DNA from: Ptychodera flava | Lineage: Eukaryota | Length of the DNA stretch: 64,000 nucleotides | Direction: 5' to 3' | NCBI RefSeq assembly: GCF_041260155.1 | Contig: NW_027248355.1 | Coordinates: forward strand, 2,388,078 to 2,452,077 | Shown: piece after piece, positions 1-64,000 of the stretch | How the letters are laid out: every line of letters begins with the position of its first letter | Numbering within the stretch: the first letter of the stretch is position 1 | Made by a program: the position numbers and the translations under genes | The notes under the pieces: model-generated | Databases searched by the model: none | What the model saw: only the letters and a program-made list of their open reading frames with translations | Told to the model about the DNA's origin: nothing

Positions 1-8
1 GCGTTGAG
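1..8 (+). CDS. Last 8 nt of exon 1 of GPCR paralog A. The window opens inside ...TACGCGTTGAG|gtaagc. It is identical to the exon 1 ends of B at 11665 and C at 24542.
   Basis: Sequence gcgttgag followed by gtaagctgcat is identical to the exon1/intron1 junctions of paralogs B and C. The downstream intron sequence is homologous to B and C intron 1. Confidence 0.6.
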
Positions 9-420
9 GTAAGCTGCATTTATCTTAGCCACCAACTGAATTCGTTTTCTAAATAAGTATTTCGTCTAAAATGACGAAGGATTGAAAAGAATCCTTCTTT
101 TCAGTTTTTAGTGTGCACGGTCAAGTTTTCTCTCTTCAACTCCGATATATATTTATTTGCCACAACTTTCTTCTTTTAAAGATTAAATATGCATTCAAAA
201 CATAGTACGTTATAATGTTGGCATGTGTAACCGTATTTTCTAGATAATCATTATTTGTTACCTTCTTTAGCGTATTTTCGTTTTCCACCTTTTATCGATA
301 GTATGAGTATGTCACCTTTTAAAGATTGTATTCTCGGCACGCTATCACTATTCTATTTAGATATAGATGATTTATAATAAGAATTATCAGTTAATCAATA
401 AATTTGTACATAATTACTCA

Positions 421-1370
421 ATATCGCCTGTTCCTGTGTCGTATCAACATTCGTGTCATTTGTGATCCGTCAGACACTCGACTTCGTCTCGTGTCTGACG
501 CATCACAAATGACACTCATGCTGATACGACACAGGAACAGGTGATATTGGGTAATAACAGATTTATCATATACCCATCCCAAAAATTTTACAAATACTGA
601 AGAAAAGCCTTTAAGTTTGAGGCTTTATTTTATTACGCCTTGTGCATAAATGTCGAAATATTTGTGTGAACAGGTTTCATTTATAAACTATAAGCTTACC
701 ACGACCTTGCCAAGAAGTCAACATCACGAGCGACATCACTGCCAGTCCTAAATATCTCAATGAACCCTACGAAGAAAGACACTGGGATTCAAAAATCGTT
801 GTACAGGGGCATCTTTTTAAGGGGCAATACGCTATTACAATTGTACCCTATCAAAAACTGTCCCCCGCTTTAAATCTATCCTGATTTCGATCGCGCTCTG
901 TCGTCGTACGACACAGAGAGGAGCCACCATATCGTTTGTTCACTCTGAGAGTTTTCACATCAACAGGTGTCGCTCGTGTGGCATCGCTGTCGAGCCACGT
1001 GCTCGCTACTTGTCCGGAGGTATACCGTGCCGTGCGAACGGCAGAATATTTGCTCGACCTTGTCTAAAAAATACTAGAACTTTAACAGAAAAACCATGAG
1101 AAAACATTCCATGACTCGACATATTATTTCCGAATTTAGAAACCCGAAATATCCATGTTCCTCAAAGCACTTCAATTTTTCACGTCGTCGACACTGATCT
1201 CCGCAGGCGTAGATCTGCAGCCATTTTGTTTGTTTACGTGATTTACCATCAAAGTGCAAATATAGTTCCTGAACACTCAAAAACCGATGACGTGTATCGT
1301 GCATATCTCGATGTTTACCGTGATATATCGTGGCTGATATTTTACGGTAATCGTCACTAGGATGAGGCGA
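421..1370. mobile_element. Insertion of about 0.95 kb in intron 1 of paralog A. It is absent from intron 1 of C. It has imperfect termini (atatcgcctgttcctgtgtcg ... cgtcactaggatgaggcgatat) and a 5' foldback. It is probably a non-autonomous DNA element.
   Basis: Aligning A intron 1 to C intron 1 (24900-25060) shows this block inserted between gtacataatt and gtactcgttcatgcac. Its ends are inverted-complementary at about 15 of 21 positions. Confidence 0.5.
428..540. repeat. Near-perfect palindrome with arms of about 53 bp and a 15-bp loop, at the 5' end of the intron-1 insertion.
   Basis: cgcctgttcctgtgtcgtatcaacattcgtgtcatttgtgatccgtcagacac ... reverse complement. The B copy at about 12850-12900 has only one arm. 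Confidence 0.8.
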
Positions 1371-1630
1371 TATGGGCATTGGTATATTATGTATTTATCA
1401 GTGTACTCGTTCATGCACTGTTTTATGATTGCTTGTTTCGATTATTTGACAGTTGTTCGAGACCCAAATTTATATCTTTTGTAGTTGACTGCAATCTTGC
1501 AAGAGGAAATAATGAGATGCTATACTCTATGATTAAAAGGTACTAACCAAAATGATGCATACTCATATGTTTGGCTTATAGCTATTACACTAGTCTTACC
1601 CCAGCGTCAATATTAATGTTCAATTTGCAG

Positions 1631-1839
1631 ATATGGGACCATGATGACCAATGTGCGTGCCTGTTCCTTGCTAGCTTTTTTGTGGTTATGGTCCTTGATT
1701 GTGAGCATCCTGCCGACGATTGGCTGGCGTAAACCGGAAGCCGCCATATTGATGACGCCATTGACTGGAAGCTGCAGGTTCGGCCTCTTCTTCGTGGAAA
1801 GTTATGCAATCGCCATAAGTGTTAACACTTCTGTTGCAG
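1631..1839 (+). CDS. GPCR paralog A exon 2. It encodes IL2 (RY.TMMTNVRA), TM4 (LLAFLWLWSLIVSILP), ECL2 with a Cys (GSCRFG) and most of TM5.
   Basis: Acceptor tttgcag|AT at 1629-1630 and donor CAG|gtaagt at 1840-1841. ORF 1641..1847 is in frame with phase-2 entry and phase-1 exit. It is 209 nt, as in B and C. Confidence 0.85.
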
Positions 1840-2559
1840 GTAAGTGATTCTGTTTGTTCGTCTGTTCGGTGTTTTAGAAATCGCATATGGATATGGTAAA
1901 TGATGTTAAGTCGTCAGGTGAGCATGTGCAAAATGTGAGTCTAACACCAACTTTTGTAGATGACACCGTTGAGTGGCAATAGTTAGCTTAGCAGAAAATT
2001 CATACTTGATAAAATGTGCTATTATATGTTTCCTTTTACGTCGGAAAGCAAATGAGATATGAGACATTCAATCCAGCCAGCAACTAATATGACAGACATT
2101 CGGTGACGTAGTTGATCACGTTAGGACTACAGATTTACATGCATTAGCATATGCCATGACACTGCTTTTTCATACAAATACTTTGACATGAATCAAAGTT
2201 TTGGGTTATCCAAAAAAAAATTTATCAAAAGTGAGCGGAAAATTCAATTTAATCTTGTTAAATCTGCTGTCATGCACGAGTCAAAACCAAAGCAATACAA
2301 AACAAAAACCAACCAAACAAACAAACAAAAAAAAAAAACTAAGAAATGCGGACTTACGCTGTTGAAGTGCCACTAACGCTGTTGAAGTGCCACGTCCTGT
2401 AACGCCTTATCTGTAGCAACAAGTGTAATATCGGAAAATGTACGGCTGTTTGAAAGCAATATGTACGATTAGATAGACGACCACGGCAATGAGCAATCGC
2501 AAATAAAAGTGCTGGGGCTCCATATAACGTAAGCACCTTCATCTGTTTCCATTTTCCAG

Positions 2560-2960
2560 TTGCTACCATGTTCATACTCTACGGTTGTATATTCAAGTAT
2601 GCGCGGGAACAAACTCGTAAAATTCTTGCAACCGCTGTGACCCAAGAAACGTCCAAGAACTCGTTTAAAGAATCCAAGCTAAAGCAAAACATACGGACTT
2701 GTGTTGTCCTGTTTGTAATAATGGGTTGCTATCTGCTGTGTATGATTCCGTCCAATGTGATCCTAGCCATAGAATTCGTCGGAGACGGTGACACGGCTAA
2801 CAACGTGCCTTACTTCGCGGGTACGGTGATGGCGTTCTTCAACTCTGCTTTGAACCCATTAATATATGGAAGTTGCAACCGACCATTAAGATTGGCGATC
2901 AAGTCCCGACTTCTTCGTATTCGCTGCAAGAAGAAACCAACGCTCAATCTCACTACATAA
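2560..2960 (+). CDS. GPCR paralog A exon 3 including the TAA stop. It encodes the end of TM5, IL3, TM6 (FVIMGCYLLCMIP), TM7 (NSALNPLIYG) and helix 8 with CKKK.
   Basis: Acceptor ttttccag|TT at 2558-2559 with phase 1. ORF 2568..2960. The NPxxY motif is present and the frame is intact. Confidence 0.85.
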
Positions 2961-3002
2961 TCATCGGATGTTTTCAGGAATGGACGAAACGTATTAATTA
3001 CA

Positions 3003-3227
3003 TGTTAACATGATTGGAACTAATTTGGGATAATCGGATCTTCATATTTTTCAAATTTATAAAAAAAATGCTAGGTGCCATATAGCTGAATGTTGTTATA
3101 TTACAAATTACTCATAAAAATAAGTGTACAACTTGAAAAGAAAAGCACATAAGGTTACATTTGTGGATTAAACAGACATAACTTCACCATCCAATTATCC
3201 CAAATTAGTTCCAATCGTGTTGTTTAT
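3003..3227. mobile_element. MITE of about 225 bp with TIRs of about 27 bp (ttggaactaatttgggataatcggat / atccaattatcccaaattagttccaa). It is inserted in the 3' UTR or flank of paralog A and is absent at the homologous site of C (26560-26600).
   Basis: Inverted terminal repeats read directly. A second copy of the right TIR occurs at 44886-44915. Confidence 0.6.
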
Positions 3228-5764
3228 ATTAATGAAAAAGAAACAAAAAGGTAGAATTCGTCTAAGAGGCAGACATTTTAACTCTCAAACATTTATACTA
3301 TTTTTGTCTGCCTCATGTTGGCGCTCATTCAAACGCACGCTGCATAAATAAAGTTTTAGCCAGCCTACTTTTTTAGAAATAAAAATTTGATTTTCCCCAT
3401 AGATTTAAGCGCAGGGATTTGTAGCCATTTTGAATTGCAAATGTCAGTACAATTTGGACAATTTAATTTAGAGGGATACAACATCAATGACATTTACTGA
3501 GATATAGCTGTTTTGTATTTCATTTTGTCGTAATGTAAGATCATTTTAATATGTCATAAAACAGTTGTGAAACTAAAAATACTGCTGTTAATCGGCAGAG
3601 TTTTTAAGTTTGCTGTAATGTTATGTTTTAATATTTGGTAATTAGACTTTGTTCAACTCGGTGAATATTTAAAAACTAAAATCATATGCTGTAGTTTTTC
3701 TTGCGTCTCTCCTATTTCATATAAACCTACTTGGAATCTGGCAGCCAAGGACACGTTTTCCTAGCAATTGAACGCGTTACCTTTTAGTGTACGCAGTTGT
3801 TAATCTGTTTCTGCCGGTGATTCCGGGAGAAACTCCCCTGTATAGCGTTGACCCTATTCATCGCGTTCACCCCACTCTCTCGTTTCACATTAAAACAGAA
3901 CACAAATCATCGCGTTTACCATACTCAAACATTCACAAATAACAGACTTGAACGAAATCTATATCGTTACATGTGAGGAAACATACCGGGATGAAACACT
4001 TATGTAGCAATACTAAAATTTCTATAACAACGTCGCTTCCAAACGAAAAATATTGACGTGGGTGTCCAAAAACATGCGTAGTAATAACCTCGTCATCCAA
4101 TGCAGGTGCGCACGTGGCTTGAGCAGATCGTAGCTTATTACTTCCGACCTTTGAAAAATATTGCAATTAAAATCGCTCATGCTACGTAAATCTGTGACGA
4201 AAATAACTTTTCTTTTCAAAACAACGAGGTAGCAATTTCCGTTCTTCCCACATGCCTAGTGGCTACGTAGGGAGGCTAATATTGCAAACCTTACCATGAA
4301 ACTGAAAGATGTGATGTAACCTCGATTGGCTATGTTACACGCTTTGCCAAGCATGCCTAGCTAGCTTAAGAGAGTGTTCAGTGGGGAAGGGGAAGCCCGA
4401 CAAAGTCAATTGCGAATATAATATCAAAAATAGAAATCTGCAAAGAGGACTATGCCTTTTTCAAACAGCACAAAAGGGTGAAATGATTTCAAAAATATAT
4501 CCTGTCACGAATCTTTGTTTCAGTGTACAAAATATTCTGGAAAAAAGGGTCATTCTCCTTGAGCTTTCATTCTCTGAATACAGCACACAACTATCCGAAT
4601 ACATGTATTTAGGCCTATATCTAACTAACTTTTTGTCAACAGTATAATCAAAGTCTACGGGCATACCAGAGATTTAAAGAGCAGAGTTTGAATAGCAGGT
4701 TCTTAGCGTGCCGTGGCTGACGTTAGCCAAAACATAAGGTCTGGGAGATATGGCTTTGCTTATACCATTATATGGGGCCAATTAGCCAAAAATTATGACA
4801 GAAATTATTTTCAATCTTATATGGAATTGTATCAAAGTAACATCTTCTTGGGTAAAAGAAGTTGCTCATCACCTGCAAGTGGGAGCTGCCCGGGTAAAAT
4901 TTAGGGCATTTACAGGGGATAAAATGTTTTAACATATTGCACTTAATGTATTTGAAGTTTCAATGTCAAGAGCTTTCATAAAAATGTTGGAAGTGTTAAC
5001 GTATGACACACAGCTGAGCCAGAACCTCATTGATTGTGGCACCAACTGCAGAAGACATATGAGATTTGATACAAATTATCGACATATGATAGTGGACACA
5101 AATTATCTTTAATCCATTGGGAATCGATATCATGTAAAATCTATTCAGAATGATACATTTATTACACTGAATTTATCTGAAAATTCAATTAATAACCTTT
5201 TAATGTATTTTCGGGAGATACTTACCTTTGAGATATGGCTTAACCTGTAGGTTATATATTGACGCTTCATATAACACAAGAATGTAATTATCGAAATAGA
5301 TGATTTTCCTTCATTTAGGATCAGTATCAAAGTAAGAACTTATGAGGATATTAGATTTACTGCAATAACTATATTTGAAGTTTCTACATCGGCAGCTTTG
5401 TAATAAAAATTTTGGAAGTGTTTACTTATGCGAAATGGCTAAGCCTACACCTTATACATTTGGGGCCACACTTGTGACACAAAACACATTATACTTGACA
5501 CAAGTTATTTTAACTTCATGATGGATCAATAAATGTAAGATCTAATTACAATAACTCATTTATACGGTTGCGTCACTGAAGTACGATAAGAAGGAAGTCA
5601 TTGCAATCCCATGATGCTTGTGATTGCATCATCCCTCGCCATTGCCCAACTTCAATAGTTTTTACCTTCATCAAGATTTGAAAGCAATAAAGGTATTCTA
5701 AAGTTACTGAGAAAACTGAAAAAAAACTGATAATACTAGTAGATCGTTTAGGCTTTGGGATAAT

Positions 5765-6615
5765 TAGATATTATTCCCTAATATTTTTCTTCGTTCAGCT
5801 CGGAAAATACTCGTGACGTAATGACCATGTCACCACGAGTCGAAGACGAGTGGTGACATGGTCATTACGTCACGAGTATTTTCCGAGCTGAACGAAGAAG
5901 AATATTAGGGAATAATATACTTATCACATGCACAAGCCAAGAATTCGTTATTTTTTGCAAAATAAAATAAGTTTTCTATGACGATTCCGCGTTTAAACTT
6001 TTGAACTACTTTAGGAATAATAACAGTAAGCCGTGCACAAGTTGTCAATCATTTCCAGTCGTCCGTCGTGTGAGTTAGCGCTCACGTTCGTTAGTGTGTG
6101 GAGCAAATGACAGCTCTCGATCTACACGTAGGCTACCTTCCGCAAAGTCATACTCTATTTCAAAGATAGCATAGTCCTAGAAATTTATCACAGACGAAGA
6201 TACGCTATTTTTTGGGAACAAATATTGACTGAATCTCGACGGCGCGAATACTGCCTGACCCTGTTTGCAATGCGTACGGAACCCACGGTATACGCGACCA
6301 CCTTCGAGTTCGTTGTTTCCGCAAATTATTCACGTAATACCTTCGGAATATCCAGGCGGTACACTCTTGTGTTTACATTGTTCGGATTATTAATGTCGTA
6401 GTCTGTGAAAATATCGATTTCATTACATGACTTTTGATCGTTGGAGAAACATCGGCCGCCACGTTGTTTGTTTACATATTTACGAGCACACCGAAGATCG
6501 ACAAAAAAAAGGTCCGACGCACCAAAATTGATGACATAGACGCGGGTTGTCGTGACGTAGAACGACCAGAGAATAAATCCCGTATTTTTTGTTCGGAGAC
6601 GACAAACTTGGCTTG
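5765..6615. mobile_element. A-unit-specific insertion of about 850 bp. It is absent from the B unit between 17200 and 17230. Its 5' end is a 148-bp hairpin.
   Basis: B sequence goes directly from the homolog of A about 5760 to the homolog of A about 6620 (…gcgtattacatatgcgctttgac…). Confidence 0.5.
5770..5917. repeat. Near-perfect 148-bp palindrome. Arms are 67 bp with 1 mismatch and the loop is the 14 bp gagtcgaagacgag.
   Basis: attattccctaatatttttcttcgttcagctcggaaaatactcgtgacgtaatgaccatgtcaccac | loop | reverse complement. Confidence 0.85.
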
Positions 6616-6820
6616 TGCATGTGATAAAGCATATTACATGATCGCTTTGACCTTCAGCACCTTTGACGAAGACGATAAAGAACATCTTAAAATTGTCTTT
6701 TTCGAAAAGTAAACTACTATGAACCGTAAACAGTCACTTTGTTGAGATACAGATAACATGGCTGCACGAACTTATTGACTTATTAAAACTTGTACAAATT
6801 TATTCAAACCTTTTATATTT

Positions 6821-7264
6821 CTAGAGTAGTTGTGAAAAGTGGCCATGGGATAATAATAAATATTCAATGTTAGTCAAAAGCTGCAAAACATGCAAATTAA
6901 ATACTTTCGTTATTTTTGATTGGGAGACTCGACAAATGAATGGTCGTTGGTTGTACTGTTTAGAAGAGTTGATTTCCTTTTTTATGAAAAGAAATCGGCA
7001 TATCTGAAAAAGTACTGGGTCATATTCTTTCATACCGTGCCTTACAAGGTGAATAAATACAAGCTTGTCCCCGAGAGAGGGTGAAATTATACCGGTACTA
7101 CAGGATGCCATGGGCAAAGCTTTCTTCAGTTTCGCCAAGTAAACCATCTCACATTTATCGAAATAAGAGAAATCATTGTCCATTCTGTAAAGAGATAAAC
7201 AGCTGTACTTTGTGACGTCAAACCCTAGTGATTTCCCCGCGTAGCATGCTATAAGGTTATTCAA
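6821..7264 (-). other. Minus-strand ORF of 147 aa that recurs downstream of all three GPCR paralogs. B homolog is at about 18130-18350 and C is ORF 28176..28391. Function unknown.
   Basis: MDNDFSYFDKCEMVYLAKLK... in A versus MDDDFSYFDYSEMVSLAKLK... in C. It is part of the duplicated unit. Could be TE-derived. Confidence 0.25.
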
Positions 7265-8214
7265 AAAATACCGGGGTTTACGTGCGAGTTAATCATACAA
7301 CGGAGGAAAGCTTATTGTCCTGGACGCTATGTTTCTCGGTCAGTACCCACACGTACGATGTACGAGGGCATAAATCGCTGTATTTTGTGAATAACCTTAT
7401 TATTATATAATATCTGTTAGTCCGATTTTACCTGAAAAGAAGGCTTTTAGGATGCTTCTCATGCACTGCACTGACCGATCGTGAGCAGAAGGGAAACGCG
7501 TTCAGCGCGACCGCTAAGGACACAGCGCACGTGGAGTTCAGCGGCATAATTTCACTCAAATGCACATGTTTTTGACTGGCCAATAATCACTGCATGAATT
7601 ACTGAATGTTTAGATGTATATTTTTGTGAAAAATATAAAATATTATCTTGTTTTCCTGCGTTGGTGTGAAGGTGATGTGTGATGAAACCAATAACACGTA
7701 AAGTTATTGTACCCTGCGTCAAAATTATTGGAATCCGCGTCCTCTGGTACCAGGACCTACTGTACGACAAAACTTCACAGGTTACAGACACAGGTGTAAT
7801 TAAGCAATAAAGCACACCTAGCGACGGTATACCACGAGATTTTGACCTGTTCACAACATATGTGCACGAGCGATATATAGCGAGTGCAAATGAAGTGAAC
7901 TGGTCAAAATCTGGTGGTGTACATGTACCGTCGCTGGGTGTGACTTTTTGCTATCATATCAGAACAGTATCTTGAAATTCTGGCTTGGAACGTCAAAAAT
8001 GGAGTTTTCCTCAAGCTGAGAACCCGGGCGTATGCCAGCCGCGGTGTATCGGCAATATACCATGGTTCTTCTCGCGTCTCGACCAATCAGATCGCTGTAT
8101 TTGCGCAATCAATCTACTGGTATGATATAATAAAGGTATTATCGCATCATCGTCAAAAGTAATGAAACACAGGTTCTCTCACAAATGAGAACCTCCATCA
8201 TTCAACGGTAACCT

Positions 8215-8945
8215 GTGCTGACCTATTATCTGTTCGATGAATTCGCTTGTCTTCAACGCCGTATTGTAGTGACCTTTGGTTTTTTTCAAAGATGCCCACA
8301 TCACTGGATATTGTTGAAAAGCGTTTACATCTCAGATATTGCGAAGTTTAGACCCCTGTGGGAAGCGTTTGTCAATTTGAAGAAATTTCTTGCGATACTA
8401 GTTTCCGAAGAGATTAAATTTGTCAAGACCAACCAATCAGCGAGGAGAAACAATAACAGGAAACATTACATCACGTGGGTCAACCCCCTGTCAGCAAGAG
8501 CTTTGGCTCTGTTATCATAAGAAGTATCTTCAACGTATTGGCAAACACTTTCCAAAGGGGTCTAAACTTCACCAGATCTTCAATAAGAACACAATTAAAG
8601 TTAGTTACAGCTGTATGAAGAATATGGCTAGTATAGTCAAGTGGCATAATACGAGAATAATTGCCGGAGACCAGCGTAAAGATCAACCACCTGATCGTAA
8701 ATGCAGGGACAAGTCTTCATGCCCCTTGAAGGGTAACTATTAAGTCAAAGACATGGTTCACAAGTACAAGGTATCAACGGGGACATTACGGAGAAGGTTT
8801 ACAACGGCCTCACCGATAAAACCATCAAGACGCGCTTTCTAACCATATGCAATCGTACTGTAATGGCAAATACAGGAATACTACAGAGTTGTCAAAGTTT
8901 ATTTGGCACTTAAAAGACAAGGACTATGTCTTTGACGTCTGGTAG
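8215..8945 (+). mobile_element. Degraded transposable-element fragment carrying a GIY-YIG endonuclease-like module preceded by a Cys-rich segment, arranged as in Penelope-like retroelements. The A-unit copy has a decayed frame.
   Basis: Homologous to B 19040-19740, where the GIY-YIG ORF is intact. ORFs 8215..8520 and 8420..8743. Confidence 0.4.
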
Positions 8946-9234
8946 TCGATAATTGACAAAGCATCGAGGTACTCAAACATAAGCAAGCGATGCAATCTTT
9001 AAAGCTGCACATTATCAATGTTGACAGATTCGCTCTTAAACAAACGTTCTGAGTTGGTTTCAAAATGTCTTTAGCAAAACAAATATTATTTATCAAATTT
9101 ACTACCATCTAGAATAGGATGGTACGTCCCTAACATATAAATGAAAGTGTTGAACCGGAAATCCTCTCATTCCTGTCTGAAGATTGCACGTTCCATGAAG
9201 TTATGTAACAGATATTACTTCTTTGTACTTCAAG

Positions 9235-9426
<192 letters not shown>

Positions 9427-9574
9427 AAAACATCGCGAATGCACATAACATGAGAAAGACTGACGGAAAGGCAGATAGACAGACAGGTTTTTAATCAATG
9501 CCTCAAGACTCTACAAGAGGTGTATATTCGTAAGAATGTTCGATAAACTATAAGTAGTGCTCAAGTCCCGATTT

Positions 9575-9675
<101 letters not shown>

Positions 9676-11114
9676 TTATAGTACTATACATTGAACGTAA
9701 AACCATCAATATATCAACGATATGTGGAGTTTTGGTAAGTATTTATTGACTCATTACTAACTGTGACTCTTACTTATTCCTGCTCTCCAGGTTTAAGTCG
9801 AAGGCTTACATACAGGATAATACCTTTTTAGGTATCCATCGTCATATAGACATGCAATCGTAACACTAGCTGTCCTAACAATCATGTACCGATTAGGCAA
9901 TACACAGCTCGATTTATAGAAAATACCAACATCAATATCAGCAGATCAAAAGTCAACAACGCTAATCTTAAACAAAAGATTCTGAAATCACAAAAAATAC
10001 ACTGATCACAATACACAGGTCACAGCCAATTTCAGTGCAAAGTTAGCAGCCAATAAAATGCGACCAGAAAGAAACCTAACCAATCAACATGAAGGTGGAA
10101 ACAAGATTCAACACCAAGGGTACGCTCAATACAAACAAGGTAACAAAAACGTAACGGTTAGTATTTTATGTTAAGAGACACCAACGGTAACTCCACTGTC
10201 TCCAAAAACGAATAAAACATAAGACTACGCAGAGACGAACAGAAAATCCTGCACTGGTGATGGAAGACGTCTTGAACATAGGTGAGTGCACAGTCGCCTG
10301 TGGTCTGTTCCGCTCTGCCATGGACGTGTGCACATGTGCCTGAGAAGATGACGTACTATCTGCACACGTCTATGGGGCGCATAGATGCGGAGCGGAATAG
10401 ACCACATGGGACTGTGGCGAGTGAAAAACAGCAAGACAAGATCCTAGCTCGTACCATGAATCGACAAGAAACTACACAACATTCCAGCTACAGTAAACGT
10501 TGTGAACAACGCACATAAATGGACACAGCATGGGTCAAACAAGGACCACAATACCAAACGGCCTTTGTAAAGGCCAACATATACTCAAAGGGATAGTTAA
10601 CGTATCAACACTGTGCCATGTCTCAGAACTAAAATGTACACTAAAATTACACATAAAATTACAAAATAAATACGAGAAGTAACATCATAAGCGGGCATAG
10701 TAACAGAGAACAAAATATGCATATCACAAATATGTCGCATTACACGAGCACAAAAAACCAAACTGAACATCAATACGAATTTTCCCTTCCAAAATACAGG
10801 ATAGGATACATCTCATGTCGAAGGCATGTCATGAAGAACGCTATTAGGAAACGGTGATAAACCAATCAATCAATTAGATATAGAAAGTGGAATGGCATAC
10901 ACTCATAATTACATAATAAGGAAGTGTCAAAAGTTATTCTATACTACTATACATTAAACGCAAACTACCAACATATGAACGATGTGTTGAGTTGCTTTCA
11001 CATTACTAACTATTACTTGAATCATTTTGCCATTGTTCTTTACCCTAGAGATACTCAGAAATATAACACAATCGACAAACAGAAAACAAGAGACACTCCA
11101 AGTCCTAGCAGCAC

Positions 11115-11288
11115 GAGGTGGAAAAACGTGACAGTGCCTTTACAATTTCATAATTAGAATAGGCGGGTTTGCGCAGTTATGAAAACTTGGGGTTATGAGC
11201 ATCACCTCAACTTGAGACACTTTCATAAGTACAGGATCAGTGTACAATAGTGACATTTACCACGCTGGTTGTCTCAAAGCTACGAAAG
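11115..11288 (+). promoter_or_regulatory. Conserved upstream block of about 170 bp, the putative core promoter and 5' UTR of paralog B. It contains CATAAGTA, TATA-like, about 60 bp upstream of the ATG.
   Basis: Homology between the B and C units resumes exactly here (tgacagtgcctttacaatttcata...gtacaatagtgacat) after non-homologous spacer. No transcript evidence. Confidence 0.35.
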
Positions 11289-11665
11289 ATGGACAGTAAC
11301 GGAAGCACCAAAAACTCGTCAGGTGATGAGGTTTCCACGCACACTATGTCGGCACCGATTCTGACGATGTACCTGACTGTTGCAGCGCTCTGTGTCACCT
11401 TGAACGCTGGCATGATTGCAGTTGTCTATATGGACAGAAAACTGCACACCATCGCCAATATACTCATCTGCAGCATGGCGGTGACTGACCTCCTCGTCGG
11501 TGTTGCCAACATTCCTCTTTACATCGCCTCGAAATTCAGCGTGTTCAGACATCTCTACCAGTGCATATTAGCTCTCAGTTTCACAATATTTCTCGGCATG
11601 GCATCGTCTTGCCATTTATTGCTTATAGCTGTTGACAGATACATTTCTGTTGTATACGCGTTGAG
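11289..11665 (+). CDS. GPCR paralog B exon 1. ATG, MDSNGST N-glycosylation sites, TM1 (LNAGMIAVV), TM2 (SMAVTDLLVG), TM3 ending DRYISVVYAL|R.
   Basis: ATG at 11289 aligns with the start of C (MDSNGST). Donor GAG|gtaagc at 11666-11667, phase 2. ORF 11250..11669. Confidence 0.85.
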
Positions 11666-12842
11666 GTAAGCTGCATTCATCTTAGCCACCAACTGAATTC
11701 GTTTTCTAAATAAGTATTCCGTTTAAAATGAGGAAGGATTGACAAGAATCCTATTTTTCAGTTTTTAGCGTGCAAAGTCCAATTTCTCTCTTCAACTTCG
11801 ATATATTTATTATTTTTTATTTATTTATTCTTTATTTCAGACTGAAATGTCCATATAAGGAAAATACAAAAGGAAGCACCTGAAAAATTCTCTCAGTCCC
11901 TGGAATATATGCTTTTTGCTCAAAAGTTCACAATTTGAAAAAAAAATACACGCCAGAGGAAAAAAAATATTATTTGCCACAACTTTCTACTTTTACAGAT
12001 TAAATTTGCATTCAAAACATAGTGCTTCATAACTTTAGCATGTGTAACCGTGCCCTCGTCGTTTCGATTTCCACCTTTTATCGATAGTGTGTCATATTTT
12101 AAAGATTGTATGTTTTCTTCAAGCTAGGCAGTTTGTAGTTAGGCAGTTTGTCTCGAATCATCGGAATGAGAAGTTCTCCGTATCATCGGAATGAGAAGTT
12201 CTCCGTAAGCGTTCTCTTCTTTACCAAGTGATTGTAAACCGCGAATACAACCTTCCAAGGTGTAGTAAAACATTCTCAGACTGTTAGATGTCACTAGTAG
12301 GTTGAGGTATCTGCCACAGTGTCGTCATGTGCGTATCAATGATCAAATGATTCTGTCCATGGCGTTCGATGAGTAGTTCTAAAGCACAATCACGGTTTGA
12401 GTTTGTCAGGGTGACGAGACCACTAATGGCACGGGCAGCTTCGTTGGTTAAATTGCTGCGTAAGTATGTGAATGTTCTCGAGGCTGCTATCGTTATGGAC
12501 GGGTGATTTGAAAGTGTCGTAAAAACTCACCCATTCGAGTACGTTTCCAGAAAATGTTTTCAATTGGAACTTCGGTAATGCGACCGTTTACTTCAACGTG
12601 TTTTTAGTAGCGTTGGCGGTATTCACTGATGAACCATTTGCATTGACCGGTTTGTTGTTTCTAATGAAATCAGTGATCTTGTCATTTCTCTCGAATATCT
12701 CGGACATGTAGTCGCCGGATTCTTCGCTTGCAGCATTGTAGCTTGGGCCTCGTCGGTATTATCTAACATGTTTTCTTCGATCTTCTGTCTATTACTATAT
12801 AAAGTTTAAATAAACTGTGATTTGTCTTCCACATGTCTGAGG

Positions 12843-13712
12843 CAGTAAAAAATGACACGAATGCTGGTACTACGCAAGGAACAGGCGATATAGTGTAATG
12901 ACCGATTTATCATATACCAGTCCCCTAAATTTTACTTATGCTTAAAAAGGCCTTAAATTTTGAGGCTTTACTTTATTTCGCCTTGCACATAAACGTCGAA
13001 ATATTTGTGCGAACAGGTTTCATTTATAAACTATAAGCGTCCTTACAAGGACCTTACCAAGAAGTCAACATCACGAGCGACATCACTGCAAGTCCCAATA
13101 TCTCAATGAACCCTTAAAAGACAGACACCGGGATTCAAAAGTCGTTGTACAGGAACTTTTTAGGGCAATACGCTATTACAATTGCAACATATCAAAAATT
13201 GTCCTCTCCTTTAAATCTATCCTGATTTCGATCGCGCTCTGTCGTCGTACGATACAGAGAGTGACCTCCAGTTTGTTTGTTATACAGAGAGTTGCCACAT
13301 CAACAGGTGTCGCGCTCGTGACATCGCTGTGACGCCACGCGCTTGCTACTTGTGCGGAGGTATACCGTGCCGTGCGAACGGCGGATGTTTGATCGAGCTT
13401 ATCTGAAAAAATACAAGAAATTTAACAGAAAAACCATGAGAAGACTCGACATGTTAGTTCCGAAATTAGCAACCCGAAATATCATTGTTCCTCAAAGTCC
13501 TTCAATTTTTACGTCGGCGGCACCGATCTCCGCAGGCGGAGATAAGCAGGTACTTTGTTTGTTTACGTAATTTACCATCAAATTGCTGCAAATATAGTTC
13601 GGGAACACTCCAAAACCGATGATGTTTATCGCGCATATCTCGATGTTTACCTTCATATATCACGGCTGATATTTTACGGTAAACTTTACTAGGATGAGTG
13701 GATATGGACATT
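12843..13712. mobile_element. Orthologous copy of the intron-1 insertion in paralog B. An additional B-specific block of about 730 bp sits at 12110-12840, with short internal tandem duplications at 12121-12200.
   Basis: Homology of 12930-13720 to A 600-1380. The 3' end ggatgagtggatatggacattgg matches the A terminus. Confidence 0.45.
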
Positions 13713-13960
13713 GGTATAATATGTATCTATCATTGTACTCGTCCATGCACTAATTGATTGCTTGTTTTCATTACTCAACAGGTTTTTTAAGACCAAAATT
13801 TATATCTTTTGTAATTGATGCAATTTTGCAAGAGGAAATAATGAGATGCTATAATGAATGATCAAAAGATACAAACCAAAATGATGCATACCCATATGTT
13901 TGGGATATAGCTATTACACTAGCCTTACCCCCAGCGTCAATATTGATGTTCAAATTGCAG

Positions 13961-14169
13961 ATATGAAACCATTATGACCAACGTGCGTGCCTGTTCCTTG
14001 CTTGCTTTTTTGTGGTTATGGTCCTTGATTGTGAGCATCCTGCCGATGATTGGCTGGCGTAAACCGGAAGCCGCCATATTAATGACGCCATTGTCTGGAA
14101 GCTGCAGGTTCGGCCTCTTCCTTGTGGAAAGTTATGCAGTTGCCATAAGTGTTAGCACTTCTGTTGCAG
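13961..14169 (+). CDS. GPCR paralog B exon 2
   Basis: Acceptor attgcag|AT at 13959-13960 and donor CAG|gtttgt at 14170-14171. Splicing gives ...YALR-YETIMTNVRACSLLAFLWLW... with W4.50. Confidence 0.85.
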
Positions 14170-14283
14170 GTTTGTAATTCTGTTTGCTCGACTGTTCTGT
14201 ATTTTAGAATTCGCATATGGATATGATAAATAGTCTTTAGTCGTCAGGTGGCGTAAGTACCTTTATCTATTTCTATTTTTCAG

Positions 14284-14684
14284 TTGCTACCATGTTCATA
14301 CTGTACGGTTGTATATTCAAATATGCGCGGCAACAAATTCGCAAAATTCGTGCAACCGCTGTGACCCAGGAAACGACCCAGAATTCGTCCCAAGAATCCA
14401 AGCTGAAGCAGAACATACGGGCGACAATTGTCCTGTTTGCGATAATGGGTTGCTATCTGCTGTGTATGATTCCGTCCAATGTGGTCCTAGCCATAGAATT
14501 CGTCGGAGACGGTGACACGGCTAACAACGTGCCTTACTTCGCGGGCACGGTGGTGGCGTTCTTCAACTCTGCTTTGAACCCAATAATATATGGAAGTTGC
14601 AACCGACCATTAAGACTGGCGATCAAGTCCCGACTTCTTCTTATTTGCTGCAAGAGGAAACCAACGCACAATCTCACTGCATAA
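14284..14684 (+). CDS. GPCR paralog B exon 3 including stop
   Basis: Acceptor tttttcag|TT at 14282-14283. Intron 2 is only 114 nt here. ORF 14292..14684. Carries GCYLLCMIP, NPIIY and CCKRK. Confidence 0.85.
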
Positions 14685-17589
14685 TCATCGGGCAATTTAA
14701 TTTTTTTGTACAAAGTTCTGCGAGATGTCCGTGATTTTTTTTTATTTATATATTTATAAAAGGAAATGATTTCAGATTTCTTAGAGAAAGTTTCACCAAA
14801 ATATTAAGTTTTCATAATTTAGAGTTATACAACATTAATGACATTTACTGAGATATAGCCGTTTTGTATTTGTATTTGTCGTAATGTAAGATCATTTTAA
14901 TTTTTCAAAAAACAGTTACGAAACTAACAATACTGCTGTAAATCAGCGAATTTTTAAGTTTCCTGTAACGTAATGTTTTAAGATTTGGTTATTGAACTTG
15001 GTTTAACTCGATGAATTTCTAAAACATAAAATTATTTGCAGTAGTTTTCCTTATGTCTCTCCTATTTCATACAAACCTATTTGGGATTTGGCAGCCCAAG
15101 CAAGGTTTTCCTAGTGATTGAACGCGTTACCTTTTAGTGTACGCAGTTGTTAATCTGTTTGTGCCGGTGATTCCGGGAGAAACTCCCCTGTATAGCGTTC
15201 AAATTTACCCCAATCATCGCGTTTACCTTACTCACGTGCTTCACATTAAAACAGAACACAAATCATTGCGTTTACTCTACTCAAACATTCACAAATCACA
15301 GACTTGAACCAAGTCTATTTCGTTACGTGTGAAAACTCATACGGTAATGAAACACTCATATAGGAATAATAAAATTTCTAATACAACGTCGCTTCCAAAC
15401 AAAAAATATTGATGTGAGTGTCAAAAAACATGCGTAGTAATAACCTCATCATCGAATGCAGGTGCGCATGTGGCTTGAGCAGATCGTAGCTTATTACTTT
15501 AAGAGTCCGACCTTTGAAAAATATTGCAATTAAAATCGCTCATGCTACGTAAATTTGTGACGAAAATAACTTTTCTTATCAAAGCAACGAGGTAGCAATT
15601 TCCGTGCCTCTCACATGCCTGGTAGCTACGTAGGGAGGCTAATATTGCAACCTGATCATGAAACTGAAAGATGTGACGTAACCCCGATTAGCTGTGTTAT
15701 ACGCTGTCGTGAAGCATGCCTAGCTTTAGAGAATGTTCAGTAGGGAGAAGCGAAGGCCGACAAAGTCAATGGAAATGTAATATCAAAGATAGGAAATCTG
15801 CCACGGAGATTATGCCTTTTTCAAACAGCGCACGGTCAAATGATTTCAAAAATATACACTGTTGATGATGCTGTCACAAATCTTTGTTTCAGTGTAAAAA
15901 TATTCCGAACAAAAAAACAGTCATTTTCCTTGAGTTTTCATTCTCTGAATACAGCATACAACAATCTAAATACATATATATCAATCTTACCAGCTTTTTG
16001 CCAACGTACCAATCAATGTCTATAGGCATACCAGAGATTTTAAGAGCACAGTTTGAATGGCGGGTTCTTGGCGTGCCGTGGCTGACGTTAGCGAAAGCAT
16101 AAGTTCACGCTAGGAGATATGGCTTACCTTATACCTTTATACGGGGCCAATGAACGACAAATTGTGGCATAAATTATTTTCCATCTCTTATGGGATTGTA
16201 CAAAGTAACATCTTGTCGGGTAAAATGTTTTGGCATGTTTTGCACTAAATGTATTTGAAGTTTCAATGTCAAGAGCTTTTTCAAAAACATGTTGGAAGTT
16301 TTAACCTATGAAACAGCCCATGTGAGGGCGCTGTTTTTAAATAGCGGCCAGCCGCCTAAAATCTGATTTGTTAGATTTTCTCTTTCTTTAGTAACTGTGG
16401 CAAAGTTGGTACAGGTAACAGTATACCTTTAACCTATGAAACACAGCTGAGCCAGAACCTCATTCATTGTGGCACCAATTGCAGAAGACATGATTTGATA
16501 CAAATTACTGACATATGATAGTGGACAAAAATTATCTTTAATCCATGGGGAATCGATATCATGTAAAATCTATTCAGAATGATACATTTATTACACTGAA
16601 TTTATCTGAAAATTCAATTAATAACCTTCTCATGAATTTTCGGGAGATACTTACCTTTGAGATATGGCTTAACCTGTAGGTTATATATTGACGCTTCATA
16701 GAACACAAGAAGGTAATTATCGAAATAGATGGTTTTGCTGCATTTACTAGTAGGATCAGTATTTAAGTAAGATCTAATGAGGATATTAGATTTATTGCAA
16801 TAGCTATATTTGAAGTTTCTACATCGGCAGCTTTGTAATAAAAATGTTGGAAGTGTTTACCTATGCGACATTGCTTCAGCTACACCTTATACATCTGGAG
16901 CCCCAATTATGACACAAAACATATGATAGTTGACACAAGATTTTTAACTTTATGATGGATCAATAAATGTAAGATCTAATTACAATAATTAATTTATACG
17001 CTTGCGTCTCTGCAGTACGATAAGAACAAAGCCATTGCAATCCTATGATGCTTGTGATTGCATCAATCCTCGCCATTTCCCAGCTTCAATAGTTTTTACT
17101 TTAATCAAGATTTGAAATCAATACAGTTGTAATGAAATTACTAAGAAAAATGGGAAAAAACCTGGCAGCACAAGTAGATTGTTTGGGCTATGGAATGAAG
17201 CGTATTACATATGCGCTTTGACGAAGAGGAATATCTTTAAATTGTCTTTTTCAAAAAATCAACTAGTATGAACCGCAACAGTGACTGCGCGAGCTTATTG
17301 ACTCAGTGCTATCGTGGTAATATTTGACTCCTAATTATTTGTGTAACTCGGTCAATTTATAATGACTTTTATCTCTCCAAGATTTGACCCCTGGTTTTTT
17401 TGTTTGAAGAGAATGGTTCAACGCATCCTTCAGGAAAATTTGAGCAAAAGTTTAAATATTCCTCCTGCACTACAGGCTTTAAGCTGCCATTTGCAAATAT
17501 TCCCTACATCAAGTTCACAGTTGGTGTCTTTGGTAGTGTATAATCAAGGTAGAAACGCACCTCGGGACAGACATTCGGACTCTAAAACT

Positions 17590-17900
17590 TTTACAATTTT
17601 CTTCTGATATACCACATGTGGGAGTTCATTTTAAAGCTCTTGGTGAAAGAAAACTTTTCACCGGCTTAGTTTATCGATATTCGAAAATTTTTGTTTTTCT
17701 CCATAGAGTTAACACATAGATGGCGGCCATTTTGAATTTCTAATATTGGTAAATCTTGGGTTATTTGTTTCTCCATTACCAAAATTTGCACCGTGACCCC
17801 CTATTTTTATTCTTGATTTTGAAAGAGAATGATTGAAAGATCTCTTGAGGAAAGTTAGAGCAAACGTTTAAGTCTTTCACTTTCGAGGTGCATACTACCT
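17590..17900 (-). repeat. Copy of a SINE-like interspersed repeat family R, about 370 bp in consensus, in minus orientation.
   Basis: Reverse complement aligns with 35265-35640 and 61305-61680 (…atatttgaaattcaaaatggccgccatc.atgtgt.aactctatgg.gaaaaa…aactaagacgg…ccacaagt…). Confidence 0.6.
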
Positions 17901-19039
17901 TAAGATGTTACTTTAAAACTTGTACAAATGTATTCAAACCACTTATATTTTAGAGTAGTTGTTAAAATGCCAAAGTGATAATAATAAATCTTAAATGTTA
18001 TCAAAAACTGCCAAACATGTAAATTACATGCTTTCGTTATTTTTGTTTGGGAGACTCGAGAAATGAGCGGTCGTTTGTTGTACTGTTAAGAAAAGTTGAT
18101 TTCATGTTTGATGGAAAAAATCGGCATATCTGAAGAAGTACTGTGTCATATTCTTTCATACCGTGCCTTCCATGGTGAAAAAATACAAGCTTGTCCCTGA
18201 GAGAGGGTGGTGTTAAACCGGTACTACAGGAACCATCTCACATTTATCAAAATAGGAGAAATCATTGTCCATTCTGTCAAAAGGTAAACAGCTGTACTTG
18301 ATGAAGTCAAACCCTAGTGATTTCCCCGCGTAGCATACTATAAGGTTATTCAAAAAATACCGGGCTTTATGTGCGAATACACCATATAATTGAGGTAAGC
18401 TTATTGTCCTCGATGCTATGCATCTCGGTCAATACCGACGCGAAGGATGTACGAGGGCCTAAATCCCTGTATTTTGTGAATAACCTTATTATTATTTACC
18501 TTTTAGTCCGATTTTACCAGAAGAAAGCTTTTAGGATGCTCCACTGACCGATCGCGAGCAGACTGAAAATACATTCAGCGAGTCCGCTAAGAACCCAGAA
18601 CGAAACCCTAACCCATCCACCCACCCAGCGCAGTGCACATGGAGTTCAGTGGCATAATAATTTCACTCAAAGTCACAGGTTTTGGACTGTCCATTATTCA
18701 CTACGTGAATTATTAAATGTTTATACGTATTTTTTTGTGTGTGAAAAATGTAAAATATTATCTTGTTTCCCGCGCTGACGTAAAGGTGAATTGGAGTGAA
18801 AGGTCAAATAGAGTACGTCCAATAACACCTGAAGTTATTTTACTCTGAGTCAAAGTTATTGGACTCCGCGTCCTCTGATACCGATACCTATCGTACGACA
18901 AAACTTCATAAGTTACAGACGCAGGTGTATAATAGTGTTTATTATCGCATTATCGTCAAAAGTTATGAATCACAGGTTCTCTCACAAATGACAACCTCCA
19001 TCATTCAACAGTAACCTGTGCTGACCTATTATCTATTCG

Positions 19040-19740
19040 GTGTGTTCGCTTGTCTTCAGCGCCGTGTTGTAGTGACCTTTGTATTTTTCAAAGATGCCCG
19101 CAACACTGGATATTGATGAAATGCGTTTGTATCTCAGATATTGTGAAGTATAGACCCCTTTTGAAAGCGTTTCTCTCCAAGTTCAAGAAATTTCTTGCCA
19201 ATATCAGTTTCCTAAAAGATTAATTATGTCAAGATCAACCAATCCATGTGGAGAAACAATAACAGGAAGGTTTCCTTACTTGGTTCGAACCTGCTGTCAG
19301 CAAGAACGTTGAAACTTATATCGGCAATACATTTCTTCAGCTTATTGACAAACTCTTTTCAAATTGGTCTAAACTTCACCAGATCTTCTGCAGGAAGACG
19401 ATTAAAGGGAATTACAGTTGTATGAAGAATATGGCAAGTTTAATCAAATCGCACTTTAGGAGAATAATCACCGCAGACCATCGTAAAGATCAACCACCTG
19501 ATCGTAATTGCCGGGCCCCTTGAGGGGTAACTGTTAAGAGGCTTGGTTTACAAGGCCAAGGTATCTACGGGAGACAATACGGAGAAGGTTTACAGCTGCC
19601 TCACTGATAACACCTTCAACATGCGCTTCACTAACCATATGCAATCGTTCCGTAAGGGCAAATACAGGAATAGTACAGAGATGTCAAAGTTTATTTGGAA
19701 CTTAGAAGACAGGGACCATGTCTTTGACGTCTGGTAGTCA
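19040..19740 (+). mobile_element. B-unit copy of the same TE fragment. ORF 19543..19737 encodes an intact GIY-YIG-like domain (VYKAKV...KVYSCLTDNTFNMRFTNHMQSFRKG...NSTEMSKFIWNLED).
   Basis: Matches the GIY-(x10)-YIG-T-(x5)-R-(x3)-H-(x3)-F pattern of GIY-YIG nucleases. Followed by CxxC...H-rich sequence. Confidence 0.5.
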
Positions 19741-20062
19741 ATAATTGATAAATCATAGAGTTACTCTAACATAAACAAGCGGTGTAGTCTTTGTATATCA
19801 GAAAAGCTGCACATTATCAATGTTGACAGATTCGCTGTTAAACAAACGCTCTGAGTTGGTTTCAAAATGTCGTCACAAAAACAAATATTATTTTATCAAA
19901 TTTACCACCACCTACGAATAGAATGGTTTGTCCGAAACATAGAAATGAGGGTGTACAGCCAGGAATCCTTTCACTTCTGTCTGAAGATTGCACGACGCAT
20001 TAAACATAGGTAACAGATAATTACTTTGTACTTGAAGTAATCTGTATATATTTCTGTAATCA

Positions 20063-20900
20063 TGTCCAAAATTCTGTTAGTAGTCATCAGCATGGATTTG
20101 TACGGGGGCGTTGTACTACAACAAATCTAGTTTCGTACACTGATTACATTGCAAATGTTATAAATGTACGTGGACAGGTAGACTCAATCTATCTGGATTT
20201 CAGCAAAGCTTTCGATAGCGTCAGTCATCCTCCTTTGCTTCATAAATTAACTTACTATGGTGTGAGCGGTAACAGTTTTAGGTGGTTTGAGTTATACTTA
20301 GACAAAAGAGTTCAACATGTGACCCTAAATGGGCATTTTTCGAACTGGAGTATTGTTACATATGGTGTCCCTCAGGGATCTCAACTAGGACCTCTCTTAT
20401 TTATTTTATATATAAACGATCTCAGTACTAAGGTAACTTTCAATTCAATGTCTCTGTATGCTGATGACTCCAAGTTGTATTAGTGTATCACACGTACATC
20501 AAATTATAGTAACTTACAAAATGATCTTGATATTGTCGAAAATTGGCGTAAAAGCTTGAAACATAATCTGAATTACAAGAAATGTATGGTTATCTCATTT
20601 ACTTTGAAAAAAGCACCTATTTTACATGACTATACACTTAACGATTTCACTCTTTCTAGAGTTGATACAGTTAAAGATCTGGGAGTATACTTAACCTACA
20701 ATCTTAATTATGCTACTCATGTTGACCATATAGCTATCAAGGCTTTCCAACTGTTAGGTTTTCTTAAGAGGACCTCTCAAGATTTTCAAGACATCAAAAC
20801 TTAAAGAACTGTGTATACCACTATTGTAAGGCCCCATTTGGAGTGTGCCAGTCGAATATGGTCCCATATCAAAAGTATTTGACTGATAAACTCGAACGTG
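20063..20900 (+). mobile_element. 5'-truncated non-LTR retrotransposon (CR1/L2-like LINE) reverse-transcriptase fragment with frameshifts. It is present only in the B unit.
   Basis: RT motifs across ORFs 20235..20483 and 20556..20804 plus upstream: HGFVRGRCTTTNL, LDFSKAFDSVSH, GVPQGSQLGPLLFILYINDL, YADDSKL, and downstream a ...YTTIVRPHLECASRIW thumb. Confidence 0.75.
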
Positions 20901-21639
20901 TTCAACATCAAGTTTTAAATTATTAAATGTCTGTGTTGGAAGACTGCCATTGATTATTCTGATGACAATAAAAATTTCTAAACTCCTTTTTCCAGATGCT
21001 CAGCCAGAACCACGTCCCAAGTTTTTAGATCCATCTTTCTTTTTAAATGTATACATTCTTTTGACTACTGTTCAGATATTCTTTGTGGTATCAATCTTTC
21101 AGTATCATCTCATTCACCCAGTTTCAAAGCAACACTCAAACCATATCACTCTTCATCTTTTTTACAACGATCGATGAATCTTTCTAACAGTTTTGTATGT
21201 CAACATGACATGGATATTTTTAATTGTTCTTACCTAAAGTTTCGAAATATTATGCGTCTCGATTTACATTGTACCATATAACACTATAATGCTATTTAAT
21301 GGATGTTTTTCCAAACTAAGTTGTCTGAGGTTTTTAGCATTCAATGTTTTTATGTTGCTTCGTTTTGTTTTAATGGTATTTTGCTTAGTAGACTTTGTTA
21401 TTCTTATGGGGGCTGTAACTGGGCGTCACAATCAGAAACTTAAATAGTATGGTCTTTCGGAGAGGCCAAAACAGAAAACCTATAAACTAAACTACAATAC
21501 TTGCGTGATTCGAATGATTTGAGAAGATTGTGTGATTTGCGTACCCTTTACAACAGGTCAATAGCCTGCAGCACCTTACCTGAAGATCAGAAATTTCAGA
21601 AACGGGTCTTCCGTCAAGGCTCAATAATAGAGAACTTCG

Positions 21640-22380
21640 GCGTATAAACTAGTACGCATGGGCGTTTTGATTGGTTTGAAGGTAAACTGGTGATTTGCCG
21701 GTGCCTACCGACAGGTCGTTAACCTACAGCAGCTGAATATCTTCCACTAATTTCCCGCCTTTGGAGCATTGCTAAGCAACGAAACACGTGATGTAGATGC
21801 CTCATGCCAGGAGGCACAACTCAACACTGAATAAGGGTTGACGTATTTGAGTGAGAAATATCAGGGGTAAACTCATAATTTCGCAAAAATACGGCTAAGA
21901 CATTGGAAGACTTTTCTAATAAACCATTAACCAAATGTTTGTTGTTCATTCTACTCATTTAATATTTTGATCAGCTACACTGATGGCTGACTGACGTCTG
22001 CAAATGCAATATTGGAACTAAATGGCTGCCTTTTGTTCATATTCGCCTGTATTATGAAAAAAATGTATATAAGTGCCCGCCGCACGTACAACAGCCAGGT
22101 TCTGAAATTGTAAGCAAATGGTTACCATAATAAAAAAGAAATATTTGATAATAGTATCACTGACCTCAATGATGGCGCCACAGATCATCGCTAGCGTTCG
22201 TAGACTTTAGCTAAAAGGGAAAATAACAAAAATGACGGTCGTCAGATGGAAAAGCTGTTGATAAATGTCAACAGAAAACAACGAGGCTAGAGTGTAGAAT
22301 AGAATTGAAATAATGGATAACGTTGTGCGTAAAATATCGACAGGCTAACACGAAGGCGAATATTTTAGAAAATCCGAAAC
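21640..22380. repeat. Duplicated block of about 750 bp. The second copy is at 28700-29450, downstream of paralog C.
   Basis: Long collinear identity, for example tgatttgccggtgcctac.gac.ggtcg.taacctacagca.ctgaa and gatggcgccacagatcatcgctagcgttcgtagacttta. Confidence 0.65.
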
Positions 22381-23994
22381 ATGTTATTCAAAAGTCCAGA
22401 AAGGAGGTTTTCGACTTCATATTGAGGGGGTGGCCTTCTTGAACGTTTTGAGATATGTAGAATACAGGGAATATTTTTTTTAGAAAGTCATTGAATGCCA
22501 AAAAATTACAGGGTGGCTGGTGTTTTTATGAGGATGTTTCCATTTTTCTCGCAAGGGTTTATGAAGGGTAATTAAATTTCACGTATGCCGCTTTTGGGGA
22601 GGTAATGATTTTTACACAACTGCAAGTAGGCAAAACGCGGCCCATAAAGTATTGGCCTTGATCAGAGTGTGTAATCTCGACCTCACGTGATACCATCCTG
22701 GTTTCTTACAAACGTACGAACAATGGCAACCGTTTCCACTTATTATAAGTTTCCGAAAATTTGGATTGAAGGCCGCAAGTTGTTTACAGCTAAGCTGTGG
22801 ATTGCTGCTTCTTTGTTGCCATGTTCCTTATGATTACGCTTTCATCTTTTGTCGCCGTTTTTGATTAAAACTAATGTCACCTGCTTTCCATCAACCAGTT
22901 GATATGAATACATGCAAAAAATCCTCATTCTATAAATAGTATTTCTTGTTCTGGGCCTAACTTTTCCGTGAATTCTAATTTAATAAGTTTAATTATGATG
23001 TGACTTTAGTTGACATTTTAAATGTCGATAAAATAATGAATTCATAATACAAACACATTTTTAGAGTTCACACAAACATTAATTTAACCAGTGACTACCA
23101 CAAGTCTTTATCTTCGAAAATTTTTGCTTTGCTACGACATTCAAATAATTGTGTTTCGATGAGTTTATAAATAAGGTTTTTCTGGTTTGAATTGGTCACA
23201 TAGCCATTTTTGTACTACTGATTATTTTGGCTTGAATGTAACAGGTGAGATCCATGCTCCCCATAATTTGAATATTATTTACACGTTTATGAATGGGGAT
23301 GCGCCCTATATCCTGGGAAAAACAACAAAACACGTTGAAACGATGAATCTTTGAGTTTAACAATGGCAAAAAGGATGGAGATTGTCTGGGAAGATTTGAA
23401 ATCCAAAAATCGCTAAAGTGGTCAAATTGAGGGGAACAGTTCTGTGAGCAGTGATACACACGGGTATGGATTTTTTTCACGTCACTTTATCTGTAATGAG
23501 TTTGTGTATTGTTACACGTTACTTTGGTTTCCTGGACTAAAACGTTTGAAGCGCTTGGAGACACTTTTCTGTGTGATTTTCGCCGCAACATCCATGTCCG
23601 TTCTCTGGTTGCAAAACATTCTCTTGGCAAACTCTGTCACATTATTATTAATTTACGGTATTGTATGTCACAAAGATAGAAAGTCCCAACGACAGAACAC
23701 GGTGTTAATGATCTCACGAACCATGATTATAATTTTTCATTCCTCCTATTGTGAAGATTAAACACCTGTTTGATTGTTTATTGGGGGTCTTGAAAGACAC
23801 AGTATTTTTCGTCGAACGGATGTTGTAACATTACTTCATCGCCCAAGCCCAGGCTGTATGAAAAAGGCTTTGGTCCTTGCGCAAATCAGTGACTACGTGC
23901 ATCTAAAGCATCATTTATTATGCTTATATTTTTTTCCAGTTTCTGAACCTAAAAAATGGCAAACAGATTAATATAGACACTCCTATTCTTCACG

Positions 23995-24165
23995 AGGTTG
24001 AAAAACATGACAGTGCCTTTACAATTTCATACATAAAAAAGACGGGTTTGCGCAGTGATGAAAACTTGGCGTTATGAGCATTGCCTCAAGATGAGACACT
24101 TTTATAAGTAGAGAATCAATGTACAATAGTGACATCTACCATGCTGTAACACAAAGCTGCCAAAG
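23995..24165 (+). promoter_or_regulatory. Conserved upstream block of paralog C. TTTTATAAGTAG lies about 60 bp 5' of the ATG.
   Basis: Same conserved block as 11115-11288. The TATA-like element is clearer here, with TATAAGTA at about 24102. Confidence 0.35.
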
Positions 24166-24542
24166 ATGGACAGTAACGGAAGCACCACCAACTCGTCAAG
24201 TGGTGATGTTTCCACATACACTATGCCGGCACCAATTCTGACGATTTACCTGACTGTTGCGGCGTTCTGTGTCGTCCTGAACGCTGGCATGATTGCAGTT
24301 GTCTACATGGACAGAAAACTGCACACAATAGCCAATATAATCGTCTGCAGTATGGCGGTGACTGACCTACTCGTCGGTGTTGTCACCATTCCTCTTTACA
24401 TCGCATCAAAATTCAGCGTGTTCAGATATCTCTACCAGTGCATCTTAGCTCTCAGTTTCACAATATTTCTCGGCATTGCATCGACTTACCATTTATTGCT
24501 TGTGGCCGTTGACAGATACATTTCTATTGTATACGCGTTGAG
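24166..24542 (+). CDS. GPCR paralog C exon 1
   Basis: ATG at 24166, ORF 24166..24546, donor GAG|gtaagc at 24543-24544. The exon is 377 nt, the same length as B exon 1. Confidence 0.85.
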
Positions 24543-24656
24543 GTAAGCTGCATTCATCTTAGCCACCAACTGAATTCGTTTTCTAAATAAGTATTCCGTC
24601 TAAAATGAGGAAGGATTGGAAAGAATCTTACTTTTCAGTTTTTAAAGTGCACGGTC

Positions 24657-24660
<4 letters not shown>

Positions 24661-24737
<77 letters not shown>
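24661..24737. repeat. (CT)n microsatellite in intron 1 of paralog C. It is expanded relative to tctctctt at the homologous A and B positions.
   Basis: Direct read. Confidence 0.95.
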
Positions 24738-24739
<2 letters not shown>

Positions 24740-25248
24740 ATATATTTATTTTCCACAACGTTCTTCTTCACAGATTAAATTTACATTCAAAACACAGTAC
24801 TTCATAATGTTATCATGTGTAACCGTTTTTTCAAGAAATCAATCATTTGTTGCCTTCTTTAGTCTAATTTCATTTGCCACTTTTTATCGATAGCATGTCA
24901 CATTTTAAAGATTTTTGTTTTCGTCACGCTATCGCTGTTCTATTAAGAAATAGATGATGTATAGTTAGAATAATCAGTTAATCAATCGAATATGTACATA
25001 ATTGAATACATAATATTATATTTATTATTGTACTCGTTCATGCACTAATTGATTGCTTGTTTGATTACTCGGCAGTTGTTCACGGCTAAAATGTATCTTT
25101 TGTAGTTGACTATAATCTTGCAAGAGAAATGAATGAAATGCTATAATTTTTAAAAGGTACAAGCCAAAATGATGCATACCCATATGTTTGGCTCACTGCT
25201 AGTACACTAGCCTTACCCCCAGCGTCAATATTGTTGTTCACATCGCAG

Positions 25249-25457
25249 ATATGAAACCATTATGACAAATATGCGTGCCTGTTCCTTGCTTGCTTTCTTG
25301 TGGTTATGGTCCTTGATTGTGAGCACCCTGCCGATGGTTGGCTGGCGTAAACCGGAAGCCGCCATATTAATGACGCCATTGACTGGAAGCTGCAGGTTCG
25401 GCCTCTTCTTCGTGGAAAGTTATGCAATCGCCATAAGTGTTAACTTTACTGTTGCAG
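25249..25457 (+). CDS. GPCR paralog C exon 2
   Basis: Acceptor atcgcag|AT at 25247-25248 and donor CAG|gtcagt at 25458-25459. The exon is 209 nt. Confidence 0.85.
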
Positions 25458-26122
25458 GTCAGTGATTCTGTTTGTTCGTCTGCTCTTTGTTTTAGCTTAT
25501 GAATATGGTAACTAGCCCTAAGTTGTCAGTTGGGCATGCGCCCGGATATGGCTCTAACACGAACTTTTGTAGATAACACAATAGAGTGGCAACATTTAGT
25601 ATAGCGAAAATTTATACTTGATAAAATATGGTGATATATGTTTTCTTATACTGTTCGTAACGCAAATGAGATATGAAACATTCAATCCGGCCAGCTACTC
25701 ATATGACTAACATTCAGTAATGTGGTTGATCACGTGAGGACTACAGATCTACACGCATTTGCATACGCCTTGACACTGTTTTTCAGACAAAGACTTTGAC
25801 ATTTGACATGAAAAAGATTGGATATACCATAACAAATTTATCATCATTGAGCTGGAAATTTTAATTTACTCCTTTCTAACCTTCTCTCATGGGAATATAC
25901 ATTGCCAATAATCCTTGATAAATAACAGTTAGAAAACAAACGATTGCATACGGACTTGCGCGGTTGAAGTGCAAGGTCATATAACACCTAATCTTATGTA
26001 ATCGGTGTAGCATTGGAAAACGTACGAGTTTGAAGGCAAGATTTACGATTAGACAGACAACCACGGCAATGAGCAATCGCAAAGAAATGTGCTGACCACC
26101 TTCATCCATGTCTATTTTCCAG

Positions 26123-26532
26123 TTGCTACCGTGTTCATACTCTACGGTTGTATATTCAAATATGCGCGGGAACAAACTCGCAAAATTCGTGCAACGGCTG
26201 TGACCCAGGAAACGTCCCAGAATCCGTCCAAAGCATCCAAGCTAAAGCAGAACATACGGGCGACAATTGTCCTGTTTGTGATAATGGGTTGCTATCTGCT
26301 GTGTATGATTCCGTCCAATACGGTGCTAGCCATAGAATTCGTCGGAGACGATGAGACGGCTAACAACTTGCCTTACTTCGTACGACGACTGGGCACGGTG
26401 ATGACGTTCTTAAACTCAGCTTTGAATCCCTTAATATATGGAAGTTTCAACCGACCATTAAGATTGGCGATCAAGTCCCGACTTCTGCTTATTTGCTGCA
26501 AGAAGAAACCAACGCAAGAACTCACTACATAA
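26123..26532 (+). CDS. GPCR paralog C exon 3 including stop. It carries a 9-nt in-frame insertion relative to A and B (…PYFVRRLGTVM…).
   Basis: Acceptor ttttccag|TT at 26121-26122. ORF 26089..26532 actually begins on GTG. The true exon start follows the AG. The exon is 410 nt, versus 401 in A and B. Confidence 0.8.
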
Positions 26533-26679
26533 TCATCGGATATTTTCCGGAATAGACAAAACGTAATGATTACATCATTGTATCCTTATATATTAATACA
26601 AAACACACTTATGGTAGAATACGGCTAGGACACAGATATTTTAACTCTCAAACAGTAACACTACTTTTGTCTACCCCGT

Positions 26680-26900
26680 CTAGGGACTCATTTTAAAGCT
26701 CAGGGCGAAAATTAAGTTTTGGCCGGCTTACTTCTGTGGAAATTAAAATTTTGATTTTTCCCCATAAAGTTAAGCGCGGGGATTTGTAGCTATTTTGAAG
26801 TCTAAATTTCGGTAAATATCGGGTAATTTGATTCTCTGGTACCAAATTCAGCACGAAGTCCAGGAATTTTATTTTGTTTTCTGAAAGGAAATGTTCTTCT
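26680..26900 (-). repeat. Family R copy, minus orientation, in the 3' flank of paralog C. Only a stub survives at the homologous A site 3360-3440.
   Basis: ttttgatttttccccataaagttaagcgcggggatttgtagctattttgaa matches 17690-17740 and 55960-56010. Confidence 0.5.
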
Positions 26901-29590
26901 TAGAGAAAGCTTAAAGCCCGCCGTGGACTTAATTATAAAATCTAGCAACATATTCATATAACGATTGCAATTTCAAAGGACAACAAAAGACAGGGACACC
27001 TCATTATCTCCTTAACACCATAGTTAATACAATCCCGATCCCGGGCCTTTTCGAAGTTTGGGGGCCAGGAACTTGATCCCCCGGGTAAGTTTGTCCTAGT
27101 CTGTAAGAGATCATGGAGGTGTCATAGCCTTTTATTTCCCATTGAAATTTTAATCTAGTGAGTAAATTTCCTGGCAAGACAATCTGACGCCTGAAACAGG
27201 CCTTTAAGTATTTTAATTTGGAGGGGGTTACAACATTAATGATATTTGCTGAATATACTGGTTCTGTTTTTCCTTTTGTCGTAATGTAAGATCGTCTGAA
27301 CCTTTAAAAAAACAGTTGTGCAACCAATATTAATTCTGTCAATCGGCAGATTTTCTAACATTCGTTGTTATGTAATGTTTTAATATTTCTGTATATGTAA
27401 GAAATAATACCCTAATGAAACATGGTAGGAACTATGATATTTCTGTCACAACATTGCTTACAAAATAAGAAAATGTTGACGTTGGCGTCATAAGCATGCG
27501 CAATATATAATAGCCTCACTGTCGAATATAGGGGCCCACGTGGCTTGAAGAGATCTTCAATTAGTGGCCTTTGAAAAATATTACAATTTGAATCGTTGAC
27601 GCCACGTACATCTGTGACGGAAATAACGTCTCTTTTCAAAACGACGAGGTTACGATTTTCGTGCCTCTCACATACCTGGTGGCTACGTAGGAAGGCTATT
27701 AGTACAACCCGACTATGAAATTGAAAGTTGTTACGTAACCTGAGTTGGCTTATGTTATACGCTGTCGTCAAGCATGCTTAGCTATAGAGAATGTTCCGTT
27801 TGTATGGCAGGGGGCGGACAATGTCAATAGGGGATATCAAAAATAGGGAATCTTCAAAGGAGATTATGAAAACAGCACAGAGGAGGTCAAATGGTTTTCA
27901 TAAAATATCAATCCTTTCAAAAATCTTAGTTTCAGTGTGCAAAAATGTTTTCTGGGAAATAACGTTGATTCTGAATACTACTTTAAAACTTGTTGAAATG
28001 TGTTCAAACTTCTTACAATTTTAGGGTACCGGTAGTTGTTAGAGTAGTTGTAAAGATTGGCAATGGGGTGATAATAAATGTTAAACGTTGGTCAAAAACA
28101 ACCAACACGTAAATCACATGCTTTCTATTTTTTGTTTATGAGACTCAACAAATGAGCGTTGGTTGGTTGTGGTGTTTAAAAGTCTTGCTTTTCTTTTCGA
28201 TGAAAAGAAATCGGCTCATTGAAAAGTGCTAGGTCATTTTCTATTATACCTTGCCCCCTATTATGGAGAAATACAAGCTTGTCCCTAAAAGAGTGTGGTA
28301 TTATACTACAGAATGTCAAGGGCAAAACTGTCTTCAGTTTTGCTAAGGAAACCATCTCACTATAATCGAAATAGGAGAAATCATCGTCCATGCTGCTGCC
28401 AAGAGATTACTACATTATGACTTTCAAACCTTTGTGATATCACAGGATGGCGTACTGTTGTATTAAAGCATTATCATCAAAAGTTTTGAAACAGTTTCAT
28501 TCACAAATGAAAAACTCTTCAACAATAATATGTGCACTGATCCCGGCAGGCGTATTCAAATGAATATCATGTCCATATGACAACAAAGAACTACATATTA
28601 TATACAGGATAACAGAATTTTTAGCTTAACGTTTCAATAGTTTGCGGCAGCTATAGATTAGTAAATTCAGAAACCGTCCATCAATTCAAGCTAAATAATT
28701 GAGAAGCTCGACTACAAACTGCTACGCATGCGTGATTTGAAGGGTTTGAAGTGAACTGGTGATTTGCCGGTGCCTACTGACCGGTCGATAACCTACAGCA
28801 ACTGAAGATGTTCCACTCGATTCCCGTCTTTTTGGGGATTTCCGTCCAACACAAAGCACATTGAAGTCATGTTCACTGGTTGCTTAGCAATAAGACACGC
28901 CTTCTGTAAGTAGGCAGAACTCAACACTGAATAAGGGTAGATGTGTTTGTGTGATTGGAATCAAGGATCAACTAATAATTTCGCACAAACGGTAAAGAAA
29001 TAGACTATTCTAATAAACTAATAATAATAATAATAATTTAATAATGTTTGTTGTTTATTCTACTCATTTACTATTTTGATCAGCTACACCGGTAGCCGCC
29101 TCAATTCTGTAAATACAAAATTGTGACCATATTTGACTGGATTATAAAAATAAATGTAGAATAAAATCTCACTGCGCGTACAACAGCAAGGTTCTGAAAT
29201 TCCGAGCAAATGGTCACCATTATCAAAAAATATTCGATAATAGTATCACTGAACTCAATGATGGCGCCACAGATCATCGCTAGCGTTCGTAGACTTTAAC
29301 CCGAACAGAAAATAACAAAGGTGACGGTTGTCTGATGGAAAAGTGATGATACACGAAATAACTAGGCCAGAATAGAACAGAATTGAAATAATGGATAAAA
29401 TTCTGCGTAAAATATCGACAGGCTAACACGACGGCCAAAGTTTTAGGGGAGGGAGGTCATGATTTTTGCGCGACTGTAAGTAGGCAAGTTGCGGCCAATA
29501 TAGTGCATTACCAGGAAATATAAAATCATAATACATGGAATTTCATTTGGTAAACTTTTAACAACGCCCCGACAGAACAAGCTATTTCTG

Positions 29591-29595
<5 letters not shown>

Positions 29596-29668
<73 letters not shown>
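29596..29668. repeat. (AT)n microsatellite
   Basis: Direct read. Confidence 0.95.
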
Positions 29669-29671
<3 letters not shown>

Positions 29672-31065
29672 AACGATGTAAACGTAATTCATTAGTATAG
29701 GATGTTACAAGTACGTACGTGTACATATGTTCTGTCTTTTTTGCAGATCAAACACAGTGATTTGATCTGTACATTGATAAAAGTTGCATATGTAAGATGG
29801 AGCAGAACCATGCCAGACCGGGAAAGGTAACAGCAACGGTTGTTCATTTCCTAATTGTTGGAGAATGCAGGAACTTGTTCCACATTCCTAAAGTTACAAT
29901 GACTACTCGTATTTGACCTTGTTGCCCGAAAATCAAGGACAAAACTAGAAACGCAAACCCAGGAGGCATGTAACGACAACATATTATACGTGGGCATGAG
30001 GACTACATTTCTACTAACGTGTCCAATTGGACATGAGCTCTGAAATGAGATGATCGACGGGCGGTTTTAAAGACATCACCAACAAGAAAAAAAAAGCACC
30101 ATAAAAATCGTTTTTATTTTACTGGCACCTGGGAATAATACTTCTGCAGTGATGAAACATAGAAATCAGTCACTTGAACCAGACTTGAAGAGGTTATCCA
30201 ACTGATGGGAGAACTCATATCAATATGCTGCTTCTTCAATGTTTCAAGTGACTCTAAAGAGTTGGATTAATGTTTTGACGTTAGGTTGCGTTTTTGGACT
30301 AGCAGCAAGTGGAGTTTGATAAGAACATATGTTTGCAAACAGGCGAGCTGCAGCAGTTTTTGACGGTTTGCCGCATATTTGACTGGGTAATCACGACAAA
30401 GGAGGTTGTTAGCTTCAGTTACTTTAGATATTACAAGAAGTAACTGTTTTGATGGATCTTCTATAAAGTGATTGTGAAGCATTTATGTGGCTTTGACTTA
30501 TCGGGTATGCATGCCATATAGGACAATTTATACACTGTAGTTGTGTCGTTGGCTATGTCTACTTTGTTGTTGAATAGAGTTCCAAAGTTTCTATAGTGGA
30601 TGTCGTTTAACTGATTGCAGGGTATTCGTGACAAAAGATTTCGAAAGATTTGTCTGTTATCAGAATGATCACGGGTCATAGGGACTTGCTTGCGTTCGCT
30701 GTTGACTTTGCCAAAGTTAATCCGATGGTGACAGCGTCCACAGATTAGTAGCTTACCCTTGCTTGCTTTAAATTTGCGAATTAGGCAACCAAAAGGATCA
30801 CGTAGTAGATGCAACACCGTGATAAAATTTTAGCATAAGATTGTCAAAAAGTCAAATACTTGACACTTTGAAGGGAAAAGGAAATCCTTACCAAACCGGT
30901 GCTAAGATAGTTTGCTAGAATAAATCTGTTCATGTTATATTTTAATTACTAGTAACAAGAAACCTCGGCTGTGACCAAGGCATCTATATACCGTCCAAAT
31001 CCCCGGGGGACGGACTTTTACGCAATGCCCTACGGTAGTATATATGTATGTATGTACCCGGGACA

Positions 31066-31234
<169 letters not shown>

Positions 31235-34194
31235 CAAAGCTTCGACAGATTTAAGTCTCATGCTCTCCTGCACAAGCGTATCACGTTTCCTGTTTCATTC
31301 TGTCCCTCGAGGTGCTTTACTAATGAACACGTCGAAAAGAATGACTTGGCGTATAATGGATTAGAAAATTATTTACATGAAGGATATGCAAGGTTAAAGG
31401 GAGGAAATAGAGTCGATACATTTTGCTCGAAGTAATATATTTCTGCATTCAATATTTTGGCTGTGGCCTTCTGCTGGCACAATAGAGAAGGAGAGTTTGA
31501 CTATTCTGTTTGCTTGCCATAATACAAAGCCTGAAGACATAAAAATTTTCCGCAGTTGTTAAAAGCAGTTCCGTTGTTGATTACGGCGTGATATTTTGAA
31601 CAAGCCGACGACATGGCGAATACGAGGTCAGAGTTCAACATTCATGGTTGTGTCAACTTTCACTTGCCGTTGTCCTAGGGCATTTGTTTGCGGCTTTGAT
31701 GGGGAGATAGTGAAGCGAGTGTGGGAACCTCGGCAAACGTAAACTTTCATGGTCCGTGAAACTCTTGACTCATATCTCTAATGCGCGGTAGTCAGGTGTT
31801 ACAACAGTATGTAGACTGACAAAATGTCAGAAATACAAACAGTCCAAGACATGAATTATATAACATCGTTAATTCTTAATCGTTCAACTAATAAAACTGA
31901 CCGCTGGTCCTCGTTGCTGCCGTTTTATGTAGTTTCTCTCATTTTTTAAAGAAATTAGATTACCACATGGGTTGTAGACTATGTACGTTTTAAATCGGTT
32001 AGTGAACGATACAAGGGTTCCTTCAGCTGTTGAGCAATGCAAACCCGGTTCTAAGATACAGTTGCAGCCAATCCAGTCAATTTTACAAAATCATCGCAAA
32101 AGATTTTTCGTAGAGTGAGATACTGATTTTACATATTTTGCCATTGGCCTTACTATTCGGAGGGGGGAAGTGAAGCTGCTCATAACAGCCCCTCAACTGG
32201 CATTTGCGGCAACTATGACCTCGCATCGAATCGCAATATCCAATGCCCTCCACTACCTTTGGTCTGCCCGCTCCCCACTCCCGACCAAAGTTCAAGTCCC
32301 TACTGCCCCTCTCCCCAACACTGAGACTGCTTAATCTGCCCATCAGTTCTATCAACGTCAACAGTCCCCCTCTACCTTGTTTTCAGTATTCACAGCAAGG
32401 ACTTTTGTCAGGTTTTTCTAGCGGTCGAACGCGTTACCTGTGAGTCGGCGCAGGAGGGAGTCAGTTTCTGCCGGAATCACCGACTTTGCATCCTTGCACA
32501 GTAACGGACTTTGTACACATTGACGTAAAGCAAATACAAACTGATTGACAGCCCTTGATCATTCTTGCCAATGAAATGAACTTCTGTTATTTGTAATGAT
32601 CCTCACGCTATAAGAAAACACTTTGACATCGAATACGTTACGCGGCAAATACAGTCAAGCTCATACGTCGACCGTGTTTTACAACTGACCGGTCGACCAT
32701 TGATTATTCTTTGAGAGCACAAGAGAAAAGTTGTTGAGAGTTATATTCAGGGAAAAGAGGTGTTCTTAAAAAATTCTGCCTATCAACTGGCAGCGGCAAA
32801 TCACTGGTGTACAAAGTCGCCACTCATGGTTTGGATTTTTAACGCTTTGCAAACTTAAGAGAACAGGCTAAAACTTAAACAATTAAAGTCTCCCCATTTA
32901 CTGCTCTGATGCAGGAGCAAGCCTCGATGTTAAATGAAATAGGAATGAATGCTGTGTACATGAACGACCAGGCAGTTGATATGCCCGGTGAAGGGGAAGG
33001 CCAGCCGCTTCATTAACGTTTCCGGTAATAAAAATAATAGTAATAATAATAATATAATAATAGTAATTAAGAATATTTATAATGCACCTAATCTCAAAAG
33101 GGAGCTCTAGGCGCAGGACAAAATACACAAGTCCCTAAAAAATGTGTCTTGAGGGCATGGCGGAATGGAAGATGTGAATCCTAATGGCGTAGGTTAACAA
33201 GCATTTCACATGCAACGTGAAATCGGTCTGATAGTTGCCAAAACACAGTCGAGGCAATATTTATTTACAAAAACCAATGCATCAAAACACTTCACACGTT
33301 TTGAGAAGTCGTGCTGACTTTGGTGGGGGTGATTGTACTCGACATTTTATCAACAACGCCACGTGAGTTTTATGTCCATCTGCAGAGGGGTCGAGAGGTA
33401 ACGCCTGCTAATAAGCAAAATACAATGATGTCATCTTATGAATAATATACCAGTAAATACAAACGTCATCTCATCAATGATTTATAGCAATTCAGACCGT
33501 GCAAGAAAACAAAATATGTGAGTTCCGGGTGAAAACTCCCCTGTAGCGAGTACAGCCCACTCACCGCGTTCACCCAACTCATACGTTCAACATGAAAACA
33601 GAACAAAAATCATGGCGTTCACCCCACTCACACATTCATGAATCAAAGACTTGAACCACGTATATCAACGAACGGGAAAGAGGGTTTGATGCGGCTAGTG
33701 CATATCTATGTTGGATGATAAATGAATCTATCCATTCTTGGTCTCATGCATACTATCACATGCACACAGAAAAAGATATAGAGAGACAGCATCCATAATA
33801 TTAAGAGGTTTTGTGAGTAACTTTAATTTTTCGCGTATCACTATAATGTACTTTAAATTTGATAAGTACCTAGAAACATGTCGATGTTTGTCTGGTCAAG
33901 TCAGATTCCTTTCTTGATAAATTGACTATTTAATTGCTAAAATACTCTCTGTGTAACAGGTAGGTGAAGTGGACGGCAAGATCTACAGAAACGGTCGATA
34001 AAATACATGTACAACAAATCTATGACTACCGGGTAAAGATTGTTTGAGAGAAACGTTAAAAGCAGTTAAAGTACGCCTTCATAGTAAAAAACTAGGGTAC
34101 CAAAATAAACTGCTGATTTTAAGCTTAAACTAACCATGATATCTTCTAACTTACATATGCACTGCGTAAGGACGCTTCAGATATGTGTATGTTT

Positions 34195-34383
34195 TTTTAT
34201 TTTTTATTTTAATATTACTCATCCAACAGGCGAAGGCCCGATTACAGGATGAGGTATCCACAACCCACTACCACATTGATCAATGAGGAGTAAAGTGCCT
34301 TGCCAGAGTCTCGAACTCACAATCCTCCGACAGTGAGTCCGGTACCCTAACCACTGCCCTACGGTGCCACGGTCTGCTGGTTT
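34195..34383 (-). mobile_element. tRNA-derived SINE on the minus strand with an A-rich tail at its 3' end (forward 34195-34225).
   Basis: Reverse complement reads GGCACCGTAGGGCAGTGGTTAGGGTACCGGACTCACTGTCGGAGGATTGTGAGTTCGAGACTCTGG. That gives an A-box (TAGGGCAGTGG) and a B-box (GAGTTCGAGACTC). Tail AAAATAAAAAATAAAAAAA. Confidence 0.6.
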
Positions 34384-34455
34384 AATGACATTTAGATAAC
34401 AATTTCAAGCCACGTTGTGCTCAACGACACATAACAATGTCGAGCCTCATTTTAG

Positions 34456-34608
34456 CATACATACATGCATACATACATACATACATACATACATACATAC
34501 ATACATACATACATACATACATACATACACATACATACATACATACATACATACATACATACATACATACATACATACATACATACATACATACATACAT
34601 ACATACAC
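34456..34608. repeat. (CATA)n microsatellite immediately adjacent to the SINE head
   Basis: Direct read. Confidence 0.95.
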
Positions 34609-34924
34609 GTATGTGTAAACAATATTTATGCATAGTTAGTGCAGTGCACGATCATGATTTCAGAAAAGTGAGACGAGAAAAGAAAACGTGATAACTCCAC
34701 CAACGGTGCTTTCGAATAGTTATTTCGTTTCACTTTTGATAACATACAAAAAACTTTCCAATGACTGCTGTTATAAATCCTATCCATCTATTGACGTCAT
34801 TTTCACAGTAGGAGTAGTTTGCAGCTTTGAAGCGTATAGTTCAGCTGTGTATAGGATATGGACAATAATCGTAGCATGAACCGAAAATTTAAGGCACGTG
34901 CAACGGCCGAAGTGACACTCTGCA

Positions 34925-35100
34925 TTTAAGGTAGTATGCGTCCAGAATATGAAAGTTTCGATTTTCGAAAAATTAAGATGGTAAAAAGTTTTCTCACACC
35001 AAGAGCTTTAAAATGAACCCCACAAGTAGAAGATCGGAACAGAATAGAGTCCGAATATCTGTCCCCGAGAAGCGTTATACCTTAAAGGTATACAGTCACC
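34925..35100 (+). repeat. Family R copy, internally deleted, plus orientation.
   Basis: ggtagtatgcgtcc...aaagtttcgattttcgaaaaattaagatgg...ccccacaagtagaagatcggaacagaat...atatctgtccccgagaagcg. Confidence 0.55.
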
Positions 35101-35264
35101 TCTAATCTAAATATGCCCATATATGGTCAAAGCGGCGTTCTTTGGTGATCGAATGCCCATGTGAGGGCGCTGTTTTTAAAAAGCGGCCACCCGCTTAAAA
35201 TCAGTGATTGGCTAGATTTTCTCTTTCCATGGTAACTGCGGCAAAATTGGAACAGGTGACAGTA

Positions 35265-35640
35265 TACCTTAGGGTAGTATGTGCCTCGAAAGTGAAAGGC
35301 TTGCTCAAACTTTCCTTAAGGAATCTTTCAACAATTCTCTTCCGAAATCAGGAATAGAAATCGGGGTCACCGTTCAAATTTTGGTACTGTAGAGACAAAT
35401 TACACAAGATTTTTTTTTACCGATATTTGAAATCCAACATGGCCGACATCCATGTGTAAACTCTATGGAGAAAAATAAAAGTTTCGATTTTCTGAAAAAC
35501 TAAGACGCTGATGTTTTCTTACACCAACAGCCTACAAATTAACCCCACAAGTAGTAGATCGGAGAAGAATTGTAAGAGTTTGAGAGTCCGTACATCTGTT
35601 CCCAAGGCGCATTCTTCCTTAAGAAATAACCTCAACACTT
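35265..35640 (+). repeat. Family R copy, near full length, plus orientation. It is preceded by a 120-bp repeat R3 at 35150-35270 that also occurs at 16305-16430.
   Basis: gggtagtatgtgcctcgaaagtgaaagg...ccgatatttgaaatccaacatggccgacatccatgtgtaaactctatggagaaaaat... Confidence 0.6.
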
Positions 35641-37845
35641 TGATTTCACTTTAGACAGAAGTCGTAGGTGCACTGTCTATTTTTATCATCTCCATATTAA
35701 GGGGTGATCGAGCCACTAAATTTTTTACCAACAATTTTCGTTATTTTATTAATTATATTATTGATTTTTGTTCGCTATTTTTCCGCTGAAAGTGTGCATA
35801 AGAATTTAAATTATCACTTCTCAGGCCTTCCAAAACAACAGTTAAAGCTGTTGCAAACTTAAAAGTAATGACCACGCCTTATCAATACTTTGTAGGATTA
35901 TTTAGATTTCCAATCCAACAATTTTGTTTATTTTCACATACATTATTGTTCAGATATTGCACATTATATGAATCAAATAAAAATATGGGGTCACGAGCCT
36001 ATTTACATGCTACATCGCTTAACATCACCCACTCCCCATATGTGAAATAAAAAAAATCACAATATGAAGAGAAATATGTCCTGTTCAAATTATTTTGTTG
36101 GTATTTTTAAATACTTTGTAAATATATCTACAAACATTTAAAACGTACAACTCAACGATAGTATAATTAATCATTCAATGATCACTGACCACGTCCACTT
36201 TCATGCCAAAAGCTCAGACAATATGTTGTATGAAGATAGGTTTCCATCAAAACCACGGTGTAATTTTAACAGTAAACACGGTCCCGTACAGTGGACGCTC
36301 GCGTCGTATAGTGCGCGTTCTAATGTTTGAAGCTATGATGAGGTAGCAAATGACTCGATCACCCTGAAGAACTTTCAGATATTTCATAAAGATTTTCAAT
36401 GATATAAAAGCGCCCTCTTTCGAAATTGGGAGGTGTTTTGACATGGGGATAAGTTTCCAGGATTTATGATGGTTCAAATTCGTCTTTGTTATTTTAAAAC
36501 ACCGGTACCGGTAACAATGCCTGATTGTAATATCATATACAATGACAGTACACGAAATTACCCGCTATTCCCTTTGATTTGAATCACTGAAGCTTACTTT
36601 CATATTTTTCTCAATCCTTCATATAAGCAATAATGTGAAGCTGTAGAATAATTGTTAAATAAGGTATAGTAAAAGTACGATTAGATATTTCAGTGAAAGT
36701 TTCCAAATTAGCATTAAACAACCACATTGTTCAGGTACTTCAAATGCTATACTTTTGGGCAGCAAGTTATTACGAAGTCAGGTTGAAGGGGTCAGGAAAC
36801 TTAGCACGCAAATTTATTTTGTCATTTCTATTGGAAAAAATCGATATCATTTCTTCAAACTTTTTAGAACTAGTCTGTGACTTTGTCTACACGTGAGAGA
36901 CATGGTAGACTTCACTGCGGAATATCCGAGGGTTCAAATCATAATGAATTCTGGGAAATCTACAGTACTGTGATATTATGACGATCAAATATTCTCGTAT
37001 CATGGTTTTGTTTTTAAGTGAGGACTTGCAAGTAGAAAAAAGACCATATCAAAATGTACAATGGACAGAGTTAGAAGATAGAGGCACATGCGGAATCCAT
37101 TAAGAAAAAAACAAGTTCCAATAATGTAGTAAAACATCGCAAAGGTCATCGATTCACGTTCCCCAAATTATTTAGAATTAAAAACATGATCCCAATTCCA
37201 GTCTTCAGGTTCGGTTCAAAGCCACTCCCAGTTTCAAAATAAATTTCCATGTATGATAAAAATCTCTCCCTTTTTTGCATAAGAGTTGTTCTGATTCTAT
37301 CAACAAAAGGTGCGACCATAATAGGAATTGGATGATAACTTAGGTAGATTGTTATGTCGCTTATTTGCAGAGTAATACCGCCCTCTGTCACCATTCCCAG
37401 TAGAGTGTAGAGACGCCCAGTTGATCAAGCAAGATGTACTATTTGGCTAGCTGTGTCAAAACCACTCAAAAACTGCACAAAATTTATATTTTATGATGAC
37501 AAACACTCCGTCAATTTCACTACAGAAAATCCAGATGTTTCGTAAATGTAGTCCAAGAGAAAAACTGAAATCATATAATTATCTGGAAAATCCGAGTCCA
37601 GACTGAGGATTCCTCCAGCCAGCGACAGACCGTCATGAATAACTTGCAGAGCCTTGGGTACTTTTTCAACGTCTCGAAATCTGTGGTAATTGTCCTTCGT
37701 GAGTAGCGTAGACCCTAGTTCGGAAAGATAAGGAAAAAGGATTATTACACTACAGTATGTATATAATGGTGTTGGTGAGAAATGAAGCCTTGGATTCTGA
37801 TTCGCCTATTTGAATCGATATAGTGTTATAACTTTCTTGAAAAAA

Positions 37846-38695
37846 AACCCAACCAACCAAACAGATAGTCTGGTTCCCTGACCCATTTCCCCGGTAGAGG
37901 GCGTGGGGAAATATAGGGTCAGGTACCGGCTAATGTAAACATGGACGCTATTGGGTTAAAATAAAACAAGCTGTGATTGGATGAGTAACACTTGTAACTT
38001 TTTCTCATCTTTCTTGGGTTTCGCACTTTCAGGCTCACTTGACACCAACTTCTTGTTTGTACCACAAAGCCGTGGAGGTAGAAAGAAAGACTTTCTACCT
38101 CCATGATTTAGCCACTGTGATTTAGCACACCTCTTTGGCTAATACTTTTAGAATGTCGACATGATGCCTGGCATTTTTCACGAAATTCGGACACCATTCT
38201 ATCCATCGAAATCAATCGTCCGTTCACAATTCCAACAAAGTTTGCTTTCAATTAGCTGTGATATCGCAGCAGTACTTGTGGCGTGTATCGAACGTGCTCG
38301 GGTCATTGGGGTCACGCCACAGTCGGCGATGACCTCAATGACCCTAGCGCGTTCGATACACGCAACAAGTACTGCTGCGATATCACAGCCAGCCTTCAAT
38401 CACCTCTATTTCCCCGTACTTCTGGATTAATCCTTTCAGTGTATGTTTCCTGTCTCGTGTGCCAATGTTTTTGGTTCGGATACCAGTGTTCGAACATAAT
38501 TCTGATCCAGTCGAATTTTGACCGGCGTTTTCATGGTAGTAGCCATATTTGTTGTAGCATGTTCTGTCAGGTGACTAACCTCCGCCATCTTGAACAAAAT
38601 TCTGTTCAAGATGGCTACCCGGTACCTGACCCTATATTTCCCCACGCCCTCTACCGGGGAAATGGGTCAGGGAACCAGACAACCAAACAGACAAA
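37846..38695. mobile_element. Non-autonomous DNA element of about 850 bp bounded by 58-bp terminal inverted repeats (ctggttccctgacccatttccccggtagagggcgtggggaaatatagggtcaggtacc).
   Basis: TIRs at 37861-37919 and 38621-38679 are near-perfect reverse complements. Flanks of aaccaaacagatag / aaccaaacagacaaac are possible target duplications. Confidence 0.65.
38243..38389. repeat. Internal 147-bp palindrome with arms of about 55 bp inside the TIR element. It generates the mirror-image ORFs 38161..38430(+) and 38199..38399(-).
   Basis: gctgtgatatcgcagcagtacttgtggcgtgtatcgaacgtgctcgggtcattgg ... reverse complement. Confidence 0.8.
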
Positions 38696-40448
38696 CATAA
38701 TTCTTTGTCTCGTGTTTAACCACCCTCTCTTGGGGTGAGCTGCTTGTAACAAGCTTCATACGATAGAGGGCAGCCATCAACGTCCGCTCAGTGCTAGGAT
38801 TGCGACCTACGAGGACAAAAATTAACGGATATGAACGCACATTTTTGTGTAAGTGTTACTACAGTAAACTAGGACTGTCAAAGCATCTGACCGTTCTGTT
38901 GCTCTGTGAAGCCAATAAGAAAAGCTGTGCACAACATGTTTGTTTCCCATCCCCGCGCGCGCGCCAAACTAGGCCTGCTGCGTCAGCATCTTACCGCGAG
39001 TGATTAAAAGAATTGCATTTGACAACGCATCACCGTGAACAGACGTGCGCAAGATAGAAAATGTAGATCGGGTTCTGCGCCTGAATACCTGACTACACTC
39101 ATCGAACGTAGTAACCCTTCCAGATCTCTCCGTTCAGGAGATGTTTTTTCTCAAAATTCCCCGGATACGACACAAGTTCTATGGCGATCGTTCATTTCAA
39201 CATTCTGCGTTGTGGCATGGTCATATTCGTTCTGCATCAAGTACTTAAGTTTTCAAATCAAGACTCAGAGAACTGCTTTTCTGAGAAAGCTTAACGCATG
39301 TGATCCTGTGTAAAACGCCGGCGAACATTTTGATGCATACCGGGCGCTATATAAATTTATAATCGTCTCATAATTTATTATATGTTACAGCCCGAATGTG
39401 GGACTGTATGCCCGAGGGTAGGTGACCATTTGCACGACGCAAGGAGGGCAAATGGTCTCCTGCCTCGAGGTTACACAGTCACTTGTTTGGGCTATAGTAT
39501 TTTTATTACATGCCTCTCTTACACAGTTTTCGGTCAAAATATTTATTTTTATTAGCAAATTTAATGGCAAAATACTGTATATCCGTCTTAGACGAAAATC
39601 CGTTAAAAATGAATCGATTTTCATCACCGAGTGGCGCATTGATATATTTACACTACTGTTATGCGGTTTATCATTTTTTTATGCAAACTGTTCCTAAAAT
39701 AGGATTTCCCATGCAAAATATGAAATTTTAACATTTTTACATCCAAAAGTCGTCAAGTTGAATATAATTCAGGTTCACTTTCAGGCCCGCGACGTCATTG
39801 ACGAGTTACAATTGGATCCTATGGAGCGCGTGATATGCGATATACGAGGCACGTCATAAATACATTATATTGCCCGATACTAAGTAGTGAACCCATCCAA
39901 TCTTCTTTCTGCCTGTCACAGCAACCCGTGCATGTTAATTTGCCTGTTTTGTTTTCATGTCGGCGGAAGAATCTTAAGATATTTGAGCAAAGACAAGGAA
40001 CAAATAAATAAATGAAACGTTTAAAAGAAACGGAAAGAATTCAGATCAGGTAAAATTGAAGCATCGTATTAGCAAAGGCGTTATGACCAGAAACAAAGAC
40101 TTTTCACCTTTTTATTTCAATTGGGTGTTGCATATTATTGTAGATAGTTCGACCGGTAGAATAATGCATTGGCAGACTGAATGAGCGATCTAGATAGTGG
40201 AATAATGTTCAACAAGAAATACGCAAGTTACCCGGTATTCTGACAATTTTAATAAGTGCTTTCAAGACTCGTCTGTTCATCAGAACATATCAGCCTCACT
40301 GCTGTGACTCTGTAGAGGGCCACTTAACACTAATCCATGTTGGACTTGCGCTTGATATCGATTTGATTGATAAATTGATTGATTGATTGATTGATTTTTG
40401 TAGGACTGATGACGACTACAAAAGCTTAAATTTAGGTTTATACATTAC

Positions 40449-40908
40449 CTGTTGGTGGAAATTCAGCCGTAGGTTGTATGAGTCTCAATTGCCTCTTCGT
40501 AATAATATCGATTACTGTTTTGTCACCGACCCCTGGGGGTAGAATATAGCGAACTTGGAGACCAATGTCAGATAAACGCCTCTCGGCGCTGACGATTGAA
40601 AGTCTTATAGCATTTGAGTACTGTATTTCCCAGTGACCAGGTGACATCGGTCCGTCACATCGAATCCCAATTTCATACTTTGTACTCCACTCTTTAACAA
40701 GATCCGGGTGTTCTTCTGCAAAGTCACCATACACGAACAAGGTCAAGGGCACATCAATGTGGTATGCTTCTATTGTAGTGATCAGTTTTCGTGCTCTTTT
40801 TGCGTTCATTCCCACTTGAATTACAATAGATACAACGCGCTTGTTGTCAGCCTTTGGTAAACAGCCTTTGATAACGCTTCCCATTGCACCGGGCGTATCG
40901 CTTGGAAC
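40449..40908 (-). CDS. Internal coding exon of 460 nt, phase 0 to phase 1, of an unidentified protein (VPSDTPGAMGSVIKG…LFVYGDFAEEHPDLVKEW…RQLRLIQPTAEFPPT).
   Basis: ORF 40438..40974(-). Acceptor tttatttcttctttgttccag| at 40909-40911 and donor CAG|gtaatg at 40447-40448, both close to consensus. Product not recognised. Confidence 0.5.
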
Positions 40909-41759
40909 CTGGAACAAAGAAGAAATAAAAAAATTATTGACTGTCGTCAAAATTCCCCTGTAGACCTTTACCATCTAGCAGTGAAAAGGAAAGCCTACAA
41001 CATTGTCAACGATTCTGATCACCCTCTTCATGGTTACTTCCAGAAGCTCCCGTCAGGGAGACGTTATCGGGTCCCTCATGCAAAGAAAAAGCTCTTCAAA
41101 AAAGTCATTTCTTCCATCAGCAGTTTTTAAACTAAAACTTGATGTCATTGTTTTAAACTTCCAGTTGGTCCTTAGTTGTTTCCGTCTGTTTCAATTTTTG
41201 TATCTATGTCGCTACTTTGTGTGTTTTTAACCATTTCAATGTGTAATAGCGTCCCTTATTATAGATTTCTCTTGCCAGTTGTACTTTTTTAAATATGATG
41301 AGCCTGAAGGCAAATTTCTGCATGATTTTTATGGATAATAAAGTAAATGAATTGAATAAAGTAGAGTGCGGCGCCTTGTTTCACTGCGGTATGCGCAAAT
41401 CTTAACAATAACACATGTTATTATCCAAGACTTTGAGCACTCGTCGACATCATGGTTTTGCCATTTTTATGGACCTGTCTTAAAAAGTTTGTTTTATTGT
41501 ATTAATGTATAACATTACCGGCCAATAGTGTCCAGTATATTATAGAGGCTTTTAGAGTTACGCATTTTCCCTAATGAGAGCAATCATCATGGAGCCAATC
41601 AACACAAGTTTACCGGAAATATCAGAAATTAATCAATGTATCGACCATGGAATACTCGTGACATAATGACGGTATCCATTCGTAGTGACACCGTCATTAC
41701 GTCACTCGTATCTTTAATTCGCTGAACCACAGAGTAACATAGACAGAGTAGCAACACTT

Positions 41760-42445
41760 GCATGCCTTTTGTTCCATGGTCGTCTCGGTAGACTATCGGC
41801 TTTTCATATTAAAATGAGCTCCAAAGGTGTTAAACTTTTTGGAGGCTTTGTTTGTGGTTGATGATTACACGAGATTATGCGAAAAATACGACGAGATGGC
41901 ATCGTACTGCCAGTCGCGTAGCAACCATAGTTACTTTGTGAGCTCTCAGGCCAGAAACACTGCTTCACGCCAATCAAAACATAACACGGCAGCAGTTTCA
42001 TAAACATGTCCTTCCTTGACGCACGTGTAAAAGAGGGTACGACTGACCGTAAACCATTGAGTAAAACAAGACAGTATCGATAAAATACTTTAAAATTTGG
42101 TTCAAACACACTCATTATATATTCATAAAAATATGAAGGAATTTTTAAAACGGTAAAACTCATTTTCCTGAAGCTCAAAACACTCCCGTTTTCGCCAGCA
42201 CGTCAATTCTGCTCAGCACCACACGACAACAACAATACAAACTTTGCCGAACATACTTTCGCTTAACAATTGGCGAAAATCCGAAAACTACCAAAGGATT
42301 CATGGTCGGCACTCTTCGGAAAAGAGAGGCGAGAGCAACCTGAGGCGAGGCGAACATGGATGGGTTACGTAACCGCTTCACGCCTTAAACAATACCCGTT
42401 GCCACTCTATCTATCTTTCTCTATGGCTGAACGAAGAAAATATCA
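41760..42445. repeat. Arm 1 of a large inverted repeat of about 670 bp. It pairs with 49775-50410.
   Basis: Reverse complement of 49790-50410 aligns throughout. The mirrored ORFs 41804..42178(-) and 50150..50347(+) give ...CYVLIGVKQCF.PESSQS.YGCYATGS.MPSRRIFRIISCN... Confidence 0.8.
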
Positions 42446-43325
42446 ACAACAACGTGTATATAGTCCCACGGAATATTTCTCTTTGATGTCATCGTGTAGG
42501 AGTGTGTGTTTTTTGTCTTGTTTTTGTTAGTTTTGTTTTTGGTGGGGAGCCGTAAAACTTCGAGTCGTCATTGCTGCTTGTTACGCTATATTATCGTACG
42601 TGTCCTACCTTGGGTGGGTTTACACTGTCGAAATCATTAAATTGCTTTGTTTCTGCAGACCATGTGATGATATTGGACACTTGTGTAGCCACTTCCTTTG
42701 TAATACGCGATTTTTCTGCGGCTGTCTCGCCAGTTGGTTGACCAGGGTGATATTCACCGTAAAATCTTTAATTAGAGAGATGCACATTATTGTAATTCGA
42801 GGAATTTGATCGTACATCTCATTCATCGGTGTGTCAGTGTAAGGAATACGTTCTGTAACGATTTCAATGTGTCTGCATATATGAAAACTTGATTTTCAGC
42901 ACTTTCAATCATAACAAGATATTTCAAACAATCGTTTCTGGATTTAATTCCTAATTCATTGCTTCTTCTTCATTTTTTTGACAATTTGGAAAACAGCTAG
43001 CAAAATCTGAAAAAAGTAACAAAACCTATACTAGAAAAGAGTTTGTCGAATTAATCCGTCTTTTGAATGAATTTAATAAATGAATGAATGAATAAATAAA
43101 TAAGTAAACAAATAAATAAATAAATAGATAAATAAATAATTTGAAAATCTGCAAAATTAAAAAAACAGCAACGAAACCTATACAAGCGGACAGTTCGTAC
43201 AAGTGATCAGTTCTTTGAATTCAATCAATCAATCAATCAATCAAATAACTTAACAAATTACCAGAAGGGGAATTGATTACTCATGTCACACAGCGAAGAT
43301 AGAAATGAGAAGGATATGAGAAATA

Positions 43326-43733
43326 TTACTTATCGATCCATGCCATCGTGCCGTCTTTCAGCATCTTTCGCAGGATACCATATTCTGCGCCTTCGACGTC
43401 CAGTTTAAAGATGACATAGTCTTCCTTATTGATATTCTGTTGAATCCACTGTGATAGGTCAATCGTCGGGATTACGTCATGTTTGGACAGCTTCCTGGAA
43501 CCGCCATCTTCTTTGTCGACTCCCTCAGTGTTACTGACGAAGAGACTTCCGCCACCCCATTGCATGTCTTTACCATGATTCCTCTTACCAGGAAACCAGG
43601 TCCCTTCGTTGTAGGCAGTCATGTTACCTGGTGTTAAAATGGCAAAGAAAAAGTTGTGGTTTGTGAAATTATGCGCATCAGATGAATGCGATCCTGAAAT
43701 TCCAGCTTTGTAACGAACTGAAGCATACCCAGA
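43326..43733 (-). CDS. Exon encoding the C-terminal half of the FkbM-like domain (…TIDLSQWIQQNINKEDYVIFKLDVEGAEYGILRKML…) through the TAA stop. A possible read-through donor GATAA|gtaata overlaps that stop.
   Basis: ORF 43326..43622(-), with the frame open upstream to a phase-0 acceptor ctttcag|TCT at 43734-43736. This matches the phase-0 donor of the 48904 exon. The KiDvEGaE motif is present. Confidence 0.55.
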   Translation of the reverse strand, partial: SGYASVRYKAGISGSHSSDAHNFTNHNFFFAILTPGNMTAYNEGTWFPGKRNHGKDMQWGGGSLFVSNTEGVDKEDGGSRKLSKHDVIPTIDLSQWIQQNINKEDYVIFKLDVEGAEYGILRKMLKDGTMAWIDK

Positions 43734-46639
43734 CTGAAAGATCTGTCGCTTGAGGGCGCTCTCTAAACCCCGCCTTTCTCAGTGGGAGAGGGAAACATAG
43801 AGATCGCCCTCGAGCGACGGATCTTTTAGTCGAAAACATACCGCAGTATCGCAATTTTTGGCCAGAATCTATTTGCTTTAGCGATTACACTACGGTGCTC
43901 ATACCATCGCCATTTTACGTATAACTGTCTTTCTCTGCATGTCAATTTTAATATGCCTGATTGTGCAGCAGATTAGTGTCAAGGTCACAATTACCTAGAC
44001 GTAATACAGAGTCTGAAAACCTTACCAAGTGCAGTTCTTTGTGTCATAATGGTCTTAAATGTATTTTGTGTCATAATGGTCACTAAGCCTATTAAAGTTA
44101 CTTCAGGGATAGGCTTTGATGTGATCCTGCGAGAGGCGTCCAAATGTTAAGAATGATATCATGAACCATGAACGTGGAGCTTAAATGACCAGTGATGTTG
44201 ACGTTTGAAGATTTTTTCAGCATTTTTGTTTAACAAGATTTGAGCTAATTCGGGAAAATTGGATGGGAGTAATTATTAGGAAAGCGTAACAAACTCAAAA
44301 TTTTTACAAAATGATCAGTAGAATAGTGTAAAATTTGAAATATTGTTCTCATCGAACAAAACAACAAAAACACATCGATTATTTCATACTTCTTTCATTG
44401 GATTCTTTTTTTTACGAAAACAACTTTATTTTGTGTAAATGTTATAAAGAAACGAGACATAGTATTTAAAATATTTCTGATTGATGACTTTTGAGTCAGG
44501 GCACTTTTGATATGTCTCTAACTTTTAAGCGAATTTAGGACTTCACAAACACTAAATTGAGTCAGGACACATTTTAAATGACCCTGACTGACGTAACTGT
44601 AAATCAATCTAAAAACTTCATTTTGGTTGAGGCAAAGTGACAAACTGAGATTAGTACTAGTGTTTCAGTAATGAAGAAACTACAGACAAGTTCACACATT
44701 TCCATTCAAATATGAATATTGTTCATATGTTTTGAACAATATTGCATTAGATACTATCATGCACTGATACTTACTCATAACATTTCAACAGCATCGCAAA
44801 TTTTGAATAAAATGATAAAGATTGTAAGAATAAATGGTTTAATAGTAGACAAATTTCTTAAAATCTTGAGAAATTGTGGCAATCCGATGATCCCAATTTA
44901 GTTCCAATCTTGTTGTTTTTGTTTTACTGTTCTACTCCCCAAAATTTGTTGAGATACACAGTATCCAGCTTGTTAACTCAGCCTGTACATGTCCAAAGTG
45001 CGTTGTTGTTATTGTTGTTGTTGTTGTTGACAAGTGAATTCTGATTCGGACTTGAATTCAAATGTAAACAATAACAGTGCATTTTACCCATACAGATCGT
45101 TTACTACCTTCTGAGGTAGAAAAAATCATATTAGCCCCCTTTCCCGCCTCAGATGGGCCGTCCGCCGTGTACATAACGAGGAAGACTCAGGACTGTGGAC
45201 CGCATTAACCAAATTTCGTGTTTGAAAACGATGCACATAGCACATTTTTTCTGAACAACAATTAGTCCTAAATAGCAATGGCAAACATGGCCATCTGTGG
45301 AGCTTATACGGTATTCAGGGTCTTTCAATACGCAGCTGTGCAATGGAAATACGAGGAAAAGAGCCCTTTTATGTCCTGTTTTGTCATGCGTGTCTATTCT
45401 TGGTTGGATGTGCTATTATATTGTGTCGGTAATTTATTGCTCTTACGTAATACAAACCTTGCATTTTAATAAATGGCTATGTTTGTGTCTGGACCCTGGG
45501 GTGATTGCAAGCTTACCCTCAGACACAACAACAATCCGACGGGACTACCTGTAAATTTGACATTATTTAGAGTGCAATTAACTAAAACGTCACATTGAAG
45601 CAGAGGGATGATTTAAACTTGGGTTTCTCTGTTGATGTTTGACTTCGAATTATTTCTTTCATACCCAGGAGTCGGTACAATTGTGATACAATTGGATTGC
45701 TTTGAGTTCACTCTTTCATGACCAGCAGTGTTAATATGAAATAATTTTAATACATTTTTAATACATTGCGACTGCTTTGAGTTTTCATGTATAATTTATT
45801 AGTAAGTGTGATATATTGGTACTTAGCACAAAATACGGGCAAGCATCGATCAGGACTAGACCATTCCATATTAGGGGGCTAGATAAGAATGACAGAATAC
45901 AGTTCTTCCTCCAAAGATTTCACATATTGTATATTATAATAGCCTGATCGTACACCCACCCCCCAAAAAAACTCTTTTCATATTGCTTGTCAAGCTTATA
46001 ATTTTCTGCAAACGCATCTAGCCCGAGTCGAGAGAAATACTCGGTAGCCTCCTTGTGACCACTCTCTATTACGATATTATGACGCATCGGTTAATCCATA
46101 CTCCTATCATACAATCGCATCATGTCGCAGAGGTCAGTTAAATGGCTCTCGACAACGGCTTTGCTCTATCAACCCCCTTTTTAGTCTGTGATATTTCTTA
46201 TAACGACATGTTATAAACATTTTTCTCCCACAGTTCCTTCACCGGATTGAGGGACTGTACATCTCTCCTTACTCAACTTGTTATTGTAATTCTGAATAAT
46301 TGACCCCACACTTCTATTGTTAGTTACAGTCAGTCCACAAACATTGCCTAATCACGTGGCATACATTCTAATCGCACTCTATACTAATTAATAGAAAAAG
46401 GAAGTAGTCTGTTCACGTAATTAGTAGGGCTCGTGTGCAGCGTCTCTGAAGCTGCTATCTAATTGGCTGTTATAATTGAATAATACAAATGGACTCCCTA
46501 AGTTGCTGTGAATAGTGACAATCGAAGGACACGCTGCACATCAGCATAATTAGTACGCTGCATCGAAAGTGAAATTACAGTTTTGCTTCAATTTTCCTTA
46601 GTGACAGTTTTATCAATTGACTTTCTAATCAAGAATAAA

Positions 46640-46870
46640 CTCTGGGGTGTCCTGACATTTACTGATATTTGAAATTCAAAATGGCCGCCATCCTTGTGTC
46701 AACTCTGAAGTTGGGCAAAACACTTTGCGTCGCTTTTCAAAAACTAAGACGGAGATTTTCTATTACTCAACGGGCTGTAAAATGACCCTCTACAAGTGGT
46801 AAAAAGGTCATTTGGGAGCCTAAATATCTGCCCCTGAGGCGCGATATACTGTAAGGCATCCATTACTGTG
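46640..46870 (+). repeat. Family R copy, 5'-truncated, plus orientation.
   Basis: tttactgatatttgaaattcaaaatggccgccatccttgtgtcaactctgaag...aactaagacggag...atatctgcccctgaggcgcg. Confidence 0.55.
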
Positions 46871-47164
46871 ATAGCAGAATGAAAGTAGGCAAATACATGC
46901 CTTGACTTGAAATATCACTGAGGCGATTTAAAGAAAATTGTTTGCGGTCTTTGGATTGTTGAAAAAACCTACCATGCAGCCAGGGAAAACACAGATCAAA
47001 AACACAAGTGTATTAATATAAGCTCAATCTTTGTTTGGTTTCCTTTGGAAAAATTGTATTTGGGGTTTTGAGACCGCTTGTCTCGAAACCCTATTGTAAT
47101 CGTTCTGTTTTTTACTTTACTTCTTCACACACGTAAGCAAATGTCATAGCCTTGTCTGTCTGTC

Positions 47165-47165
47165 C

Positions 47166-47197
<32 letters not shown>

Positions 47198-47221
47198 CTG
47201 TCTGTCTGTCTGTCTGTCTGT
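47165..47221. repeat. (GT)n(CTGT)n compound microsatellite
   Basis: Direct read. Confidence 0.9.
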
Positions 47222-47309
47222 TTACACGATAACTCATAAACGCCTGAAAAGATTTAAGTCAGGTTAGGAAGACAGGTACCATATGCTAACTGCAAAACTA
47301 ATTAGATTT

Positions 47310-48000
47310 TGGTTTGTGTGGACTGCATATTAATGAACTTATGACATATCATTCTATTTTCATTACGATTTCCCTATGGAGACAGTAATGACAGTATCGA
47401 CATATATTAAGAAATACTATACAAAATTTCATGAATGACAATCTCAAAACATTATAGTGATACTGTGAGTGTCATATCAATTACATGCTCATTTGCATAT
47501 TTAATGAACTTTTGTACTTGGTGACATGACTCTGAATTCCTGCACAAAATTTAATGATACATGCAACAAAAATTGATCTGATATATATCTAATTGTACTT
47601 AGAAGCATCGGGCAGTGTCAAGTCAATAAGTAGCTCATTATCATATTTTATAAAGTTTTGTAATTCGTCGTATAACTCCGAAATAACTACACCAAATTTG
47701 ATGAAAGCTGCAGCAGATACTGATCCGACAGATATCTAACTGTGGTGTAAAGCATTTAGTGTGTGATGCATATTGAATCAACTTGTAATTAGGTATGCAA
47801 CTCTGAAATTAGCTCACCTAATTTAATGAAACCTGCTAAAGAAATTGATCTGATAAATATCCAATTGTGCTGAGAAGCATTGGGCAGTGCCAACTTAATA
47901 AATAGCTCATTTGCATATTTATGAAGTTTTGTATTTAGTCATAAAACTCCGAAATAAATGCACCAAATTTGATGAAATCTGCTGTAGAAACTGATCCGAT
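47310..48000. repeat. Tandem array of about 4 copies of a roughly 150-bp unit (…ttgcatatttaatgaacttttgta…gaagcatcgggcagtgtcaagtcaataagtagctcat) inside the FkbM gene intron.
   Basis: Direct repeats are visible by eye at 47488, 47630, 47770 and 47905. Confidence 0.65.
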
Positions 48001-48049
48001 TTAAGGTACCTTATGAAATATGCATCTATTTAATTCTGGGCTTGTAAAT

Positions 48050-48660
48050 GGGGCCAGAGGTCTGATTTTGGGTATACATGGATAACTATTGGATAAATTT
48101 CTTTTGACTAAATGTCACCTGACTTAGATCACCTCTGACCTCAACTATACCTTTATACCTATCAACCATTAACCGTAGGTTCTACACCTTTCATATTTAG
48201 TATGATGGGAGACCTTATGAAGCAACATCCTATACCTCGCTATTTATGAGCATATCGACTTCTTGGCTAGCCAATAGAGCTATAGGTGTGATTTCTGGTA
48301 CACAGGTATAACTTTTTGATAAAACTTTTAACAAAATTTCATGTGACCTCGATGACCTTTGACCTTAGAATTACGTGTATTTACCTATAAAGTGCTACAC
48401 CTTCTGCATCATTGGATACCTTTTAACATCCTGTACCCTATTAAATATCCGCATATGTAATTATAGGCTAGCAAATAGAGCTAGACATCAGATGTTTTGT
48501 ACACAGGGATGAATTTTGGAAAATGTTTCTAGCTTAAATGTTAGATGACCCGCGACTTCTTTGACCTCATTAATTGTGCATGTATCTCATTTTCAGTTAT
48601 CCTATTTAGCTGAAGGTGTAATTTTGGTAAACGAGTATAACTAATTGACCATTTGCTCAT
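48050..48660. repeat. Second tandem array of about 2.5 copies of a roughly 230-bp unit (…ctagccaatagagctataggtgtgatttctggtacacaggtataac…).
   Basis: The repeated block gctagc[c/a]aatagagcta... recurs at about 48258 and about 48470. Confidence 0.55.
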
Positions 48661-48903
48661 TTTTCTTGGAAACCCTTAATTGCTGTTTTGCAGCTATATT
48701 TGTATTTGTAATAGTGTTAACATTGTGTTAGTTTTCTTAATTTTCTCTGAAAACCTACCGGTATAGGCGGGAAGCGCCCAATTGAAAAGCGTGAATAGCG
48801 CACATTAATTCCCCAGGATCATTTAACCATGGATGTAAAAAATCTATTTTTTACATCCATGATTTAACTGAGCCCTAATATTACATTAATTTTGTTTTAT
48901 TAC

Positions 48904-49168
48904 CGACAGCCATCTTCCAAGAAACTGTTGTGCATTCCTTCGTATCTGGTAAGTTAACCTACCGTCCTTATCAGCCACACCAACGGGACAGTGAAGGACA
49001 TGGCCTTTCCCGCGGAAATAGGCAAAATATGGCGCCAAATCGGCGTCGATCTCGAACGAGTGAATGATGTAATCGTCTGCATCCGGGTAAGCTTCTCGGA
49101 AAAGGTTGACAGTTGAAGCAACGTTGGCTCCGCAATCAAGCAATATCTTTCTTGGTCCAGGTTTTGGT
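48904..49168 (-). CDS. Exon encoding the N-terminal half of an FkbM-family (Methyltransf_21) methyltransferase-like domain (…LLDCGANVASTVNLFREAYPDADDYIIHSFEIDADLAPYF…HCPVGVADKDGRLTYQ…). The 5' boundary is uncertain. A candidate acceptor tgtag| lies at 49169-49170.
   Basis: ORF 48886..49143(-). The DxGAN motif and the ...A.sDkdGkaklY block of the FkbM domain are present. A donor TCG|gtaata at 48902-48903 (phase 0) lies just before the in-frame stop. Confidence 0.55.
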
Positions 49169-49636
49169 CTACATTAAGTAAACGTAAAGTTTAGTCAATA
49201 AATGAGTGAGCGAATGAATGAATGAATAAATAAATGAATGAATGAATGATCGAAAGAACGAATTAATCTTAATAAGTTAGGTAGCAAGCTAAAGAATTAT
49301 TGATTAATTAATCAATTATTTAATTAAAACGCGATTACATGCTTCGGTTCATCAATTGAATAATCAATTTATAATAGCATATAGGAGAACTATGAAAAAA
49401 CATGAGTGGGGAAAGATTACTATATATTATGAGAAGTGGCGTCAGAGTACTGGAAAGAGTTCCTACAAGGGAGTTATGTGCTCATGTCACAAATGCAAAT
49501 TGCAGCAAACATATAACCTTCTTGAAGTGTGCGAATTCTATGATTTACTAACAAATAGACGTGGCGGGGATAAGACAAAATTTTGCAATATGCTGTTAAA
49601 AATTGCTCATGATTTGAATGGCCTATATACTGTTTC

Positions 49637-49637
49637 T

Positions 49638-49678
<41 letters not shown>
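49637..49678. repeat. (CTA)14 trinucleotide repeat. A related (CTT)n/(CTA)n array lies at 50498-50600.
   Basis: Direct read. Confidence 0.9.
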
Positions 49679-49774
49679 GATAAAAGTAATGTAACATGCT
49701 TACAATATAGTTTCTGTCTGTCCATTGCTGTACCTAGGTGTAAAGGAAAGCAAGAAAACGGTAAAAATTCGCCG

Positions 49775-50410
49775 CGTATAAGCACAGACAAATAGAGAAA
49801 CAGACTAGCAACGGGTATTGTTCAAGGCGTAAAGCGGTTACGTAACCCACCAATGTTCGCCTCGCCTCAGGTAGCTCTCGCCTCTCTCTTCAGAAGAGTG
49901 CCGACCATGCATCCTTCCGTAATTTTCGGATTTTTGCCAATTGTTAAGAGAAAGTATATTCGGCAAAGTTTGTGTTGTTGTTGTCGTGTGGTGCTGAGCG
50001 GAATTGGAGTGTTTTGAGCTTCAGGAAAGTGAGTTTTACCATTCTAAAAAATCCTCTCATATTTTATGAATATATAATGAGTGTGTTTGAACCAAATTTG
50101 AAAGTCTTTTATCGATAATGTCTGGTTTTCGTCAAGGAAGGGCATATTTATGAAACTGCTGGCGTGTTATGTTTTGATTGGCGTGAAGCAGTGCTTCTGC
50201 CCTGAGAGCTCACAAAGTACCTATGGTTGCTACGCGACTGGCAGCATGATGCCATCTCGTCGTATTTTTCGCATAATCTCGTGCAATTATCAACCACAAA
50301 CAAAGTCTCCAAAACGTTTAACACCTTTGAAGCTCATTTTAATATGAAAAGGCCATAGTCTACCGAGACGACCATGGAACAAAAGGCATGCCGCGTTGCT
50401 AGTCTGTTTC
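49775..50410. repeat. Arm 2 of the roughly 670-bp inverted repeat. It is flanked by CTA/CTT trinucleotide arrays and by a short directly duplicated segment (49590-49700 versus 50455-50600).
   Basis: See arm 1. AHDL...LLLLLL ORFs recur on both sides at 49356..49694 and 50454..50693. Confidence 0.8.
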
Positions 50411-51968
50411 TCTATTTGTCTGTGGTATAAGTGACAAAAGTTACAAATTAACGTTGAAAGTTGCTCATGATTTGCATGCACTACTATGTACTGCTTTTCT
50501 TCTTCTTCTTCTTCTTCTTCTTCTTCTACTACTACTACTACGAGCACATCTGCCACTACTACTACTTCTACTACCTCTTCTACTACTACTGATACTAGCA
50601 ATGACGTATTCTTACAATGCAGTTCTTGTCTGTCCATTGCTATGCCGCGGATGTAAAGGGAAGCAAGAAAACAGAAAAATTAGAAGCAAATAGTTTTGCA
50701 TATAGACTTTATGCGACAGAAAATTGGTACTTGTAATTATGTCGGATGCCAAATCGCAAACTCCATGTGAACAAAAATTAAATACAGCTATGATACTACG
50801 CCTCCACTGATATGACCATGTAATTGGTCGCTTATATTCAAATGTATGTACATGAAGGGAGCACCTCTGTCTACCACCCTTCTCTGTCTGGCTCTCACTG
50901 TCTTTCTCTGTGTCTGTCTGTCTGTCTGTCCGTCTCTCTCTCTCATATCGTCTACAAAAAAGTGCAACCAATGGCAACTTGTCCCGTTGTATAAAACCCC
51001 ACCCTTTAAAACGAATCCAAAATAGACAACACTTGATAAACGCTTTTCACTCATCGACGCAGGCACCAAAAATGACTTGATCGAAAGTGACTTGTGGAAT
51101 CGTAATACATTGATTTTGCTGTCGAGATCAGGTGACCCTCTCTTTGGCCCACACCTGAAGTCGAACTTAAGCCATCTGATTAACTCTGGTAAAACTATGA
51201 TTTAATTTTGTTACGGGCGTATTCAAATTCTTGGCCGTACGTTTTTAGTAAACTAGCATATGATTAGATATCTCGAAATACAATTAACGGCAGATGTGCC
51301 TCAGATGCGTGCTACAATTAAGTTGCCAGGAATGGAGATAAAAGAAGGGAGACTTCAGTCCTGGGGATAAATAGTTTGGCTTGCTTCGATGACCTGCTTC
51401 AAAGTATTCACCTCATAAATATCTGAAGTTCGTTTCAACTACATAGTATTTACTTTTGGTAAACAGATGACACTGGCATATCTTTCGCCCAAGACGCAGA
51501 TTCTCTTATATCTGTGTTGGTGTTGAGCGCTAGCGGGAACGTCTTTCGTTATCCTCCCATAGAGGCAAGGGTTCTCAAACAACAAATTAAAGGCGGGATT
51601 TCAATCATCAAAATAGAGAGGGTCTAAGGGAGAAAATAATCCAAACCTAAATATCAATACGCCACTACGTGATCGTGCAACTCATGATTTACTTATAGCA
51701 CTCAGTGATGATACTGCCTTTAAGGCAAAGGTCTAACAAAGCCGTATAAAACATTGCAACTGATTTACCTTCGAAAAAAAGGCTGGTAAAAACAATTATT
51801 ATCGCGTCGCCAATTAGGTGTGTCTGCTTTGAATGCAAATCGACTTCTTATTTAGATCCTGGTGTATTGATCATAAATATCGAATCTGCCTTTGTGTTAA
51901 CGACTGATTGGTGCGTGCATTAACGTTTGTGTCAGATAATTCTCATAGGAATGTTACCTCCGTAACAT

Positions 51969-52136
<168 letters not shown>

Positions 52137-55119
52137 ATTCTGTCACACGATACATAAAACCATCGTGAAAATGACCATTAATTCATTTCCGCCATAATTT
52201 AATTTAATTTCAAAATTGTTTAAAAGCGGGATCCAATATATGCATGGTCACCCATTCATTCAATATCTTTCAACACGTCAAACAATATAAGTAGCATCTC
52301 GTATCAAACAAAATTTCCTGAAAAATGGCCGACTTTGTCCCTTTAATATAAAGAAGAGTAAAGAGCTGGCTGCCACCTTGATTATTCCAAAAGAGCATCT
52401 CATACAAGCAATAAAGGGTAAGATATACTTCAGTAGTGCCTCCAACGCTCAGTCTCGACTGGTATAAAATTTAGTCTTCTTAAGCTATGGATGAGGAGTG
52501 AGGCGCCATTCTGTTACAAGATCACGGTTTAATTCCCCTTTAATACTTTTTAAAAAACTATTTTAACTATTTAAAAATAGAGAATTGTCATGATTCACAC
52601 AACTATCTCCTACCTTATTTCCTCAAGATGTAGGACTGCTATCTTGCCATAAAGTGTTAAAATTTAGCTCAGATGACTTCGAGTTTTCTGAAATTTTATC
52701 ATCATGCTTCTACGGTAACCAAAATATTGAGAAAAACTCACTGACAAATACCATTACCCAATTAAAAGAACATAATATATACCGTAATAGGAAACCAAAA
52801 TGGACTGTTTTTCTCATCAATTTGCTATAGGGTCCTTCAAAAACGCCCTGACTACATTCAGCGTTAATTAAGCTACAACTGACGAAAAGGTCAGGGACAT
52901 TTTATTAATGCTCTGACTTAAAAAATCATCAATCACAGATGTTATGTGTTTTGTGTCGTTTCATAATATGTACACAAAAATAAACGGTTCGATGAAACAT
53001 TACATCCATTTTTTGCACTATTCTATCATTTTGTAAAAATTTAGCTGTAAAATGTTTGATTTCGTTACACTTTTGTTATACTAACTCCTTTTTAATTATC
53101 ACTATTCAGTTCCAATCATGTTTGCCACATGTATTCTCTATATGGTTCAACTATTTAGTCATTATACTCGGTTTAATGCTTTACCAACGAATTTACTCGC
53201 TTCAACACGCAATGCATTTGTGTACGTCAAGTGTATCGATCATTGCACTGTTGTCTACATTGGTTTCTTCTGAAGGTATTTTATCTTGTTCGATTTTTAT
53301 TCCTATATTACGTACTTTTTTCTTTCAATCAAATATGAAGAGCATGACTAACTGCATCTATTATGGATGATCCTATCACACAGGGCAAATATGGAAAAGT
53401 CATGAAAAATGTTGATAATTCCCCGTTATAATAATTAACGTAGAATATCCTGGCTAAGAAAAAATATTGGGACTCTAGAGTTATACAATATGTTTCTGAT
53501 CTACCGCTTACTTTTTAAGATGTTTAAGTAAATGCAATTTTAACTGTCTTATTAAAATCGAATATATATATAATGAATTTGAAATTGTCACATATATTTG
53601 AATTTGAATTGTTTATCAATCCTCGTAATGTGTTTCTCAAGCACAAAAATCTGCAAACTTAAAAAGTTCACTTTTTCAGTGTGTATGCGAACGTTACATT
53701 GAATAAAGTCCTCTAATACGCGTGTTTTCTGTAGTAAAATAAATAAATCACAATGCAAATCTTTCATATCCTGAAAATCAAGTGCAAAAGTACGAAAAAC
53801 ATACAAATTGTCATTTTGTTCGTTTAATGTTGTTCTATGCTTTCAACTACATTTAAATTCATGCACGGGGGGGGGGATACAGGAAAATGACAGCTAAATG
53901 GCGACCATCTGGAAATTGTTGGTAGCTAACTTTTTTATCTCTAAGTGATGAAGGTATTAATACTCATGCTAAGTAACATATTTTATATCATTCAATAAAA
54001 TGTTTCGCCGAGAAATAACTCTAATTTGCTCTAGCTCCGCTATATGTATTTGTGCGTTTTAAGTTATTATGTCAAAAAACACTGTGCTATGAAATAAGCA
54101 AAATTTAATTTATGCAAATCAGGATTCAAATATGATTAATTACGATTACGAACTTATTTCTATTGTGGCACTAAGAAAAATATGCAGAGTTTCACCATAT
54201 GAAGTCTATTTGTATTTCTATTTTTATTTCCTTGGGAAATCTGTGATATTTTGGCCGCCATTTTGTTTATGCTCATTATCTCAAAGTGCCCAAAGCTGAC
54301 AGAGTGACGGTAACATTTTTTCTATGTGATGATGTTCACAAGCAAAATTTGGTTTGAAAAACGTAAGAGGTTAAAAAAAGGTTGGGTGAGAAAAGTTGAC
54401 TTGGCTGCCGGACTAAATCTACCGGATATGAATTCAAATACAGCTAGTCTACAAACTCTCTTTACATTGAGTCTGACCTACATCGCTTTTATGTCAGAAA
54501 AGACGATACAAATGTACATACATTTCGTGTTATGGCACACAACAAACGATTAATCAGTCAGGTCTGACAAATCTCTTTGAATTTTGAATTTACTGACATC
54601 AACTAAGCCTTATTAGTGGTTGTGCTATCAAGGAACATTAGGTATTCATGCGTTTTTATTCATCATGTCAATCCGTGAAAGAGAGTCATTTGACCAAACA
54701 TCTGGTCCCTAAAAGGATTAAAATACCTTATGAATACTCCAAATGAACAAAAAATAACCTTTTGCATTAAAAGGTCAAAATATAGAAGTAATAATTTAAC
54801 ATAAATTCCTTCAAATGTTAATACCTTTTTTAAAAATCTGACAAATTATACTCTTAAATGTACAGCCATGCCATTATTAAATTTAAAGAACGAGATTCGT
54901 TTATTTTTAAAGGTTGAGAGTGCGCTTCAGAATGTTGTGGAGGTAAACATGGAAAGACAGCAATAATCATTGGTACCGTACGTACGTACCTATGTACGTA
55001 TTAGGTGATTGGGTACAGTACGTTGTGAGTTCGAACCCGATTGAAACCACCGTATTATAGTCTGCACAGATGTCCTCATATTGAAAAAGGCTAGTTATTC
55101 AATTCGGTATTGACATGAC

Positions 55120-55122
<3 letters not shown>

Positions 55123-55176
<54 letters not shown>
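55123..55176. repeat. (CT)n microsatellite
   Basis: Direct read. Confidence 0.95.
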
Positions 55177-55178
<2 letters not shown>

Positions 55179-55849
55179 GTTTTTGTTTGAAAACCAGAGA
55201 GGGTTTAAGTCTACATTCCTCCCCGTTTATTCACAAAAGTATCTCTACTTTGTCACAATTTTGTCTGTTTTGTCGAACGTCCCAATGACGAGGAATATGA
55301 ATTCTGCCTATTTGAACATGCCAGATACTTAGACAATCAGGGTGTCTAGCATACGGGTGCCAAAAGTATTGTACACTGTGTAGTCAACATTGCTTTGAAT
55401 TGAATAAATACTGGTACTGGTCCGTGACCTCTAACTCGGCTACAGATACAATTAGTCGAGATCAGTCGTATAGAACGATTCCTGTGTCCTTCTTTAGGCC
55501 CCAATCAAAAGCGCTCGAGAACGGTTGAGACCCTGCAAATGTAGTGCAGCTGGCCGGCAGTGCAAAAGACAGCAGAGCGCACAATTTTATTCCACCCCTC
55601 CCCATGGTCTCGCAGGGTACTATTGTGACAAGATGGTATTCATTAAAATATTAACGTTCTGAACGGCATGTTTCTCCAAAGGGTGTTGTACCCTCTTGTA
55701 ACTATCGATACAAGATGGTACTTAATTTAAAGTACGAATGTTCTTAGCTTTCTGGTTATAATGCATAACAAAAAATTAAATTAAAAATTTAACTCTTCCA
55801 TTTGTTCACCCTTTACTAAGGTAGAACACGCCTCGGGGACAGAAATTTG

Positions 55850-56160
55850 GGGCTTCCAAATTATCAATTCTCTTCTGACTTACCACTTGTGTGGGCTCAT
55901 TTTAAAGCTCTTGATTAAAGAAAAGTATTCACCGTCTTAGTTTTTCGAAAATCGAGAATTTTATTTTCCACCGTAGAGCTAAGACATGGATGGCAGCCAT
56001 TTTGAATTTTAAATATCACCAAATTTTTCGTAATTTATCTCTCTAGTACCAAAATTTCCGCCGTGACCCCTGATTTTTATTCTTGCTTTGGTAAGAGAAT
56101 TGTCGAAAGTTTATTTGAGGAAATGTTGAACAAATGTCTGAGTCTTTCACATCGCTTCAT
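55850..56160 (-). repeat. Family R copy, minus orientation.
   Basis: About 80% identical to 17590-17900 over about 300 bp. Confidence 0.6.
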
Positions 56161-59100
56161 AATTATAACTAAAAATACTGCCCTGACCTCGCATCCAAGG
56201 TTTTGGTAGCAGTAACTTATTACTCAGTATTCAAAGTGCAATCAAAATATTTTCACCTTAAAGAGAGGTGGTGGTCGGAAATGCGCATGTGCAACTTTCT
56301 TGATTACAAACATTGTATTTCATGCACTATATATAGATGCATCATGTCAAAATAGCTGCGACATTTAAATTTAACAATGTACATTGAGACAAACATGTTT
56401 TAACTTTCATCAATCGCCAACGTACCTTGGATACAGTGTTTATATCGGTCGTAGGGGTCCCTAGCGACCTTTGAGCGCCGATCCGACGACCACCGCCCTT
56501 TAAGCTTTAGGATTAAGTAGTCACAAAGCATGACACAAATTTTCAACATTCTACCTTTTGTTTTCGGGACATCACAGTGATTGATCGACGGTGTTCAACT
56601 GCGGCAGCGGGACCTGTGTTGTAGCGGCATCATTCAAAATATTTGTCGCGCGCTAACAAAAAGCGTCACACACACACAGACACACACACACACCACACAC
56701 ACACACAGAGGTATATTATTCACACGAGCTCTACCCGTGCCACAATCCACAGGTGTCAGCGAGCACGAACTATCCAGAATGCACGACAGAACATCGCTTC
56801 ATAATTATAACTAAAAATACTGCCCTGACCTCGCATCCTAGGTTTTGGTAGCAGTAACTTATCACTCAGTATTCAAAGTGCAATCAAAATATTTTGAATG
56901 AAAGACGTTTTACCAATACGCAATACGGTCTGTGACTATTTATGTGCTGGTTAACAGATATTCGCCACTATAGTCAATACGCAAACATTTACTGGTGGGT
57001 CATCAACATCTGGGTTATAATCCTGTGAAGGGCTTAGAATTGCGATATGTGTCGCTGGCAAATTGAAATTACTTGTGATGTACTTGTGATTACATCGATG
57101 TACATGGAAAAATACATCGCAATAGGACTCTTACCTGACAACAAAACTAAGATAATCTCACAGAAGTTGTAAATTGTTGGTACATTGTTTTACGAAAACG
57201 CCACTATATTCGACGCCTTGCAAAAATACCGATGCGCAACCCGAATAAGACTGAAAGTATTTCACTTGAAAGTATATCGGGGAGTCTGTTTAATGCGTGG
57301 AGAATAGCGATAGATGTCGGTCTTAAAGCTGGTATAACTATGTGAGTGGGTACCGGAGTAAAGTGGTCCATAAATGGCACCCTTGTTCAAGTTTTTAATC
57401 ATTACCTCTGGGTTCAGAGCCCCGATGCAAAATTATTATCCTCAAATTATTTATTGCCGGTTTCATAAAATAAAGTGAACCTGGTTTTCATATCATATAC
57501 TCATTTCCGTTTCACATCACGGATTAATTACACTTATTGAATATTACCACGACGCTGAGCAGAAAGCCAAACAGTGCTTGTCGACGCATGCATTACTATA
57601 TATAATCCCATGGTATTTTTCTCTGTTTGACGTCATCGTATACGAGTGTTTCGGCTCGAAGTTGTACGGCTCCGCGAAAAACACGAGTATACGCGTACGA
57701 TGACGTCAAACAGAGAAAAATTCCATGGGATTATATATTTATCACATGAACAGTCTTCTTATTTTTCTTTGATGTGGATGGATCAAAATTATTGTAACAA
57801 ATTGCATGGTTTTTATCGCGATTTTGTGTTTTTCCTTACGCGGATTACTTTCATTTATTGGGTAAAGCGGTCCGTCACCCAGGAGATGTGCGAATGTTTA
57901 CAGGCATACTTTCATTCATAAATCCGATTAAGCTGAACTTTTGATACATGAAATGGTATCTCCACCAATCAGACATACGGATTCGGTCACATGCGCATGT
58001 CAATCATTGTCTCGCGCTGGACCTCTGCCAGGGCAAGTCTACCATCGGCGGACATGACTTTCACCGCGCTAGCGACAGATAACCATAGTATTTTGACTTA
58101 TTCAGAATATTTACAATTATATTTATGAAACTAATGCAACGACACGATCGAAACAGTAGTTACCATTCTTAGAGATGCTGTGGATATTAAAATATCACAA
58201 GTTTACGACCTTAGGCGAGCCCGAAAGTTTCAGATCGATGACACACACAGAGTGTACGCTTGTAAGTTGTAGTGGGCACTGCCGTCACCGGTCTTCGCCG
58301 GTGGCCATCTCGGTCGTCAATTTTTCGTCTTACGGATTTTGATGTTTGCTGCGACACATATATCGCCCGTAGGTACATCCCAATTTTGTTACTTGACGGG
58401 AACTCTGTTCTGTTGTGAGTGTTTTCCTAGTCAACTTTCGAAATACATCGGATTCTACGGCGCTGCACTGTAGGTCGACAGCTTATATGTTTTCACTTAC
58501 GCTGCAGGTTTGATTCCGATCGAGAAACGACGGAATAATTTGGGTGATGAAGGAAATTTATCGTTGTTCGTAAAATAACTTTATGCTTGTGCCTTCTATG
58601 TCGCTTTCCCGAAGATAATACGGTACTCATTTATTAAGTTGAACTTTCGTTGAGGTGTGTATTTCGGGTTTATCGCCAACCTCGATCGCCAGGTACGACG
58701 TCGCTTGGCGATCGCCAGGTTCGACGACGTCCACTTTTAGCCTTACCACTTGAGCTGTGACGTTGCTTAGCCATTATAACGATCGATGGTATCCTCATTC
58801 GATTCTTGGGAATAGCTGAAGCTTTAGCGACTCGAAATGTCGTTGGACATGCCTTCTATATTTCCATATCTTGATTTATCGGGTCACCTTTTTGTCAAAA
58901 TGTCATGAGAGCACGGCATCGATCACGACAAATCGGTCTGTGTGGCAACGTGCATGTACGAACGGTACCATTGCAGAAAAAAGTTCCGGTTGATGACGTA
59001 CAACAGCGGTAATATGGATTTCTTATCTGTGCTGGTGTACGTCACACAGGTGGAGATACGGGCCAGTTCATGTGATAATCATTTATAATATTACGTTCAT

Positions 59101-60793
59101 AGTGGTTGAAATTTTATATTTAAAAAAAGAGATTCTGACAGGGTTTTCTCTCGTCTGCGCCATTGCGCAAATTGCACATTTCGAGCCATTGTCTGCTTTG
59201 AAAAAGTTACTGACTGCGCGGAAATCGCGCACAAAACACAGTAAGCAAAGATGTCCATTTGTTATTTGAGGGTGTCCCAAGCGCATAGTGTAGCGACATG
59301 TGAATTTGCTGTTGTTTCTAGAAATAATGATCCCTTGGAAAATAAAATATCGCCTGACATTCAGCTTTGGTGACGTGCATGACGTGGAGTGTACGCATCG
59401 AAAATAACAGCCAACGACGTATTTGCGGTTCAGTCTCCACGGATACTAGTGCAATTTGATGTTCATGTTTTTAAAGTTCCATTAGCTGTATCTTCTGGCG
59501 ATTTTTCCGTTAGTTTTGATTGAAATGAGCACTGGCTCATGTTGAAAAGCCTGTCAAATAACAACGAATCGCATATTATTCGGAAACATTACGTGCCCTA
59601 CAACTAAATAACATGTGATTTTACCACGAAAATTTCAATTTTTGTCCGGACAGAAATACAAACTCTGTTGACACGCGGATTGCAACGTAGGCATTCTTCT
59701 GCACCTGTGCGAGCCATTTACAGCAATTTCAAAATAAATATTCATTACTTATGCCCGGTACTTACGTCGTAGTCCATTGTCCGAGCACGTTGCGTAGCCA
59801 GATGTCTGGCAATCCACGACGCAATGTTGTTTTGATCCCGCAATAAGCGTGAACTTGTACATGCCAGACGTCAACAAACGAGCTCGGAAGGGCAACACGT
59901 TTGAACAAAAATAAGCAGTTTTATGTGGCTATAACATCGCTAATCATGTTTGTTTCTTCGTAAAACAACATTTTGCAACAAATGTGAGCCTCCAACATGG
60001 AATTTTCCGAGGTAAAAAATGGTCAAAAGTTACCAATAATGGCCCTTTAAAGTTTGAAAGCAGTAAACAATCATCAATGATGAAATTATGAATAAAAGTC
60101 TAGGTTTAGACGATCGATCTCGATCACAATAAAACAGCAATCGTGTTATTGGCACCAAGGAGGGGTAGGCCTACACCTGATATTTTCATACGGGGATGTG
60201 CTGGCCAATTGCCAATTACATCAACCTATGTATATTCCGAAAATATGGCCAACTGTTAGGGATGTGCTTTGCAAAGTTTAGGAATTTCACCTTTATTCCG
60301 TTGCACGTGACAGTTTTCCGGAAGCATAGGACATTTGCTTTGTTATTGACCCATGCTAAGGGTTTTTTTTGGGATAAAAATCGACCTATGTTTAGGGATT
60401 TTTTCGTTAAAAAGTGACCCATTCGGCCGGAGCATATTTTCATGGCGCGTCTGTTTTCATGCGCTCACGTGCTGATTGAGCAGGAACACATCGCGTTCGT
60501 TCGAAAAGATGACTAAAAATAGCAGTAAAAGGCTGGCAGCGTAACATGTAATACCCGTCTGATGTACACATTGTGCAGTTCTGAACATCGAACTAGTCGT
60601 TATCTTGCTCTGTGTGAAGTTTGCAGATGCGCTTTAACATTTCCTGTTTTGTCGTTTTTGTTTCGGTTATTTTGATCTTACGAAGTAACAAAAAAGAAGA
60701 CGATAAAACCGCTATACCTCACCATTTTTAACTGCACACATGATTGGAGGCAAGACTTGTTTTGTCTTATTTATGATACAGCGTGTTACTTAC

Positions 60794-60954
60794 CTCTGGT
60801 AAAGCTCGGCTACGTTCACAGCCTTCTGGTCGATTGTAGCGTCCGTAGGCATAGTGTATTGTTTTTGTACCACTCCTAAGTTAGCTAGGAAGTACCCGAT
60901 TGAAAAGCTGGACAGTATGATGAAAGCATTAGCGACGATTCGTCTGTTGGTCAT
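60794..60954 (-). CDS. Probable first coding exon of a type II signal-anchor membrane protein with Golgi glycosyl- or sulfotransferase-style topology (MTNRRIV + ANAFIILSSFSIGYFLANLGVV + stem).
   Basis: ORF 60790..61098(-). An internal ATG at 60954 is followed by a 22-aa hydrophobic segment. The exon ends at a consensus donor CAGAG|gtaagt at 60792-60793. A tandem NAGNAG acceptor, ttcattttcagcag, at about 60970 may define a 5' UTR/exon boundary. Confidence 0.35.
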
Positions 60955-61304
60955 TTTTTTGTCTCTCCCCTCAGTCGTTGCCTGCTGAAAATGAAATACA
61001 GAACACATAATGAACATGCGGGATACAACCTCAAATGTTTTAAAAATAGGTATAGAAGATTCCATTCTATTGGGCAGGGACGGCCACGCTAATGTCAACC
61101 TTGACCAATTTAATGTTCACCACGTGTCAGGCAGATGGTGTTCAGAGTGTATTCGCGTACCATCTCAGGTATAGAGATGACGTTCTCGCCTCCTCAAGGA
61201 ACGCCACGAGTAACTAAACAGAAAGGATACGTGTTCCGTGATGTTTGTCAGAAAAGGTTAATGGAGGCAAAACGTGGAGAGCCAGAATTTCTTGGATGTG
61301 CCAT

Positions 61305-61680
61305 GCCATGTAGTATGCGCTTTGAAAGTGAAAGACTCGCACTGTTACTCACAATTTCCCCAATGAAAATACTCCATTCTCTCACAAATCAAGAACTGGG
61401 TTACAGTGCAAAGCGTGGTGTAGCAGAGACACAAATTACCGAATATTTACCAATATTTGAAATTCAAAATAGGGGCCAACCCTCTGTTAACTCTATGGCG
61501 AAAAAATAACCTTTTCGAATTTCCAAAGCTAAGACGGTGAATATTTTTCTTTGTAAAAACGGTTTTAAATTCGATCATGTGTACAAGTGGAAGATTAGAA
61601 AGGAATTGGAAAACTTTGAAAGTCCAAATATCTGTCCCCGAGGCACGTAATGGGTCATTTTACCAACAAGGTCTCTTATA
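61305..61680 (+). repeat. Family R copy, full length, plus orientation. It accounts for the spurious ORF 61135..61509.
   Basis: gtagtatgcgctttgaaagtgaaagactcg...accgaatatttaccaatatttgaaattcaaaataggggccaac...aagctaagacggtg...atatctgtccccgaggcacg. Confidence 0.6.
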
Positions 61681-63199
61681 AAAATGATGCACATCGAGAG
61701 AGCTTTTTTGTAATTAGTTAAAAGAATGAAATACCGGACTGTAAATGGCAGTACAGGATTGTTCGACTGTGCCACCATAACTCTGACACGTGACAAGATA
61801 TGACGATCACAGTTTCACTATTCGTTTACACATTTCAACACGTGTGAACCTGACCGACATTAATCTGTTCCGCTCGCGTTGCGCATGTTTTTTGGAAGGA
61901 AGGACGTTAAAGGAGACTGATGTACATTTCTAAATTGACGTTCTTGAAGATAAGGCAATATTTTAGGCCTAATTAGCCATATCCCGGGTGTGAGATAGGT
62001 AAATTGTATACAAGTAGTTTCCGACAATGCACAAGTTTCTATCGCCGCAGCTTTCATAAACGATTAAGTACTCACAATATGCTGCTTCAACGATCAAGTT
62101 AAGCATAAGATCGTCATAGCAACCATGACGACTGACCACAAATAATGCGACATCGGTATGCTTTTTCAACCCAATTTTTATTAAAGTGTACAGATCGATG
62201 TGAAAAAGGGGGTAATCTCTGTGCAAGGAAGTGACAGCTACCACGACAGCGCCTCGTGTAAAGCAGTACGGCACACAAGCAACAGCGTTGGCAGGGCCAA
62301 AGCGGATGACATTGCTGCCAGAATTTGGAATGAGCAAGGCAAGATAATTAAAAGCCCCCACTCAATTATCTGAACTTGATAAAATATTCAATGGAAAACA
62401 AAAGAATGATAAACGGTTAATGGGCTGATGACACATTCGCTATAGCGAGAACCAGGGATTGAGAAGGGTGTCTTTAGTATTTTTTAGTTCAGATAATTAC
62501 ATATATATACTTAATGACGTTGTAATTAATCTGTGGTGAATATTGTTCATGGTGTTGATCAGAATACTTTTAGCGAAATTGCAAACAAGTTGCAGAAGTT
62601 TAAATATACAGACAACTGCAATATATACTGAAACACGTGAGCATTTTCAGTTCATATTTCGTTACACTTCTGCTTGATATTCAGAAATGTTGGCGACGCC
62701 GGTTTGACATACAGAAATGATGCTGTACCATGACTCATTGAAATCTGATCAAGGTATAGCAAGTGGACCTTTTCAGAGTGTTTTCGCCATTTACGATCAA
62801 TCTTCTTTCAATGTAAATTGAACACTTAACAAGGCTTTGCTGTGTTTTAAAGTTTTTCTTCTGACGTTTACCACAGCCAGTGCTTCAAAGAATGACAGTC
62901 AGGATTGACATTTTTAATCCCTGCGTTGTGATATTCACCAAAAACCATGTCACATGCATATAACTCCTACAGGCTAACTGCCATATCACGTAAATGTCAC
63001 TCGAAGGCCGCTCTGGTTTCTTTATCATGCATATGTCACTCCCTTAGCTAAATGCTGTATCATATGAATGTCACGTCATCATTTATGGCCACAACATCAT
63101 ACTGGATACCATAATGTACTACACTTACGGACATACCGGAGGATACTTTGTACACTACACTGGACGCCTAATAATAAGTCATACTCGATGCTGTTCTGT

Positions 63200-63570
63200 T
63201 CCTTGATGGTCATACCAGAATCCATGGTGTTAATTTATGGTCACACTTGATGCTGTGGTCTTAATTAATGGTCATACATTAATTGCCATATTGGTTACAA
63301 TGATGTTGATTAATGTATTTACAATATGGTATGTGGTTCTATTGATGGTCATGCCGGATGCCACGGTGTTCACTGATGGTCCTATTGGATGCTGAGATGT
63401 TCATTGATGGTCATGCCGGATGCTGGGATGTCATTGGCGGTCACACTAGATGTTTGTTGATGGTCATCCTGGATTCTTTGGTGTTCATTGATGGTCATAC
63501 TGGATGCCACGGTGTTCATTGATGGTCATACTGGATTTTTTTGTGTTTATTGATGGTCATACAGATGCTC
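63200..63570. repeat. Minisatellite of about 10 copies of a 30 to 33-bp unit (TGATGGTCATRCYGGATGCYRNGGTGTTCAT).
   Basis: attgatggtcat recurs at about 63340, 63375, 63405, 63440, 63470, 63500, 63540 and 63555. Confidence 0.7.
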
Positions 63571-64000
63571 AAATTAAAAAAAAAGGTTGTAGCAGCAACT
63601 TGACCAGGGTCAACAGCGTCGGTGCTTTTGCACAGTAAACACACCTGTCTGGATACCTCGCCATCCGTAAAATGGCATGGGCATGTGCGGGATTATATAC
63701 TTTCCATCGATATTTACATTTCGAATAGCAGCTATAGCATGAGTTCACTCAATGGTTGAAATGACAAGTAAACGTCAAACTTCATTCACTCCACAGGCCT
63801 CCAAATGAATACACCCAAGCTGCAGTTCACAGAAGAAATGGGTGAACGAAAAACTACTGAGGTACACCCACCCCAACCCCAACCCCCTGCGGCCGGGGGA
63901 GGGGTATTCAGACTCGAGCACTATGAAGGGTTAAACTAAACATTCCACAGGACGAAGCATAACTCTGCAATTTAAATCGGGGCGGGGGGGGGGGGATTAA

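Follow-up and report, generated by a model that had tools for sequence, protein, structure and literature searches.

Long palindromes as probable terminal stem-loops of non-autonomous Helitron-like (HLE2) elements in an animal genomic locus

The window, that is, the whole 64-kb stretch of DNA analyzed here, is animal (metazoan) DNA with a G+C content of 38%. Microsatellites of the types (TA)n and (CT)n are long, and the longest open reading frame codes for 178 aa. Three units, each of about 12 kb, follow one another in tandem (A, 1-11657; B, 11658-24534; C, from 24535), and exons of a rhodopsin-type GPCR are present in every one of them. An intron-less open reading frame on the minus strand (40438-40974) finds its sole homologues among proteins of the acorn worm Saccoglossus kowalevskii (49-61% identity). 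Two Saccoglossus loci compared with the window had no repeat DNA in common with it, no comparable palindromes and no TTATCAYATR, the short motif that is found at element ends in the window. The DNA therefore probably comes from a different hemichordate or from a related invertebrate of the sea. One of the GPCR exons, used as a query, gave no homologue in the collections covered. The hairpins that are the subject of this study lie in intronic or intergenic DNA. A search of the whole window against Rfam at gathering thresholds gave 0 matches, neither to a miRNA nor to another structured-RNA family.

The palindrome of unit A had been described in the initial annotation as spanning 5770-5917, with 67-bp arms and 1 mismatch, which is correct to within 2 nt. 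It was measured at 5768-5918, is symmetric about 5843, and consists of two 69-bp arms (5768-5836 and 5850-5918) with a single mismatched pair (5786/5900) and an apex of 13 nt. When folded as single-stranded DNA, this sequence reaches -79.8 kcal/mol, compared with -13.6 for shuffled sequences (z = -26.7). Two other palindromes proposed at the same time are also real and lie essentially where they had been placed. The one at 41652-41715, with arms of about 19-22 bp, a loop of 10-20 nt and a fold score of z = -4.9 against shuffles, was said to sit exactly at the outer edge of an inverted-repeat arm at 41760; homology to that repeat begins instead at 41728, and the palindrome lies 12 nt outside it. 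The one reported from 57597 spans 57598-57738 (z = -14.6) and contains TGACGTCA; its outer arms measure 43 bp with 1 mismatch, and its inner arms are imperfect and contain an indel. Two further long palindromes lie at 413-555 (arms of 65-70 nt) and at 38255-38389. Of the four long palindromes, those at 413-555, 5768-5918 and 57597-57738 are each positioned 0-8 nt outside one end of a non-coding element with short TIRs. These elements are referred to here as E0, E1 and E2, and their coordinates, together with those of two remnants (E4 and fragment F), are collected in Table 1.

Table 1. Elements, terminal stem-loops, short inverted repeats and remnants in the window
Feature	Position	Strand	Remarks
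E0, unit A copy	415-1379	-	Older; same layout as E1 and E2: palindrome 413-555, subTIR, body, imperfect partner
E0, unit B copy	12834-13713	-	Subterminal-repeat-proximal arm only (12834-12899), TTATCATATA at 12907, body
E1, complete non-autonomous HLE2-like element	5763-6627 (865 bp)	-	Specific to unit A; absent en bloc from the unit B site
E1 terminal stem-loop	5768-5918	-	69-bp arms, 1 mismatch; apex on element strand CACTCG-T-CTTCG-A-CTCGTG
E1 subTIR adjoining stem-loop, TTATCACATGCACAAGCCAAG	5921-5941	+	21/21 inverted match to 6607-6627
E1 far-end subTIR (5' end on element strand)	6607-6627	-	Inverted match to 5921-5941
E2, second HLE2-like non-autonomous element	57598-59078 (~1.48 kb)	-	Termini as in E1; body unrelated
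E2 terminal stem-loop	57598-57738	-	Outer arms 43 bp, 1 mismatch; inner arms imperfect
E2 subTIR, TTATCACATGAAC	57739-57751	+	Abuts stem-loop; 13/13 inverted match to 59066-59078
E2 far-end subTIR	59066-59078	-	Inverted match to 57739-57751
E4 remnant, part 1: E1-type stem-loop, apex with inner arms	41652-41727	.	20-nt core, 19/20 against E1 arms
E4 remnant, part 2: same arm resumed, GCTGAACGAAGAAAATAT	42426-42444	.	Far side of inserted transposon
Fragment F: E2-type stem-loop, first arm plus apex	42456-42567	+ (opposite orientation)	Second arm missing; arm 44/49 against E2

E1 corresponds to an insertion of about 850 bp that had been proposed to be specific to unit A, and the comparison of units A and B confirms this. 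[quoted passage not shown] Boundaries of the empty sites of both E1 and E0 were derived from separate alignments of the flanks. For E1, this places the empty site of unit B at 17196/17216 (A5761 = B17196, A6661 = B17216), or at about 17198/17199 when judged by eye, where the flanks of unit B join at GGAATGA|AGCG. The flanks of the element itself read ...GGGATA | AGCATA..., which corresponds to T|T when read along the strand of the element; with an identity of about 88% between the paralogues, the boundaries hold to within 2-5 nt on either side.

In E2, an exact 10-mer, TTATCACATG, occurs at 57739 on the plus strand and at 59069 on the minus strand. Translation of E2 in six frames revealed no Pfam domain, and no second copy of its body was found within the window.

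E0 is present in units A and B, its insertion predating the duplication that separated them, and is missing as a block from unit C (A415 = C25003, A1384 = C25013). In unit A, its subTIR (TTATCATATACCCATCC, 563-579) begins 7 nt to the right of the palindrome, and the inverted partner at the far end (GGATGAGGCGATATGGGCAT, 1360-1379) is imperfect and weak, matching at about 12 positions in a stretch of roughly 15-20 nt. In unit B, the hairpin has been cut 1 nt from the stem/loop junction, so that exactly one arm is kept; the outer arm and 81 bp of flanking sequence are replaced by a 722-bp segment (12112-12833) that was identified with Pfam in six frames as a BEL/Pao gag fragment (DUF1759, E = 4.8e-10) and is therefore not part of E0. 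This half-palindrome is the sole local event that fits palindrome breakage, an anecdote with n = 1; the copy, broken at its center, offers a small natural example of the loss of a long palindrome.

E0, E1 and E2 follow one layout, in which a palindrome is succeeded by a short repeat of the TTATCAYATR type, an unrelated body of 0.7-1.3 kb and an inverted TIR. The motif TTATCAYATR occurs exactly six times in the 64 kb, always at an element end: four occurrences (563, 5921, 12907 and 57739) adjoin a palindrome at a distance of 0-8 nt, and the other two (6618 and 59069) are inverted partners. Hairpins begin 0-8 nt past the subTIR in E1, E2 and both copies of E0, with fold scores between z = -14.6 and z = -26.7. 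The distance from the subTIR to the 3' end is about 150-160 nt in all three elements, and the whole tail of 140-150 nt forms one hairpin; across these hairpins, the arms measure 43-74 nt. By comparison, folding of the 5' ends (60 nt) of E0, E1 and E2 does not exceed that of shuffled sequences (z from -0.03 to -0.8). In both cases that can be examined against a paralogous empty site (E1 against unit B, E0 against unit C), palindrome and body are missing together, which argues against two independent insertions. Within 64 kb, three independent units and two remnants are thus present whose bodies are unrelated and which share subTIR, stem base and apex.

No convincing direct repeats were detected around either the TIR pair or the whole unit of E0, E1 or E2, the empty sites being AT-rich paralogues of 80-90% identity. 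The junctions of E1, E0 and E2 can each be written as T|T on the minus strand, a placement that is not uniquely determined, as the ends are accurate to a few bases. When the E1 and E0 sites are aligned in other ways, degenerate duplications of 7-13 bp can be read (ATTAGAT/ATTACAT and TTTGTACATAATT/TATGGGCATTG); these match poorly (6/8, or 8/13 if a gap is allowed), in sequence that is AT-rich. Given the identity and base composition of the empty sites, the precise ends, insertion by the T|T rule and the lack of a short TSD are compatible with the data rather than proven. Among familiar transposon groups, a piggyBac-type MITE (CCC...GGG ends) was considered and rejected, the flanking tetranucleotides being TTAT/ATAA and not TTAA, and readings of the elements with TTATCACATG as hAT, PIF or Tc1 were discarded in view of the lack of 8-bp, TWA or TA duplications.

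The degree of kinship among the hairpins differs from pair to pair. A core, ACTCGTGACRTAATGAC, had been reported from three palindromes. It is found in both arms of those at 5768 and 41652 but is missing from that at 57597: with up to 3 mismatches allowed, the window holds 4 matches against 0.34 expected, all within the first two. A related ACTCGT...GACGT motif, also proposed for the 57597 palindrome, amounts there to the words ACTCGTG and GACGT, which are held in common but are not significant alone (z = 1.8). The initial annotation was largely correct in its observations, except that the core is shared by two palindromes and not by three. In JGI metagenome contigs, the core with its two arms, searched as an exact pattern (ACTCGTGACRTAATGAC N15-45 GTCATTAYGTCAC), gave 0 matches.

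The right arm of the palindrome at 41652 continues (…CGTCACTCGTATCTTTAATTCGCTGAAC) to 41727, where it ends at the TSD GCTGAAC of a transposon, and resumes beyond it. Once the intervening 698 bp are removed, E4 can be aligned with the E1 palindrome, at positions 38-138 of the latter, with a score of 45, compared with 17.7 ± 2.3 for shuffles; judged by this alignment, the 41652 palindrome is a degraded, true relative of the hairpin at 5768. E1 and E4 differ by CA>GG in one arm and, correspondingly, by TG>CC in the opposite arm, so that complementarity is preserved. Fragment F is related in a similar manner to E2, by its arm (z = 16.7) and by an apex colinear with the minus strand of E2 (z = 11.2). 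A reading in which its loop is flipped relative to E2 was rejected, as the whole fragment merely lies in the opposite orientation. E1 and E2 have the subTIR in common, with only weak similarity at the base of the stem (z = 3.7). The arms of E0 and E1 are unrelated, yet 17 positions of a 19-nt apex (CACTCG-N-CTTCG-N-CTCGTG) are identical (z = 8.3), only after one of the two is inverted relative to its body. Relative to the body, the apex is oriented alike in E1, E2 and F and is flipped in E0. From these sequence comparisons, the hairpins appear to form one family in part. Arms that differ between subfamilies and nevertheless remain self-complementary, together with a shared apex, fit a hairpin that is recognized by a protein. 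The flipped apex of E0 could result from an inversion between the arms after insertion or could be a property of the transposition mechanism. It is conceivable, though distinctly doubtful, that the elements represent an HLE2 lineage in which the whole right end is a perfect hairpin of about 150 nt carrying a conserved apex in both orientations relative to the body. If this were true and flip/flop copies were common genome-wide, a hairpin-transfer or self-priming step in transposition would be indicated. Such a step is known for parvovirus telomeres; to our knowledge, it has not been described for Helitron-like elements.

Other transposons lie close to these hairpins and are unrelated to them. 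The arms of the inverted repeat reported at 41760 (41728-42425 and, inverted, 49794-50426) are two copies of a TIR transposon of 640-700 bp, with a 30-nt TIR (CACAGACAAATAGAGAAACAGACTAGCAAC) that is perfect in the right copy, and each copy has its own 7-bp TSD (GCTGAAC on the left, CTTATAC on the right). The left copy inserted into an arm of the older E4 hairpin, which explains why the 41652 palindrome is found at the edge of the repeat. An inversion of about 8 kb promoted by the palindrome was rejected as an explanation of the 41760 repeat, since it consists of two transposon copies with separate TSDs. At 38252-38392, the fourth long palindrome forms a stand-alone palindromic MITE with a 9-bp TSD (GC(T/C)TTCAAT), unrelated to the hairpins described above and nested in an element (37868-38680) with 65-nt TIRs and an 11-13-bp duplication. 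This MITE provides an internal contrast, namely, a stand-alone palindrome with a TSD in the same genome.

HLE2 elements are defined by TIRs of 8-16 nt at both ends, of which the 5' repeat is terminal and starts with T and the 3' repeat comes just before a terminal stem-loop, by insertion at T|T without a TSD, and by right ends that are more conserved than the left ends (PMC11417382, PMC4067079, PMC3627910, PMC5148889). In Helitron2, the 3'-ATIR directly precedes the hairpin, and the 5'-ATIR is set back from the end by 0-2 bp, the 5' base being T (PMC3627910). Reports of Helentron proteins extend to Hemichordata, Saccoglossus among them (PMC4067079). According to the published model, summarized in PMC13085455, the left end is nicked by the Rep/helicase, which unwinds the strand and cuts a second time shortly past the stem-loop, leading to a circular intermediate. 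We regard the 413, 5768 and 57597 palindromes, together with the 41652 remnant and the 42456 fragment, as probable terminal stem-loops of non-autonomous elements of this group (HLE2, i.e. Helentron/Helitron2, HINE-type). Short inverted repeats are found at both ends, matching at 13/13 positions in E2 and 21/21 in E1, slightly long against 8-16 nt, and imperfectly in E0; the stem-loop stands immediately outside the right repeat, and it is atypically long (about 150 nt); and elements with conserved 3' ends are dispersed in several copies within the 64 kb. They depart from the published descriptions as follows: the right repeat, which is expected about 20-60 bp from the 3' terminus, is about 150-160 nt away from it here, and the 5'-terminal hairpin with 5' ATIR of Helitron2 sensu Bao & Jurka is lacking in E1, E2 and E0. 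That the hairpin end is the 3' end is an assumption, as HLE2-reverse elements with the stem-loop at the 5' end have been described (PMC11417382).

The architecture itself is directly observed; how the elements move can be proposed from the mechanisms that have been published for other HLEs. A transposase of the Rep/helicase type (HUH, Y2), with its gene at another place in the genome, would nick the 5' end and unwind the strand, and the hairpin at the other end, extruded as single-stranded DNA, would be read by the transposase as a stop or second-cleavage signal. The strand would then be circularized and integrated between two T's. In such a scheme, the hairpin would act in cis for the transposon and not for the host, the transposase would read both the structure of the stem and the sequence of the loop, and copies would decay neutrally after insertion.

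The initial annotation had suggested that the palindromes might be foldback transposon termini. Transposon termini are the part of its proposals that comes nearest to the evidence, but not those of foldback elements, because each palindrome stands at a single end of a TIR-bounded element and moves with it. A related possibility, which we consider quite unlikely, is that the palindromes are separate transposons, palindromic MITEs or of foldback type, which came by chance to lie next to unrelated TIR transposons or which target the ends of these. A genuine palindromic MITE does exist in the window (38252-38392), and the AT-rich bases of the other palindromes would leave room for short TA-type TSDs; however, repeats that make up both termini, with a TSD, are found only in that MITE. 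The palindromes at 413, 5768 and 57597 taken alone have no flanking direct repeat, a TTAA TSD is likewise absent (TTAT/ATAA is found instead), and the TIR elements by themselves also lack TSDs. Moreover, all three TTATCA-type elements have their palindrome at the same end, within 0-8 nt, and at the two empty sites the palindromes of 413 and 5768 are absent jointly with the adjoining element of about 0.7-0.8 kb. It is also unlikely that the elements belong to a TSD-less type with short TIRs and one long hairpin that is not mobilized by a Rep/helicase, either a family not yet described or one of DDE type in which divergence of the paralogous empty sites conceals the TSD. Compared with the HLE2 descriptions consulted, the hairpin is longer by a factor of about 5-10, there is no 5' hairpin, the TIR of E1 extends to 21 nt, and the alternative alignments at the E1 and E0 sites would accommodate a degenerate 7-13-bp duplication. 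These candidate duplications are poor, though, and, if real, would imply a composite without a TIR at its true ends, whereas every qualitative feature fits HLE2, whose proteins are known from hemichordates.

An effect on the host has also been proposed for the hairpins, either as sources of small RNAs or as fragile sites behind the local tandem duplications and inversion. They are extremely stable as single strands, the palindrome of unit B was broken 1 nt from its stem/loop junction with a retrotransposon fragment in the gap, and a transposon has inserted into the arm of the E4 hairpin. Nevertheless, a function or damage of this kind seems very unlikely. The idea of fragile sites is not supported, as the supposed inversion consists of two transposon copies with separate TSDs and the junctions of the ~12-kb tandem units do not coincide with palindromes; nor was support found for a role of the palindromes in local duplications. 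The hairpins, intronic or intergenic, have no Rfam match, and their presence varies between paralogous units, as expected of insertions. In the old element E0, the arms are 87-89% complementary, compared with about 86% identity between units A and B across the same element, and the young E1 has 1 mismatch in 69 positions, so that hairpins appear to start out perfect and decay neutrally; decay in situ at about the neutral rate argues against selection by the host.

If the HLE2 reading is correct, near-perfect terminal hairpins of 150 nt would widen the range over which the right-end signal of these elements is known to vary. Programs that search for HLE2, such as HELIANO (TIR length setting 11-18), expect short TIR pairs and a short right terminal sequence and may therefore misplace the right end of elements of this type. 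For annotation, the palindromes would best be masked as transposon ends and not treated as regulatory hairpins or rearrangement hotspots. The common apex, the compensatory changes in the arms and the one flipped apex provide concrete hypotheses about what the transposase reads.

Among known systems, bacterial HUH elements (IS200/IS605, IS91) resemble the elements described here at the level of mechanism only: their terminal single-stranded DNA hairpins are cis signals for the transposase and they generate no TSD, which may hold here as well, but they are prokaryotic, have much shorter hairpins and lack a TIR pair. Foldback (FB) elements and palindromic MITEs are, as here, short and non-coding with long near-perfect inverted repeats; they are, however, symmetric, their repeats constitute the two ends, and they make TSDs, whereas the palindromes studied here are one-ended, lie outside a separate TIR pair and show no convincing TSD. 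Helitron2 elements (PMC3627910), including FoHeli1/2 of Fusarium (PMC5148889), have in common with them asymmetric terminal inverted repeats, a terminal 5' repeat that begins with T and a 3' repeat directly before a terminal hairpin, and they make no TSD, which the junctions here would allow; they differ by a 3' ATIR that is 20-50 bp from the end, compared with about 150-160 nt here, and by a second hairpin at the 5' end, where none is predicted in E0, E1 or E2. HINE and DINE-1-like elements, the non-autonomous partners of Helentrons (PMC4067079), such as Cg_HINE of the Pacific oyster (PMC7492417), are likewise non-coding with short subterminal inverted repeats at both ends, carry a palindrome just past the right repeat at the 3' end, insert at T-rich or TT sites without a TSD, a pattern with which the junctions here are compatible, and combine conserved 3' ends with variable bodies; they are abundant in marine invertebrates and, at the protein level, recorded in Hemichordata. 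Their palindrome is a stem of 5-10 bp within a right flank of about 60 bp, in contrast to a stem-loop of about 140-150 nt that fills the whole 3' tail, and their TIR measures 11-15 nt, compared with 21 nt in E1. Unlike HINE elements, those described here have no central tandem repeats or microsatellite and no inverted repeat or palindromic subTIR at the 5' end. Altogether, E0, E1 and E2 are most likely ordinary repeats of a known kind that carry an unusually long hairpin, and not a new kind of element.

The first 36 kb of the window (1-36000) is a tandem triplication of a ~12-kb unit, every copy of which carries the pair of exons that code for a rhodopsin-type GPCR. Identity is ~86-91% between units A and B and ~80% between A and C, the third unit being heavily rearranged beyond ~28.4 kb. 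No homologue was returned by a database search in which one exon served as the query. Two ORFs are located on the minus strand between 40 and 44 kb. The longer is intron-less and encodes 178 aa, with database relatives limited to two uncharacterised proteins of Saccoglossus kowalevskii. The shorter, of 98 aa, contains …FKLDVEGAEYGIL… and, from its sequence, is a putative FkbM-type methyltransferase.

Several repeats in the window are distinct from the hairpins under study. A non-autonomous TIR transposon is present in two mutually inverted copies, with a 30-nt TIR (CACAGACAAATAGAGAAACAGACTAGCAAC) and target duplications of 7 bp (GCTGAAC; CTTATAC). Together, these copies account for the so-called 8-kb inverted repeat beside the 41652 palindrome. 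Further small inverted-repeat pairs look like MITEs, and neither they nor the 34-nt palindrome at 48828-48861 bear any resemblance to the hairpins. The ~290-bp dispersed repeat is a separate repeat family. Also present are long microsatellites of the (TA)n and (CT)n types; the (TA)n tracts swamp naive palindrome searches and have to be filtered out.

Coordinates of exons, ORFs and repeats in the window
Feature	Position	Details
GPCR exon pairs (examples)	11250-11669 + 14292-14684; 24166-24546 + 26089-26532	
178-aa ORF	40438-40974 (-)	
98-aa ORF	43326-43622 (-)	
Non-autonomous TIR transposon	41728-42425; 49794-50426	640-700 bp; 83-94% identity
TIR element	37868-38680	65-nt ends, 98% identical; flanks AACCAAACAGA(T/C)A
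Palindromic MITE	38252-38392	140 bp; nested in TIR element 37868-38680; surrounded by 9-bp duplication GC(T/C)TTCAAT
Additional palindrome	38584-38615	32 nt
Small inverted-repeat pairs	3007-3221; 7251-7400 (unit B counterpart 18340-18489); 8343-8570	21-34-nt arms, 90-160-nt spacers
Palindrome	48828-48861	more or less perfect
(TA)n and (CT)n microsatellites	9237-9374; 29595-29668; 31067-31230; 9585-9680; 24660-24740; 51970-52140	
Dispersed repeat	17594-17880 (unit B); 55865-56150 (56-kb region)	78-83% identity; weaker copies around 26.6 kb and 35 kb

The probable Helitron-like elements E0 and E1, both non-coding and ending in a long hairpin, have a 19-nt apex in common, CACTCG-N-CTTCG-N-CTCGTG, identical at 17 of 19 positions (469-499 compared with 5828-5858). 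This match holds only if one of the two apices is inverted with respect to its element body, so the loop is "flipped". Its two mismatched bases amount to an A..T to T..A swap, which could be the closing pair of a CTTCG pentaloop.

In unit B, the E0 hairpin is broken 1 nt from the stem/loop junction (12112-12899, compared with 332-555), and its outer arm has been lost along with 81 bp of flank. The gap is occupied by a 722-bp fragment of a BEL/Pao retrotransposon gag on the minus strand (DUF1759, E = 4.8e-10). Altogether, it looks as if a long palindrome broke at its centre and filler DNA was used in the repair.

Follow-up and report, generated by a model that had tools for sequence, protein, structure and literature searches.

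A dispersed 351-bp repeat of Ptychodera flava is most likely an ancient, TTAA-inserting MITE family of the Kolobok type

The dispersed repeat that we analyzed in a 64-kb window of the Ptychodera flava genome (the window being the whole stretch of DNA under study) is a real family, with a consensus element of 351 bp (about 350 bp) and copies on both strands, as judged by self-BLAST and nhmmer. It is an ordinary, ancient, TTAA-inserting MITE family, most likely of the Kolobok type, and it is accompanied by a second, shorter TTAA-inserting MITE family of the same kind. Taking the two TTAA-flanked families together, we consider it likely that both consist of class II DNA transposons of the non-autonomous, cut-and-paste kind, with the Kolobok superfamily as the leading candidate. 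The first-pass annotation of this DNA had called the repeat SINE-like and had left it between a MITE and a novel SINE class. Of these, the MITE proved right, because the elements have TIRs, TTAA flanks, and an internally deleted copy that keeps both ends, and they are without coding capacity.

A BLAST search of the window with the interval 35265-35640 found five further places at 66 to 78% identity, and an all-against-all BLAST of the window added two more. The nhmmer profile, which was built from six long main-family copies, returned eight strong members (E 1e-99 to 1e-26) and several fragments (Table 1). All eight places listed in the first-pass annotation are real and were given in the correct orientation; their coordinates were approximate, being up to ~90 bp off at 46550 and 3250. 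The conserved blocks quoted there are all present in the 351-bp consensus and in the same order, and the profile search bore out a family dispersed in both orientations.

Table 1. Members and fragments of the main family and copies of the companion family in the window
Feature	Position	Strand	Evidence and extent
Main family, focal full-length copy	35273-35618	+	nhmmer E 2e-95, model 2-348
Main family, internally deleted derivative, 152 bp	34930-35081	+	nhmmer E 9e-26
Main family, full-length copy	17548-17899	-	nhmmer E 2e-99
Main family, nearly full-length copy	55820-56160	-	nhmmer E 1e-93, model 17-348
Main family, full-length, strongly diverged copy	61309-61653	+	nhmmer E 6e-86
Main family, copy with internal deletions and decayed ends	46550-46851	+	nhmmer E 3e-67, model 6-347
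Main family, copy in duplication unit 3	26613-26932	-	nhmmer E 4e-75, model 25-348
Main family, remnant in duplication unit 1	3250-3463	-	nhmmer E 3e-32, consensus 132-348 left
Main family, remnant in duplication unit 2	14687-14799	-	nhmmer E 9e-5, consensus 35-142 left
Main family, fragment, consensus 27-151	17348-17455	-	nhmmer E 7e-9; BLAST 17406-17447
Main family, marginal nhmmer matches	53445-53551 and 63707-63842		
Companion, second MITE family, 184 bp	35086-35269	+	TIR pair and TTAA on left
Companion, truncated copy, 3' 113 bp only	16314-16427	+	BLAST to 35153-35268, 88%

The consensus carries 16-bp TIRs, GGTAGTATGCGCCTCG at the 5' end and GGTAGAACGCGCCTCG as the reverse complement of the 3' end, which match at 14 of 16 positions, and alignments between copies break off sharply at the common ends. 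When up to 3 mismatches are allowed, the window contains eight occurrences of the terminal 16-mer GGTAGWAYGCGCCTCG, where shuffling predicts 0.37; all eight mark the end of a copy and point the expected way. Of the 40 bases in the 4-bp flanks, 31 agree with TTAA (binomial p 2e-9), a near-TTAA form at both flanks being retained by three copies only. The target-site duplications raised in the first-pass annotation are thus present as TTAA on both sides and not in the variable-length form of SINEs.

Among the individual copies, the focal one at 35273 is 89% identical to the consensus, has the termini GGTAGTATGTGCCTCG (5') and CAAGGCGCATTCTTCC (3'), and is flanked by TTAG and TTAA. The full-length copy at 17548 is 90% identical, with flanks TTAA and TTGA, and the fragment at 17348, which is part of another copy, adjoins it. 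At 61309 the identity has dropped to 78%, and TTAA is no longer readable in the flanks. The copy at 26613 has the 3' end TTCTACC, then ATAA. At 55820 the 3' TIR is intact (CGAGGCGTGTTCTACC, then TTAG), and the 5' TIR is degenerate or replaced. A 105-bp direct repeat (56149-56253 and 56791-56895; 98% identical, 642 bp apart) begins within this degenerate 5' end; its two parts are separated by a (CA)n microsatellite and probably go back to a local tandem duplication of recent date.

The short copy at 34930 consists of consensus positions 1-11 fused to ~200-351, so that both termini are kept. It has perfect TTAA/TTAA flanks and an inverted pair at 34925-34942 and 35069-35086, and it is an internal deletion rather than a 5' truncation. 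Loss of internal sequence with retention of both ends is the usual outcome of interrupted gap repair in DNA transposons. Treated as a single strand of DNA, the consensus forms an end-to-end fold that also includes subterminal pairing (z = -3.4), and folding of this kind is typical of MITEs. The consensus has no coding capacity, stop codons being present in 6 of 6 frames, and a search of the protein collection with its concatenated open frames gave no matches. An alternative parsing, with AGG...CCT ends and a TA duplication as in Tc1/mariner-like elements, was rejected because under it the two flanks of the 34930 copy would differ (TTTA versus TAAA), whereas with GG...CC ends both flanks are, by inspection, TTAA; it also gives no reason for the conservation of the outer T and A.

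With regard to the superfamily, Kolobok elements are described as having TTAA duplications and 5'-RR...YY-3' termini, unlike piggyBac (PMC9587614; PMC6004289), they have been reported from hemichordates (PMC9587614), and Kolobok MITEs of insects have a mean length of ~386 bp (PMC5199201). The termini of both families in the window fit 5'-RR...YY-3', with GG...CC in the main family and AG...CT in the companion; therefore, Kolobok fits and piggyBac does not, an assignment made from the target-site duplication and the termini only. Sola is a further superfamily with 4-bp target duplications. The Xenopus T2-MITE (Xmix) and Kolobok MITEs resemble the main family in their TTAA duplication, RR...YY termini, short TIRs, length of a few hundred base pairs, and lack of an ORF. 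Ten Xenopus Kolobok elements have ends in which TTAA is followed by AG..., and the T2-MITE terminus is AGGRR (PMC6004289), which the AGG... start of the companion resembles. In contrast, the main family starts with GGTAG, its host is a hemichordate, and it has no sequence similarity to described Kolobok elements past the first ~9 bases.

No transposase was found in the 64-kb window by tblastn, and a literature search for Kolobok in Ptychodera or Saccoglossus gave nothing specific. A profile made from eleven transposase cores (Data S5 of the cited Kolobok paper) had 172 matches in the protein collection, nearly all of them with Pfam PF20700. No P. flava protein was among these matches, which came from a word-indexed search that may miss relatives, and an autonomous P. 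flava partner with matching ends (GGTAGTATGCG...) was not found. The profile did match, at E 4e-64, a protein (P0010) of another hemichordate, Glandiceps talaboti. The corresponding locus (L017, OZ203278.1) contains a 9.2-kb element, at 7609-16845 in the interval 7605-16849, with the PF20700 transposase gene inside, perfect 16-bp TIRs GGAAGGATGATACTTA, and TTAA on both sides, its ends reading TTAA and then GGAAGGATG... The first 9 bases of this element agree with GGTAGTATG of the main family at 7 of 9 positions, and its TIR agrees with the 3' TIR of the 35273 copy (GGAAGAATGCGCC) at 9 of 13. The G. talaboti element and the MITE thus have a hemichordate host and the TTAA/TTAA duplication in common, but the former is 9.2 kb long, encodes a transposase, and comes from a different acorn-worm family. 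There is no internal similarity between the two, the likeness being limited to ~9 terminal bases. We tried the G. talaboti element as the direct parent of the MITE and rejected it in that role; because of the absence of internal similarity and the different acorn-worm family, it is better seen as a relative in kind. The element looks structurally intact and lies in the range of a PARP14-like gene model.

Mobilization of the MITE would then depend on the transposase of an autonomous Kolobok element elsewhere in the genome, which would bind the inverted ends, excise the MITE, and paste it into a TTAA site, thereby duplicating the TTAA. The head-to-tail cluster at 34930-35618 probably arose by successive insertions into TTAA sites regenerated by earlier insertions. 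The full companion copy lies exactly between the main-family copies at 34930 and 35273 and has their flanking TTAA sites in common with them, as expected from such successive insertions.

The companion repeat was already noticed in the first-pass annotation, and the match between its two copies was confirmed (Table 1). The full copy starts with TTAA and then AGGTATAC..., and its TIRs, AGGTATACAGTCACCT and AGGTGACAGTATACCT, match at 15 of 16 positions (arms 35085-35101 and 35254-35270, 94%). The truncated copy at 16314 ends in ...GTATACCT, then TTAA, and lies between the two copies of a 15-bp direct duplication, TTAACCTATGAAACA (region 16292-16442), which is unusual for a TTAA transposon. At the equivalent place in unit 1 of the tandem duplication described below (~4996-5010), TTAACGTATGACACA is present once and without insert, a true empty site, and therefore units 1 and 2 had already separated when this insertion took place. 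Probably, a normal TTAA insertion came first, and the element then lost its 5' 70 bp, with an 11-bp templated fill-in from the right flank, a reading that we favor because the 15-bp duplication starts with TTAA and the insert stops at the element terminus. A retroposition-like event is the less likely alternative to this combination of insertion and rearrangement.

The best-known family that inserts at TTAA is piggyBac, and the repeat might accordingly be a MITE moved by a piggyBac-family transposase. TTAA flanks and short TIRs are indeed present, the small size is likewise shared with piggyBac-derived MITEs, and piggyBac elements are widespread among marine invertebrates (PMC10813416). However, the TIRs of the 212 piggyBac types surveyed start with CACTA, CCCTC, CCCTT, or CCCAT, so that piggyBac ends begin with CCC or CAC and finish with GGG (PMC10813416), whereas the main family begins with GG and ends with CC (GGTAG...CTACC). 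This GG/CC-type difference at the termini is the criterion by which Kolobok is told from piggyBac in PMC9587614, and the hemichordate Kolobok element of G. talaboti, with its similar GGAAG... ends, also argues against piggyBac, which we regard as unlikely. Far less probable still is the reading of the repeat as a SINE, in other words a retroposon that pol III transcribes and a LINE copies. The two have a similar length, dispersal in both orientations, and a location in introns and gene flanks in common, the 5' part is missing from some copies (3250-3463), and the 15-bp duplication around the truncated companion resembles the product of target-primed reverse transcription. Nevertheless, the earlier statement that no tRNA or 5S head is evident was upheld, with 0 tRNA genes in the window by ARAGORN and 0 Rfam matches at gathering thresholds; at E values up to 1, Rfam gave for 34850-35700 only a 16-bit chance snoRNA match across an element junction. 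Furthermore, an A-rich or simple-repeat tail is absent, the copies ending in ...CTACC with TTAA directly after; there are 16-bp TIRs and a fixed TTAA flank instead of variable duplications; and the short copy at 34930 retains both ends. The 3250 copy lost its 5' part by a later deletion, given that almost the whole element is preserved in its paralogue at 26613, and the companion's 15-bp duplication opens with TTAA next to an insert that stops exactly at the element terminus. A SINE is excluded by its defining features, and neither the SINE-like label nor a novel SINE class can be kept.

The copies could also be by-products of segmental duplication instead of transposition, and the window does contain three tandem copies of a ~12-kb unit (~1-9250, 11076-20051, and 23960-29446), which are 72 to 91% identical. 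In each unit there is a GPCR gene of the rhodopsin type, which is split and has DRY and NPxxY motifs, and the first exon of unit 3 (ORF 24166-24546) is 100% identical over 126 residues to the NCBI entry "5-hydroxytryptamine receptor 1D-like [Ptychodera flava]". The copies at 3250, 14687, and 26613 have an equivalent place in units 1 to 3, just downstream of the last GPCR exon: the one in unit 3 lies ~80 bp downstream of it, the remnant in unit 2 begins 3 bp past the stop codon of the GPCR ORF 14292-14684, and unit 1 at 3225-3468 aligns with unit 3 at 26589-26833 in the all-against-all BLAST. Because they are positional homologues in the three units, these three are one insertion that preceded the duplication, after which each unit lost different parts of it. 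Segmental duplication, which the first-pass annotation had named as the finding that would overturn its view, thus holds for these three only. The other five or six copies share no flank similarity, alignments end at the element ends, both orientations are represented, and copies are also present outside the duplicated segment (34930-61653), so that as a general explanation segmental duplication has next to nothing to recommend it. Given that the flanks of main-family copies are unrelated, the segmental paralogues excepted, we count ~7 to 8 independent main-family insertions in 64 kb.

The tandem units also bear on age. The copy at 17548 lies within a ~610-bp block that is present in unit 2 and wholly absent from unit 1, and unit 3, which has lost the stretch matching unit 2 at 15904-17909, has a deletion breakpoint at this place; the comparison of this site in units 1 and 3 gave no clean empty site for a main-family copy. 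Copies of the main family are 72 to 90% identical to the consensus (differing by ~10 to 35%; K2P 0.10 to 0.35), figures that are underestimates of divergence as the consensus was made from the same copies, and the GPCR units have diverged by 10 to 28% since their duplication. The copies in the window are inactive fossils of an old family, because of the ~10 to 35% divergence and because one insertion is older than the GPCR triplication. The paralogous copies serve as relative dates in this respect, placing one main-family insertion before the threefold duplication of the GPCR gene.

Inside the element, the stretch ...GATATTTGAAATTCAAAATGGCCGCCATCC... is the best conserved, with a mean column identity of 0.81 versus 0.68 overall, a difference that is not significant by column permutation (p = 0.10). 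On the opposite strand this core reads GCCATTTTG and fits the pattern GCCATNTTG, which has been labelled YY1 (PMC8824890). The window contains 11 instances of this pattern, where 2.4 would be expected; five of them are in the main family and two in another TIR element. That second element, at 37868-38680, is 813 bp long and has 65-bp TIRs that are 98% identical and an 11-bp direct repeat AACCAAACAGA on both sides; it resembles a young MITE from a different superfamily, possibly Mutator-like to go by the length of the duplication. Beside its right TIR, at 38584-38615, lies a palindromic pair of GCCATCTTG motifs. Another GCCGCCATTTTG motif outside the main family is found at 54240-54270 (GATATTTTGGCCGCCATTTTG), in a context like that of two of the metagenome contigs described next (L005 and L014).

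The 22-mer core RAAATTCAAAATGGCYGCCATC corresponds to consensus positions 159-180 (e.g., 17712-17733, 46666-46687, and 55982-56003). An exact scan of metagenome and prokaryote-genome collections with this 22-mer found 16 loci (L001-L016), 15 of them metagenome contigs and one a contig of a metagenome-assembled bacterial genome. The metagenome contigs have a GC content of 0.37 to 0.48, and several resemble invertebrate host DNA. Most have nothing but the 22-mer in common with the family; L005 and L014 have ~110 bp in common with it (E 3e-7), and several contigs contain a second, inverted GCCGCCATNTT copy. None of the loci has the main-family TIRs, and they are of no help in classifying the element. 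The 22-mer can also be read as a Kozak-type start context, AAAATGGCCGCC, and codon or Kozak bias, or chance, may inflate the number of matches. A literature search for the core sequence gave a single match, in a Drosophila neuron paper. The motif could be a YY1- or TISU-like site, a shared transposon core, or a reflection of Kozak or codon bias.

Conceivably, the element or its core has a function for the host, with the YY1-type or TISU-like palindromic site (GCCATTTTG...CAAAATGGC) acting as a promoter or insulator module, which would be compatible with a MITE origin. The conservation of the core ...TTTGAAATTCAAAATGGCCGCCATC..., the excess of the pattern in the window, and the 15 metagenome contigs with the exact 22-mer, several with the second inverted copy, might be taken to favor this. 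However, the conservation falls short of significance as given above, the motif has been lost from several copies, and the Kozak-type reading of the 22-mer may account for part of the matches, so that we think a host function quite improbable. A broader and decidedly speculative version, to which we give very little credence, is that the core ...TTTGAAATTCAAAATGGCCGCCATC... is a putative palindromic YY1/TISU-type module present in a number of small, mutually unrelated transposons of marine invertebrates, which would have spread a promoter or insulator motif, some copies being co-opted. If this were true, the carriers would include the main family, the TIR element at 37868-38680, and the contigs L005/L014, L006, and L011/L015, and the copies that directly follow the tandem GPCR genes would be examples of co-opted ones.

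The genome of P. flava, a hemichordate acorn worm, measures ~1.2 Gb (PMC4729200). Since it has RepeatScout and RepeatModeler libraries (PMC4729200, PMC11175523), the main family is probably already masked in it without a description. Our analysis puts a correct label (DNA transposon, TTAA, Kolobok-type) on a repeat that is densely represented in this region of the P. flava genome and supplies its consensus; both help with masking repeats and annotating genes in an organism that serves in research on deuterostome origins. Current knowledge of transposons is left unchallenged by the findings on the main family and the companion.

The window has the look of eukaryotic DNA: its GC content is 33 to 43%, dinucleotide microsatellites are common in it, and its GPCR exons are split. 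The heterozygosity of P. flava is 1.3%. Another repeat, of ~690 bp, is present at 41726-42416 and 49794-50426 in inverted orientation, the two copies being 83% identical and 7.4 kb apart. The longest ORF of the window (40438-40974, minus strand, 178 aa) has a sub-threshold match to Pfam Polysacc_deac_1 (E 0.003, 18 bits versus a cut-off of 23.1) and, judging from its sequence, may be an exon of a chitin/polysaccharide deacetylase-like gene.

Follow-up and report, generated by a model that had tools for sequence, protein, structure and literature searches.

[quoted passage not shown] For transposons of this kind, the transposase determines how long the target-site duplication is, and this length is diagnostic of the superfamily (PMC3698922, PMC2775673, PMC3706591). 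The P superfamily produces duplications of 7-8 bp (PMC3698922), with 7 bp in its members Galileo and 1360, while the P element itself carries 31-bp terminal repeats (PMC3698922, PMC2775673); the Dada superfamily produces duplications of 6-7 bp (PMC3706591). Pairs of copies in opposite orientation can also rearrange the sequence between them, and the textbook cases are Galileo and the P-derived MITE BuT5, whose copies generated natural Drosophila inversions by this geometry (PMC2775673, PMC3698922). Such recombination leaves a signature, since the target-site duplications are exchanged and the copies at the breakpoints are chimeric (PMC2775673). At the level of RNA, intronic inverted pairs of the Alu type flank exons with complementary repeats, and in reporter assays repeats of 30-40 nt suffice for exon circularisation (PMC4201285).

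Here we compare with these systems a gene for an FkbM-domain protein that has two inverted arms within or beside it. The window, the whole 64-kb stretch of DNA that was analysed, had been the subject of a preliminary description that saw a composite or invertible gene cassette. Instead, the arms are very probably two independent insertions of one short (~640-700 bp), non-coding, MITE-like family of cut-and-paste, class II terminal-inverted-repeat (TIR) elements in introns of one gene. The parts of the two copies are as follows.

41728-42425, forward strand: copy A of the non-autonomous TIR element, 698 bp, delimited by global alignment and a two-copy HMM
49783-50424, reverse strand: copy B of the same element, 642 bp, in the orientation opposite to copy A
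41728-41755, forward strand: 5' terminal inverted repeat of copy A (CACAGAGTAACATAGACAGAGTAGCAAC), matching its partner at 42398-42425 in 23 of 28 positions
49783-49813, forward strand: terminal inverted repeat of copy B (CACAGACAAATAGAGAAACAGACTAGCAACG), with a perfect partner at 50394-50424 (31 of 31 complementary)
41721-41727, unstranded: left target-site duplication of copy A, GCTGAAC, the identical 7-mer on both sides of A
42426-42432, unstranded: right target-site duplication of copy A, GCTGAAC, directly adjoining A
49776-49782, unstranded: left target-site duplication of copy B, GTATAAG, an exact 7-mer
50425-50431, unstranded: right target-site duplication of copy B, GTATAAG, an exact 7-mer

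The inverted arms of the preliminary description are real, and their limits are corrected here to 41728-42425 and 49783-50424, as given by the HMM built from copies A and B (41728-42425 and 50424-49783). Between the arms run three collinear inverted blocks (41760-42021/50130-50391, 94% identical; 42057-42201/49991-50135, 84%; 42199-42425/49785-50011, 88%), which blastn merges into one 694-column match of 41726-42416 with 50426-49794 (E=0). In the global alignment of the two copies, 584 positions match and 53 are mismatched, and there are two indels, 41 and 18 bp long, whose segments copy A alone possesses; identity is 92% overall and 93% internally, and the longest perfect identity spans 37 bp. 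The homology has edges exactly at CACAGA.../...TCTNTG, the terminal repeats, and unrelated flanks start there. Between the arms lie 7.36 kb of gene sequence that is unique and correctly spliced.

The copies hold no Pfam domain. A 132-codon open frame of copy A is disrupted in copy B by the 41-bp indel, no open frame is kept in both, and the longest frame of the element has no homolog among 5.8 billion proteins; scans for the element in metagenomic, prokaryotic and viral contigs and in the protein database returned no match. An HMM search of the 64 kb with the two copies brought up no further one. With the pair ~7.4 kb apart and none elsewhere in the window, the copies are more tightly clustered than random insertion predicts, and local hopping could be the cause.

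The ends of the copies show that the arms are of transposon origin, as had been supposed, since they carry both terminal repeats and target-site duplications. No match like that between the terminal repeats of copy B is expected by chance (0 in shuffles), and it is these repeats, complementary at 31 of 31 positions, that had been taken for an inverted micro-duplication at the edge of the arm, which exists but is copy B's own pair of termini. A 7-bp match between flanks has a chance probability of ~1.5e-4 for A and ~1.4e-4 for B, and in neither case does the identity hold at 8 bp. The flanks of copy A are unrelated to those of copy B. Both ends of copy A are 2 nt shorter than those of copy B and have three substitutions in common relative to B, and six of the terminal differences of A from B fall alike on both A ends (P~1e-3). 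Because these differences coincide on both ends, the copies had different terminal variants at insertion, which implies at least two source lineages.

Both copies sit in sequence that was already repetitive, and the insertion site of copy A has an uninterrupted counterpart elsewhere in the window.

41645-41727, unstranded: what is left of an older, small foldback repeat, continuing at 42433-42443 beyond A; copy A is inserted in its end
5756-5928, unstranded: paralogous foldback repeat (...GCTGAACGAAGAAAAATAT), a 173-bp palindrome, 90% self-complementary; uninterrupted empty site for A
49595-49769, forward strand: left unit of a local tandem duplication of ~209-bp period, containing (CTA)n
50453-50681, forward strand: right unit of the tandem duplication, a direct repeat of 49595-49769, 77-81% identical

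When copy A and one of its duplications are removed, the site aligns across the junction with 5756-5928 without a break, and GCTGAAC occurs there once, followed directly by GAAGAAAAATAT. The alignment reaches ~11-12 nt beyond the junction and is 70% identical overall, and the empty site is a paralogous one, not allelic or orthologous. For copy B, a paralogous empty site was not found. The foldback remnant beside A forms a hairpin with 25-nt arms (41652-41676/41687-41711, 84% complementary) whose predicted DNA fold has -13.8 kcal/mol (z=-3.7). A hairpin at 41652-41715 had been described as capping the arm; it does exist, with its arms within 41652-41711, but it belongs to the older repeat and lies outside copy A, 9 bp past A's target-site duplication and 16 bp from A's first base. 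Likewise, the direct duplication described around arm B exists, but copy B merely sits between its two units, which are a tandem repeat and not element sequence. The hairpin at A and the tandem duplication at B are thus unrelated, older repeats of the insertion sites.

The window comes from an animal genome with Ptychodera, Saccoglossus and amphioxus as its nearest relations. The host gene is an FkbM-domain gene of six exons, candidate exon 1 included, on the minus strand, from ~60954 to 37491.

60794-60954, reverse strand: candidate exon 1, with Met and a type-II membrane anchor, donor AG/GTAAGT and a phase that suits exon 2
48963-49168, reverse strand: exon 2, N-terminal part of FkbM (...PRKILLDCGAN...DKDG), placed by tblastn with homologs and by splice sites
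43330-43627, reverse strand: exon 3, middle of FkbM (NMTAYNEG...WIDK), placed by homologs and splice sites
42609-42765, reverse strand: exon 4 (FYGEYH...NPPK), placed by homologs and splice sites
40449-40908, reverse strand: exon 5, with a weakly polysaccharide-deacetylase-like domain, outside the arms
37491-37714, reverse strand: exon 6, which holds the stop codon, outside the arms

All junctions of the gene are GT..AG, in frame, and match homologs from Ptychodera, Saccoglossus and Branchiostoma, and in Saccoglossus and Ptychodera the exons make up one continuous protein. Candidate exon 1 came from a scan; it aligns weakly with the N-terminal anchors of amphioxus and crinoid homologs, and between it and exon 2 there is no other Pfam-recognisable gene. 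Judged from its sequence, the gene product would be a membrane-anchored FkbM-domain methyltransferase, with candidate exon 1 supplying the anchor. Copy B lies 614 nt upstream of the exon-2 acceptor and, given candidate exon 1, is probably in intron 1, the alternative being the 5' flank. Copy A lies inside intron 4, at a distance of 183 nt from the splice donor of exon 4. In Saccoglossus the homologous intron, which interrupts the protein at the same position, measures only ~184 bp and is without the element. Between the arms are exons 2-4 only, while exons 5 and 6 and candidate exon 1 are outside; the earlier statement that the arms enclose both FkbM-like exons therefore fails, since three FkbM exons lie between the arms and the gene continues beyond both.

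That each copy has its own terminal repeats and its own duplications, that A has specific terminal variants, and that A has an empty site are the grounds on which we infer two independent insertions. In such a history, a transposase presumably encoded elsewhere would bind the ~30-bp terminal inverted repeats (CACAGA...) and excise the element, which would then be inserted at a 7-bp staggered cut, repair of the cut giving the 7-bp direct duplication. One insertion would have placed copy A in the present intron 4, into the end of the older foldback repeat, and a separate one would have placed copy B in the probable intron 1, between the two local tandem units; their opposite orientation would be due to chance. 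With separate insertions and chance orientation, the inverted-repeat geometry would be a by-product, with no demonstrated function. Two intronic insertions of this kind are ordinary for an animal genome, and do not make the gene a mobile or invertible cassette.

Three other readings of the arms have to be weighed against two independent insertions. The one that survives best, although we consider it very improbable, is that the inverted copies recombine, recurrently or as a polymorphism, and so flip the 7.4-kb segment with the FkbM exons. The geometry that inversion by ectopic recombination requires is present, namely two homologous transposon copies in opposite orientation, so the earlier suggestion that they are in principle a substrate for it holds, and arms of ~640 bp that are 92% identical also favour this reading. 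However, the locus parts company with Galileo and BuT5 in its target-site duplications: in the assembled haplotype each copy is flanked by a matching pair, with no exchange between A and B, and neither copy is a chimera, since the ends of A are both A-type and the ends of B are identical. Perfect identity between the arms extends over 37 bp at most, the six exons run collinearly on a single strand, and no recombinase or other domain lies nearby. An inversion would moreover turn exons 2-4 to the strand opposite exons 1, 5 and 6, abolishing the protein, and since it would wreck the reading frame, it would amount to a null allele rather than a switch. The flip-flop inversion that had been suggested thus finds no support in the duplications, the copies or the exons.

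Even less probable is a composite transposon, in which copies A and B would be the ends of a larger unit that moved, or could move, the methyltransferase exons. The outer ends at 41728 and 50424 are both 5'-type termini, and their joint use by a transposase (macrotransposition) would be possible in principle. But movement as a whole, which the geometry had been said to allow, is at odds with outer flanks that differ (GCTGAAC vs GTATAAG) and give no common duplication around the pair, with an intact duplication for each copy of its own, and with the different terminal variants of A and B. In addition, in-frame splicing joins the exons inside the pair to those beyond both arms, and together they match one continuous protein in Saccoglossus and Ptychodera, which marks the interior as resident sequence.

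It is just as improbable that a segment was duplicated locally in inverted orientation, or that assembly produced the arms as an artefact (a collapsed or chimeric palindrome, for instance): that only two copies are visible, close together, would suit it, but the homology stops exactly at the terminal repeats with unrelated flanks beyond, A and B are flanked by exact 7-bp duplications of their own, A has its paralogous empty site, and the arms, which are 8% divergent and have two indels, stand on either side of 7.36 kb of unique, correctly spliced sequence, whereas artefactual palindromes are near-identical and adjacent.

Accepting two independent insertions, the element may be compared with the known classes. 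It resembles MITEs in all the features set out at the beginning except that 640-700 bp is at the upper end of their size range and that two copies are visible in 64 kb. For the superfamily, P-like is the best fit and should be read as a lead, since it comes from the lengths of the duplication and of the terminal repeats and not from sequence similarity: the 7-bp duplication is that of Galileo and 1360, and the terminal repeats of ~31 bp are like those of the P element. The target sites GCTGAAC and GTATAAG, on the other hand, are not clear fits to the Galileo consensus GTANTAC (PMC4168063). Elements of the P superfamily are mobilised by a THAP-domain DDE transposase, whose autonomous element has the same termini; frames of at least 70 codons in 38-64 kb contain no transposase domain, THAP-type included, and no autonomous partner was seen. 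Elements of the hAT superfamily have a target-site duplication of 8 bp, and membership was rejected because the duplications here are 7 bp and identity is lost at 8 bp. Dada is similar to the element in duplication length, but it inserts specifically into U6/U1 snRNA or tRNA genes; membership was rejected, as the window contains no Rfam family and the target sites of A and B are unrelated.

Copies A and B are predicted to form an RNA duplex of ~605 bp with -1019 kcal/mol, and, as in Alu-type intronic pairs, these complementary repeats flank exons, here exons 2-4, at 614 and 183 nt from the splice sites. They differ from the Alu-type pairs in that the intronic status of B depends on candidate exon 1 being correct, and circularisation is here a possible consequence. 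We think it rather unlikely, though conceivable, that pairing of A with B loops out exons 2-4 and so acts as a post-transcriptional modifier of the gene, provided that transcription starts at candidate exon 1. If so, back-splicing of exons 2-4 into a circular RNA, or their skipping, would be favoured, affecting the FkbM catalytic domain in its entirety (661 nt), and the double-stranded RNA of A and B would be a substrate for A-to-I editing.

The consequence is mainly one of annotation, since a suggestive gene between inverted repeats becomes two routine intronic insertions, and whether the duplications are matched within copies or exchanged between them is a cheap and decisive check wherever an invertible or composite unit is claimed. 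In an acorn-worm-like genome, the element defines a family of TIR transposons that have terminal repeats of ~30 bp and make 7-bp duplications, and if its transposase proves P-like, it would be an addition to the sparse record of the P superfamily outside insects. The pair of copies is also a clean candidate for the study of exon circularisation driven by repeats in animals beyond the usual models, and, if it takes place here, a chance pair of transposons would have become a post-transcriptional modifier of a gene in a hemichordate.

Two inverted arms around the FkbM-domain methyltransferase gene had been noticed in a preliminary description, which read the gene as invertible or mobile as a composite unit. 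The arms exist: repeat search, blastn and global alignment agree on the pair, and the inverted repeat is real, chance being far exceeded. The repeat search returned three collinear inverted blocks (41760-42021 with 50130-50391, 94%; 42057-42201 with 49991-50135, 84%; 42199-42425 with 49785-50011, 88%), which blastn merges into a single 694-column match of 41726-42416 to 50426-49794. In the global alignment, similarity runs in both copies exactly from the first base of CACAGA to the last of TCTNTG. The limits of the copies come from an HMM trained on the pair.

Copies of the element
41728-42425, copy A, 698 bp
50424-49783, copy B, opposite orientation to A, 642 bp

The same HMM finds no third copy in the 64-kb window, and a scan of the window for the terminal repeats, allowing up to 3 mismatches, returns B's two ends only. 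The copies are 91.7% identical overall, 93.1% in the interior and 77-80% across the terminal 32 columns, and differ by indels of 41 bp and 18 bp, both present in A only. Conserved 23-mer and 26-mer blocks gave 0 matches each among metagenome contigs, and the element blocks gave 0 among viral contigs. Among prokaryotic genomes the 23-mer, from the element interior, has one exact match, in a Eubacteriales MAG (CAKUPI010000035.1, 2578-2600), which we reject as chance because not a single base extends it on either side.

The two ends of copy B form an inverted repeat that is perfect over 31 bp, CACAGACAAATAGAGAAACAGACTAGCAACG (49783-49813 and 50394-50424), so that the "inverted micro-duplication" once placed at this arm is real as sequence, but is simply B's own terminal inverted repeats. 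The termini of A are equivalent but degraded, with 23 of 28 positions matching. A target-site duplication, different for A and B, directly adjoins the termini of each.

Target-site duplications
41721-41727 and 42426-42432, GCTGAAC, copy A, exact, 7 bp
49776-49782 and 50425-50431, GTATAAG, copy B, exact, 7 bp

In this window the chance of a 7-bp match at such spacing is about 1.5e-4, and the wider flanks of A are unrelated to those of B. Terminal inverted repeats with a fixed-length, copy-specific duplication are the signature of independent cut-and-paste transposition. No Pfam family was found in any frame of either copy; the longest frame of A (132 codons) has no relatives among 5.8 billion proteins, and is interrupted in B by the 41-bp indel. 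In frames of at least 70 codons across 38-64 kb, Pfam revealed neither a transposase nor any other non-FkbM domain, "Serglycin" matches being artefacts of the Gly-Ser spacers used in the frame scan. No Rfam RNA family occurs anywhere in the window, so the element is neither derived from a tRNA or snRNA nor inserted in such a gene.

The gene model, obtained by placing homologous proteins on the window and then inspecting the splice junctions, has six minus-strand exons with all introns GT..AG and all junctions in frame.

Exons of the FkbM gene
60954-60794, minus strand, candidate exon 1, inferred
49168-48963, minus strand, exon 2, FkbM, between the arms
43627-43330, minus strand, exon 3, FkbM, between the arms
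42765-42609, minus strand, exon 4, FkbM, between the arms
40908-40449, minus strand, exon 5, outside the arms
37714-37491, minus strand, exon 6, with the stop codon, outside the arms

The spliced peptides (...DKDG/NMTAYNEG..., ...WIDK/FYGEYH..., ...NPPK/VPSDTPG... and ...PPT-G-STLLTK...) agree with the homologs, of which the closest are FkbM-domain proteins of Ptychodera flava (83-85% identity over the common part), with further FkbM-domain proteins of Saccoglossus kowalevskii and Branchiostoma at 62-65%. By these relatives, an enteropneust hemichordate is the most likely source. The 501-residue product carries an FkbM methyltransferase domain above the Pfam threshold, and its C-terminal part is weakly polysaccharide-deacetylase-like, below that threshold. 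One Saccoglossus protein covers 100% of the peptide of exons 4 and 5, and a Ptychodera protein spans the junction too; since homologs bridge this junction, the gene runs on past arm A. Homologs were found in hemichordates, amphioxus and a crinoid only (62-85% identity), the next best being metagenomic FkbM proteins at 31-34%, and the gene may be of an old microbial type, kept in deuterostomes other than vertebrates. Nothing specific on FkbM genes or MITEs in hemichordates emerged from a literature search.

Candidate exon 1 encodes a Met and a type-II membrane anchor, is of the right length, has a consensus donor (AG/GTAAGT) in the right phase, and aligns loosely with the N-terminal anchors of the homologs. 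ATG-started frames also occur on the minus strand in both tandem units beside B (49725-49631 and 50637-50492), reading MDRQ(K/E)L(Y/H)CK... and then microsatellite-encoded poly-Val up to a weak GT donor. The first of these, with its ATG and a donor phase that would suit exon 2, is a possible but unlikely alternative first exon: its donor is weak, its length does not fit and it resembles none of the homolog N-termini, which makes it less likely than 60954-60794. The (CTA)n/(CTT)n tracts of these units produce poly-Val and poly-Leu frames that imitate exons.

Long microsatellites
51970-52133, (CT)82
49638-49678, (CTA)14
43075-43139, (AATA)16

Within intron 4 (42608-40909, 1,700 nt), copy A sits 183 nt from the exon-4 donor. 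The exon-2 acceptor is 614 nt downstream of copy B, which falls in an 11.6-kb intron 1 should candidate exon 1 be correct, and otherwise in the 5' flank. Both FkbM-like exons had been described as enclosed; FkbM exons do lie between the arms, but they number three, exons 2-4, the only ones there, and the gene continues outside. The Saccoglossus counterpart of intron 4 has the same protein position, is about 184 bp long and is without the element, which supports A as a probable lineage-specific insertion into an old intron. Intron 2 contains a block (47468-47999) of tandem repeats with units of about 146/272 bp, 66-87% identical. A further family of interspersed repeats numbers at least five diverged copies in both orientations (72-78% identical), of which one lies between the arms and two in putative intron 1.

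Copies of the interspersed repeat family
17546-17904
35268-35620
55818-56150
46657-46801
34945-35085
61425-61644

The hairpin said to cap arm A is real (41652-41711), but it lies outside the element and belongs to a separate small foldback repeat. Its paralog at 5756-5928, palindromic over 173 bp with 90% self-complementarity, is better preserved than the copy beside A.

Foldback repeat at the insertion site of A
41645-41727 and 42433-42443, degraded foldback remnant beside copy A

Taking out A and one GCTGAAC leaves flanks that, when joined, align with 5756-5928 continuously through the junction; in the paralog (...ACGTCACGAGTATTTTCCGAGCTGAACGAAGAAAAATAT) GCTGAAC occurs once and leads directly into the sequence now right of A. 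Because this paralogous empty site aligns across the junction, A landed in the end of an older repeat, and its adjacency to the hairpin is coincidental. The paralog may itself be a mobile insertion: alignment with the duplicated GPCR unit collapses there, breaking the homology between units. The window comes from an animal genome. Open frames are sparse in it, microsatellites and exons of rhodopsin-type GPCRs are present, and three tandem duplicates of about 11.7 kb each (about 490-29450, 72-91% identical) each hold multi-exon rhodopsin-family GPCR genes.

Pfam matches in the GPCR region
2493-2957, 7tm_1
11229-11666, 7tm_1
14241-14681, 7tm_1
24133-24543, 7tm_1
26053-26529, 7tm_1
20010-20801, plus strand, retrotransposon reverse-transcriptase fragment (RVT_1, E=2e-19; narrower extent 20010-20480), inserted in the second GPCR unit

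The local duplication reported around arm B is likewise real, and likewise outside the element. The direct repeats bracketing B (49595-49769 and 50453-50681, 77-81% identical) are two units of a local tandem duplication of about 209 bp with a (CTA)n tract, and are not part of the element because they are absent from A's flanks; B inserted between them. A paralogous empty site for B was sought in the adjoining tandem unit, where inspection found no convincing homology past the unit boundary.

Inversion by recombination between A and B, as a rare polymorphism included, is possible in principle, the geometry being that of Drosophila Galileo and BuT5, whose inverted copies underlie inversions (PMC2775673, PMC3698922). 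Such an event leaves exchanged duplications and chimeric copies, whereas on the parental chromosome the duplications are matched (PMC2775673; PMC3698922). In the one haplotype covered, the duplications are matched within each copy, A's ends are both A-type and B's are identical, all exons are collinear, and the longest uninterrupted A/B identity is 37 bp, all of which speaks against the proposed flip-flop of the enclosed gene. Inversion would moreover put the catalytic exons antisense to the remaining gene, creating a null allele and not a switch.

That one arm is a local copy of the other is argued against by the ends of A, whose variants are mirrored: compared with B's termini, six differences at its 5' and 3' ends coincide in position and five are the identical change, counting a 2-nt shortening common to both (P of about 1e-3 for coincidence of the variant sites alone). 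In-place mutations after local duplication would not be mirrored at both ends, so the terminal variants of A and B were already distinct before insertion, which speaks for more than one source element in the family. Mobilization of the methyltransferase exons as a composite unit is contradicted, since no duplication is common to the outer ends, A and B are each flanked by a separate one, and the interior belongs to the resident gene, its exons being spliced to exons outside both arms. An assembly artefact such as a collapsed palindrome is excluded by 8% divergence and indels between the arms, different flanks, and 7.36 kb of unique, correctly spliced spacer.

We file the element, on its sequence features, as a MITE-like non-autonomous TIR transposon, two copies of which are seen in the 64-kb window. 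The hAT superfamily does not fit, its target-site duplications being 8 bp against 7 bp here. The transposase determines the duplication size, a diagnostic trait of the superfamily (PMC3706591, PMC3698922). Duplications in Dada are of similar size, 6-7 bp, but Dada inserts into snRNA and tRNA genes (PMC3706591), whereas the sites here are not RNA genes, with no Rfam family in the window. In the P element the terminal repeats measure 31 bp and the duplications 8 bp, while Galileo and 1360 produce duplications of 7 bp (PMC2775673, PMC3698922, PMC4168063). With its 7-bp duplications and terminal repeats of about 30 bp, the element resembles the P superfamily, the apparent best fit and a lead drawn from only two target sites and no transposase found.

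If co-transcribed, A and B can pair in a common pre-mRNA. The predicted duplex, about 605 bp long, would loop out exons 2-4 (661 nt); its cofold energy is -1019 kcal/mol, a difference of -624 kcal/mol from the arms folded separately, and a shuffled arm brings no gain. In reporters, as little as 30-40 nt of intronic inverted repeat suffices for exon circularization (PMC4201285), and circularization is conceivable here, depending, as does co-transcription of both copies as introns, on candidate exon 1. Copies A and B are independent insertions of a small DNA transposon, A in an intron and B probably so, in opposite orientation by happenstance, and such a pair is ordinary for an animal genome.
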